From assembly GCA_002633005.1 (NCBI GenBank), contig NMRA01000220.1:228444-292443 (forward strand): a DNA stretch of 64,000 bases, in the 5' to 3' direction. Positions 1 to 64,000 of the stretch are shown one piece after another. The notes under the pieces are model-generated. The model saw only the letters and a program-made list of their open reading frames with translations, ran no database searches and was not told the DNA's origin. The position numbers and the translations under genes were made by a program. Position 1 is the stretch's first letter, and each line of letters starts with the position of its first letter. Source of the DNA: Phoronis australis (Eukaryota > Animalia > Phoronida).

Positions 1-399
1 CGACATGACAGATGAGGTAAAAACATTGCACGTCAATTCGCCTGAATATCAGGGTTGCGGCACCACAGTGTTTCCCTTAATCAAATCAAAACATATCTTA
101 GAGTAAAGAAACTAGTCACCTAAAGAAATCAGCTATAGAGCTGCTCTTTCAGCGGTGGATACATCTAAAATGCTTGGCTACTTCAGAAGTGTCGACGGAA
201 GCGCGTGCACAATTGATCTCTGGGGTTTTGCCGATGAGCCACGAAGACTCGAAACGCGTTGATTTTCATAACAGCAATTCACAATGCAAAAAATATATTT
301 TCAGAGTGAACCCCCCCTCATTTTTTCCAAGTTGGTTTACTCGGGGTTTACATACGCTGGCGGTACCGTTTTTGTTTTTCTGGAGACGTTTTTGTTTTG

Positions 400-541
400 T
401 TTTGTTTTTTAATTTTTGGGTCCTGGCCCGAGGGGGGGGGTTTAAACCCCCTGAAGCCCCCCCGTAGATCCGCCACTGGCTGGACCTTTTCCACGGGGGG
501 GGGTTCGTTCGAACCCCTCGAACCCACTTGGCTACGGGCCT
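400..541. mobile_element. Right ends of nested non-autonomous DNA transposons (hAT-like MITE termini)
   Basis: GATCCGCCACTG (467-478) and GGCTACGGGCCT (530-541) are reverse complements of CAGTGGCGGATC / AGGCCCGTAGCC-type termini, with G/C-run subterminal motifs. Homology to the paralogous intron (49488 onward) resumes just after 541. Confidence 0.5.
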
Positions 542-554
542 CATTGTGACTGGC

Positions 555-3500
555 CAGGGCCGTAGGAAGTGGGGGGGGGGCCGGGTGCCCTCCCAAAAAA
601 AATTGCAGGCGTCAAGGTTAAACCATAGCAACCGACATAGACCTGGGGCCGGGGACAGTCAAGAAAAGAAAGACTACGAACACGGATAAGATAAAAAGTT
701 CAAGAGAACATTTGACAACTCAGTATCAATGCATGGTTTTTAACCTTGAGGGCTCTAGCCAGGATAGTGTTGTTAGGGTCTCCGTTTTTGCTGCATACAT
801 GTAGATCGTCTAAACGCACTTGAAAACGTGCACTTTATCATTCATACATGTATTTCGAAAAATCGAGAAATTTCGTAAAGCGAAGCTTTTGCGGGGCATA
901 TTAATTCACTGGATTTTTAAAGTCAATCAGACAGTTTTGCAAATGCATTTATGCAAAAGAATATTTTTCAGAGGCCATTCTTTAGCAAAGGGTGAAGACA
1001 ACTGTCGCTCTGTTTTTTCGTGGTTTTTCTTTCTCTAAATTGTGTATCTCTTGAGAAAATTGATGGCCTGGCTCATACCATCAATTGCTGCTCGTTTCCT
1101 GACTTTGAAAATATAGACTGGGGCCCAGCTCTTGAAGAGGACCAATGATGACATTAAAGTGGCCACCCTTTTCGTTTTGTGATTGGCGAATTCTTAAGGG
1201 GCTCCTCACGAAGATAGGGTCCAATGTTGGAATCGATTATCTCTATTTCCTGTTTTTGGTGAAATAGCACAATCATGCTGAGGAAAGTCCCTTCTTGCTA
1301 GGTCACTCGACAATGGAATGAACTGTCACTTTTTTGAAGCTTAATGATGTGTAGCCTTTCATGCATCTTAGGTGTCCCATTTAAGACGGGACCCCCTCTC
1401 AGTGGGCGGTTCGGGTATCCCTCTACACATGTAAATTCGACACTGCCAAGTCGTCACGAGGGAAAATGAGATTCCAAATTCATGAAACCCCAAAAAAACG
1501 TGTACACCATAGCAATATCAAAACATTCGACTCAAACAACCAAAAATGTAAAAAACACAAAAGGATTGACCACCATCAAAAAGTTCGAATTTTGAAGAAC
1601 GTGAACATCGCTATTTGTGAATTACAGAAAAAGGCTACTTCCGATGGTTAGCTATAAATAATGTTATATTTTTCCGATAGTGTCCCAAGAATAGTATTTC
1701 TTTTGAAGGTCGTTACTAGGAACTGTTTGTAATGAATTCACAAATGTCGAAAAGACTGAGGGATACGATTTGTGATGACCATATACATGTCGAACGGGGG
1801 TACTCGAAATACTCGCAATAATAAACAAATATTTCAGCTGTTTTCTTTTTGGAGTTCAAGTTAAACTCGTGAACCGTTATAGGTACCTCCTAAATGAGCA
1901 AAAATACACCTTAATATGAATGCCCCATCTCCCATGTTCCCCGGGTTACCCCTCAAAAATCGGCGATCATGCCTATGGAAATTGCTTATAACATTCTGTT
2001 TTAGCAAACAAATTTGTTGGTTTCTGATTTACGTTTGTGTATCTACGAAAACCGACGGGTTAATAGATTATTTTGTTGGCAATTAGAAGGTAACATTTTA
2101 AGAAATGATGATGTTTCAGTGAATTAGTTGAAGTCTGAATATGGAAAAAAAATCAATAATCAGCTCCCAAATAGTAAAGTGCATTTGGACGCTTCTTGCC
2201 TTTAAAGTAACTCTCAAAGACTTTGATGTAATTTGGACAATTCTCGAAAATTTACTCACAATTCAAATCACAATAAATGCTTTGATTTTTTACTTCGATA
2301 CAAGATTTGTAAAAGGGGATCAAAAAGGAATTAAGTCATTAAATCGAGTTAAACGTATAGCTCATGGAGTCAATTGTTGGTTTCTGAATTACATGTTTAT
2401 GTATCTACGAAAATGAGCAGATTGACTGATGATTTTTTTACAATTAGAAGCTAATCTTCTAAGAAATGACAATGCTTCAACGAACTTAGTTGCAAGCAGA
2501 CATTGGGAAAATTCGATGTATCATCAGATCCCCAAATATAAGAGTACACTAAACGATTTGATTTGTTTATCTTAAAGAAGTCTCAAAGATATCGATGAAT
2601 GTCGGACAGCTCTACAAACTGTCCGAAAATTTTCTCACAATTCAAATGACAATAAACTGTTTATTGTCTTAGGAAATAGATTAGTGGGTTTAATTTCACA
2701 AATCGTAGATCGAAGAAGTTTAAGTACTTAAGTAAATAAAATTAAACTTATTTCTCATCAACTGGGAAAGGTTCTCGTTGCACTTCCTTGATGTTGTAAG
2801 TTTCCAGTAGTATTGCGCAATGAATTTTCTTCAAAACTGAATCATTTGCTTTCCCTTCTTGTGCATACTACTCACACGGAGCACGTCATGACTCCCACGA
2901 AAAAATAGGGTGTAACTATGCAGTGGGCCTGCGTAGAATTTCAGTAATCCACGGGAGACGAATTTGAACTCCAGGCGTTGAAAAGTGTACATTTTTGGGA
3001 CACACTCTGTATCATATCCCCCAGCCACAAGAAAGTGGACTACCGGTTGTGTTTCATCAAGGGACGTTGAAAGGGCCACAAAGGCACTCATACCAGGGAC
3101 CTCGGGACCTCAGCTTTCCAAAAATTCCTTCAAAGAATGGCCATGATAAAATGAAGTTTTCCCGAAACTTGATCATAATAAAACGAATATTGACCTTAGA
3201 GCCAGGAATAGGTACGAGCTAAGCTGCCCGTTTCAAGTGAATCATAGCTGAGCTTACCAGCGACTAGCTATACATGTAGTTTATCGAATCCACTGGCGAA
3301 ACCCAGCTACCCGTCAGTGCGCTGGCCCTAGATCCATTGTTACTCGCCGTGAAACTTTGTTGGTTCACGGTTACTCAAATCCTGATAGCTGCTTCTCAGG
3401 TATTACCCCCAACCCACCTATATATGGCGGAAGTGGGTGGTCGGTACAAACATGGTGACATCCAGAGAACGGGGGTGGGGGGGGGGGGTGTGGCGATAGG

Positions 3501-3570
3501 AAGGCGGTAGGTTGGCGAGGTCAAATTGGTTTGTGCCCACCCCAATAATTTTTACCTTCCTACGGGCCTG
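555..3570. mobile_element. 3.0-kb non-autonomous DNA transposon with CAGG TIRs and 5-bp TSD (hAT5-like)
   Basis: TIRs CAGGGCCGTAGGAAG / CTTCCTACGGGCCTG (1 mismatch), flanked by CTGGC on both sides. The empty site TGTGACTGGCCCAAT is present in the paralogous intron at about 49492. Confidence 0.85.
2015..2660 (+). repeat. Diverged direct repeat (about 360-bp unit, two copies) inside the 3-kb element
   Basis: TTGTTGGTTTCTGA...GTATCTACGAAAA...CAATTAGAAG...CTCAAAGA...CTCACAATTCAAAT recurs at about 2015 and about 2374. Confidence 0.7.
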
Positions 3571-4485
3571 CTGGCCCAATAGTGTACATCAAGTAAGCCT
3601 TATCGGGGTGCAAAGCTATTAAGATTTTACATTAAACATAAGTAAAAACAAAGCGATAGAGTACTACCCTCGTCAACACGCAAAGGAATGGAAAACGTTT
3701 GAAAATGCTATGCAAAATGTACATGTAATTAAACGACACAAGTGACTAACGCTTTGGGTAAAAGACCGTCCATATTTGAACCATATGATCCTCTTTCTGA
3801 CAACGTTAGCTGAACAACAATTTTATCTGACGTCCTTAAACCCTTTGAGGTGCAGGCGTTCTGTGATAACATGATGTCGAATATCTCTTGGTTTATTTAC
3901 ACTAATATTTAGCATATGTTCATTGGCACGACGTTCCTGGAGGTAATATTCGACCGTCCATTTCCCCAGCCATTTTGAGACGAACGAGTACGGGTATCAA
4001 ACCTCACCAGAAAAAAATGATAATCCTAGTGCCCACCATGAATGCACCATATACCCGTGTTCCTTAACGTAAGAATATCGTAACACGTCCGTAAGATTGC
4101 CAGAGACTGAAATGACCGTCGAAATGTCGTGCCAATGTAAACTGGCTATACTATAAGTTAGTGTAAATAGACAAGATTTAGACATGGTTCTAATACATGT
4201 ACTTCTATTTCTTTTGGGAATTGCTAATCGAACAATTATGTAGCAGGGATATAATGAGTTTTGGGGTAGACCTACTAATTTACGGTTCGGATCTTCCAAA
4301 CAAATTTAACGTCTGTCGCACACAGGCGCTATCTAGAGTTGAACAGTTGACTCCTGCACCATATTCACGATGGATTACCATTATAAGGTTTGCGCCTAAC
4401 ATAGACGGCGAAAGGGAGAAAAATTGTTTACATGTGTAAGAACAGTTTTCGATGGTATGTTGACGATCAGGTATCTAACTTCCAG

Positions 4486-4682
4486 GACAATTCTTCGGAG
4501 CCACCATTGTCATGCTTGGCCTATCAACTGCCATGACGGTTATAGTACTCCACATCCACTTCAAGGGTAGCGATGAGAAACGCGTTCCACGCTGGTTACA
4601 CAACTTTGTCCTTGTATTCTTAGCCAAAGCCATGTGTATGTATCATTCCGAGGACAAGTGCGCAGAGGAAAACACGCCACTG
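4486..4682 (+). CDS. nAChR alpha subunit, upstream paralogue, penultimate coding exon (TM3 and start of intracellular loop)
   Basis: ttccag|GA CAA TTC...CCA CTG|gtgagt, 197 nt, encoding (G)[51 protein letters not shown]. Near-identical to 50127-50323. Confidence 0.92.
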
Positions 4683-4813
4683 GTGAGTAGAGCTTACAAG
4701 AGGATTTTCTGGGTCTTATAATTTTTCCTGTTCCAAATTACGGGGAATACGTCTTTCTCGCCGCCCAATGGCTGGAATTTTCACTTAGTGTGAAGTAATC
4801 ACATTCCTACAAT

Positions 4814-6445
4814 GGGGCTATTCGGAGAATTCTCCTCGCGGTGTCGCTGCTGTACTAGTGGTGATTGAATTGCGCATGCGTGGCTGTCTGCATGTACATG
4901 TAAACAACTGGTAAAAGATGGAATTTCTATCAAAATACGTCGTCGCGCTAAGCCTTATTACTGCTAATTTCCCTGGTGCAAGTCTTCGACAGGTGGTTAC
5001 AAATTCCCAAAAGACCTAAGGTTACTATATTCGTGGACAATTGCGGTCAACAGGGTCAACTAACTGACAAAAAGTGTGTGGCTGCTGAAGCCCCGTGTGT
5101 GCTCTATATCTATGACTATGCAGTTCCATTCGGAGACTACACAACATTACTTGGTAAGTTTTTAGCAATCAGTTTCTATCAACATCGTTCGGTGATGTTA
5201 TCCCCACCAGTTACCCCACTGAATAACAGTTTTATTGAGTGGAACTAAGTGTTTCTTTTTGGAAACTCACCCGATGCCGGGTAGGCTAGCAGCACATATT
5301 CATATTGTCCNNNNNNNNNNNNNNNNNNNNNNNNNNNNNNNNNNNNNNNNNNNNNNNNNNNNNNNNNNNNNNNNNNNNNNNNNNNNNNNNNNNNNNNNNN
5401 NNNNNNNNNNNNNNNNNNNNNNNNNNNNNNNNNNNNNNNNNNNNNNNNNNNNNNNNNNNNNNNNNNNNNNNNNNNNNNNNNNNNNNNNNNNNNNNNNNNN
5501 NNNNNNNNNNNNNNNNNNNNNNNNNNNNNNNNNNNNNNNNNNNNNNNNNNNNNNNNNNNNNNNNNNNNNNNNNNNNNNNNNNNNNNNNNNNNNNNNNNNN
5601 NNNNNNNNNNNNNNNNNNNNNNNNNNNNNNNNNNNNNNNNNNNNNNNNNNNNNNNNNNNNNNNNNNNNNNNNNNNNNNNNNNNNNNNNNNNNNNNNNNNN
5701 NNNNNNNNNNNNNNNNNNNNNNNNNNNNNNNNNNNNNNNNNNNNNNNNNNNNNNNNNNNNNNNNNNNNNNNNNNNNNNNNNNNNNNNNNNNNNNNNNNNN
5801 NNNNNNNNNNNNNNNNNNNNNNNNNNNNNNNNNNNNNNNNNNNNNNNNNNNNNNNNNNNNNNNNNNNNNNNNNNNNNNNNNNNNNNNNNNNNNNNNNNNN
5901 NNNNNNNNNNNNNNNNNNNNNNNNNNNNNNNNNNNNNNNNNNNNNNNNNNNNNNNNNNNNNNNNNNNNNNNNNNNNNNNNNNNNNNNNNNNNNNNNNNNN
6001 NNNNNNNNNNNNNNNNNNNNNNNNNNNNNNNNNNNNNNNNNNNNNNNNNNNNNNNNNNNNNNNNNNNNNNNNNNNNNNNNNNNNNNNNNNNNNNNNNNNN
6101 NNNNNNNNNNNNNNNNNNNNNNNNNNNNNNNNNNNNNNNNNNNNNNNNNNNNNNNNNNNNNNNNNNNNNNNNNNNGCGAAGTCGACATCGGCGAGTGCCT
6201 CAGTTAACAGGCATCGGTAGAATAATCATGGAATAATCGTTAAAATAATCACAAACCTTACCTTTGTATGGGGTCGTGCTTACTTCCTCTCATAGAAGCA
6301 CCCTTTTACGCAATCTCAGATTCAGTTGGCACGGCTGCAAGCCATTTCACCATGTATTTAAAGGGCTCGCGAAATCGAGGCTGTTAATCTATCACCACTA
6401 GTACACGCACGCCCTCTAGTTATTGTAGATTTTCCGAATAGTCCC
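4814..6445. mobile_element. DNA transposon with GGG termini and AT TSD (ISL2EU-like), spanning an assembly gap
   Basis: TIRs GGGGCTATTCGGAGAATTCT / AGATTTTCCGAATAGTCCC with AT duplicated. The empty site CCTACAATTCATTG lies at about 50453 in the paralogue. Confidence 0.8.
5311..6175. other. Assembly gap (865 N)
   Basis: Run of N. The ORFs of X residues crossing it are artefacts. Confidence 1.
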
Positions 6446-6750
6446 ATTCATTGCGCGCATGCTGTTTCCGTCATCGTAAAATGGTCAACAGGAAAGATTA
6501 CTAGCAGAAAAACTTGATACAATGTAATGGATACATTCGTTGGTATGTTATCTTTGTGAGAAATGGCTGTTATAAGTTCATCTTTGACAAGAACATGTTC
6601 ACTAAGTGTGAAGCTACAACTCGACCAGCGAGTTTGATGAGAAATACACATACATGTACTCTCCAAGTCAGGTTGCCCAGATTTTCGACAAAGGGTTTGA
6701 TGGAAATCAAATTAATTTGACGCTTAACTGCCATCTTTAACACATTACAG

Positions 6751-7080
6751 ACAGGATTTGCGTCGACGTACAACACTCCAGAAAAGTCTAGAATAGAGAC
6801 CATGAAGTACACGAGTCAGCAGGACATTAACAACCACAGCATAAGTAAAACAACCGACGACATGACTGTTAATTACGAAATGCTGCTACGTGTGAGCAGC
6901 TTGGAGCAAGCAATAACCACGCGTTTGTATGAAGATGAGAAACAACAGAGTTTAGACAATGAATGGAGAAAAGTAGCGCGAGTCATTGACAGATTGTTCC
7001 TTGTATTGTTCTTTACCTTTACTTTAATAACATGGTTAATCATTCTGTTAAACAGGCCAAGTTCTACGTTTTTTAGTTAA
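6751..7080 (+). CDS. nAChR alpha subunit, upstream paralogue, last coding exon (MA helix, TM4, stop)
   Basis: ttacag|ACA GGA TTT..., encoding [30 protein letters not shown], the EW..VA.V.DR motif before TM4 of nAChRs. Ends TAA at 7080. Confidence 0.93.
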   Translation, partial: TGFASTYNTPEKSRIETMKYTSQQDINNHSISKTTDDMTVNYEMLLRVSSLEQAITTRLYEDEKQQSLDNEWRKVARVIDRLFLVLFFTFTLITWLIILLNRPSSTFFS

Positions 7081-10000
7081 GCTATTTTCGAATCTCTTAG
7101 GAAAAGGGACATTGATAGGAGAAGCTGTTTAAATGGAAAGATGGAGATCAGTCAGATGCCCATACGAAAATGTAACAGATTTATGTCTGCGTTGATTACG
7201 AACCCGCTTATTAATCGGTTAAATTACACTGAAAAATGTTTCAGACGCATGATCTCTTGGTGGAAGAGCCAGTGTAATCACAATTTGTTGTGAACTAGAA
7301 CTCCTTGTCATCCCACTTTATTCTGGCTGCTTAAACAAGCAATGCAGATTTTTCCAGACAGACCCACGTTGTCCCAAAACAAGTTACAGTGTGAACTAAA
7401 CAGGACACGGGGCAAATCGGGAACAACTTGCACTCAATGTCCGTGCATTGTAAACAGGGTATCAGTGGAAGGAACAACGAAGGATTGTTGAAAAGGAAAA
7501 CAATTTGTTCTCACACAATGTGCGAGGGGTGTTGTGTGTGCGTTTGCTACCGACGTGAAGGGACGTACTGGGAACAACTCCAACTAAATGGAGAAAGACG
7601 ACACCAATATAGTAAAAGGAATTCGCGTACAGCACTTATCAAATCTTAAATTTACGGGCTTACATAGAAGAAACAACAAGGCGTTGTAAAAGATGCTCAT
7701 CTGTTGGAATCAAATACTAGGAGGAGAATGTAGTTTACTGATACCTTTTGTGATTAAATGAACTTGCATGGGCAACAAAGCCTAGTCATGTGCACAAAGC
7801 AACTGAGGCACGTTTTATCAAAGATCGCTTGTGATGTAATACCCGAAACCAGTGTCCATAGGCTTCTTTAAAGTGCCGTTGTATGAAGATGTTCGTGCAA
7901 TGTGAATACGGAGCAGGTTTGTCTTTACCTGCAATGCTTAGTTCGCTTCAAAAGTACAGCCTCGCTTTCGCAGCCATGTGCTTACGACCGTGTTAGCTAC
8001 GGCTGGGCGTGCAAGTCGTTTGATGACTGAAAAGGCCCCCAAAGAAGACTAACGAGAAAGTTTATGTTAATCATCAGATTCATCACTGCACGCTCTCGTG
8101 TCTGGCAGTTCTTATTAAGACTATGGAGAGACTTCTTTACTTGTTAGTATCTAGGTGCGAGTAGTGTGTTCGTTGTGTGTACAGTGTATACGTATTATGT
8201 AGATTTTGCTAGGACAATCGTCAGAGGTCCGTTTGGTACATTTAATGTGAAAACTAACATGTTGCCAACAAACTGTGCCTTGGTCGTTTCACAATGTCTG
8301 TTATATGGTGAAACGAGGACATGTTCGGACACTTAATAATTGCGAGTTACGAGAGTCAAAACCCAGCCTTCCAGATTTGATCAGAAACCTCATCATTCCA
8401 ACTTGATGAATTCAAGAATGGGTTTAAAATTGAAATTCTCAATGCGTAATTCATCAACCATTCGATGGCAGACTTTTTTTTTAGAAATTTTGCATCTTAA
8501 ACACAAGACATAAAAACTTGACTTTCCTGACATACTGTCTTGGGAAAAAAGCCTTTGCTCATTGCCTTGCACTGTATGTCCAGACTTTCTAGTAATCATT
8601 TTTGATAGGAAAGAAATTCTTCAAGGTGCTGGAAAGAATTCATGAGCAGACTCAGGATGGTTGGTGGCTTGCCACTTATACCTGTTCACCATTATACTAA
8701 TCTTAGGTGTTGTGTCCACTTGTTGGTAAATATTAATGTACTCGTGCCTCCGATGAGGATATACATATATATGCGATAAATCAAAAAGCATGGCGGCATG
8801 GACAAGCAAAAATGATGAAAATACAACTGTATTCAAAGATTTGCGCATTTTTCTAACTTATTCAGAGTTCGGGCTCACGAAAATGAGCAAACTAGGTGCA
8901 CAGTCCTAATGGGCCCACCTGAAGAAATTGACACTGAGTTGCAACCATAGACAGCGTGAGCAGCTGGATGCTGCGCATAAAGGCTTTGTCACCGCGCCCC
9001 AGGTGGACGTTTCCTGAGTGCAAGCGTTTTTCTTCGACCAAGTGTTCTTTGTACGCTTCTCCATTAGCTTTGTTTTGTATCGTCGCGTTATCGTCGGTGT
9101 ACAACTGTAGACTCCCAGGTTAATGAGTAAAGGCCTTGCCTAAAGGTTGATAACAGTTGGCAAATCATGTCGCTGATAACATGTTGAAATGGCACTTTTG
9201 GTATCTGCAAAACACAAAATACATTGCCAATGTCGTCTCAAAGTTGGTGGAATTTTAAAACGAAGGGATCTTGCTCAGGCGATTCGATGCCATATGGTCC
9301 TAACACGGTGTCAATATTGTTCAAAACACAGCATTTCCCAGTTGATTTAGCGTGCTGAGTGCTGCCTTAACCAGCTCGCGCGGTAAGAAACAGAAATGGG
9401 AGCTCTCACAGATGAAAAACTATTACGGTTTATGTTTCCAGAACCAGGCATTCTTAGTCTGTTACCACGTCAAAAACAATCAGCTTTCATTTACACCAAC
9501 AACTCAGTCATTGCTATTATTTGTCTTTTGTACTCATCGGTTGGTGCATTTTGAAGCTTTGGCATCCATTGGGCCGGCAGCGGTTGTCTTAATACATATA
9601 CATGTTCGTGTATGTCTGTAGCTCAGCACTATCTCTATACGACTGTACTGGTGCACTGCAGAAACCGGGAAGTCTCAACAATGGAGGCTCCACATGCATA
9701 TGCGAGTTAAAAAATAATCCCTCGAAATCTTTATCATGAAATGTGACAGAATGAATTGGCCCGGGTTTGCCACATGCCCTGAAACCATTGACGGCGCGTT
9801 GGGAAACGGCAGTTCTGAAAATAAAAGCTTTTCCTGAGGTGCCAGCTACCTATTGAACGTTCATTATTTTGCCAGGAATGGTAACCATCCAATTGTCAGC
9901 TTCTGATCTTTTCAAAAACTTAAAGTGTGTTTTGTCGAGTGATCGTAACTTATGAGTGCAATCGTTATCTGCTTATGAATGCTGAGTAAATCAAGCACGG

Positions 10001-10205
10001 GATTAGACATTCCTTGTAAATTTGATAAAAGTGCCAAGTTAGTGTATTGTTAGTGCCCAAAGCTCTTCACGCGCTGGTGCCTACTTGCACAGTCTGGTCG
10101 TGACACAATTGGAAATACTACACCCAGTCTATTCCTGTCAAATCGTGCCTTAACTAAACGTGTGCTCAATGTTTACTCTTTCTGGAACGTTGGATAGACA
10201 TACAT

Positions 10206-10342
10206 CAGTGGCGGATTGGGGGGCACCTAAAATTCTCCCAGATTCCATTTGGCAGTTCGGAGGTGCGAATGTTTGACGGGAAAAATCATGGCTAATACTC
10301 TGTCCTGGCCCACCTCACTCAAAAGTCCTGGATTCGCCCCAG
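10206..10342. mobile_element. MITE with CAGTGGCGGAT termini and 5-bp TSD TACAT
   Basis: TACAT|CAGTGGCGGATT...GGATTCGCCCCAG|TACAT. Related in reverse orientation to 36062-36220; the paralogous copy is at about 54556-54698. Confidence 0.75.
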
Positions 10343-10616
10343 TACATCGTGTGTTAAAGTCTACAACAGTATAATCCAAAAAGTCGGCTCTGCAGTGCGT
10401 CTACCTGAATTTTAGCTCGATCTCCACGCGTTGAAATAAACCATATCGGAATCGACCGAATTTTAAAATATGTTTGTTTAATGTATGGTTAAAATTACAG
10501 TCCCTATGGCGTCGAAGACTTCTACAGTAGGCACTCCAAAACTACTTTACTCAAATCATCTTCAAAAAACTACTCAATACCACTCGCGGAAACCACTTTT
10601 CATTTACTCTGCATAA

Positions 10617-12612
10617 TAGCGGAGTTGCAACCGAATTGATTTAACGATTGCGCATGTCCGGAAATAAGGGTGCGCAAAGGCTATTGGGATTGATAAGGGT
10701 AAATGGAATGGCCGATTGGTTTGCATGACGTGTGATTTGTGTGCATTAAACTACGCTGATGTATGCAATTCTGCCGCTATTTGCCCTAATAAGCGCCCAT
10801 GCTCCAACAAGTGCCCCAACGCGATTTCAGACTTTGCTAAAGTAAGCGCCCAGTCCATGAACTACATGCGAAAAATGCCCTTACCTACAGTTCTAACGTC
10901 TCCAATTTATCAATTGAAAGATCCGACAGTCCTGAATTTGTAGACCACGAGCCTCACCGATATGTTCGTATACACTTCAAACTTACGCCGCGATTCAAAA
11001 AGAACGCAGAAGTTTTGCTGCTCTTGCGAGGGATGTGCCCCAGTACGCGGGTGTGGACTTTGAAAAGAGATGCAGCGTACTTGTCAGCGGCCTTGCATTG
11101 TTTCTTTCCGGTACAGATCTTCTCCGGCCTCAACAGGAATCCAAACTTCTTTGTACACGTGAAAACCGTGAATGGAAGACTAATAAAAAAATCGACCAGT
11201 GTTAGCACGCGGCCAAGAAGCGCGCGCTGCATAATGTACCGGCTGTCATCGAAGACATTTAGTCGGGAACTATCTGGTCATGAAACGGGTAACACAGCAT
11301 CGACAAATAAATATTGGCACTAATTTCCGAAAGTTTCTAATACAGTAAAAACGTTTGCATTATTTTTAAGAGAAATTATTTAACTAATCGTAATTGGTGT
11401 TTTTAAGGTCAAATTGACCCACTTCGCACCCTTACCCCCCAAATCTTCCGGAAAATAGGTGTTACACTACGGACACGCATCCACTCACCTGGCGACTCAA
11501 TGAGTGACATATCGGTCTTACCGAAAAAAATTCTCGAACGTTTTTAGCAGTTGAGGCCAGCAAGTGCTAAGCTAAATATTAAAACAGGCTCTGCTTGACT
11601 GCTTGACTTAATTTCTTTGGATACAATGCACACCTAGATCATTATATTACTCTGGAAAATAAACTCTGATGACAAGCACACGCACGCCTACTGTCACACA
11701 CACGCATGCAAACTTCAAAACAAACGTCACGTGACAACAACATGTGTGCTTCTCCAGAGATTTTTATCGTGTTGCGGGCTACAATCTAGTGCAGTTTTGG
11801 TCTTAATCTGTAGTTAATCCAGACTCCACAAGAACTTAAAAGTCTTAGAGACGCTATTTGGATAACTTGAGGAGGATTTCAGGTAATTTGTTGAGTCGAA
11901 GCTGTATTCTTATTCAAGAATTCAAGCCCTATAGACGATTGCGAGACCTGCAGCTACGCATTGTCGTCAGGATTTCGCCCTGGGACTTCAACACAATTTT
12001 ATGAAAATTGATCGTAATTTAACAACGAATTTTGATAGCAATGCACCACAATTTTGTAGAAAGTAAATAATAATATTCTGCACGCTTTATCCTAGCGTGC
12101 AATACATATAGTGTGCGTACGTTAAGTGAATTGACCCAGAACAGGTGATTGTGCAGAGGCATTATCCTCAAAATTGCTCATGTTGGCTTGGTTCTGGTCA
12201 AGCCAAAACAAGTTTTTTTTTCACTACCAACCGCCGTAGAGTATTTTGTTACTGTTTGTATGAAGGGAGATATTGTTGGGCAGTTTCCAAGATAAGTTTT
12301 CTTGCCGCCCTCAAAATGAGCGCTGCATACTTTATGCTACCACGTCGGAAAGAATTCACGAAGTAGGCCTTTGCTACCAGCTCTACCAATGTCTCTGACC
12401 CATGTTTAACGCAGTTTTTGATCCTTGGGAAACAGGTAGTAACTAATTTTTTTTTATCTCGCTAACTGGTATTATAGCATGCCAGGCACACAACACGTAT
12501 AACCTCCCTGTGGCCGGTTCGCCCCCACGCTTGCCGACCTACTTGTTTACCGGCTTAACCACAATGCAACATTCTGACCCATTTCCAATATGGCGGCGTT
12601 GCAACTCCTCTA
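10617..12612. mobile_element. 2.0-kb insertion with TAG...CTA TIRs and no target-site duplication
   Basis: TIRs TAGCGGAGTTGCAAC / GTTGCAACTCCTCTA. The flanks GCATAA and TTACCACG join exactly in the empty paralogous site (54955-54968). Confidence 0.8.
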
Positions 12613-12627
12613 TTACCACGAAACCTG

Positions 12628-12778
12628 GCGTGCGTTCAGTAGAGGCTTGGACCTATGCTAGGACCTAGCTAAAACCTAGTCAAAGTCACGTGTTCTCATT
12701 TGAAATGCACGGCAATATCTCATGTAATCTCGCGAAGTCTTGCTTTTTAGCGAGGTCCTAGTGTTACTGAACGGGAGC
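12628..12778. mobile_element. 151-bp MITE with CWG TSD (PIF/Harbinger-group-like)
   Basis: CTG|GCGTGCGTTCAGTA...TACTGAACGGGAGC|CTG. A second, closely similar copy is at 60411-60561. Confidence 0.8.
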
Positions 12779-12941
12779 CTGTTTGACCTTACGCCAGAAA
12801 ATGACTGACAGGTGTGATTGACCAATCAGAATGCTGCATTCCGGACACTCATCCAGACAGCATTTCAAGTCGCCATTTGTCCGACAACTAAACATTAGCG
12901 TCTGTAGGACAAAACACGTTCAACTACAGTGTGCATTTTAA

Positions 12942-13158
12942 ATGGCCAAGAGGTGTTATTGTGGCGTGTGTAATTCAGACAGTCGATATACCGACAGAGA
13001 TGAAAGTCCTTTCAATTTTTGGCCTTTTCCAAAGCCTAAAAGTGACGTTGTAATGAGCAAACTGTGCCGTTAATTAAACTGTGTGTACTCCCGCACGAGC
13101 AGCCTAGCCTGTCAACAATGTTTGACCACTCGAAAGCTAAACACAAATGTATTCTAAG
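12942..13158 (+). pseudogene. Degenerate THAP-domain exon of a DNA transposon
   Basis: Reads MAKRCYCGVCNSDSRY...FWPFPKPKSD, then stop/frameshift. C-x4-C plus PFPKPK matches transposon THAP N-termini. Related relic at 44784. Confidence 0.65.
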
Positions 13159-14507
13159 GTATGCACTCTTTTTAATAGTTCTTCCCAATATCGGAATTTT
13201 GGCTCTGGATTACAGTTTTGTTTAGTGTGACCCGCCGCCTCTGCGATCACTTAGTGGTTCATTATAACCATAAATGACAACCATTTCCACAGCACTTACG
13301 AAAACGAGTTAAAATATAGTCAATCATCCCATGCCTACCTGCTTACCTATTAGAGGCTTTTACATGTACATCTATACTGACTGTGAGTGTTGTTCTAGGC
13401 CTATTCGTAACTTCTCACTCTTGGCCCTGTCCCTCGAGCAACCTAGGCTCGTGGCATGTTATTATCTCGACAAAGATTGCCAGTAAAAGCCAAAGTGAAG
13501 GATTGAAAACATTATTATGAACATCGGAGAATATGCACATTAATTACCGAAAATACGTAGCATACACATTTTTACTAAGTAAATGTGTATATGATACTAG
13601 AAAGTCTGCGGTGTATGATTTTTGTCTTTATACCAATATACTATTATTTAAATCACGTGACAATGTCTTTTTAGTAAAATTGAGTGAAAAGGTATATGAT
13701 ACGCTATTAAAACAGAAAACATCCTTTTTAATACTTAAAACATTTTTCTGCGTTCTTCAAATCGAAAGGGTGACGCTGTGAGTCACAACGAAAACGCTGT
13801 GCGCACAGCGGCTGAATGGCTGTAAGTTGCATTAGTTTTAATTCCCGTATCTCGAATGATTGCTTAAAACGATACCAAATCGTATTTAGACGATTTTACC
13901 TAAAATTAGTTCTGTTACCTATAATTGGTTAATTTTTACTTGCACGTAATAATGAAAACTTTGTTTTGGTAAAACACTTTCCTCACTGACAAAATAGATT
14001 TGGCGAGTGGAGATACGCCGTCTCTCCCCAAAGCCGTGCATTAAGTCCTTCCGGCGCGTTAGTCACGCTAAACAATAGCATAATTTATAAGAAGTTGTGG
14101 AACTTGAATTAAAGTGCCAAGGAATGACGAAGGTCTAAAGAACATTTAGTTCAATTTTGTATTCATATCCGTTGATGGCCACAATCCGGGTTTAGTATCC
14201 TTTTAAAGTGACAAGTTGTCATGTACCGAGACTGAGATAAAAAATCGACGCGCGTCTCGTCGTCTAACCTCCAATTTGAGGAATAACTATTTCTATTGAT
14301 TGTATTTTAGGAAAATCGACGAAATCATACTAAAATGTAGCAAATTCACCAGAAACGCCTTAAAAAGTTTAAGTTCTCCTTTATCTTTGAGCCATATTTC
14401 AGCTCTGGCTGGCCCTTATTTAATTATCGTATCTATGCAGCTGTATGGGAATTTGATTCTGCTCTCACTCATATGAGCGAACACAGTCACCGAAGCAGAC
14501 TTAAAAT

Positions 14508-14672
14508 TGACCAAATATGTAAATTACGTGCGCGAATTAAATTTAATTTACGCCGTTAAAAGTTAATTTAATTTTAATAATGAATCTACGCCATTAGTAA
14601 TTAATTTACGCCACTAACTAGAATTAATGTACGCACGTAATTTACGTGCGTAACGTTCACCCATTTGGCCAA
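14508..14672. repeat. AT-rich imperfect palindrome / MITE-like repeat
   Basis: GTAAATTACGTGCG (14519) pairs with CGCACGTAATTTAC (about 14632), with repeated TAATTTACGCC units between. Confidence 0.5.
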
Positions 14673-16099
14673 CGATACAGAATGGCGGATCGGACATCGC
14701 TCAATGGAGCTTTACGGAAATAAGAGGCGGACTTGTTGTTGCTGAGTCGTTTCCGTCATTTCACTTTGTGCGTGCATTTGATATGTGAGCCGGGCTCAGG
14801 CCAATAGTGGTCTGAGGGGGACTACTGGAGAACAGTAATGAACGTGAATATAATCAAGGACTCGCCTGCTTGGCAAAGCTAAAGCTTACAACGCTTGCTG
14901 AAATGGTTATACTGAGTCATACGTCATTACATTGTGCGTGCTCAACAGAGACTTTCAATTGTATATTTTGATACAGAAAAACGTACAGATCGACTTTGAC
15001 GTACAACTGTAATGCAGGTCTCGCGACATTACCAGGAGATGTTTAGCCATTAAAATTTCTGAAAATTTTTTTCTTATATGTAGTTCGCGAGACCAATATC
15101 ACCGGTTTACGTCAGAGCCTATTGTGTACAGTGTATCTGCACCCAAACTGAAAATCTGTAAGTCATCGAATCACCCTGCATTTTGAGAAAAGCTAGAGCG
15201 CTGAGAATGTGACGTCAGCATACCCATACACTGTATATGTATATACAATGACAGCACGATAACGACCGTGTTGTTAGTCCATACTAAGGGACGGAAAAGT
15301 CGATGAAATTGTCTGAAACCACAGACGGCTGGATTTCATCGCGTCGATCACTGGCACTGGTACCATACAAAGTCAAATTATTTTGAAGACACTTGTGCAG
15401 TAAAAATAAAAAAATAAAGAAAAGACGCTAGGAGGATACACAGACAACTGCGTGAGAGATTTTTATAATTATCTACAAGCCCATTACGAGGTTACCATCG
15501 GAAAATGTTATCGAAAGCACTAATGTCGAATGCGTCTATAACACTGCGAACTGACGTTTAAGGTTCAGTGGCACACGACTGCCTGACCAAATCAGTACGC
15601 GAGGACAACCAACAAATGTTAAAACTGTATCTTATTGTTGTGGAGTAGTTTAGTCTCTCAACAACTTGGTGAATTTTAGGTGAGTAATCACTACATTTTT
15701 AATTATATCATCAAGTCCATAATAAATGCATATTCTAACTGGATTTCCAGTAGACGCTGAATGACTAAATTAGGAATAATGCGAGCTTGGATGGATTATC
15801 TCTGGTTTCTCAGTACAAACCATGACTCTTGATACTTGCCCGGCGGTGTATATGACGCTGTGGTGCGCGTGAATTGTTCTATTGATTACCGACTCGTTTT
15901 ATGATTAGGGCGTTAATTCTCTGATATTAGTGGTCTAAACGAATATAAATTCGAATGTATTTTCAATGAAATGCCAAAAAGAAAGTAACACGTAATTTAG
16001 TGAAATGCCATGGCACATAATTGTCAAATGAAAAGTGCCGAATCGGCAAAACAAAGGAAACCGAAATGGGTGCTTAGCATTTCACTTTCTTGTGAAGGT

Positions 16100-17400
16100 T
16101 TTGTCAACCACTTTGTTGAGTGGGACAAGCTTCCGTGCTCCGTACATTGTACAACGCAGGGTCAAAATCTTGTAAGATTTTGATGACTTCTTCTGTCGGG
16201 ATATCGTGACTAAGTGAAGCAAAGGCTCTCTGGAACTTGTTACTTTTTGCCACGATTGCATATGGTCTGTTCTTTCCTTTCCTTACAAATGCAGAAGTAT
16301 AGTCACAACCAGTGAACGCGAGTAGGCCGGTAAGTGCATCACACATAGCTCTGCCTATCGTACATTCCGTCATTCGGGAGGCGGTATCAGCATTGATTGT
16401 TTGCTCCAGGGTACGATCGAATGAATTCGTGCAAATTCATTGTTCAATCGTCTGACTGAAAAACCTTCAGGATGGGAACTATCTAAATTCATCCTGTCAA
16501 GTTGGTCTTTTGACATCCAGCTTGCACAGTTCTGTCTGTTTGATGCAAAAACAGATCAGCAATAGGTGTCAAAATGGTGACGAAGAGATCAATATTTGTT
16601 CCTCTAACTGCGCGTTCGACAGTGTGGCAGATGCATGTACAGACATTGCCCAAAACTGTGCTGTTCGACCAAGATCTCCATTTCCAGCGCTCTTCTAGAA
16701 CCTCTCAAAAGCTTCAAATAGCCCTTAGAATAGTGTTGAGCTACAGATACCATCAACATCTTCCATCTTTTCTAGGGACACATTGTGAAGTTCCAGGAGA
16801 ACCAAGCCTGCGTTAACATATTCCTTCATGAACCGTCGGAAAAGTATTGTTTCCAACGCAAGGGCAAGCATTGGGTGCAGTCGTTTACACCCTTTGCAGT
16901 TTAAGCATTCTATGAAGCCTCTCAGAGATCCCGGTGCTAATGCATGTACACCCGAGTCTGTTAACATCGCTGATCCACCCGATTCTGGGATAAACTTTCC
17001 AATGGCTCTCTAAAAGTAACACATAAGAATGTGGAATACCCCAAAAATTATTGAGACCTTGTCGAACTCTGGCTGACAGGTGACTTGGATTACATGTGCA
17101 GTCTTTGCAACATCTAGATCATATGTAACCAGAGCATACACTGTACATGTACATGTACGTCTGGCAATATTCCTCTGTACACTTCAGAGCTGTGTGCACG
17201 TGTCCACAACAATGTCATTTTTGTAATGGGTTAACTCAGTTTCGGCATTTAATGAATAACTTACTTCGACAACTTATCTGGGTGAAAACGTGCGTTAACT
17301 TCAACCCAAATTGGTGTAGTTTCTGAATTGAGGATGTAGCGTACGAGGAACAATGTGTCCAGTTTCTGTGCGCGACCAGAAATTTCAAGAAACTTGCTAA
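16100..17400 (-). mobile_element. Degenerate Academ-type transposase relic
   Basis: Minus-strand fragments VTYDLDVAKTAHVIQ...FGVFHILM, GKFIPESGGSAMLTDSGVHALAPGSLRGFI...CKRLHPMLALALE and LLAFTGCDYTSAFVRKGK match recalled Academ transposase and XPG-like motifs. Stops and frameshifts are present. Confidence 0.75.
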
Positions 17401-17449
17401 ACGCGGTATCAGGGTATTGAAACTGGTTCATCCGTAGCTTCTTGAGATT

Positions 17450-18450
17450 AAATAAATGATTAATTAACTGCTCGATAATTATTGGTTCTTAATTAAAACC
17501 CCCAGAATTTTTCATGTCTTAAGTTACGAATGACTTTATTCCTTTGGATTAAAATTTTATTCATAGCATCAATCAAAATGTTTAGAGTTCCCTTTTTTGC
17601 AAGTTCAGTATTGTTCCTCGGGATCCACACACCCCCGTCGTAGCTGCAAACCCGAGGAAAAATTCCGTCTTAAGTGGATATGGTGTCCAAAGTAACTAAA
17701 CTATCTTTTGTTGCCCTTGAAAGTTTAAATAGATCGTTAATTGGTCGTTAATTAATAAGTGTCTTAATTAACAACACAAGAGTTTTTCATGTCATAACTG
17801 GTATTTTTGTTCATTTGAAATAATGTTTTGTCCATAGCAGTAATCAAAATTTTCGCATTTTCTCTTTTATACAGTACAAGTTCATTTTGGGGTCCTCTTA
17901 TCTCCTGGGGTCAAAACACCCCCCGTCTTATCTGCAAACCCAGGAAAAATCGCGTTTTGGATATGGTGTCTGGAGTTACTAAACTATCTTTTGGAAAAAG
18001 AATTTTTGTTGCACTTAAAGATTAAAATAAATCGTTAATTGGTAGTTAATTAGTAGGCGTCTTAATTAATAACCCCAGGCATTTTCGCGTCTTAAGAATG
18101 GTTCTATATAAAAACCATATGAAAATGAAAAATCTCTATATACTCAAAAATTCATACAGAGCTAATACTTTGTGCATGTGTTGGGATGCTGACCCAAAGT
18201 ACACTGCTGTAATATTTGCACTCAATGACCTTTGGTTACCGAGATATTTGGCGATAAAGGAATATTTTGCATTTTTCATGTCAGTAAAACGGCATTTTTT
18301 GAACGGCAAAAATAAGACTTGGAAAACTGGTGACAAAGGTTTGACATTGATGGTCATAAAGACTCATGTAAGGTTAGTAAGTAAATGAAATTTGCAGCTC
18401 ATAGGTACAATTAAATTTCCAACAAGGGAGAAAACTCCGAGACCACTTTT
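17450..18450. repeat. Subterminal tandem repeats (about 290-bp unit, three copies), probably the 5' end of the Academ element
   Basis: TTAATT...TCTTAATTAA...TTTTC..GTC recurs at about 17455, 17735 and 18030. The block ends near CCGAGACCACTTTTTAGG (18438-18454). Confidence 0.55.
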
Positions 18451-19099
18451 TAGGCCAGTCACAAGTGGCAAGATGTTGTTTAACCTGCCTGCTATATCGG
18501 AATATATTTGATGTTGAATTTTTTGTGAAGACACTTCTAACATTGAACTTTGATAATTGCTTTTGAAAAAACTTGTCTTGCTAAACGTGGCCCTCGTATT
18601 TGGGCATTTTTGTGAAGTGGCCTTACTCTGACTGACAAGAGAATTGAGGCTACTCTTTTAGCTCGGAGATATCACCTCAAATATATGATCTAATATCAAC
18701 AATGCAATACCACAAAAGTTTAAGTTTCACTTTTGAGACCCCAATTTTCTAAAACACTCCATTCTTTGTTTAACTTAACCAATAGTACTTTAGGGTTCGA
18801 GATTACATGCATTTCCTGTCACTGCAAAGAATATAGAGGAATTTTTTTCTTGTTCATTTGGTCAGTTTTTGTTACATAAGTGTGATCACGGAGGAAATGT
18901 GAATTACAGTTGATTCTTGCCAGAGCTGAAGATAGGAGGCTGGACTGGCAAACCAGTGGAAATGCCTCGTTATTGGTTTTACACATCGACATGAGTTTGG
19001 ACTTGGCTTTAGACAAAAATTGAAGTGCTGTTATCCAGAACACGCACCATATTGTAAGAGGGAAAACCAGAAACAAGCAAAACAGGATCTTGTGTCATC

Positions 19100-20330
19100 T
19101 CTCACCCACACACCAAGTTTTGGTTGTAATGGATTTTGCAATGAAGTTCATACCCATCAGTTTCCGTAAAGTACTTACATCCATACTCTAGATGCCTGCA
19201 AGCAAAACTTTTTCACTATTTTCTGTTTCATGCTAGATGGGCTAAGGCAGGTGAATGCTAGGGATCCACAAATAACCGAAGCTTTCCTACGCTCCGACAA
19301 TGTCAATTGTTATCATTCAGCCGCCTTTTTGGTTCATTTGTTCTACATGTCTGGTAACACCGGAATCTCCATTCTGCGCTACGACTTCAGTGGAAGTCAG
19401 AAAGGAAAAGACATCTGTGACAGGAAAATCGCACCCTTGAAGTCCCATGCCAAGTACTTCGCCAATGAAGGCCTGAAACATGCGCCAGAGCCTAGAGGAG
19501 GTGTCAAAGGCTGTTATGTGTCGGTCTGTAGTGTGAATGTCCCAAAGGTCCTTCCCAACTACAGTATCCCAGGGATAAGTTTGCTGACAAACTCTGAGTA
19601 TTCCGCCGATGGCATTCGAGCCTGGAAGGCCTATAGAGTACAGGAGGGAAAATTTGTCATCAACAAGTCGGGTAAACTGTTGCCTCTGAAAAGTCTTGAC
19701 CTTGCAACACTCGTGTGTTTTTCAACTCCAAGGGTTGAGTCGAGGTTGGTATCCCGTGAACGTCATACGAAGTTCACATGCACACAATATGCGTGCTCGA
19801 AATCTTTTTCTATAAATGCTGAGCTAAATGAGAACTGTTGGTGCTCATTCATCATCCTTCCAGAACGAGACTAATTTCGAGCACATTTCAAGACAATGGT
19901 CTGAGATGTCATCCTCTACCACAGTTGTATCATCACCTGAGTTGTCTGCCGTTTACGTTGTTAATCAAGTCGCCGCAGGAGAGAATGGTTGGGCCCTGAA
20001 AAGTATTAGAAAAGTGGTCCGCTTCTCTGAGAAGGTAAAGACTTACCCCAGTGATATATTTTCTGAAGGTGAACAGTCAGGCAGAAAACGACAGCCTGCT
20101 GAGGTTGTAAAGATGATGCGAGAAGCCAGGAATAAGCAAAGGGGAGTTTTCTCTTCTGAAGAGTGGCTGTCGGAGCAGCAGATTGCTGGATTTTCCTCCC
20201 GTATGATTGCCGCGTCTCGAATCGGAAATATTCAGAATATTGAAGATGCTGATGCTGCTGCTGCCCATGAGTTTGTCTCAAAGAATGAGTTGGAGTTTGA
20301 AGTCATGAATGAGTTATTATCATTAACTGT
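19100..20330 (+). mobile_element. Degenerate Sola3-like transposase relic
   Basis: VMDFAMKFIP, RSDNVNCYH, YDFSGSQKGKDICDRKIAPLKSH..YFANEG, a degenerate C2H2 remnant and C-terminal GWALK...RFSEKVK...GEQSGRK...EEWLSEQQI..FSSR. Frameshifted between ORFs 19230 and 19828. Confidence 0.7.
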
Positions 20331-23300
20331 AGAAAATTATGATCATGTTTTAGTTGTTGTCAGTTTTTATGGTAGAGTTGTGGTCATCATTATCGTAGCT
20401 AGGGGACTAGGGTCCACCCTGGGCGAAATTGGGGAACATGGACGATGACGCAAATTAGGAGCTTCCATGAGGGAAGAGATTTGAGTGGTGGCCGTTTGGG
20501 GAAAAATAATCCTAACCACTGATGGTCAACATTGAAATCTTCTGTCACTTTTTACTAGCGTTTTGTTTTATGTCCAATTTGAGACTCGTAAAGCATACTT
20601 TTTACTTGATTGATTCTATTGAAACTACTGAGATCTTTAAAGGAGTGATTATCTAGTTTTGAGAAACGTCTATCTTAGTTTCAGTAGCTCTTGTTTTCTC
20701 CAAACAAAATGCAGTTTTTTGAAGTGTTGTTTGGAAATACATCATACATGTATACTAAACCCAGCATACCTTCAAGAAACTGTGGTTTTGAGTCCGCCGC
20801 ATGAACGGAATTTACATATTGTGAAACTTTTAGCTGGTAAGTCGCAACATCACCCAATTGCTTAAATACTGGTTTGGAAAGCCGGTAACTTGGATATCAC
20901 TGAAAGTATATTTTCAATGGTAAATATCCGTACCTGTTATTTTTCTAAAATTGCAAATTCCATTGGCGCAATGCCACCATGCTCGACCGCTTTTGTGTAG
21001 TACAAGAAGCATTGCGTGAAAATTGGATGTCCAATTACATGACACTTCTGCTCGAATCCACCGTCCTATTTTCACTTGTGATCTCGAAGATCTCGATTAG
21101 TTTTAGTATGAACATTGCTAATAGTTTGAGTGGACTTTTTGAAGCGCATATAACGGGATTTGTCCAGGAGGACTGAAAATGGACCAGCATGCACTGCAGG
21201 CAGTGCGTGGGATTCTTAGTCCATTATGGTGTTCGAAAACTGAGGGGTAATGGGCACCATTAATAAGAATAAAACCTGCTTCTCTGAAGTATGAGATGGT
21301 GATGGGGGTTGTATTATTAACTCATAAGTAAATCAAAATTGACTTTTTGATTTCTGTAATCCTATAATAGATTTTTATTTTTGCAACAGCAAAACTGAAA
21401 ATCCACGAAGAAAAAATCTCTCATACAGCTTACCATGATTTCCTTCATCACTGATGTAGCAAAACGAATTATATTTGTTCTATTCGGCATCTTGGTCGAT
21501 AGATAATTGCACAATCGAGTAGCGCCTCCTAGAGTCTACTAATCAAACTGACAGTCACAGATTGGCAGAAAAGTGTGTGAGTTATGTAAAAAACTGACTG
21601 CACAAAAACTATGAAAGAGACAAGATTTTTTATTCTTGCATTGGGCTGAACAAAGACAGCAGGGACAGATAGAAGTTAACTCATTTTCCAAAGAATCCGA
21701 TATAGATTTGGGAGAGTGATAAAAATGCGTAAAATGGCCTTAATAATAAGCAGTGAAAATGATATTTTTGTAGGCTAAAATGGGAGGATATAAAAAATCA
21801 ATCAATTCATTCGAACTAGTTTTTCTTGTATGTTATTCTTTCTTCTTTCTGCTGTACAGTTATTTTTCAATAGCGTGAGCGATGATGTGTTGTTGCTTAA
21901 AAAAATGTCGCCTGCTTCCCATACTACTATTTGCTACTTTTCAGAGAAAGTACTAAGTGATCGTGAAAAGGGTTAAAAAACTCGGAAACTCTTTAAAAAC
22001 CAGGCTCAGGTTTCTTTTGACAAGGCCAGTTTATTTTCTAAGTTTCGAAAAAATTGGTGATTCTGCATATATAGCCCACCATCTGGTTTTTATATGGAAT
22101 TACTCTTAAGTTGCGTCATTATAATTTGGGTGGTGATTAGAATGAAATAAACGTAAAACAGATGTTGCACTCGAAATTTTAATTAAATGAATTTTTAGGT
22201 CCTCTTTTGGACCCCACACGGACCAAAGCCCAGGATTGCGCAACTTAAGACGCCCCTTTTCTTCAATGGTTGATGATTTACAATAGAATTGCGCACTCAA
22301 ACTTTTTGCACTCAAAAGTGTGAATAAACTCCTGCTGGCTATCCAACTAACGTTCCAGGCAAGTTACATGAACAATGCCGAAAGACCAACCGCCAAAAAC
22401 CATAATATCCACGCAGTGTGTCTAGTTTTAGTTGCGTCTTACTTTCGTCACTCAAAGGATACATCATTGGTGTGGTAGTAGGGACAGCATGTGGACTGGC
22501 GGTTGAAATCAACCAAACAGGGACCAGTATCCTTTTAAGCAGGAATGTGGGACTGATTTTTAAACTGCAATTTACAGAAACATCGTTTTCATAAACTCGC
22601 GTTTAGGTTCCGCCAAAGAAACGAACTTTTGAGTTAAACTACTTACTGCAATGGAATTGGCCTCGGTTTGTTCGCATACTCAGAAGTGAGAGAAATGACT
22701 TCTGGGAAACCTGTTTCTTGAAAAGTGACTTAAAATTTAAGCCGCAAATTTTGACATTACGCTCCACCCTACTATAATGAAAAATAATTTAATACCACTT
22801 TAACAAAATACAAAGTTTTTTAGAGTATGCTCATTTCGTGTTCTTATTATGAAAAATGATTCAGAAATTTTGACTCGCGCTTCACATTCTATTTCCAAAA
22901 GATAATTTTATCTCAGCTCGGCATAGGTACACGGTCTCTTGATATGGACCGACAACTGCAAGCTACCCATGTGTTATTTCTAAATTGTGATTTGCTAGTA
23001 ATTACATGTCAAAAACTTTATTCATTAATTGTGAAGTGGAACGCAAGTCCCGTCTGGAGGACGTAATCAACGGCTCAAATGTCAATAAGAAATATTTTGA
23101 GACAAATTTTATAAGTGGTTTAAGTGACGGTTTGTCGTAGCTCTAAAGAAACAAAATCTATTTTTGCTTGTTTTAGAAAAAACATGTTTGTCTAGATGTC
23201 AGTGAATCGTAACAAGAGCCAGCCGCGAGAAACGATGAAGTCAGCCAAATGCACGGTTTTGTTTAAATTCTTTCGAATCCGAGACACTTGACCGGTGGGA

Positions 23301-24244
23301 AGAGTTCGCTGAGCAAAAGCATTAAGTGGTGTTGTTGTATGTTGTCAAGAGTTATGCTGCGTGAAAAATTTGAGAAAATCACCTAAAGATACAAGTGATT
23401 AGCAGAAAACATTCTTAAAAATCAAGTCATTAGTATTCTTTAAATCCAATAGGTCAACCCACGGGAAAACAATTCACTTAACTATTTGGCATCTGCATTT
23501 TGTCAACTCAACCGTAATGAAACAATCAACTAAAAAAAAAGGGCTGAGAGCTTAGAGGTATTTTTGAAGTGACGTCTTGACAATATGCCAGATCTGTTCC
23601 ATCTGAGTAAATTATTTAACTGGAAGTGATTAATCAGCCAATAATTAGTCATGGTTAACAGATGAGAAATGTGAGGCGCGACAGGAAAACGGTTCATTAG
23701 TGGACATCTCCGACACTATGATAAATCTGCGTTAATTATAGCCGCAAAAACCGGGTTGGTGCAATGGCAGCAGAGACCCATCTTGTGTTCGGAGACAAAC
23801 TAATGTCCTAAACTCCTAACAACCATATTGCTTTCAAGGCAACTACTGTGGTGTCCCGTAGCGATATTTGTTTGCATCTGCAGTGTAGAGCTGTATCTCC
23901 TAAATTATTTTGCAATTCTATTCCTTGACAGAAATTGGACGGATTCGACTACCGCTGTGGTTCCAAATGTCAGTTTGTTTTATTTTACGTTTTCTTTGTA
24001 CCTTTGTAGTTCTTTGACAAATTTCTTTGCGATTTGGCAAATAGTTTTGAGAGATGACACCTTCTCATTTTTAGATGGTTTGAATGTATTTTGTGTCATC
24101 CAATGACCTTTTTTATGATAAAAATAAACGCACCTAGAAGCAACACCGTTTGCGGGGCAGTCGTGGGCGCATTTCAATTCACCGCGTTCTCTTTATTCTT
24201 GTAGATTGAGGTTACGCCACAGAGGAAACCAAAGTCGTAGAAGA

Positions 24245-24296
24245 ATGAAGGTGTCAGTCATTACTCTTGGACTTGTTTCGTTGTGTTGCACGTATA
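24245..24296 (+). CDS. nAChR coding exon 1 (signal peptide)
   Basis: [17 protein letters not shown]+A|gtaag, a hydrophobic peptide with a phase-1 donor matching exon 2. An acceptor tcttgtag at 24204 suggests an upstream UTR exon. Confidence 0.7.
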
Positions 24297-27200
24297 GTAA
24301 GAATTTCTTTTATTATGCGGTTTAATAATAAACATTGACAAGTTTTAAATTGACATTATCAGCGACAATGTTATGTACATGAACTTGAGGTCAGCCCCAA
24401 GAGAGCAAACCCGCGACCTCAACGGTCGCATACCGACGATATGCTGGTAGAGCGATGCGGCAAATACCCGAGTATTTTGAGCGTATTCTAAGTGATAAGG
24501 TCACGCACCATGATATGCGATAAGTAACGAAATCACAAAAACATCGGCACTTGGCTATTTTTAGCTCTGGCCAAAGCCAACAACTTCCAGAAGTCTATCC
24601 TACTGACCAACAATGAACCACCCTAAAACCGTCAGTGTCCTTTCGTTTCGGTTCACACGAACACTGCATCTCCAGTACGTTGCGTGCGCTTTCTTGTTCT
24701 ATTTTTACAACGAAATAAAAACACATTCAGTCGTGTACGTTTGACCTGCATCGATTAATCGCACTTCACCGAAAAGTGCATCTAAAATATTCGGTTGAAG
24801 TCAAATCAACAATCATGTCACTGTAAATAACCCAGACACTTACTTTCCAGATTTTATATTTAAAAAGATAATTTACCATCATTTTTAAAACTTCAAATGC
24901 ATTGTTTGAGGTACTGTGGAATTGGTTTCATACGACAAAGCGAAGTGAATTGAATGCTGAATTGGGAGTCAAAAACCGGGAACGAACAGAAAAGGTGCGA
25001 GCCTGGCGTTTCGTGAAACTTTATAACCCACACATGTACTTTCTTATAACGACTCCGGTTTTAAATGAGTTCTTCAGTTTCAACATGAAGTATAATTAAA
25101 TTTCCTAAAAAATTCAGAATTTCCACGTGCAGATTTATGTGTTTTTTATTACATGCTTTATTATTTTCACATTCGTTGGGAAACGGTTCCGCCCTTGTTA
25201 TAGTTAAACATTCAACAACTGGAGTTCAAATAGGTAAAGTACAGGAATGTATTCGAAAACGTCAAAATGGCATTAATTGTTCTCAGAAGTGTAAAGGCGT
25301 GCAGTGGAAGGTGCCTTTTGTGAGTAAGAGTTCCAGTGCATTAACTTTAGTGATGAATTAATGTTTGAATGTAATGTACATTAGAGAAACCAAATCGATC
25401 TCATTTACACAAATATTAAGTGCTTGATTACTGCAATTTAATTAGTGCTTGAATCATATTGCCTGTAGGAGCCAATAAATCCTTTTTATTCCAAATAGAT
25501 ATCCATAAAGCTCTATCAAAGACCTCACGAAGCTATGTCTATATCAACATGGGTCTACATAACGTGTCACCACAAAGGCACTCAGCAGTTTAGTGCGCGC
25601 AGATCTGACACTTTTCAACTATAAAACAAATAAGCACTCTCTCAGATTTGATGTGATATGTCGTTTAAGTCATTCATTCTACAACACTATCAAACTGTTG
25701 ATGCACTGGATGTTGGTCATTGCCTCAAGAATTTTATGCGCCGAATGCGGTCTATAAATTTAACGATCTGCCAATTCCAAGCACATTAACCGCTTTTCGT
25801 CTGAGTTGGGAACAAGTAGAAACCAGCCAGTTTCATGTCTATAAGTGATCAAATCAAAAGGGTTTCTAGTCATAGCTAACCATACACACAAAAATTCTTC
25901 TAACTGAGCCCTAAGATATGCTATGTCACAAAACTGGCTTTTATGTGAAATTCGCTGCCCGAATTCTGTACTCAGTATCTGACTATATGCAAGGGTTGTC
26001 GAAATAATGCAACTCACAGTTCTTTGATAACCCGTCATGTGAAAAAAATACTAGTGACCTGTTCAAGACTTTGAAACTAATAGTTCACGAAAAGAAATTT
26101 AAAAGGCAAGTTGATACATGTATGTGTGAGCGGAGTATCATTTATTTCCAATATCTTTTGCAAGTTCCATGAACCAGCGAGATGAAAAACAAATTTCAAG
26201 TACATTTTAAATATGTTGCTTCTATCTGTAAGATTTATAGCCATTAATCCGACTGGATGTATGGCTGAGCCTGTCGAAGCAATACTAGAGCTTCTACTTC
26301 AAAAGGACATTTTGCCGCCGAGGGGATAGAAGGTTTGGAATTACTTTGGGTGCTGACATAAAACAATACAACCGTTGTGTCTTTGAGATTTTATTTCAAA
26401 TCTGCAAGACATTCGATGAAATCCAGGCCGGCAAACTTACCAGTTGCTACTTCATTTATCGAATTTGTGGTTTAGCTCGTCGGCAGCGCCTGTTTGGTAC
26501 CCGTCACCGCGAAAGTTCCGGGTTCGAATCCGCTAGGGGGCGGATTTCAGAAAAGCACTTTTCTCATGGATAATATCCCTTTAACCATTACTCAGCGGTA
26601 CTCCCGACGGGCACATTTGTTCGTCCTTAAACAAGATTGAACCGTGTTAACAGCGTATCTGAAAGATGAAGCGGGGTTTTTACCCATCCCTTGGCAAAAA
26701 TCGTGGTGTTTTGAACTTTCTTTATCCTTGCTTACATGTCGGCGCATTAAAAACACTAAAGGTACGATATATAGGCTGGAATTGAAGCGAGCCGGCGATT
26801 TTTTTTCTTTTTTAGTTGATGAGCTCAAGTCTCAAGATGAGTTTGACCAGAGCCTTCTTTCCTTTATGGCCTTATCATACAAAATGATCAGTATTTCGTA
26901 TGAACAAATACAAATTCAGCTAAGTTATATCTTGGATTTTTTTCATTCTCTAAAATTCTCTTGCGCATGATTTTAGCCTTGACATCGTCACGGTTGACAA
27001 ACGTATTATTTGCCAAGTTTCTCTGTTATTGGGTTATAGCATTGTTGGCCAATTGTAGTATTTTGGTGTTGCTCTCTGACGAAGTCACTCTGCATAATGT
27101 CATTCAAGCACCTTGACCCAGGTTGGAGCGGAGTGAATAAACCGACGAAAGATGTAGTCTTTTTATAAACTTGTTATGGGCCAGTCGAATGAAAGCACGC

Positions 27201-30200
27201 GACTGAGCATGACTTGGTATGCGTCGTTCTTGGTGTCATTGCAACAGGGCTGCTGCACTGATGAGGGAGTTGTGCGGCAAAAAACGACCGGCCGACGGCA
27301 AAAAAAAAAACGAGAATCGGAGCTTTGTGAGATAAATACACGAAACGTACAGAGACTGGCATAGATTAAGTAATATCCAACGAGACATTACTCCGCGTAT
27401 TTATCGAGACCGACGGGTCGAGGTCGGTACTCAGAATAATGTTGTGTGGGATATCACTTCATCTAAGCCAATCGAGGTGCGTTTTGTATTTATCCCATAC
27501 GTTTCGAATTCCTAAGTTTCTTTCATTTTAGATAAAAATTTTAAATACTTCACTGTTCACGTGGCGAAGTATCTTGCGCGTTATGTTACAAATTCTCTCT
27601 AGTAAAAACACTTTTAAAAGTAACAATTTATTACTTGAAAAAAGATAACAAAAATAAAAACAACGGTAATTGTGCCTCGAACTTGTTACATTTCCGTAAA
27701 ATAATTAAATAACAATAATATTTAACATTGTAGTTACCGAAGAATCGGCGCCTGAGTTGCAGACGATAAAATATTTCGCAAATAAACTGTCATAGAATTA
27801 AGTTTTGTACCAGACGTAATGTTTGGAATCTGATTGCATGTTGAGTGTTATTGATACGGCTGCAATTTTATAACTATTTTGGAAAGTTTTGATGATCGAA
27901 CCGACTAATGACGCCGAGTCGACACTGACCTACCTTTTGAGCTTTCCATTTTAGACAGCTATTAAAGTACATGTAGTCACGGGAGTGCAATATGGAAAAC
28001 AATACCACAGACCAGATCCATTTAAAATGTTTTTTTTTGGGCCCAACGTTATTGTGCCTCCGGATTGCAACGTTTCCTGTATTTATGAGAAACAGGTCGC
28101 TTTGTGGCGAAACAGCTTATATCTGTTACACTCGTTGCTACGACCACACTTGAAGCTCCGAGTCATTAACAATTTCTAATCGGAAAGCAAAAATATTTTT
28201 TGTTATAGTATGCTCTTCTCGAAATTAGGAAACCTGAAACGATCTAAAACGATATACACGGAAGCTATCAGTATGGTAGCATTTCGGAAGACTGTACTTG
28301 AAATATATAAGTGTAATAGGAAATTGCATGAGATCACACATCAACGATAATCTTGCAGACCTACATGTAGCAAACTCGACATACGGCCATGTTCGAGGAT
28401 GAGTAAGTTTTCAAACTGTATGCTGTCCAGACGTCCGAAGTCCAGCCAAAATTCTGAGAAGTATTTCTTCTATTTTCGGAAGGACTTGAATTCAGAGTCC
28501 ACATCAGTTCTAGTAAGAGAGCCCTTAGCTGTTTAGCAAGGTGACAAATTTTTATCCGACTGGTTGGAAACGGGACAGCTACCAATCCGAAAAATAGTCT
28601 ACATGTACGAATTGCTAGCAGACCGGCATTACAGACAACAATACGAACTCTCATTGCCTATTTTTTTAAATACAGCGAAATTCGAGTGTCGCTGTGTAAT
28701 TCAGGACCGCCCTTTTGAGTTATTTATACTCACCCACATTAACCTGGGCAATCCAATTGAGAAAATTGTAAGCTCTAAGAACTAAAACAATCCCAATACC
28801 TACATGTATCAAACGATCGCTTCCGTACTCCATGAAAAACTCGGGGGATCAGAATGAGAGTACCTAAAATAATTATCTATAAAGATGAAATACAACTGGA
28901 TTTCAAGAAACTAATTAAGCTAACATTTCAATAAAAATATTGCTGGTTTCTTTTCTCTCAGCATTTCTCGTCTGTCTGTCTGCGTTGCGCAGTAAGAACG
29001 TATATGGAAGTGAGCCGTTTGTCAAAATTGACGATGAAGCTCAGGTTAAGTTTGTTCAAAGACCGGTCGAACGATAAGGCTGTCTTTTCTGTTCGTTCTT
29101 GAAATTTGCAGAACATATGCGAACAAAATTTATTTCTGGTTAATCAGTGCAGAGTCGATCTTCACGGTTGTGACAAAATGGGAAATATTGCATCACGATT
29201 TATAAGCATGGCGATTAGGTTTCAGCACTTGTGAAATTGCAGCTACATACACGTATACGCTATTGAAGTAAAGGCAAGTACATTAATGAAAGCGGAAGGA
29301 AATAAACACGCATTGATAAAAAAAAAACACCCAAGGGTCAATCCATCATGTCATGTTTATTTAGTAATCTGTAACCTTGAACTGCAGCCACTGTATAGTT
29401 CCATTCGAGGCCACGAAGTCACCCCTGCTTGTGAACAACCCGCAATGCCCACGGCCAACAACTAGCACACCTTCACCATGTAGACAATTCGTCTTTTGTG
29501 ATCGCCGACTCCGTCATTTCACATCTATTGCAAATATATCAAAGGATAAATCTCACTCAACTGAGTGTTAATTCAATCTAGGATTCAGTAAGAACACTCG
29601 TTCAACGCAAATAATTTAAAAAATAGAGTATAAAATCAATAATGTCCACAATGAATCGTCGCTGAAACAGTTAAATTAAAGCTGGCGTTGAACGTTTAAG
29701 CTACGCCTCGGTCATTATTCATTTTGGGGTCTGAAAACAAACGTACTGACCTCGGTCATAAGCATATTTTTAGGTCCGGAAACCAAAAAAAACTTTCGTG
29801 AAAATCAATAATTGTTTATGATACACCCATGGCTTGATTTTTAATCACTCCTTGAAAGTTCTCTTTAAATACACGTTGCAGTGTCATACATGTATGCAGC
29901 ACTTTATGGATTTTTGTACAATTTCAATGATACATGTATAATGACGCATTGTTTTTGCTGTGCATATACGTATAAAAGGCGCATCTGAAAATGTGCTATG
30001 GAAAACATAAGTGTAGCTAGAATTCTATGTCAGTGCCGACCCCAGTTGCGACCTACATATAGCTATCGACTGCTGATAGACCGTGGCTTGTTAGATCTGA
30101 GTCGGTCGGCGACCGATCACCGACTCGTTCCTGACCGGTCGGACAAAAATTGATTACATGTGCTTTGACATGGAAATCTTATTTTAAAGTTTCCACTTTA

Positions 30201-33200
30201 TTGACAGGCAGACGTTTTATATGTAAAAGTTTCTACCGTTTAATTTGCCAATAAGTTTGGTGAAAAATGACGAAATGAAGTCGTTTATCTAAGATATCCT
30301 AACAGCACGTTTTCGAGTTAAAACGCAAAATTTCATATTTTTCGAAAAATTTACTGAAATCTGCGAAACTATCAAATTAGATAGAACTTTAGACAGGCTT
30401 TCAGAAGATATTTTTCATTTTTCGGTAAGATGTTTACTTTTTTAATTATTCGAGATTTTCTAATTAGCGCTGCATGGATGTTGGTTTAGCGTCTATTGAA
30501 CAAGACTATAGCCTATTTCTTACTGATTTATGACATTTAAGTTCGTCATATGAATGTTTGTTATGATGTTGCTCATCATCGCCGCTATCATCCTAATATT
30601 GGTCATCTTCGTCATCATTTCCGTCGTCGTCTTTTCAGTTAATTTCGCCAAGTGTCACTCAAGACTGTAGCCTGATTTCTGACCTCTACGTTCATCATAT
30701 GAATGTTATCATTACTTGTATTGTTCATCATCGCCACCATCGTTGTCATATTCATCATCTTCGTCATTATCTCCATCGTCGTCTTTTCTGTTAATTTCGC
30801 CAAGTTTCGCTCCACGGAGCGCTCTCGTTTTTTTGTACGCACGATACAGGTCGCAATTTTCATCTGATCCTCACGAAATGTACACACAACATGTAGTTTT
30901 AGAAGTACTGGAAGCCTATTGTTTTTCGTCAAAATCGGTTCCAAGATGGCGGACGTGGAGGCCATTTTGTTTTCAATTTAGATTCAAATGCTCCTGGAGG
31001 CTATAATTTTTGACGTACAAGACTGAAAATCGACACATTTATTTCAGCACACGTGCTACATGTGTACCAGAAATTTTTTACTTCCGAAATTCACACACAC
31101 CTTGTATTCCCGGAAGTACTGGAACCCTATTGTTTTTTTCACGATCGGATCCAAGATGGCTGATATGGCAGCCATTTTTTTCAGGTTCAGATGCTCATAG
31201 AGGCCGCATTTTTGTTGTACACGGTTGAAAATTGGTAGAAATATAGAAGTGGAAAAGAACTATGAAAAACAACGAAATCATGAACTTCCGGTCAAAGATA
31301 GCGGAAATATTGGCAATAGCGCATGCGCACCTCGATTTTGGGCTGAAAACGTTTTCTCCTGTAGAGGCCGCATTATCAGACCAATTCCTTGAAAATTTTT
31401 CAGGAATTTTTTATGATATGCTATTATTTAAAGCTAAAAAAACGGAAATTGCTTTCAATATGGCGGATCTCGCACATTTTGACCCATTTTCAATCGTGCT
31501 GGGGTGCCATTTTAAACGGGAAAAGAAAATAACGGGATTTTTTGCATGTGGATTCTCTATTTATATGGCCTGTAATATTTTTTCTCAGACTTATTGTCTT
31601 CGAGTTATTAGACTTTGAATTTGAAAAAGTTTCAATTTTTCGAAAAATTTACGGAATTTTGCGAAAGTACCAATTTACAGATAGAGTTTTAAACGCGCTT
31701 TCAGAAGATATTTTCCATTTTTCGCTACGACCTCTAATTTTTTATTATTCGAGATTTTCTGATTCTGCTGTTCCTTTGTTGAACCCTCTTCTTACATTGA
31801 TGTAGGTTTAGCTTCTATTGAACAAGACATTAGCCTATTTCTTGCTGATTTACGACATCTAAGTTCGTCATATGAATATTATGACGTTGTGCATCATCGC
31901 CACCATCATCATCTTCGTCGCCATCTCCGTGGACGTCTTTTCACTTAATTTCTCTCAAAACTAGCATATGTACTGATTTCTGGCATCTTAGCTAGACACA
32001 TAGTGTTGTTCATAATCGCCACTTTCATCAATGTAATCATCGTCGTCATCATGTCAATCGTCATCTTTTTTCGGTTAATTTCGCCAAGTGTCGCTCCTCC
32101 GAGCGCTTTCATTTTTTGTTTTTATTGTTTGTTCTCGAATGATCACCAATCGAATTAAAAAAAGATTTTATGTCAGTTAGCATATGAAAAAGTTCCCAAA
32201 TTGTCACATTAAAAAAGTCCTAGCGTGCAACTATATTTTGCGATTACTTCGATGACAACAGCGTTACCTACCGTTTCGTTCGATGTTCGTAACTACCGAA
32301 GCCGGTATGAACGGTTTTGTTAACTTCGCTGTTTACGTCGACGCCCCGCTGAGACCGGAGTTAAGTCAGTATGAAAAGGCCTTTGGACAGCCGTCTTTTC
32401 AACTCATCAAACTTGACATTTTTCTAGTAGAGATCCCATGTTGTAAAAAATGAATATGTTTACCAACTAAAGTTTTAGGGACACAAATATTGAAAACCCT
32501 CCTGACGATGTTGTGATAAGAAGAACTCCTCTGCAGTGTTTTCCATTCCCAGAGTGAAAACTGATGTATCCACGGGAAAAGATATCATTTGGTAGGGATT
32601 TTGAAAAGGCATTTTTATTGGAAATCGGCACTGTGAAAAAAACTCATCTGAGCGTCATGTACCGTATGTACCTTCAGCAGCTGGGTACTTCTGTAGGCAT
32701 TTCTATCGTTGAACCTTTCCTGTCAATGTTTTCAGGAATGCGAGAATGTTTTTATAGACTGCTAATGCACTTTAATATTGACCCTGATACATAATACTGT
32801 CATGTTTGTTCTTATATTGAACCTTTGCATATGCTGGCAGCAAATTTTTGTTGAAGCAAGTGGCATTAAACACTACAGTTCCGTGAACTCGAGGCTTGTC
32901 ACAAATTATCAAAAATTCTGCATGTTGTGGATAAAAACACTGCAAACGAAAGTATCTTTTAAGACTTAAAAGTCTTTTTCATCTGACATATATCGTTCAG
33001 TAATTTCTTTACATCTGCAACATGAGTGACCCGTTTTTGAGAAAGTGCCAATGTTTCCGCTAGTCCATCAAAGGGATTTAACAATACATGTCGCCAGGAT
33101 TTTATTGCACTATTTCTTTCTTGGACATCGTACCAGGAAAATTGTCGTCTCCTGCCACTCCATCTCTCCACTAAAGTACAAAAAATCGTGTATCAATATC

Positions 33201-36200
33201 AGCATACACACAAGAAGAGATGAATCGAGGTGACGTTTCTCTAGACTTCACACTCGGTCATAGTTTGTATCTGGAATGTCGCTCATATTGTCGAGTTCCA
33301 GTGACATAAATTTCAAACTTCAAAGTCACATACCTTGGAATTATAGCATGCCTGAATACTTCGTGTGGTCTTAATGTTGTTTTCACAAATCTCACCTGGT
33401 AAGTGTTAAATTTGACAACTTATGAAATGAAAATCCCAAATGTGAATTTCGCTGTTGTACTTACAGGCTTTACGTCACAAAGTTTGGTAGTGCAGCAGGA
33501 TGTTGCTGCAGTTGTCAAATTTCTAGTAGTGACGTCATATTCTGCAGTTGAAGCATGGTTTATCCAAAAATTTACACATTTGAGAGACTTGTTAAATGAC
33601 AACATCGTTTCGACCCTTTCAGCTACGTTGATCCGTATTACCTCATTCAACATGCCAACTGTATTACTAGGTGGTCCATTAGAAACACGGCATTAAACGA
33701 TGTCATCGTTTGACCCCGGAAGAAATAAATCGCTTGATATTTCATCTAAAACTTCTTTAAGTGTGATATTATCTTAGATTGATCCCACGGAGGATTTTAC
33801 AACTGCTTGTAGGTCTCTGACAATTGTGAAACATAACACAAAAGTGCCGATTGAGGATTTACGCTTCAAGGACACACAGGGCGCAAGAATTGCTTTTTTG
33901 TTCTGACAATCGGACACTATCGCGTGTTTACGACCGCCGAAAAATCAAATGAGAATGCAACTGATCAAACTATTAAAACGTGTAATAACTTTGTTTTGAA
34001 ATTGTTAAGGTCACGAGCCTTCTTTTGTTCGTCTTTTGTAATTAAAATCAAACACTAAGACCGCTGTTCGGAACTTTCAGAATGTAGCACCTCTGTCAGA
34101 CATGACATTTTAGCCGTTGTGTGACGTATATGATGACTGGTTCTTTCAGATTTTATAATGATTTGCGGCTGACCATTGTGAAAAACAAACTTCTGTACGA
34201 GACTCCTCAATGCACATCATTAAACGAGTTTTTGTCTTCCTGTTACGTATTATTCCCATCACCACAATCTCAACTAGTTTCACGTTCGATTGATCTTAAC
34301 AAACTAGCCTATTGTGTTGATACACAATGCTGTGGTAGTAAGGAGTGTAGTACCCACTCCTTGGTGGTAATAAGCAAGTCACAGCTTACAATCACACAAA
34401 GGAATCAGCAAGTGAAAGTTAAGTCTAATGTCTCTTAAAGTAAACCGTTTCGAAGTTTTTTGGTGATAGTATTTCATACAAAAAACACCTTCTTCACTTT
34501 ACTTGTTGAAAGTCGTTTGGAAATAGTATTTTTATCATCTCTTAACGTCAGGGGCTCTGTTTACAACATAATTCCTGGATTACGTGAGCTTTTCAGATGA
34601 GCGCAGACAATGAGAGAGCTGGCTACGTAAAAATGGTTTGCAAACTTTCTCTTCTTACTATCTGTGTCAAATTGATAGCAACAAGGCTGTATCCCGACTA
34701 GCCGATCAATGAAATCGGGATACTCGTCCCACAGCGCGGGTGCGTCACTGGAGGATCGCATGCCGCAAGCCGCTGCATCCAGATGTTTTTTATAGTTTGT
34801 AGGCTTAGGGAGTGAGAGAGGGAGAGTAGTGAACCAAAATATCATCAGGGTATTCGAAATTGCCAAGCAACCTGATTTTCGGCAGTGCGGAAAAATCAAG
34901 TCGTCGGTTTTCGGATTGTGATATATTTTATAACCTTATGATGACTCTCTGTTTCAGCAACTGAAGGTCCAAAGGTAGAGGTGAAGCTAATAAACTCTCT
35001 GATGAACGGCTATGAAATCAGTGCAAGACCCGTGGAAGAATTCAGTGATGTAGTGAACGTCACGATGGATGTCGCACTGAATCAAATATTTGACCTAGTA
35101 AGTTATGAATAAGCCACTTCATTTGACTTGGTTGCATATCGCAAAATCATGCGAGTTCGTCGCAACTTCGACTTTGTCACCAAATGAAATATGCAAGCGA
35201 GGATTGTGCGTTGCAGATCGTCTGCTTGTTTTCATGAGCAATGTATACAGAAGTCTGACACATTTCTGTTCCATTTACATACGTTGTTTTCTTTTGCAGG
35301 ACGAAAAGAACCAGATTCTGAAATCGTTGATTTGGCTCAGACTGGTAGGTGCAAGGCATATGCATAATGGTAAAACATCTAAACATTTAACACTTGTTAG
35401 ACTGCTTTAAACGATGGTAGGTTTCACTAAAACACTGACTCATTATGCATAGGCCTACTTCATTTAAATCAAGTTAAACATATCCACTCGCGATTGAGGA
35501 CTTAAAAACTCAAAAATCAACCAACTCATATTTACCGTGTATGCGCGTATTTACGCCCATGCGCTAATATGTAAAACTGTGCCTACATCCGGAAACAGCA
35601 TACCGCCATTTGATTTATACTACATGATCAAAACAGCCTCCACCTATATCTCCCCATGAAGGTACTTATGAAAGTTAAAATAATAAAAAAAAACAATCAA
35701 CGTTGACTGGCGTTTTTAACAACTATTGGGCCTTCTAGTTTTAGTTTTTGGCGTCTGTTTCAATATCGAAAACATTCTCAGAAACTTCGTGAAATTTGTC
35801 GTGCATCTTTTTATTAGCAAGACGATGGCGACTGCATATTTGCCAAGGATCAAACCCGTGCTTTTCCTCCGGTGACCGTTATTGGCGTCTGCAGATCTCT
35901 AGTGAAACGTGTTCAGGATCGAACTGATGATAACGATGAGAACATGGTAGGCTGTGGTTTTCCGATGGATCGGGTAAATTACTGCAAATATCCAACAATA
36001 TGCAGCATGTTTTTGTATATCTTCATAAATCTGGCACAGATTGCAATATAGCTAACATTCACAGGGGCGGATCCAGGGCTTTGAGTTGGAGGGCAGGCCA
36101 GAGTATTACCGAGTATTACCCAGGAAATTGCCCGACAGACATTCGCACATCCCGAACTTCCAAATCGAATCTGAGAAAGTTTTAGGGGGCCCCCTTTGCC

Positions 36201-39200
36201 CCCCTCTAAGTCCGCCACTGACTCAAGGGAAGACACTTGTCCATTCTTGCGTAAATCTGATTAATGATCCATCGCCTGCGATTGTCTTAATTTTGTTTCA
36301 GCGAAACACCGTAAAAGCAAGTTCGCTTGCTTTAGACATTAATTTTCTGAGGCCACTGAAACTTAGCAGACATGTTTTGAAATCAAGGCCGCAACCGCTA
36401 ATGTGGTGTTGAATTCCACTTGCCTACTGCGGCAAAAGATTGACGTCCACCAAGTCAAGCGAACCATGCTCATTAAATTCAGCTTGTATGATTTTACTAA
36501 TGAGAAGATGTCGCCCATCAATTTTTAGGACAATTTCCACTGTGGCCCACGAGACTAGTTGGAAATAATGTAATACCGTGTTCAGACGTGGACTTTACAT
36601 TTGCAGGTCGTCTGTTCAGAAGGGAGATCCACTTGTTATAACGAGCCTTCATGAAGGCATCCGATCAGCATCTGTGATTTAGCGAGTGACTACCTTAACA
36701 TTAAAACACGAAATGTTAATATTTTGACCAATCACGTGCGATCGTGGGCGAACAGAGCCTATACACACACGATTGTGGTCTGAATCTTACAGTAAGAGGA
36801 TAGGCTTGCCGTCTGATTTTGGCACGGGCGACAGAAATGCAGACCAGACTTCTGACAAGCATTCATGGTTTATATGTGAATTTTTCGAACGTCCGGTCTG
36901 CCTTCGGATCTGAAACGTTAAAAGGTCAACAAGCGCAAAATTTGTTATTTTGTGTCCGAGCCACACCATAGTTACATAAACAGTTAAAAGTGAATCTCAA
37001 ATATGACCGCTAGTGTGAGTTTTGATTTATGTTGACTTTAGAATGGCTGCTAAATCGGCAACGGCACCCTTTCGTAGGAGATTCTGTGACTGAAAGGCAC
37101 AATTTCATTGGGAAACTGGTCGTGAAAAAGTCACTTTTCTTAGCAGCACGTCCCGCATACCTCTTCTTTATGGGAGTACCCCCCACAAGTAGTCATTCAA
37201 AGCGCAGTTGTTAAACAGACACCTTTTGGAGAACTCTAAGACTACAGTATTATGGAAACATTCGAGACTTTTCACATATCCTTGCATTCTTTTGGGTACA
37301 GAATTGGAGAGACGAAACGTTGAAGTGGAACACTTCGGCTTACGAGGGGCTTGACTTAATCACGTTTGCCGTCTGCCCGAATACGGTTGCCAGACTTGGT
37401 TGTTTGGAACACGTACATGTAAGTGCGACTTCCAGCTTTATGACTGGTCGAAGTTTTTGTTGCAGAATTGGATCGATTACGGTCTGAAATGGAATTCTTC
37501 AAAATACGAGGGATTGAAAGACATCACTCTTGCATCCACTAGAGTGTGGCGCCCAGACCTAACTTTGTGGAATAAGTAAGTCCGCGAAAATGCATCCGTC
37601 ATCGGACGACAGGATACATGCTTAAAGTTTTGGACCAAAAGTACGGTAACAAGACGTAGAAGTAGCTTTAACACCCTGTGTACAACCTTAAAGCCCTACA
37701 CTGTTCGTTGCACCATCGGTTCTATCGCAATAATTGAAAAACAATTTTTTGTTTTTCATTTATTGGTTGCTTTAGAGATCAACAATATAGCCATACACAA
37801 TTTAGCAGCTTTTTGTTATGCTTTATTGCATGTGTATTCAAATTACATTTCTGCTGAACTGGCACTCAGCCTCATAAAATACAACGAGATTAAAAATAAT
37901 TATTTCAAGGACCGCGCAGGATTCACCTAACGGGCACATTGTGAAGCATTAAGTTTCGCGACCGAATTCCTGCAAAACACGTAAGTTAAGCGTTTTTACA
38001 GAACTCAGGGGGCACAGAACTGTTCTCATTGGGATCTGCCTAGCACACATCAATGGACTTTTCACCTTTTTTCACTCTGCAAAGGATGAAAAAAAATGAG
38101 TTATTTCACAAAAAAAACTTACAGATGAGCACAGAAACTTTATTTTGTTTAGTTTTATTTTTGAACATTCACTCCTACTGAAAAGCAAGGTAGGAGCAAA
38201 AACCACAAAATTGGAACTTTGCACCTCAAAACCACCACTTCCCTGCCGATAAGTGACTTACAAACTCTAAAAATATGGTCCAATTCTAGGTTGTTTGAAG
38301 GTTACCTGAAATCGCAGCAGATTTTTCAATCGCTACGCAGAAATACAACTACACTATAGCGGACTGCCATCTTGAAGAATAGTGCATCTACAGCCGAGCA
38401 AGTGGCCTTTTTTCATTCTCAACCAAATTCAATGAGCGTACTGTTCAGTGCAAATTCAGCCCTGTTTCATGTGGCAATCCGTAATCCCGGGAGACGCAAG
38501 TATGGCATATGTTAAAAACACGAGCACCGACCTCAGCCACGTGATTCACGCTTTTGTGAATTTGAACTTTGAAACTTGAATACGACACAGCTGCAGTTTT
38601 TCATTGAATTGTGTTGGGGTGATAACTAAAGAAAACGAGTACGTTTAGCTAAATATGTTGTTTTGTCGATTCTTGAGATTGAGATCATACATGTACTAAT
38701 TTTCTGTATATTGTGGATTTCTTCGCCTTCAAAAATATTGAATTTAACGATAGATTATAGACAGAAGATGCACAACTCCGACATTTTCTTGCGTATCCTA
38801 GAGGAGGTGCCACTCCCCTAAATTACAATTTTCAGTTTCCGGTTAATGTATTGTGACGGGAAATCTATTTTACTGTCCAGTACAACGAAAAAAAAAATTA
38901 GGTATTGAAACGCTGTTCAAAGTCTTCCAATAGTAGAACTGTTTGTATCGTGAATACTCTTAGCACCTAACCACACAACAGCCGACCATGATAAGCAGAC
39001 GACATACTTGCCGGGAGTAAAACTTGTTAATTTTGCCAGGTGTCGCTAGTGAATAATGATCGACGTCTGGGCTTCTGCGTAAGATCACAGATTTGGTCCA
39101 TTGAAAAAAAAAGGAATTGGCGGTCAATGTACTTTTGTCTATTACCAAACAGACGTACAAAGGTTCACGCTTTTATTAGCAATGACAAGCGTATAACGCT

Positions 39201-42200
39201 TCTGTGCGTTTGAAAAAAAAACATATTGAAGATGAAACGTTTATTCTAGCGCCGCGGATACGTTTGCTCTTGGCCAAGACACACAAGTAAAGATCAAAAG
39301 CGACGGCTCCGTTACTTGGAACACGCCTGCTACGATAGAGAGCACATGCGTGGTTGATGTCAAGTACTTTCCATTTGATGAACAGGTAAGGCTTCGTTCC
39401 GTATCTAGAGACCATTTCTTTTGAGAAAAGGGCAACCATGCAAGTATGTACGAAAGCAAAATAACATGTGTCCAGTTTCCGAGATTTTGTTCGCATTATA
39501 CCTTTCTTCGGGACCATAGTCACTTTCCTTGTTCCTTTTCTCGGTTTAATTTGTGTGCTTGCAAGCAGAATGCCCAAAATATACAAAATGCTTAATGAGA
39601 CTCGGAATATGTATTCTAGTCTAAGGCCAACGTCCTATGTTTTACTCAATTCGACACGTTAATTATCGTATCCAGTTAATATATGTTCAGTTCGTGAAAG
39701 TCGAAAATCCAGTCTAGTTTCATTCTCTTGTTCAAATTTTCAAAAGAATGCAAGAATTATACATGTAGTTGTAAATACAATAAGCGCATTTTAGCATTGT
39801 CACTTGTGACGCGTTATACAATGCAAATCAAGATATTCACCGGATGAATTTAAATCTAGGTCAGCGGCCGGGGTCGTGGCACCTCCGGGTGCCGGTTCAC
39901 TGGGCAGACAACGTTAGTATGATCGCGAAACTACGTAGAAGTTTTCGGGAACTCATGGCGTCTTTTCTCACCCAGACTATCTCGCGTTGTTGTGGCCGAG
40001 AATTTCCAAGATTACGGCATTTCTTGAGTTCAGTTCTGACAAGAGCAGCTACTCGAGTCTCGCATGGTGTCGGCTTACACGCGAGCTTTATCCTCCAGTC
40101 TGACACAAATCATACTGAGTTTGATACTTCCGTGGCATAGCAATGAAAAAATGAGCAACCTTTCCAAGCGATACTAAAGACATTTGATTCTCTCGGCGTA
40201 GCAGGTGGGTTCTTTACTGAAAAACCACCATTATGATCTCAACTCCGAATGACAGAGGTTTTCAAATCGAGGCTAATTCCACTTATCAACCTTGTCTATT
40301 GTGAAACGGTCCCGTGGTGGTTTGTCCGGCATCAACGTGCAAGTCAACTGTCTATCGCGTCCAAAAAGGCGAGGAAGCCAAATGGAACTACTTTTAACGG
40401 ATACCATAGCACCGGAACATAGCGCAACTTAAAAAGGACCCATCTTAACTTTTCACGAGGAATTCAATTTTAAAAGACAAACAGGTGAAAATCACCAGTT
40501 ATAGTCCACGATGTATCAATAAATTTAAGCCAGTGTTTGATTGCCGTGAAGACGTAACTAATGCGGTACATTGCAGGGCTCTAAACAAAAGAAACTTCGG
40601 CGTTTCCGATAAATGGGTTTCTTGAAGACAGCGGTTCTTGTACAAATCTATTGACGAAATACTAGGAGCCCTAAAATGACCCTTGTTTCAAATGTGACAA
40701 ACAATGGCCTTTGCATGGGGGGGGGGAGATTTTTGTACGGAATTTGATTGGACAGGTTGCGCGTAAACGAAGCGGATGTGTTCATGCCATCTTTTCCAAA
40801 AGTGCCGATTTTTATTGGAAAATAACGACTGTTTGTATCCAAATACTTTTTAAACCCTTTTACATTTGCCATAATTTTAAAACAATTATATTTCTAATAG
40901 GGCTACACGAAGCCTTAAGCTTCTGGTCCAATATTCGTGGCAACGGCCAACTGACCTCTCCATCAACTACCTCTCACGTGCAATTACTTTTTCGGATACA
41001 CACAATTATTGAAATTGAAAAAAATGCTGTAAAATCTCGACATTGAAGCTACCAGCAGACGACAGCAACGTTTAATAACAATGTGCGATTCATCATTCCA
41101 ATCACTTTGATCATACATGTATTTCCTTTCAGACTTGCATTCTGAAGTTCGGTTCGTGGTCATTACATGGCTTGCAACTCGATTTATTTTCAAAGAACGA
41201 CACTGGTGACACGGCTTCGTTCGTTGGTAAGAAAAGCTTGTCATAAATAGACAATGGGTGCTTTTGAGTATAGACAACTAGAACAGTCTAAAAAGTTTGT
41301 AATGTAAAGAGCCCGCCGCCTTAATTTCGTTTTCCGCCTATTTTTTGACACGTGACAGCTTTCAGTCTAGCAGCAGGCAGCAGGGAAAAATGAATCTTAA
41401 TATGAGAAGAACGGATTCAAAATTATAAAAGAAAGGCGAGAAACGGGAAGCACAGTGTTGCGAAAGTAACATCATCGGTTGATTTAATTATCTGATCATT
41501 AAATCTTGAAGTTAACATCAGCTTCTGTAGCAGTTATTTTTAGCGACTCCTCAACTGAAAGTCACACTAAACGTTTTCATGAGCTGGACATGTTTTTCAC
41601 ATGGAGTTTAGTATTGTGACAGTAAAGTAAATGAAATTGGTTTTGAGGGGCGACACGACAGTAGCTAGCATCCAGTAATGCGGTCTTAGATCGCAAAATA
41701 AAAATACCCCTCCTTTCATCACAACCCCCTTCCAGTCTTAAGGTTCGTCTTTCCAGTTGCTGTCCGTCATTCCCATTTTGGGTCAGTCCATCCCACCGGC
41801 AGTCCAAATTTCATATTGAATAATACAGTCTGTGCCTGGAAAATGTTTTGCTCGTCGTCCATATCATGCTGTCTTTTCGATGAACAGCGGCAATTCAGAG
41901 ATGGAGTTGAGGTAACTGTTTTAGAAGAGATCAAATGATCGATTTTGGCATTTTTTCTGGACATCATTTATGCATCCCGTCTTCTTGCACGTAATTTTTG
42001 TTTTCAGGTAACGGTGAGTGGGAGTTAGTAAAGTTTCCGGTCAAGAAAAATGTGGTGTTCTACACATGTTGTCCGGAACCTTATCATGACTTGTCCTACG
42101 AAATAGTCATCAGGAGAAAGTCATTGTACTACGTGTTCAATTTGGTGAGCTTCATTGTTACGTCGAAAAGTAATATAAAAGTAAAGTAATCCCGCTTACG

Positions 42201-45200
42201 CTCGTATTCTCCACAGGAATACGTGTGGTACACGTGCTCTTTTAGCTAGGTTTACCATGGTGCATTTCAGGTGACAGCTTAAGGAGACTTTTTATCTAGG
42301 TTTTGTAATCTAAAAAATCTTTTCCTAAGTCTGAAATGCTTTGATGAGCAAGGTCCAAGCTAATTCGCCATTCGGTCTAAGCCCGGAAGCATCTAATCTA
42401 GCAGTAGTGACTCATAACAAATAATGAGAATGGAGAATGATTTGATGGCCACAACCGTTTTCTTTGCGCAAGTCACTGTTTTTGTGAGTGAAAAAAGACT
42501 GACCGATTAGCAGACCACCCAATGACGTCTCCAATCAAGTAAATGAAAGTAAACACCGACACGACACTTTGAGTAAACTGAATTGTTTCCGCTTAATTTA
42601 GAAGTTACACGTAGTTATTCGCGTTCAGCACTTAAACGTAAAATTTCATGTTGGTCTTGCATTTACTTCGTAACCCAACACTAGCGCATTATCACGACAG
42701 GTTAATATCTACGGTGTTGGCAGATGAAAAAAACATGTGGTAATATCGGGCATACATTGTAAAAGCAATGGTAAGCGACCGTAGCTTCTGTTCCTTCATT
42801 TGCTTGCAAAATTGCCTCTTTGCCGAACTACTTTTTAGTGTAGTCACGAAATGTCGCCGATTTCCACGACTGGTGATTTGGAAGATCTAGTGAGCACCTC
42901 ATGGATCAGACGGTCTCGCCACCTGGTGACTGACCGGTCTTTAATTGTTCCACGTCATGATGAAACCATGTTTTGTGTGTCGAGCAAACATAAAAGCATA
43001 CCGTAACTTCAAATGAATTCGGAATGCACCTAGAAAGCATCATTGATTAACGGACTCAATCACGGTAAATATTCCAGAAAAGAAAGGGCCCTGCCTGCTA
43101 ATCGACATCACACGGATGCTGATGAGAGCGAAATCCAAATAGGGGGATTGACCTATGTGAGAGAGATGAGGGCGAAGCCCTCAGACAGCTTCGCGAGATC
43201 GGAGGATCTCGCCTTCTGTCCTTGCTGTTGTTGGTGTGGACGCGGATCGAGGGCAGGACCTGGTAGGCCGGTGGTGGTAGAGGTGGTGTGCTTGATCTTC
43301 TTCTGGAGACGAGACGCTGGCTGGATGGCAACAGCGTTATTGACATCGTAGAGGTGAAGCTGGCTTGATGGCAGCAGCTTAGAGTTTGATTCACATGAAG
43401 CCGGCTTGTTGGCAACAGCTGTCATGCTACTGATTGGTTGTCTTTATACTGCCCCGTCGGGACAGTTTTTTTTTTCTTCCGTTGTCTTTATACTGCCCCG
43501 ACGCCCCTTCGGAACAGTTACCAGTGGCACAGGGCCCGAACCCTTAGTGCTCCGGTGGCAGGTTGTCACGAAATTTGGTTGTCTGTATACTGCCCCGTCG
43601 CCCCTTCGGAACAGTTACCAGTAGCGCAGGGCGATTGACCTATACTGTATCTCTGTAATTATTATATGTAACTCACCATGAACCAAGTCGCTCCTGGGTC
43701 AAACTAACTACTCGTGCATTCATTGCGTCATCGGACAGAATAATTCAGTTTCAATTCAAGTCGTATATTTGTAAAATTTATACGAACATGACAATTACAA
43801 AAGTTAGCACCATCAATGATCCAACGAACTCGCTTGAGAAGCCTATCACACAATCGGTGTCCATTATGTTATGGTTGGGGGTCTATGCAAGAATGTTGAC
43901 GCGTGACTTTCGTAAACTGTCCGACCTAACGCACCATAGCTTGCAAACCACAATAGTGATAAAATTTAGCTAATTCATCCATACATTCAAAATAATTCTC
44001 AATTGAAGTCGCGTACTCGTAAAACTCATGAACATGATGTACACTGTATCAGCGGAAGAATACCAAAGAAGACTGACCTAGTTGAACAGCGAGGACAGGC
44101 TGAACTCGTCACTATCAGAAAAATTGTGGGTGGAATTTTTCGTCAAAATACCATTATAAATTAAAGTTAATACTAGTAAGGAGTCTGGTATTAGATTCGA
44201 ACGCGAAGTGGTTGTGTTGTTTACCCGGTGACAACGCGCGCAGGCAAGTTAGATTGTATCACCATTGCGGTTTGCACACCATGGTGCGTTTGGCCAGATT
44301 TTTTACGAATGTCTCGCACCAACATTTCTGCATAGCTCTAACCAACTCACTATAGACACCGATTGTGCAGTAGGCCTATCCTGTGGTTCGTTGGTCAATA
44401 TTTGAACTGGACGATTGCGCGCGTACAGCTCACACGCTACATTGGATACAAAACGAATACGTAGTATGTCTGTCCACCAATACTGTTTCACGGGCCGGGG
44501 TGAGTGCGATGAAGAAGAACATGTAGGGAAGTACCCAAGACGTTGGCAGTCATGTCCGATTTTATTTTGTTAAATTCAAAAGCGTGAATATAAAACATGA
44601 GCGGTGCATTGGAAAAATTGACCTATCGCCAGGATTATGACGGACGGCTTAATTGACCAATCAGAACGCAGCACTCTTGGCGCACATTCGTCTGCGTTTC
44701 CAAGCCGCCATTTTACCCGACAAGCCACACGTAGTCGAGTAAAACTTACTTTAGTCTATAGCTCAAGAAATTGTCCGCTAAGAATGGGGAAATGGTGTTG
44801 ATATGACATGTGTAGCACCGACAGCCGTTATGCTGCTCCAGAATAATACCCCGTCATTTTGGCATGTCCTAAGCCGAAAACTGATGTTGAAAAGCGTAAA
44901 CTATGGATCAAACTGTACGGCCACACGAGCAGCTGCACTTAGCGATGTTGCTTGATAACTCAAAGGCTATAATAAACACAAATATATTAGTTCCAAGATA
45001 CGCACTTTTCAGCTTGGTGGCTATGGTGCAGGGCTATCTCAGTCTTGCCGCCTTTGTCTCGGCACCTGCTGGATCTCAGCACTCTAGCTGTAGTCCCCGG
45101 AAATTTTTGTTTTCAAGTACACTTTATTTTATGTTTTTTATTTATTTCAACCTAATGGACATTATTTTGTTTCGTATCAGAGGTAAATTTTCGTTATTCA

Positions 45201-47902
45201 TAAACCGTAAGCTGGCGTTCGTTCACTGAACTGAACTTCTCTCCCGGTCAAAATTCAGAGATTCGATCGGCACAGGGAAGGGCACTGGATTAGTGCCGGA
45301 ACTCAAAGCCTTGGTGGAGCTGTTGTCACTTTTTGACGTGTACCTCTAGTATACACTATGTATGTAGAGTTAGAGAGAGCTCATTTTGAAGTTGTCCAAA
45401 CATGATATTTAGATTTATGAAGCTTTAAAAAGAATTTGAGTTATTTTGTAAATACCCTATTTTTGCAACTACCACACCAGACTTGTAATCTTTTGTAACC
45501 ATACCACGACTTCGTGATCATGCTACCTTCAAAATTAAATGAAAGCTACCTTTATGGAATGAAACTACAAAAAATGCCAAGTTCATAAGAAGGTAGGCCT
45601 AATTTAAATGTCTTAATGGTGCAAACGGAGAATTCGATAGGCGGATTTAGGGGGGGCAGGGGCCCCAGCCCCCCCCCATTGGCTGCCGCAAGCAAAATGA
45701 AACAGCAAGAGCGTGAGGAAATACTGAGTTCAGTAACTAGGACTGGTAGCGGAAGAGGGGGGGTGGGGCTCAGACCCCAGATCGCGGCGGAATCGTGTTC
45801 CTGTTTTTTTAGTCCACCGATAGATTTTCTGAACAGAAGGTCCAACGGTTTACATCCCTGGCCCCTGCAACTTTCGGGCCGCCTGTGCACATACAGTTGC
45901 ACTTTGCCCAATTCCACGAGGCAACATATGTTGGCCCCCCTGTGGTTTCTAAGATTCGCCACTGAATTCCAGACATTAATTTTACTTAGACACTGCCCTA
46001 GACCTACAGGAGCTAACTGTTTGGCCAGGACGAGATGAGTGTGTACCTGCAGCTATGAACCTGAATTTTTTTAATCAAAATATTTCGTTACAAGATTAGA
46101 AAAGCGTAAACAGTGCTATCGAGTCGACCTACATGTAGTCAGACACTATAGTGCATGTGTTGTATGTAATCTATGACCTACTTTTCATTTGGCGAAATTT
46201 AGCAGACGACAGAATAAAAACATCGGTGGATCTTCACTGATTTTATTCGAAAGATCATGAAATCTATAGAATCGTACAGATAATTCGACTTTAAGGTACA
46301 TACCCAGCTTTTCATGAACATATCGTATCAGTGGCCTTGTTATTTGTCAGGTGAAGGTGGCCCCGAGGCCGAGGGGTTCTTCGGATTTTCGCTGGCCCCT
46401 CGAGCACTAATTTTTTCATCGTCACCTTTACAAATTTCCATATCATGAACGTACGATTCACTGTTGAAAAGCATCGCCTCTTGTCTCTGTCGACGCGTTT
46501 TCAAACAGTACAAAAACACTCATCGATTCCACCAGGAACGTCGTTTAGTGACAGTGTATTTGCCTCTGACATCTCGTTCGAATGTCGGGTATCACGTGAC
46601 TTTTCGGAGCTTGCGATAGGTCAATTAGGACAGCGAAGCCAACGGATGATTGAGAATTTACAGATCTTGCAGCTTTTGTTCCGGCGGAGGTTCTCGAAGG
46701 TAATATTTTTTCCAAAACTGACCTTTTGCCTCATCCGAAAATGGGTCCAGACATTTTTTTCGAAAATTCACCCCTTACGACATCGTGTGTTGGAGCAGTG
46801 TGTCCGGACTCTCCTGGACCCGTGCCTGGAGTGAGCGGGTAGCGACTCGGCTGGGGAGTGGTCATTGGAGGCCATATCATAAGAATGAAGTCGTTTATTG
46901 AACCAAAAATAACACCTGTGCTAACTTGCTTTATTTCCCGACTTGATGTTTAAGTCCCGTTTCAAAACAACAAAAATGAAAACAAACGACATGGCCATTG
47001 AGAATAATGAGGGTACCAATGCAACATACATATTACGACCCAATGTTTTGAGACTAAGTTGTAACAATCGACCTACGTCACTGAGTGTAGAGGGTTTTCC
47101 AAGGTTCTGTAGTGCATCCATCGATTAAATATAATTTAATTTATGGCGTTGTCATAATACCAAAATAGCCGCCGATGTAGGGCTCAGCATGTCTTTAAAG
47201 GAACATTTCCTTTAAATACACTTCCTATATGTGGCAATTTATAAACAAGTTGCCAAGGCACACAATTAAAATTATGTCACTGACTGCTAAAACCACGACT
47301 GAAAACAAACTCGAACTGCAGTCAAGTTGCACGAAAATGGATAGTGCTGACGCATTTCCGCTATACATCTCTGTGTCCTGTTTTGCTAAACTTAGTTGAG
47401 TCGTTCAGACAATAATTTTGGTCAACCAATATTTTGTTGACAACTGGTTGGCACAGTACTCAATTTCGTCCAAAAATCAAGTTGTGCTGACCCATCCCAA
47501 CCATCAACCCTCGTGTGAAGTTTGATAAGAATCTGTCAAGCCGCTTTAATTAACAATAATCGACAGACAAGGGAATCTTGTGGATGCAAAAAAATGCTGT
47601 AGCATTGTCAAAACTCATATCGATTATTACCATATACATGTAGGTGAATTTTAACTGAACATAGAGTGTATGCGTGCATCAGGAAAACTAACCGGGTCTG
47701 GTCAATGATTTGTAAACAAGAGCAACGCACTACCGCACTGCAAACAGTATGCTACTGGGGACTTTTCATAACATATCATATAATTAGATTAACGACCAAC
47801 GGCAACCAGGATGTTGACTGTATGCTACCACAGCAAATATTTTAAATAAGTAACAGGGAGTAAATAAAACATGACAATTAATATTAAAAAACTAGTAAAT
47901 TG

Positions 47903-47970
<68 letters not shown>

Positions 47971-48529
47971 NTGGATAGTGCTGACGCATTTCCGCTATAC
48001 ATCTCTGTGTCCTGTTTTGCTAAACTTAGTTGAGTCGTTCAGACAATAATTTTGGTCAACCAATATTTTGTTGACAACTGGTTGGCACAGTACTCAATTT
48101 CGTCCAAAAATCAAGTTGTGCTGGCCCATCCCAACCATCAACCCTCGTGTGAAGTTTGATAAGAATCTGTCAAGCCGCTTTAATTAACAATAATCGACAG
48201 ACAAGGGAATCTTGTGGATGCAAAAAAATGCTGTAGCATTGTGAAACTCATATCGATTATTACCACATAGGTGAATTTTAACTGAACATAGAGTGTATGC
48301 GTGCATCAGGAAAATTAACCGGGTCTGGTCAATGATTTGTAAACAAGAGCAACGCACTACCGCACTGCAAACAGTATGCTACTGGGGACTTTTCATAACA
48401 TATCATATAGTTAGATTAACGACCAACGGCAACCAGGATGTTGACTGTATGCTACCACAGCAAATATTTTAAATAAGTAACAGGGAGTAAATAAAACATG
48501 ACAATTAACATTAAAAAACTAGTAAATTG

Positions 48530-48614
<85 letters not shown>

Positions 48615-51085
48615 CAGTGATATAACAATTATAACAAAATTAATAAATAAATAATGAAAACAAGAAATACAAATACATGTAAATTGTAATAGCAGCGGCA
48701 AAAGCTACGTTGCCTTTTTACGGACTGGAGCCGACGTATTTGCTGATGCTATCATTTACATCAAAAAACGACAGGTTAGCCGCAATTAAATTAGTTGTAC
48801 TTAGGTTTGCCTTAACAAAAAGTCAGATCGCACCGTCCTTACAACATTTGTCTCCATCTTTCTTTCAGGTCTTTCCTGTTATCTTGATTACCATGATAAC
48901 TATGCTGGCCTTTTATTTACCTTCCGAATCTGGAGAAAAGGTGGCGCTAGGTGTCACGGTTCTGCTTGCCATGACTGTTTTCCTGCTCGTAATAGCTGAA
49001 AACATGCCAGCCACGTCCGCTGCAGTTCCTCTGATAGGTACGCAATCGCATTTAATTTAAGTAAAAAAAAGGCATAAGACCTATTTTGTAAGGGTGCTGT
49101 GCTGTTGTTAGAGGAGGCGTGTTTTATTGCACCCTTAAGGCTTAGATCAGAAATCTCGTCAATCCTCCACATACAGACTTCCGAAAAATAATTTCACTTC
49201 AGTGTGGCAAAGAATAAATTCTTTCAGAAAACATCCATAATTTCTGATAAATTGGATAACTCTTGTAAATTATTGCTCAACTGTGAATGTGCATGGAAGA
49301 GCCAAGTGAGAGAGGTGGACCCAATTTTTGACTTGGTTTTTAGTCGTTTGAATGCAAAACACCCCTCCAAACTCAGACTTGACTGAGACTCATAGTCGAA
49401 ACTAACCAATCACACGGTTTACTTAAAAGTGGGCCATGGCGTAAGTCGAATTTTGATCCGAGTTTCGACACCTTAATGTCCATGCAATGATTGTGACTGG
49501 CCCAATACTGTACACTAAGTACATGTATGCCTTAGCGGGGTGCTAGGCTATTAACATTTTACATTAAACATACGTAAAAACGATGCAATAGAGTGCTACC
49601 CTCGTCAACACGCAAAGGTTAGGAAAATGTTTGAAAATTCTATGCAAAGCCTAATTAAACGACACAAGTGACTAACGCTTTGGGTAAAAGACCGTCAGAT
49701 CGAACCATACGATGCTCTTTCTGATAACGTTAGCTGAATAATATTTTTATCTGACGTCCTCAAATCGATTTGAGGTGCATGTGTTCTGTGATAACATGAT
49801 GTCGAATGTCCCTTGGTCTATTTACACTAATAATTAGCATATGTTCATTGGCACGACGTTCCTGGAGGAAATATTCCATCGCCCATTTCCCCAGCCATTT
49901 TAAGACGATCGAGCACGGGTATCAAACCTCACCAGGAGAAAAATGATAATCCAACGTCTGTCGCACCTAGGCGCTACCTAGAGTTGATCAGTTGACTCAT
50001 GCACCATATACACAATGGATTACCATTATAAGGTTTGCTCCTAACATAGACGGAATGGAGAAAATTTATTACATGTGTAAGAACAGTTTTCGATGGTATG
50101 TTGACGATACGGTATCTAACTTCCAGGACAATTCTTCGGAGCCACCATTGTCATGCTTGGCCTATCAACTGCCATGACGGTTATAGTACTCCACATCCAT
50201 TTCAAGGGGAGCGAGGAGAAACGCGTTCCACGCTGGTTACACAACTTTGTCCTTGTATTCTTAGCCAAAGCCATGTGTATGTATCATTCCGAGGACAAGT
50301 GTGCAGAGGAAAACACGCCACTGGTGAGTAGGCCTAGAGCTTACGAGAGGATTTTCTGGGTCTTATAATTATTCCTCTTACAAATTACCGGGAATATCTC
50401 TTTCTCGCCGCCCAATGGCTGGAATTTTCACTTGGGGTGAAGTAACCACATTCCTACAATTCATTGCACGCATGCTGTTTCCGTCGCCTTAAATGGTCAA
50501 CAGGAAAGTGTACTGGCACCTAAACCTGGTGCAACGTAATGGGTAATTTCATTGATATGCTATTTTTGTCAGAAATGGCTGTTATAACTTCATCTTGGAC
50601 AAGAACATGTTCACTACGTGTGTAGCTACAACTCGACCAGCGAGTTTGAGGAGAAATACATATACATGTGCTCTCCAAGTCAGATTGCCTAGATTTTGAG
50701 AAAGGGTTTGATGGAAATCAAATTAATTTGACGCTTAACTGCCATCTTTAACACATTTCAGACAGGATTTGCGTTGACGTACAACACTCCAGAAAAGTTT
50801 AGGATAGAGACCATAAAGTACACGAGTCAGCAGGGCAGTAACAACCACAGCATAAGTAAAACAACCGACGACATGACTGTTAATTACGAAATGCTGCTAC
50901 GTTTGAGCAGCTTGGAGCAAGCAATAACCACGCGGTTGTATGAAGATGAGAAACAACAGAGTTTAGACAATGAATGGAGAAAAGTAGCGCGAGTCATCGA
51001 CAGATTGTTCCTTGTATTGTTCTTAACGTTTACTTTAATAACATGGTTAATCATTCTTTTGAACAGGCCAAGTTCTACGTTTTAA
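24245..51085 (+). CDS. CHRNA9-like: Nicotinic acetylcholine receptor alpha subunit (alpha9/alpha10-like, cation channel), complete gene, 467 aa; join(24245-24296,34958-35097,35300-35344,37466-37575,39250-39385,41133-41226,42008-42144,48869-49037,50127-50323,50762-51085)
   Basis: All introns are GT-AG with compatible phases, giving 1404 nt in frame. Signal peptide, Cys-loop [15 protein letters not shown], loop B GSW, loop C YTCCPEPY with vicinal Cys, GEK before TM2 and four TM helices are present. Confidence 0.9.
26467..26762 (+). mobile_element. tRNA-derived SINE
   Basis: A-box-like TGGTTTAGCTCGTCGG and B box GGTTCGAATCC, followed by a non-tRNA body and a ...GCATTAAAAACACTAAA tail. No full cloverleaf. 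Confidence 0.6.
27174..27500. mobile_element. Foldback (Crypton-like) non-autonomous element
   Basis: An imperfect hairpin of about 170 bp at 27328-27497: GATAAATACA...GGCATAGATTAAGTAATATCC pairs with GGATATCACTTCATCTAAGCC...TGTATTTATC. Confidence 0.55.
30250..32125. repeat. Tandemly arranged Helentron/DINE-like repeat with CAT/CGT microsatellite-like segments
   Basis: 30300-30830 resembles 31600-32120. Both end TTAATTTCGCCAAGT..CGCTCC...GAGCGCT followed by T runs, with internal CCAAGATGGC...GCCATTTT motifs. Confidence 0.55.
34958..35097 (+). CDS. nAChR exon 2
   Basis: tttcag|CA ACT...GAC CTA|gtaagt, 140 nt, encoding [40 protein letters not shown]. Confidence 0.93.
35300..35344 (+). CDS. 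nAChR exon 3 (loop D)
   Basis: ttgcag|GAC...CTG|gtaggt, 45 nt, encoding [15 protein letters not shown]. Confidence 0.95.
36062..36220. mobile_element. MITE (CAGGGGCGGATCC...TCCGCCACTG), imperfect 5-bp TSD ATTCA/ACTCA
   Basis: TIRs plus internal similarity to 10206-10342 in reverse orientation. Confidence 0.7.
37302..37412 (+). pseudogene. Duplicated nAChR exon 4 (exon 4a), frameshifted pseudo-exon
   Basis: ggtacag|AAT TGG AGA GAC... encodes [21 protein letters not shown], then after one extra T reads [15 protein letters not shown]. 111 nt against 110 nt for exon 4b. Confidence 0.85.
37466..37575 (+). CDS. nAChR exon 4 (4b, loop A)
   Basis: ttgcag|AAT TGG...AAT AA|gtaagt, 110 nt, encoding [36 protein letters not shown]. 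Confidence 0.93.
39250..39385 (+). CDS. nAChR exon 5 (loop E, first half of Cys-loop)
   Basis: ttctag|C GCC...GAA CAG|gtaagg, 136 nt, encoding [36 protein letters not shown]. Confidence 0.95.
41133..41226 (+). CDS. nAChR exon 6 (end of Cys-loop, loop B)
   Basis: tttcag|ACT TGC...GTT G|gtaag, 94 nt, encoding [31 protein letters not shown]. Confidence 0.95.
42008..42144 (+). CDS. nAChR exon 7 (loop C, pre-TM1)
   Basis: tttcag|GT AAC...AAT TTG|gtgagc, 137 nt, encoding [45 protein letters not shown]. Confidence 0.96.
43436..43636 (+). repeat. Short direct repeats (TGTCT.TATACTGCCCCG.CG, three copies)
   Basis: Three copies; the last two extend with CCCCTTCGGAACAGTTACCAGT.GC.CAGGGC. Confidence 0.7.
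43815..44400. repeat. Diverged inverted repeat (arms about 43815-43970 and 44248-44400)
   Basis: CACAATCGGTGTC...CTATGCA...TTCGTAAA...AACGCACCAT...TGCAAACC.CAAT.GTGATA is matched in reverse complement. Confidence 0.65.
44784..44995 (+). pseudogene. Degenerate THAP-domain exon of a DNA transposon
   Basis: [15 protein letters not shown]...[23 protein letters not shown], homologous to 12942-13158 including an upstream TTGACCAATCAGAA. Confidence 0.6.
45636..45964. mobile_element. MITE with 5-bp TSD AATTC
   Basis: AATTC|GATAGGCGGATTTAG...AAGATTCGCCACTG|AATTC. A partial related copy lies at about 53108-53300. Confidence 0.75.
47338..48610 (+). repeat. Near-identical 630-bp tandem duplication with (TA)n tracts, probably two alleles joined at a contig junction
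   Basis: 47338-47970 and 47972-48610 differ at only a handful of sites and are separated by a single N at 47971. Each ends in a (TA)n microsatellite. Confidence 0.85.
48869..49037 (+). CDS. nAChR exon 8 (TM1, TM2, TM2-TM3 linker)
   Basis: tttcag|GTC...ATA G|gtacg, 169 nt, encoding [56 protein letters not shown]. Confidence 0.96.
50127..50323 (+). CDS. nAChR exon 9 (TM3, start of intracellular loop)
   Basis: ttccag|GA CAA...CCA CTG|gtgagt, 197 nt. Confidence 0.94.
50762..51085 (+). CDS. nAChR exon 10 (MA helix, TM4, stop)
   Basis: tttcag|ACA GGA TTT..., encoding [30 protein letters not shown], with TAA at 51085. Confidence 0.94.
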   Translation, partial: TGFALTYNTPEKFRIETIKYTSQQGSNNHSISKTTDDMTVNYEMLLRLSSLEQAITTRLYEDEKQQSLDNEWRKVARVIDRLFLVLFLTFTLITWLIILLNRPSSTF

Positions 51086-53603
51086 ACTATTGTCGAGTAT
51101 CCATGGAAATGGACGTTGATAGAAGCTGTTTAAATTGAAAGATGGAGATCAGTTAGTTGCTCATACGAAAATGTAAAAGATTTATGTCTGCGTTGATTAC
51201 GAACCCGCTTATTCATCGGTTGAATTACACTTAAAGATGTTTCAGATGCAATGGTGAAAGAGCCAGTGTAATCACAATTTGTTCTGAGCTAGAACTCCTT
51301 ATCGTCCCAGTTTGTTCTGGCTGCTTAAACAAGCAATGCAGATTTTTCCAGACAGACCCACGTTGTGCCACAACAAGATACAGTGTGAACCAAACAGAAC
51401 ACAGGGCAAATCGGGAATAACTTGTGCTCAGTGTTCGTGCATTGTAAACAGGGTATCACTGGAAATAACAACGAAGGATTATTGAAAAGGACAACAATTT
51501 GTTATCACACAATGTGCGAGGGGTGTTGTGTGTGCGTTTGTTACCGACGTGAAGGGACGCACTGGGAACAACTCCAACTAAATGGAGAAAGACCTCACTA
51601 ATGTATATAGTAAAAGGAATTCGTGTACAGCACTTATCAAACCTTAAACTTACGGGCTTACATAGAAGAAAAAACAAGGCGTTGTTAAAGATTCTCATCT
51701 GTTGGAAGCGAATACTAAAAGGAGAATGTAGTTGACTGATACCTTTTGTGATTAAATGGACGTGCATGGGCAACAAAGCCTAGTCATGTGCTCAAAGCAA
51801 CTGGTACACGTTTTATCAAAGATCTCTTGTGATGTAATACCCAAAACTGGTGTCCATTTATCAGAGGCTTCTTTAAAGTGCAGGTGTATGAAGAGTTTCT
51901 TACAATGTGAATACGGCGTAGGTTTGACTTTACCTGCAATGCTTAGTTCGTTTCAAAAGCACAGCCTCGCTTTCGCAGCCATGTGCTTACGACCGTGTTA
52001 GCTGCGACTGGGCGTGCGAGTCGTTTGATGAAAAGGTCCCTATAGAAGATTAACGAGAAAGTTTATATTAATCATCAGATTTATCACTAGACACGCACTC
52101 GTGTCTGGCAGTTTCTATTAAGACTATGGAGAGACTGCTTTATTTGTTAGTACAATGTACCTCAGATGCGAGTAGTTTGTTCGTTGGGTGTACACGCGTA
52201 TGTAGATTTTGCGAAGACAATCGTCAGAGGTCCGTTTGGTACATGTAATGTGAAAACAAATATGTTGCCAGCAAACTGTGCCTCGGTCGTTTCACAATGT
52301 CTGTGATATTGTGAAACAAGGACATGTTCGAACACTTACAGACAGGCTTAAATGAGCCAACTGCCTTTTAGGTATGTTAAATACATGTACTTTTGTGCAA
52401 CATATCTTTGTTTCGTTTTATTCCACACAACCATTAACTAATTAAAACACATTTTATGCCCCCCATAGTATGTGTCCCCATCGGAAACCCCTTTTATCCT
52501 CTCGACGAATCACAGTAGACTGGTCTATTGACGTCATCGTTGTGAGCAACACGTTACCTCACTCGTACCACAACATGAGCAGCTGATCGGCTGCCAGGAC
52601 AGAAAAAATATGTAGTTTGCTCAAGGAATGTCACCAATTAGAAACATCGCCGACGTTAGGCATCAATGTTAATTGATAATGCAATTACTAAGCAAAAAAA
52701 TCGTTTCAGGTAAAGCACCCTTCGAACCGAACAGCGGCGTAGGTCTCAGATAGGGCGCTGTGGATTCACCCACGACCCACAACGAACCAATTTTCGAAGT
52801 ATTTGCACACATGTAAAATGCCATACAACAGCTACGTTTCGTGCTAAATCTGACAACGGCAAACTTACCGAACTCTGTGGTGGAAATAATATTTATTTTT
52901 CACGTAAGATGTCTTGATTATCCACTAACAATATCCCCGACAAATAAATCATCGCGGCACTGGTCGGTACCATTTTATACGATCATGACTCAGAATTAAA
53001 TGTCGTCTATTAACGGTGTGTGTGAATGTACGTCTCATTTTTAATTCAAAAAACATACATGAAGATGACAACCCAAGGCCGTTACTTTCCAAACGACGGT
53101 CACAGCTCATAGGCTGATTTAGGGGGGGCAGGGGGCCCGCTCCCCCCCCCCCCGTTTGGCTGACGCAAAAAATAAAACAGCAAGAGCGTAGGGAAACGTT
53201 GAGTTTATTAATTAACCCCGGTAAGTAAAGTTATACGGATGAAACAAGATTTAAATGTGTGCAGTTTTAGTGTTTGGGGGAGGGGGGGGTCTCAGATCCA
53301 ATTTCAAGTGTCAAATTCGGAACCCGGCGCATTCGTAACGGACCTATGGCTAAGTACAGGCTCTCCCGCGATATCCCAGACGACGGGCAGGGGCGCTGCG
53401 CACTACGACTCCGTTTCCGTCGTCTGCTCCACAAAATACATTGCCAGTGTCGTCTCAAGTTGGTGGAATTTTAAAACTAAGAGATCTTGCTCAGGCGATT
53501 AGATGCCATATGTCCTAACACGGTGTCGTCATTGTTCAACACAACTACTGCATTTCCCAGTAGTGCTGCCTTAACCAGCTCGCGCGGTACGTAACAGAAA
53601 TGG

Positions 53604-53751
53604 CATGGAAGGCGCAGCACTGAAAAAAGTGGGGGGCTAAAGCCCCTTCACCCCCCTGTGGTGCACCGACTCTAGCCCACGTGCGGCGTAGCTCTGAAAG
53701 AAGTGGGGGGCTATAACCCCCCCACCAGCCTCCTATGGTGCGCCGCCCATG
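53604..53751. mobile_element. 148-bp MITE with CATGG termini and apparent 4-bp TSD ATGG
   Basis: ATGG|CATGGAAGGCGCA...TGCGCCGCCCATG|ATGG. The empty site CAGAAATGGGAGC is at 9391. Confidence 0.75.
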
Positions 53752-55099
53752 ATGGGAGCTCTCACCGATGAAGAAACTATACGTTTATAATGTTTCCAGA
53801 ACCACGCATTCGGCTGATACCATGCCAAAAACAATCAGCTTTCGTTCTCTCCAGCAACTCAACCATTGCTATTATTTGTCTTCTGTACTCATCGGTTGTT
53901 GCATTTTGAAGCTTTGGCGTCCATTGTGACGGCAGCGGTTGTCTTAATGCATGTTCATGTATGTCTGTAGCTCAGCACTATCTCTATACAACAGTACTGA
54001 TTCACTGTAGAAACAGTGAAGTCTCAACAATGGAGGCTCCACATGCACCTGCGAGTTAAAAAAATGATCCCTCGAAATCTTCATCATAAAATGTGACAGA
54101 ATTAAATGGCCCGGGTTTGCCACATGCCCTGAAACCTTTGACGGTGCGTTGGGAAACGTCGGTTCTCAAAATAAGCTTTTTTTGAGGTGCCAGCTACCTA
54201 TTGTTTTGCCAGAAATGGTAATCATCCAATTGTCAGCTTCTGATCTTTTCAAAAACTTAAAGTGTGTTTTGTCGAGTGGCCGTAACATACGAGTGCAATC
54301 GTTACCTGCTTATGAATGCTGTGTAAATCAAGCGCGGGGTTAGGCATTCCTTGTAAATTTGACAAAAGTGCTAAGTTAGGGTCTTGTTAGTGCCCAAAGC
54401 TCTTGACGCGCTCGTTCCTACTGGCTTTCGCACAGTCAGGTCGTGACACAAGTGGAAACAAGTACTGCACCCAGTCTATTCCTGTCAACTTCGTACCTTA
54501 ACTAAACGTGTGCTCAATGTTTACCCTTTCTGGAACGGCGTTGGATAAACAAACATCATGGACGGATTGGGGGGGGCCCCTAAAATTCTCCAAGATTCCA
54601 TTTGGCAGTTCGGGGTTGCGCCGGAATGTCTAACGGTAAAATCCTGGCTAATACTCTGTCCTGGTCCCCGTAACTCAAAAATCCTGGATTCGCCCCAGTA
54701 CATCGTGTGTTATAGTCTACAACAGCATAATCCCAAAAGTCGGCTCTGCACTGCGTCTAACTGGATTTTAGCTCGATCTCCACGCGTTGAAATAAACCAT
54801 ATTGGAATCGACCGAGTTTTAAAATAAGTTTGTTAAAATTACAGTCCCTATGGCGTCGAAAACTTCTACAGTATGCACTCCAAAACAACTTGGCTCAAAT
54901 CATCTTCAAGGAACTACTCAATACCACTCTTGGAGACCACTTTCCATTTACTCTGCATAATTACCACGAAACCTGACCTAACCCAATTTGGAAGGGCCAC
55001 AAGGGCCTCAACCGTGACTTCAGACCAAATGTAACCGGATGATATGTGTCACACATCTTCCTCTTTATCGTAGGTGGGCGTTTCACGAATAGTTCTAAA

Positions 55100-55182
55100 A
55101 CCCCTTCGACCCTCTCGACCCCACGCCCCTCGATCCACGACCCCCTCGGTCCACAACCTCTCGGCCCCACGACCCATGACAC
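55100..55182. repeat. Degenerate short tandem repeat (CCCC.CGA-like units)
   Basis: About ten imperfect 8-9 bp units. Confidence 0.6.
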
Positions 55183-55929
55183 AAAACCCCCTTGAACCAG
55201 TATTTATTAGGCAACACGTACCCCTCAGTTGACTGGTTAGGGGCTACAATACTTCCCATCGCTTTCTGTACGAATTTGGTATTTAAAGGGGCGGTAGGCC
55301 AAAGCCGGTCACCGATTAAGAGTTTTCACCTCGTCAAAGATATATTCCACACTTAAAACTATCAGTTAAAAAGCGCCTACTTTCTTCAGTGTTCCTTTTT
55401 ACTTCTATACATAACTTCGATGAAGCTTAGCTACGAGAATTAAAGGAGCATGCCACCCAAAAAACATCCTAATTTGGATCAATTTAGATCGAGTAGTTCT
55501 TCTCCATAACGACACGTTCGGTTGCGTTACCTGACACCTGACGGAAGACGGAGGTGTTGAAATTATCCAATGACGTCATCGGTTTCACACGCAGTCTGTT
55601 CAGCAGTTCACAACACGGGTTACTGGTATCAGCTTATCGCTTGAAGTCATCGTTTAACACCAATAAATCATCAAACTTCGATGTAAAACCCTTAAAATTA
55701 CACCGAGTTCTCATAAAAAAGTGTTGTTTTATTTCGCTCTTACGGATTTATTGGTATTTGGACACACCGTAGCCTACAAACTTGAAGTTCGGCAGGCCAA
55801 TAAGGTCCGTAGCAGGAGTTTGGGGTCTGTTCGGAGATAATTTCGAAGTATTTTGCGTGAGATACAGACAGGAGAGCCTAGATCTGTGTTGTTTAGACTC
55901 GTGATTTTTTGAGTTCTAAACACAAAAAT

Positions 55930-56786
55930 ATAGATTATTACATGGCGAAGTCGTTATCCCCCGTTATCTAGAGCCCGAGTGGATTTTGGTGAATTATCGC
56001 CCGAGGGGCGTTAGCCCCGAGGGTGATAATTCTCCAAAATCCACGAGGGCTCTAGATAAGGGGGATAACGGCTGAGAACATGTAATAATCTATTTATACC
56101 ACATACTAAACGAGAAACATTGCAATGAATCGATTTACCTTTTCTGACTCTCCACGGCTTTGTAACTACTTTCTATGTCAGAGGCCCGGGGTCGGAGGTC
56201 GTGACCTTTTAAGAAAAGCCCGGCTATTTTTGTCAAATAATGCTTTTACTCAACACCAATTGAAAACTTAAATATTATAGAAATAAATTGAATTTATAAA
56301 TTAAGGTTTACCAACTATTATAGCTTAAAACACGTTTTTTTCACGCTATGCTTCGACCGGGAAATTATCGTCTGCTGAATATAACTGAATATAATTCTCA
56401 AGTCAAAGATCTTGACGACACGATACCCGCATTCAAAGTAGAGATCGGTGATTTACAAGTAAGAGGACACGAGAGAAAAATTTCACCGAATTAAGATATC
56501 ATTTTTATGGAAATTATGTGTCTTATTTTTCGTAGCGTATAAGTACAGTACAATGCTGTTTGTTGAACGTGCGATTATTGCGCGTGCTCATTTAAGTATT
56601 CTATTTTCACTCTTGATGACATCAGTCGCTGCGTGGTGTAGTGGTAAAGTCGGTGACCAGCAATATTAGGGTTCCGGGTTCGACCCCGTCCTCGGTTTCC
56701 CGCCAAATCATTATCTCACTAGTGAGATAACTTTATGGGTTATTACACGGTTGTATCTGCCATTTGACGCTAATATTGTGGTATAA
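55930..56786. mobile_element. Foldback (Crypton-like) element nested in Kolobok copy A
   Basis: A 164-bp hairpin at 55930-56093 plus TTATACCACA...TGTGGTATAA inverted repeats. Absent from the corresponding position of copy B (about 58445). Confidence 0.7.
56625..56700 (+). other. tRNA-like Pol III promoter head (SINE fragment or pseudo-tRNA)
   Basis: TGGTGTAGTGG (A box) and GGTTCGACCCC (B box) at tRNA-like spacing. Acceptor and anticodon stems do not pair properly. Confidence 0.45.
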
Positions 56787-58003
56787 CGCTTGTTATCCTG
56801 GCCAGTGGCTCGGAGCCCGATCGAGCCCATCGCGGCGGCCGGATTGACTCGTTATCCCGGCCTGAGAGTGGCTCGGAAACTGATCAGACATCAAGAACAT
56901 AAACCAAGCAAAGTTCAGTGGAAACTAAACTTCCAGTCAAGAAAATACTATACAAGTGAGCCAAAGTAATGTGCACCTGATTATATCTACTTACTCGTCG
57001 GGGGCCGCGAATTCAGGTTGGCCACAGCACCGTCAGGGCAGAAGTTGTACATTGACAATCATTATTTGAGTAACGTAAATGTAAATAAAAATTCTCTTAA
57101 CACCTGGCCGTGGGATGGAAATCTAGTTGTTTCACAACAATTTCTGCCAGTAAACACTAAATTAGCATTATATCACACGGCCTCGGTGTCCCGTCAACTA
57201 TTAGTTTTATTGCACCTAAAGCCGGTAACGCAGTGATTTATTCATTGCTGGCTTCTCAAATCATTTGCACTCACGAACACTCCAAAGGCATTGCAAATTG
57301 CATACTTTGTTTCAGTTTCATATAAGTATTGGTTAGGGTGAGAATAATTCGTTTTGAAACAGAACGCTGGGTAATAAACGCCAACATGGCAACTCGGAAT
57401 CCCGACTTAGGACGAGCTAGAGCTCATCAGTCCCGACTTCGCAGGTGGGTCGTTAAGTTTTACAGGCTATCAATTCGAACAGGAATACAGTGATGAAGAA
57501 ATACTAGAGAGGCGCCGTGAACAAGCTCAGACAACGAAACGTATGGAGTTATTTGGTAAGCCCATTCGTCAGGCACTCACCGCTGTCGATGTCTGCAAGC
57601 CAAAGACACGGAGATGTTTCACGGCCTCATACTTGCTATTTACAGTGTACATTTCATTCTTCACTACCATGAGCCACTTCCTAAGCATTTCGGACTCTCG
57701 AGGAAGTAAAAAAAACGATATACCCGCTTTCCTCGTAGCTGCTTAGTTCGGACAAGCGGGCACGATGCACTGCAACATAGCGACATTCACTCTGCATATG
57801 AACCACTGACGTCGCTAGCGTTGTTTCTCACCTTCCTCACAGGTTAACGCGACACCTCTTGGCAAGGTAAAGTCGTCCGTATGCGAGGCGATATGGATAT
57901 AGACCGATTAAGACGGCAAAAAAGACTAATTAAATGGGGTGGCATTCGCCTTTAAGGTGACTTTGGCAAAGAATTCCAACTCCACATTTTTAGTCACCGT
58001 TAA

Positions 58004-59468
58004 AGGAGAATGCCACCCAAAAAACAACCCATTTTGTATAAATTTTGGTCGAGTAGTTCTACTCGATAATGGCATGTTTGGTTGCGTTACCTGACACCTG
58101 ACGGCAGACGGAGGTGTTGAAATTATCCAATGACGTAATTGGTTTCACACGCAGTCTTTTCAGCAGTTCACAACACGGGTTACTTTTGTCAGGTTATCGC
58201 TTGAATTTATCGTATAAAACCAATAAATAATCAAATTTCGATGTAAAACCCTTAAAATACACCGAGTTCTTATAAAAACGTGTATTTGGATACACCGTAG
58301 CCTACAAAGTCCGGCAGGCCAATTTACCAAGGAGTTTGGGGTCTGTTCGGAGATAAATTCGAAGTATTCTTCCGTGAAATACAGACAGGAAAACCTAGAA
58401 CTGTGTTGTTTAGACTTGTGATTTTTTGAGTTCTAAACACACAACACGATTATTATCCCGACCAGTGGCTCGGAACCCGATCAGGCCCGTCGCGGCCGGA
58501 CGGACTCGTTATCCCCGGCCGGCCAGTGGCTCGGAGCCCGATCAGGCCCGTCGCGGCCGCCGGAAGTGACACGAACATAAATCAGCTTGAATTGGAAACT
58601 AAACCTCCAGTCACGAAAAGACTATATTAGTGAGCCAAAGAGATAATGGGAATTAGCCACGAAACTGAAAATCTACTTACTTGTCGGGGGCCGTGAAGTC
58701 GGGTTTCCCCTTCCACAGGGCCGTCAGGGCAAAGGTTGTACAGTAACAATGATTTGAATAATGTATTTGTATTTCTGAATAAAGATTCCCCTAACATGTG
58801 ACCATAGATATAAAATCGAGTAATTGTTTCACAACATCTTTCTGTCAGCAGCAAACACTGTAGCATCATGCGCTCACGATACGGCCTCGGTGCCCGGTCA
58901 ATACCCTTATTGCCGGCACCAAAAGCCGGTAAAGCAGTGGTTTATTCGTTACTGGCTTCTCAACATTTGCACTCACGAATACTGCAAAGACATTACAAAT
59001 TGTATCTAATGAGACAGACTTTATGTCAGTTTTATACAAGCATTGATTAGGATGAGAATAATTCATTTTTAAACAGAACGCAGAATAATAAACGTCTACA
59101 TGGCAACTCGCCTGGCTCCAATTCCGACATAGTTAGTCAAGAGCTCATCCGACGAAGACTTCACGGATCGGATCGTTAGGTTTCACAGGCTATCAATTCG
59201 AACCGGAATACACTGATCAAGAAATACTAGAGAGGCGCAGCGAACATGCACAGGCAACGGAACGTATGGATAGTTCTTTGGTAAGCCGGAATTCGTCAGA
59301 GAAATCACTGTCGACGAAATGCCGGCCACAGACAGGGAGATGTTTCACGGCCTCATACTTGCTATTACCAGCGTACCTTTCGTTCTTCACTACCGCGAGC
59401 CACGTCTTAAGCATTTTGGGCTCTCGATGAAGTCGAAAAAACGATATACCCGCTTTCTTCGCAGCTTC
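58004..59468. mobile_element. Kolobok-type DNA transposon (copy B), right end truncated
   Basis: TTAA|AGGAGAATGCCACCC, colinear with copy A. KolX-like GYQFEPEYTDQEILERR on +; THAP remnant ISFFRLHREPKMLKTWL...VCGRHFVDSDF on - (ORF 59217-59486). Confidence 0.8.
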
Positions 59469-59469
59469 A

Positions 59470-60851
59470 TAGATATTATTTCTCATCCCATATATATGAA
59501 AATATGGCCATTATATATGTGACGTATTCAGCTGTGATATGCGGGAAAGTAGAGCCAATCCGTATATCGCGGCAGAAGCCGTATTCAAAGGCAGAAGTCG
59601 TATTTCACGGTTAGTGTGCAGTTTGGTGGTAGAGTACAACGCCAAATTTTATTGGGCTCAATCATTTGGGTTACTCAAATCATTAATTCAAGTCATCGTT
59701 CCTGAAAAAGCAGTTTTACTGCTCTAAAAGCAGAAAAGATTTAATGTTGAAAATTTCGACGCACCGTGACCAGGCGGCTATTATTGAGCCTCGCTAAAGT
59801 TTCAATCTGGGGCATCATACATTTAAATAGGCCAAACTGAGTAAAATCTGCCAAAATTTAATTTAAGTCCAACAAAAACGTTTCGTTATGGATGCATACA
59901 GTATATCTACCCTGGGATCTAAGGTCTTTACAGGAAATGAAGACCTAATAACGAGTATGTGTTTTTTACTGAAGCAATCGTCTGCTCGCAGCGTTCAACT
60001 CTCCGTCGCCAGCCGTGGCGTAAAACTTCTGCTTTGCGATAATCCTTACCTCAAGTTCCGGAAATCAGCACAATTTCCACCGTTATTTTCCAATGCTGTG
60101 ATCAACACAGGGAAATGTTTTTATTGCTATGTACAGTCCAGAAGCTAAGACACGAAGATAGACAAAGAAAACTAAGAAATTCATCGAAGCTGACAACAAG
60201 CTGTTGCAGACAACTCAGTTCAGGGAATGTTTCAATTTTTATATTCCCAGATGGATTATTTCTAAGTTTCCGGCAAACTTTTGATATAATTGAGTGGTTC
60301 AGTGCCCTAACTTCTATATTTCATAATCTAAAAATTCCGATGAATTTATTACGCAATAAAACTTTACTGGTTATTCAAAACGTCCACAGATTGTCTTGTA
60401 GCTTAACCTGACGTGTGTTCAGTAGACGCTAGGACCTACGCTAGGACCTAGCTAAAACCTAGTCATAGTCACGTGTTCTTATTTAAAATGCACGGCAATA
60501 TCTCGCGTAATCTCGCGAAGTCTTGCTTTTTAGCGAGGTCCTAGCGTTACTGAACGGGAGGCAGCTTTTGTACCGTACTTGGCATACATATGACGTCATA
60601 TAACAACAAGCCGGATCACACGGCAACAAGGTATTGCCACGATGATGCAAATAAGTCCAAATATATGGGATGAATAGGTTATCCCACATACATAGGAATA
60701 ATACTGCGATATCCTATCTCGAATTCATTTCATCTGGGAATGTTCCAACTCGACCTTCGGTTTCGTTGGGACATCTCCAGATGAAATGAATTCGAGATAG
60801 GATACGGCATTAGTATTCCTATGTATGTGGGATAACCACTGTTATCCTATA
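59470..60851. mobile_element. Foldback (Crypton-like) element interrupting Kolobok copy B
   Basis: TCATCCCATATAT (59484) / ATATATGGGATGA (60661) inverted repeat, followed by a 161-bp hairpin at 60677-60837. Confidence 0.55.
60411..60561. mobile_element. 151-bp MITE, second copy of 12628-12778
   Basis: Closely similar sequence, flanked by CTG and CAG. Confidence 0.8.
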
Positions 60852-61859
60852 CGCGTGATAGTATGGCCATGAAATAAGGGTCGCATTGTGAGGTTTGATA
60901 TGGAAGAACTACTTTTCCGTATTTAACGCGCGTTGAATATTGATTTCCGTATTCAAAGCGCTTTGAATACGGATGCCTTCTTTCTCGCCAAAATTCCCTT
61001 CTAAGCACACCATGCACTACAATTGGTAGAAACATGATTACATATATAGCATCATCTCGAGTTCAGCTCCGTGCGCAAAATTTTCACATGCCAATACTTT
61101 GATATGAGTTCTGAAAACTAAACAAAAAAGTGAAATAAAAATATCATTGACAAGGTTTTTTAATATATTGTGAAATTTTGCATCTGAGTAGAACACTTAA
61201 ATCACCAAATGTCTCGAACTTGCCACAATATATTTGGGATTAGGAAAGCAATATACATTACAAATGCATGCCTCCTTTTGATCACCTATTGCACTACACC
61301 AGTTGAAGTTCTTAACGGTCAAATATGAGCCAATTTTTAAATTCGTTCTCAAAACAATCAAAATATGTCGAGCCCAAAAGCAAAACTGCAACTTCTGTAA
61401 ACACTGTATTTTTGTGAGTTTTATGTTAAATTTGGAATACTTTCTACCTAAAAATAATAAGAACCGCGCAAGGAGCATTTTAAGAATCGTCTGAACGTGC
61501 ATCAGCCTCAACGGCCTGTACAAATATTACTCAACGAAGTCAAGAAAAATCGTCAGAAATGTAGCAAACTTTTATTAACTTAGAAACAGGTTTAGCTCAA
61601 ACTCTGAAGAAAATACCGAAAATAGCAGATACGCACCCCAAGCCTGTAGCTGGTGTAAAATACAACTTGACTGCCGTGGCATGCCGGCTGCAAAGTTTCA
61701 TTCATAAAAATTTTGCGTGCACGTACATGTATACGTGTCACGCGATCTGCGATCTTCATTGATAAAAGATGACAAACGACATCAAAACAAGCAGAGCAAT
61801 CTGTGTAAACCCGCTTCTTTAAAGACTTTAAAGAATCCTCAGTGGGGCGCATATGATAA

Positions 61860-62068
61860 ATAGGTTATGCAACGTACGTGTTTGTACTGTTGTACTATTA
61901 TATCTTGATTAGTGTTCTGCAAAAGTATTTGAACGAGGACGAATTGAACTCGGGCTTCACCCTCGTTCAAATACTTTTGCATATTACGAATCTCGATATA
62001 ATAACAATTGGCACAAATACGCACGTTGTATAATTTATATGTACAAACACGTACGTTGTATAACCTAT
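61860..62068. repeat. About 210-bp foldback hairpin
   Basis: ATAGGTTATGCAACGTACGTGTTTGTAC pairs with GTACAAACACGTACGTTGTATAACCTAT; the inner GCAAAAGTATTTGAACGAGG pairs with CCTCGTTCAAATACTTTTGC. Confidence 0.8.
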
Positions 62069-62287
62069 ATATCTACGCCACTCTAGGCACATTTGTGTAT
62101 GTATTTCTTCTCCAGGCTTCACGTCTCTTCTACGTACAACAATGTTTAAAACACGTGATTCCGTGCACGTCTTCAAAAGTGACATCACTCAAATAAATAA
62201 CATTACGACCACATTATGTGTCTCATAACACGGCACGTGAAGTTAGTACATTACCAGAAAGTCGAGAGTACGTAAATAAAAATCGGA

Positions 62288-64000
62288 ATGGAATTGTCAG
62301 CGTTAGGTACATACGTCTTATTGCTTCAAAGTGTTGCTGTGTTCTTTCTTGCAGTTTTGACCGTGTGTTGCATAAAATGTCAGCGAAGGCTTTCAAAGGC
62401 AGTCGAGATAAAACAGTCAACAGAAGATGGGGAAGTTATTACTGTTCAAGAACTTAATTTCGAGCCACAAAAACCATCAATGTCTGAAAGAGACATGGGG
62501 AATCCAGATCATCTAGTGCCACCTCAACCCGCAGAAATTATTGATTCTCAAAAGGAAAGCACGGAAGATTTTGTCGAATTGAATTCCGCAGTTGGCGACA
62601 CAGACGAAGATATTCATGTTTTCGCAGAAATACGTAAAAACAGTCTGTTATCAGGTCTTGAAAAAGTGAAATCCCAGACTGGGAAATTCAGACAATTTTT
62701 ATTACCAAAAGCTGCGCGTAAACACAAAAAGAAGAAAAAACGACATAAAAAAACTTCCAAAGACGGTGAAACTGACGCTAATGAGATTGGGGAGGGCCAA
62801 AACATAAAATGGAAAGACAGAAAAAAATACAAGGATAAGCACTGTGCTCCGGCAGTAGAAGTTGTCAAACTCCCCTGCAGTGAAGGAGATATGATTCTAA
62901 AGATCGAAGACAATGACAACAGAAACGTCTTATATGGATACACAGGTGACTCCGACAAGATCCTCGTAAAAGACGCAACTACGTCCAATGGTAGTCTCAT
63001 TGACTCTTCTATGAGTTTGGATGAATGTTTTAATCCAGCACTTGGAGACAATTCCCATGCTACATCCACGTTCTCCATTATCTCCGATCGTGAAAAGATC
63101 GTTGGAAAATTATTGGAAAAAGATGTTAGTGCTTCAGCTGAAAGCCTGACTGTACCAATATGTGACACGGTATGTGAGGATTTTAATCCACCTTACACGG
63201 AGGAGGAGATTCATAACTGGGAAATGAACGCATGTGATGCAGAACTATTGTCTGTTTTCAACTCTAGCCATTTAGAAATTTATCCCTCAAAAATGGAAAG
63301 TGGTAGTGACCAAAAATTTCAAAATACAATGGATAAAGGCAAAACAGTTGAAGTAACTGAGACGATTGATGCTGTACATCAGCGATATGACGAAAAGACA
63401 CCGATGTTCAGAGAATTTCCTGGAGCTGATGGGGACGAGGAGGAACATCGTCTAGAAGAACAGAGTTCATTCAAAGTCGTCAAATCTCCAGGGAATCCGC
63501 AAAATCACGAATCCCAATACCCAAAGAACGCCAAAACAAGTCCATTGGTTGAAATCATGGATTTTAAATCTTTGCTGGAAATTGCACGGTCCAAAGAGTC
63601 AGCAGAAACAGAGGAGCGCCATGGAATATCTGCTGGAAATTTTTCAACTCAATATCCATTCACACCTAAATTTACAACTGCCAGTGTAGATGACCAAAGC
63701 AATGCAGACTACGCAAGAAAAGACGACTTGACCAGTGTTTTAAAACAAAAACGTGGAAAGTCGTCGCCTCTTTTGAAAACCTACGACAAAGTATTTCATA
63801 GTTCCAGACAAGACACTCCCAAACCCATATACCCTTATAGGAGAAACCAAGGTGGTTTTGGCGAGCTTCAGAAAAACGAAAACGGAACCAATCATCTTCA
63901 ACCCATAGAAATAGGCAGAGATAAAGGACGTTTGTCCCCTGTGTACTTAGACATTACCGCTCGTGCCCATTCTGTGAGCCCAATCCATGAGAATAGTTTG
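62288..64000 (+). CDS. Uncharacterised single-pass membrane protein (N-terminal anchor, CCxxC, long low-structure tail), 3'-partial, at least 571 codons
   Basis: ATG in ggaATGg context after an in-frame TAA. Reads MELSALGTYVLLLQSVAVFFLAVLTVCCIKCQRRLSK..., with no stop codon found by hand translation to the window end. Confidence 0.85.
   Translation, partial: MELSALGTYVLLLQSVAVFFLAVLTVCCIKCQRRLSKAVEIKQSTEDGEVITVQELNFEPQKPSMSERDMGNPDHLVPPQPAEIIDSQKESTEDFVELNSAVGDTDEDIHVFAEIRKNSLLSGLEKVKSQTGKFRQFLLPKAARKHKKKKKRHKKTSKDGETDANEIGEGQNIKWKDRKKYKDKHCAPAVEVVKLPCSEGDMILKIEDNDNRNVLYGYTGDSDKILVKDATTSNGSLIDSSMSLDECFNPALGDNSHATSTFSIISDREKIVGKLLEKDVSASAESLTVPICDTVCEDFNPPYTEEEIHNWEMNACDAELLSVFNSSHLEIYPSKMESGSDQKFQNTMDKGKTVEVTETIDAVHQRYDEKTPMFREFPGADGDEEEHRLEEQSSFKVVKSPGNPQNHESQYPKNAKTSPLVEIMDFKSLLEIARSKESAETEERHGISAGNFSTQYPFTPKFTTASVDDQSNADYARKDDLTSVLKQKRGKSSPLLKTYDKVFHSSRQDTPKPIYPYRRNQGGFGELQKNENGTNHLQPIEIGRDKGRLSPVYLDITARAHSVSPIHENSL

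Follow-up and report, generated by a model that had tools for sequence, protein, structure and literature searches.

Two nicotinic acetylcholine receptor (nAChR) genes of insects provide the closest described systems. In the alpha6 subunit gene, alternatives of two exons, 3a/3b and 8a/8b/8c, are tandemly duplicated and used one at a time (PMC1919356, PMC2064938); the altered regions listed in the Bombyx paper are loops D and E, the Cys-loop, TM2 and TM3, loop A not being among those listed. The insect alpha4 gene has exons 4 and 4′, two alternatives for the loop E and Cys-loop region, of which 4′ is reported to affect assembly (PMC2064938, PMC2045683). Rules for validating mutually exclusive exons are available from the human atlas of Hatje et al. 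(2017; PMC5740500), where a donor-to-branch distance below 50 nt is given for 9% of clusters and a length that is not a multiple of three for 60%. A later human survey reports that ion channels are enriched for mutually exclusive exon pairs, with no mention of CHRN or acetylcholine in its main text (PMC9741552). After gene duplication, paralogues can separate splice isoforms between them (PMC4494069, PMC4417111). Tandem copies account for 55% and 65% of nAChR genes in two bivalves, and the main text of that report mentions neither alternative splicing nor mutually exclusive exons (PMC6896357).

Here we describe two versions of exon 4 of an nAChR subunit gene, 4a and 4b, in a 64,000-nt stretch of Phoronis australis DNA (the window). 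Like the insect alpha6 alternatives, they are tandemly duplicated exons of a nicotinic subunit gene that are used one at a time; unlike them, they concern another exon in another phylum and include a broken version, whereas the cited alpha6 accounts describe no broken sister version. The preliminary description of this DNA had named insect alpha4 as a precedent. This stands as an analogy, both genes having two alternatives for one exon of the extracellular domain, but not as homology: the insect alternatives span loop E and the Cys-loop, the Phoronis exon corresponds to alpha1 residues 59-95 and ends in loop A, and the shared number 4 is coincidental.

A nicotinic subunit gene with two versions of exon 4

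The gene lies on the plus strand and comprises the following features.

34958-35097, plus strand: exon 2, 140 nt; joint 35097>35300; 5′ boundary from sequence only
35300-35344, plus strand: exon 3, 45 nt, with the loop D Trp
37302-37412, plus strand: exon 4a, 111 nt and broken here, 110 nt and intact in RNA reads; joint 37412>39250 in 4/3/2 sense reads of the three RNA runs
37413-37465, plus strand: the short 4a-4b intron, of 53 nt (47 nt where 4a is intact); branch A placed by motif guess at 37440 or 37443
37466-37575, plus strand: exon 4b, the intact alternative, 110 nt; RNA joints; Pfam PF02931; matches alpha1 residues 60-94
39250-39385, plus strand: exon 5, first Cys of the Cys-loop; RNA joints and sequence
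41133-41226, plus strand: exon 6, second Cys of the Cys-loop and loop B Trp; RNA joints and sequence
42008-42144, plus strand: exon 7, loop C with vicinal Cys; RNA joints and sequence
48869-49037, plus strand: exon 8, M1-M2 and GEK motif; sequence
50127-50323, plus strand: exon 9, M3; sequence
50762-51085, plus strand: exon 10, M4 and stop; sequence

With 4b, exons 2-10 (34958-51085) give an open frame of 449 aa; exon 1 was not found with the filter applied. The 45-nt exon directly before exon 4 is the one that we take to correspond to exon 3 of insect alpha6. The predicted protein carries the hallmarks of an nAChR alpha subunit: a C-x13-C Cys-loop, the vicinal Cys of loop C, PF02931 and PF02932, and the GEK motif, together with the loop B Trp and the loop C Tyr. 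It departs from them at Tyr93, the loop A residue of alpha subunits (PMC3820380), where both 4a and 4b encode Trp (37405-37407 and 37568-37570). Of 172 motif-bearing relatives, 153 have Tyr and 3 have Trp at the equivalent position, and the substitution may alter agonist preference. A quick tree of 30 chosen relatives places the protein in a 99% clade with proteins of Lingula, Lineus, Owenia and Capitella and one unnamed protein. Two members of the clade carry automatic alpha-10 or alpha-10-like labels, the tree includes no labelled vertebrate alpha9/10 row, and in the PDB exons 7 and 8 match alpha7 best and 4b matches alpha1 best; support for the name 'alpha9-like', given in the preliminary description, comes from automatic labels.

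Several other features were seen in the window. A 630-nt repeat (47338-47970 and 47972-48597, 98% identical, with AT repeats at its end) flanks a single N and is probably an overlap artefact of scaffolding. Repeated units of 0.5-1 kb, 74-82% alike, fill 55440-59510 and include a THAP domain on the minus strand (59217-59510, E 7e-7); they are likely remnants of DNA transposons. Open frames of 94-234 aa at 16104-20448 resemble mobile-element genes in decay (none of the 4 tested has a Pfam match), and nested direct repeats, CAT/CGT-rich and 71-80% alike, occupy 30327-32117, where the one frame tested had no Pfam match.

Exons 4a and 4b had been described as homologous but well-diverged copies 53 nt apart, forming an old alternative-exon system, and both the coordinates and the comparison of the copies agree with this. 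In the window, 4a extends from an acceptor AG at 37300-37301 over 111 nt to a GT at 37413, and 4b is followed by the donor GTAAGT. The two are identical in 65 of 111 alignment columns, with an alignment score of 79 against 5.6 ± 8.1 (maximum 36) in 2000 shuffles. In the form found in RNA reads, 4a is 110 nt long with phase 0/2, as is 4b, and 24-25 of 36 residues are identical between them. Synonymous differences are saturated (pS 0.80-0.84), pN is far lower (0.27-0.31; 0.27-0.28 for the read-type 4a), and pS-pN was zero or less in 1 of 2000 bootstraps. Saturated pS with pN of about 0.3 indicates that the duplication is old and that purifying selection has kept both exons.

Splicing was examined in three raw RNA runs that bear the same species label (X5, X6 and X7; three samples of one study, 18-19% of each). 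Sense joints in X5/X6/X7 numbered 8/8/2 between exons 2 and 3, 6/5/1 between 5 and 6 and 5/3/7 between 6 and 7. The 3-4b joint (4/4/5; 13 sense reads) and the 4a-5 joint (9 sense reads) were each present in all three runs, and 4b-5 was found in 2/6/9 (17 sense reads); these counts are small, and two mates of one fragment are counted twice. No 4a-4b joint is listed in 37280-37600 at a threshold of 3 reads, and sense read depth over 4a stops at 37412. A 3-4a joint is absent among the 15 of 64 joints listed; one X6 sense read begins at the 4a acceptor, 37301-37302.

Since joints bridge exon 3 to 4b and 4a to exon 5, while joining of 4a to 4b is absent or shifts the frame, the pair qualifies as mutually exclusive under the published rules (Hatje et al., 2017). 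The preliminary description was right in this respect: each exon is spliced singly in RNA. The human clusters and 4a/4b share these validation rules and both enforcing features, the atlas being one of human genes only. The first feature is distance. The whole intron measures 47-53 nt and the branch A predicted from its motif lies 21-30 nt from the donor, below the 50-nt limit; in the intact-type intron of 47 nt the branch point would be 21-24 nt from the 4a donor, and joining of 4a to 4b would be blocked by this closeness. The second is frame. As 110 plus 110 nt shifts the reading frame, a message with both exons (220 nt) or with neither would be frame-shifted and degraded. The window's own 4a departs from the same-length rule for mutually exclusive exons (111 against 110 nt).

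The two exons differ at alpha1-equivalent positions 61, 63, 64, 69, 71, 76, 77, 81, 83, 87, 91 and 92, and residue 95 at the junction is a 13th difference between the products; these residues are at the surface or flank loop A. By hand count, the net charges of the two are -2 against +1. The proposal that the pair tunes loop A holds to the extent that positions 87, 91, 92 and 95 flank this loop; they are the only ones to do so, both exons encode Trp as the loop A aromatic, and of the 12 differences within the exon 9 are N-terminal of the WxPD motif. The other differences lie in or near the counterpart of the alpha1 main immunogenic region, an outer loop. Because most differences are away from loop A, an effect on assembly would be as likely as one on agonist binding, and the 4a and 4b products probably differ in assembly or agonist sensitivity. 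Within 4b, X7 reads have variants at 37487 (Lys to Gln, 5 of 5 reads) and 37529 (Leu to Ile, 6 of 12).

An orthologue of the exon pair was not found in searches with exon 8 (44 matches among 83 candidates, best 77%), exon 5 (none among 5 candidates), the 4a/4b alignment (none among 8) or HMMER with 4b (158 matches, best identity 60% among the 150 listed). No swap of the exon 4 block was detected in 10 chosen pairs of isoforms or near-copies from 74 relatives' proteins. Two or more exon-4-like stretches occur in 28 of 224 proteins, in 5 with a spacing below 120 aa, and among those 5 only P0078 and P0081 resemble two whole copies of exon 4 at the protein level. P0081, a Tegillarca granosa gene model, has two diverged stretches 56 residues apart; the stretches of P0078 (Logan) are near-identical and also 56 apart, and those of P0077 (JGI) are partial and 45 apart. 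Independent duplications of exon 4 are possible in these proteins.

Broken and intact forms of exon 4a

The lesions of the window's 4a, and an antisense RNA that overlies it, are located as follows.

37365-37367, plus strand: TTT run with an extra T (frameshift), in X1 and X2 DNA contigs, absent in most X5 and X6 reads
37375-37384, plus strand: three amino-acid-changing letters of the window copy (37375, 37381 and 37384), by comparison with RNA reads
37413-37418, plus strand: 6-nt tandem repeat at the 4a donor, with a weak GT at 37413 and a consensus GT at 37419
36954-37483, minus strand: 3′ exon of the antisense RNA, with an uncertain 3′ end, overlapping 4a, the intron after it and 18 nt at the start of 4b
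38306-38404, minus strand: the antisense RNA's upstream exon, which lies in a multi-copy repeat (X1 depth 575 in the bin)

At 37384, CGG in place of TGG changes Trp to Arg in the WxPD motif. The 6-nt insert repeats the end of the exon and the GT almost perfectly in tandem; the stronger donor, GTAAGT at 37419, gives a 4a of 117 nt, likewise out of frame. The extra T, the Trp-to-Arg change and the donor insertion had all been noted in the preliminary description, together with the need to check the TTT near 37364 in reads. They are present both in the sequence and in contigs derived from DNA reads: the X2 contig (depth 52) has 0 differences and 0 gaps against 37280-37600, and the X1 contig covers 37039-37602 with 0 gaps. 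An assembly slip as the cause of the lesions is thereby excluded. X1 and X2 come from one sample, possibly the window's own source, and are silent on other animals. No contig with an intact 4a was seen in either, but contigs cannot show absence, so homozygosity is not proven.

RNA reads of the species carry a different 4a, the intact 110-nt form that the preliminary description had proposed to look for elsewhere. The extra T is absent in 97 of 110 reads in X5 and 71 of 84 in X6; for absence of the 6-nt insert the figures are 111 of 141 and 60 of 79. Most of the other reads end at the site or are shifted alignments. At 37384 the alternative letter, which makes the Trp codon, is found in all antisense reads (120/120 and 80/80) and in 5 of 5 sense reads. 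The deep evidence for an intact 4a thus comes from antisense RNA, and the sense reads have the same letters but are few; most reads that show the 1-nt deletion are antisense, and one X6 sense read seems to cross the site (bin depth 0.91). The expressed 4a is an intact 110-nt coding exon with Trp and a normal donor.

The window's 4a departs from the read-type 4a by 3 amino-acid replacements, 1 silent substitution and 2 indels (pN 0.036, pS 0.040), a neutral-looking rate at about half of the distance between the gene copies described below. Of the earlier statement that 4a was recently inactivated in this paralogue, the lesions are borne out as real in DNA, the five of them argue against 'recently', and the assignment to a paralogue is taken up below.

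Sister copy or allele

A region 44 kb upstream, 3571-12777, is 83-93% alike to 49497-60560 and contains the 3′ end of a sister gene copy and its flank.

4486-4682, plus strand: sister copy exon 9; pS 0.070 and pN 0.007 against the downstream copy
6751-7080, plus strand: sister copy exon 10; pS 0.087 and pN 0.028; the last exon reads two codons longer

The window contains no exon 8 for the sister copy, the 3.5 kb upstream included. In exons 2-3, X5 and X6 reads differ from the window by 3 silent changes over 41 synonymous sites, and in the introns by at least 17 of 348 letters. The synonymous distance between the gene copies, 7-9%, is about the same as that between X5/X6 and the window in exons 2-3, and X1 DNA contains both letter types in these exons. 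A constrained sister copy, the matching distance of X5/X6 and the presence of both types in X1 together suggest the sister copy as the source of the intact 4a. The neutral-looking rate of change in the window's 4a, and the window's exon 3 letter in X7 reads at the 3-4b joint, speak for the same reading. We lean slightly towards a loss of 4a that is specific to this tandem paralogue. As for the reading as a whole, that 4a and 4b are spliced one at a time and that the broken 4a is a real null, likely confined to one of two tandem copies, we consider it about evenly balanced. Under it, a tandem gene duplication would have been followed by retention of both exons in the sister copy; 4a in the downstream copy would then have been free to decay, soon after the duplication, and the window's copy would now likely produce the 4b subunit only.

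The tandem arrangement would resemble that of lophotrochozoan nAChR arrays (PMC6896357). Retention of only one of two homologous exons in a paralogue would resemble the published separation of isoforms, in which, however, each paralogue retains a different exon, long after the event (PMC4494069); here one copy would have lost 4a, the other apparently keeps both, and the dead exon is still readable.

That the broken 4a is a segregating allele has, in our estimate, rather less than an even chance. In its full form this explanation assumes the same mutually exclusive pair, with a null allele of 4a segregating at a single locus of high polymorphism; the upstream copy would be an uncollapsed second haplotype or not the source of the reads. 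It is tentative, falling clearly short of even. The visible variants fit two haplotypes per run, and between the two haplotypes of X5/X6 there are 3 differing sites in about 210 nt, as many as separate them from the window outside the lesions. Outside the lesions, reads and window have a single fixed difference in 37280-37575, and the sister exon 8, as noted, is missing from the window. X7 appears as a mosaic: 3 loose-end reads at the 3-4b joint have the window's exon 3 letter, while 4b-5 reads have 2 of 3 exon 5 letters as in X6 and not as in the window. An X1 contig likewise links X5/X6-type letters at 37082-37102 with the broken 4a, and the assembly has the probable overlap artefact at 47338-48597. 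Removal of bubbles during assembly can yield mosaic contigs, and the mosaic of the X1 contig possibly has this origin. Five lesions imply a long-lived null, which would be hard to keep at a single constrained locus unless they arose in one event, and they are weakly clustered (P 0.14 and 0.03). Moreover, there is no N from 6176 to 47970, the upstream exon 10 running gap-free into the 5′ part of this gene, and the non-coding distance between the copies is 7.5-9.6%. Inactivation in this paralogue remains the reading that we prefer, with a segregating allele fitting nearly as well.

Antisense RNA and the less probable readings

The antisense RNA is joined at 37483>38306 (CT..AC, minus-strand GT-AG) in 63, 31 and 0 reads of X5, X6 and X7. 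Its depth is about 60-145 in X5 and X6 and 0 in X7, against a sense depth of 0-6. Loose ends at 38404 occur in 75 and 52 reads, and the sequence beyond them was not found in the window. The RNA looks non-coding, with no ATG frame above 39 codons in 629 nt; Rfam had 0 matches in 33000-43000.

This RNA could act as a switch that pairs over the acceptor and branch region of 4b and shifts splicing to 4a, a role that we regard as unlikely. It does reach from 4a across the short intron to the acceptor of 4b, and the ratio of 4a to 4b joints to exon 5 is 7:8 where it is present (X5 and X6 combined) and 2:9 where it is absent (X7), but the difference is not significant (Fisher p 0.22 on reads, 0.39 on starts) and would also be explained if X7 expresses a copy without a usable 4a. 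X5 and X6 have heterozygous sites in common and may be one genotype. The RNA also begins in a multi-copy repeat, and together with the lack of a long ORF and of Rfam matches this means that it may be repeat-driven noise. A combined arrangement is quite unlikely: a downstream copy that is 4b-only, and a sister copy whose choice of 4a or 4b is controlled by the antisense RNA, driven by the repeat and masking the acceptor of 4b.

It is very improbable that 4a is a regulatory poison exon or a cassette used in frame together with 4b, as the preliminary description had suggested. Its frame arithmetic is correct for the window copy, where 4a alone leads to a stop in exon 5 and 4a with 4b is open to the natural stop. 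However, the broken letters are not evident in any read, the 110-nt 4a that is expressed is coding and would break the frame if added to the 110 nt of 4b, no joint between the two is listed, and by the 50-nt rule the intron does not leave enough room for one. Since the 4a in RNA is intact, with Trp and a normal donor, it is a coding alternative and not a poison exon. A dead-on-arrival duplicate or an assembly error, for which it may be said that the 10 pairs of relatives' isoforms or near-copies yielded no orthologue with two versions of exon 4, is ruled out for practical purposes by the spliced, intact 4a in RNA, by pN far below pS and by the lesions being reproduced in read-derived contigs.

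An either-or exon for loop A in a nicotinic subunit was not found in the literature searched, where supplementary exon lists might hold cases. The general phenomenon is well known, so that 4a/4b represent a new position for a known mechanism and a moderate surprise. They add the loop A exon to the nAChR segments that are diversified by either-or splicing, with RNA support and outside arthropods. An intact and a decayed version of one alternative exon within one species would offer a natural test of splice diversity against gene copies, and the 4a and 4b isoforms would provide a way to probe what role this segment plays in assembly and in the choice of agonist when a subunit has Trp in place of Tyr93.
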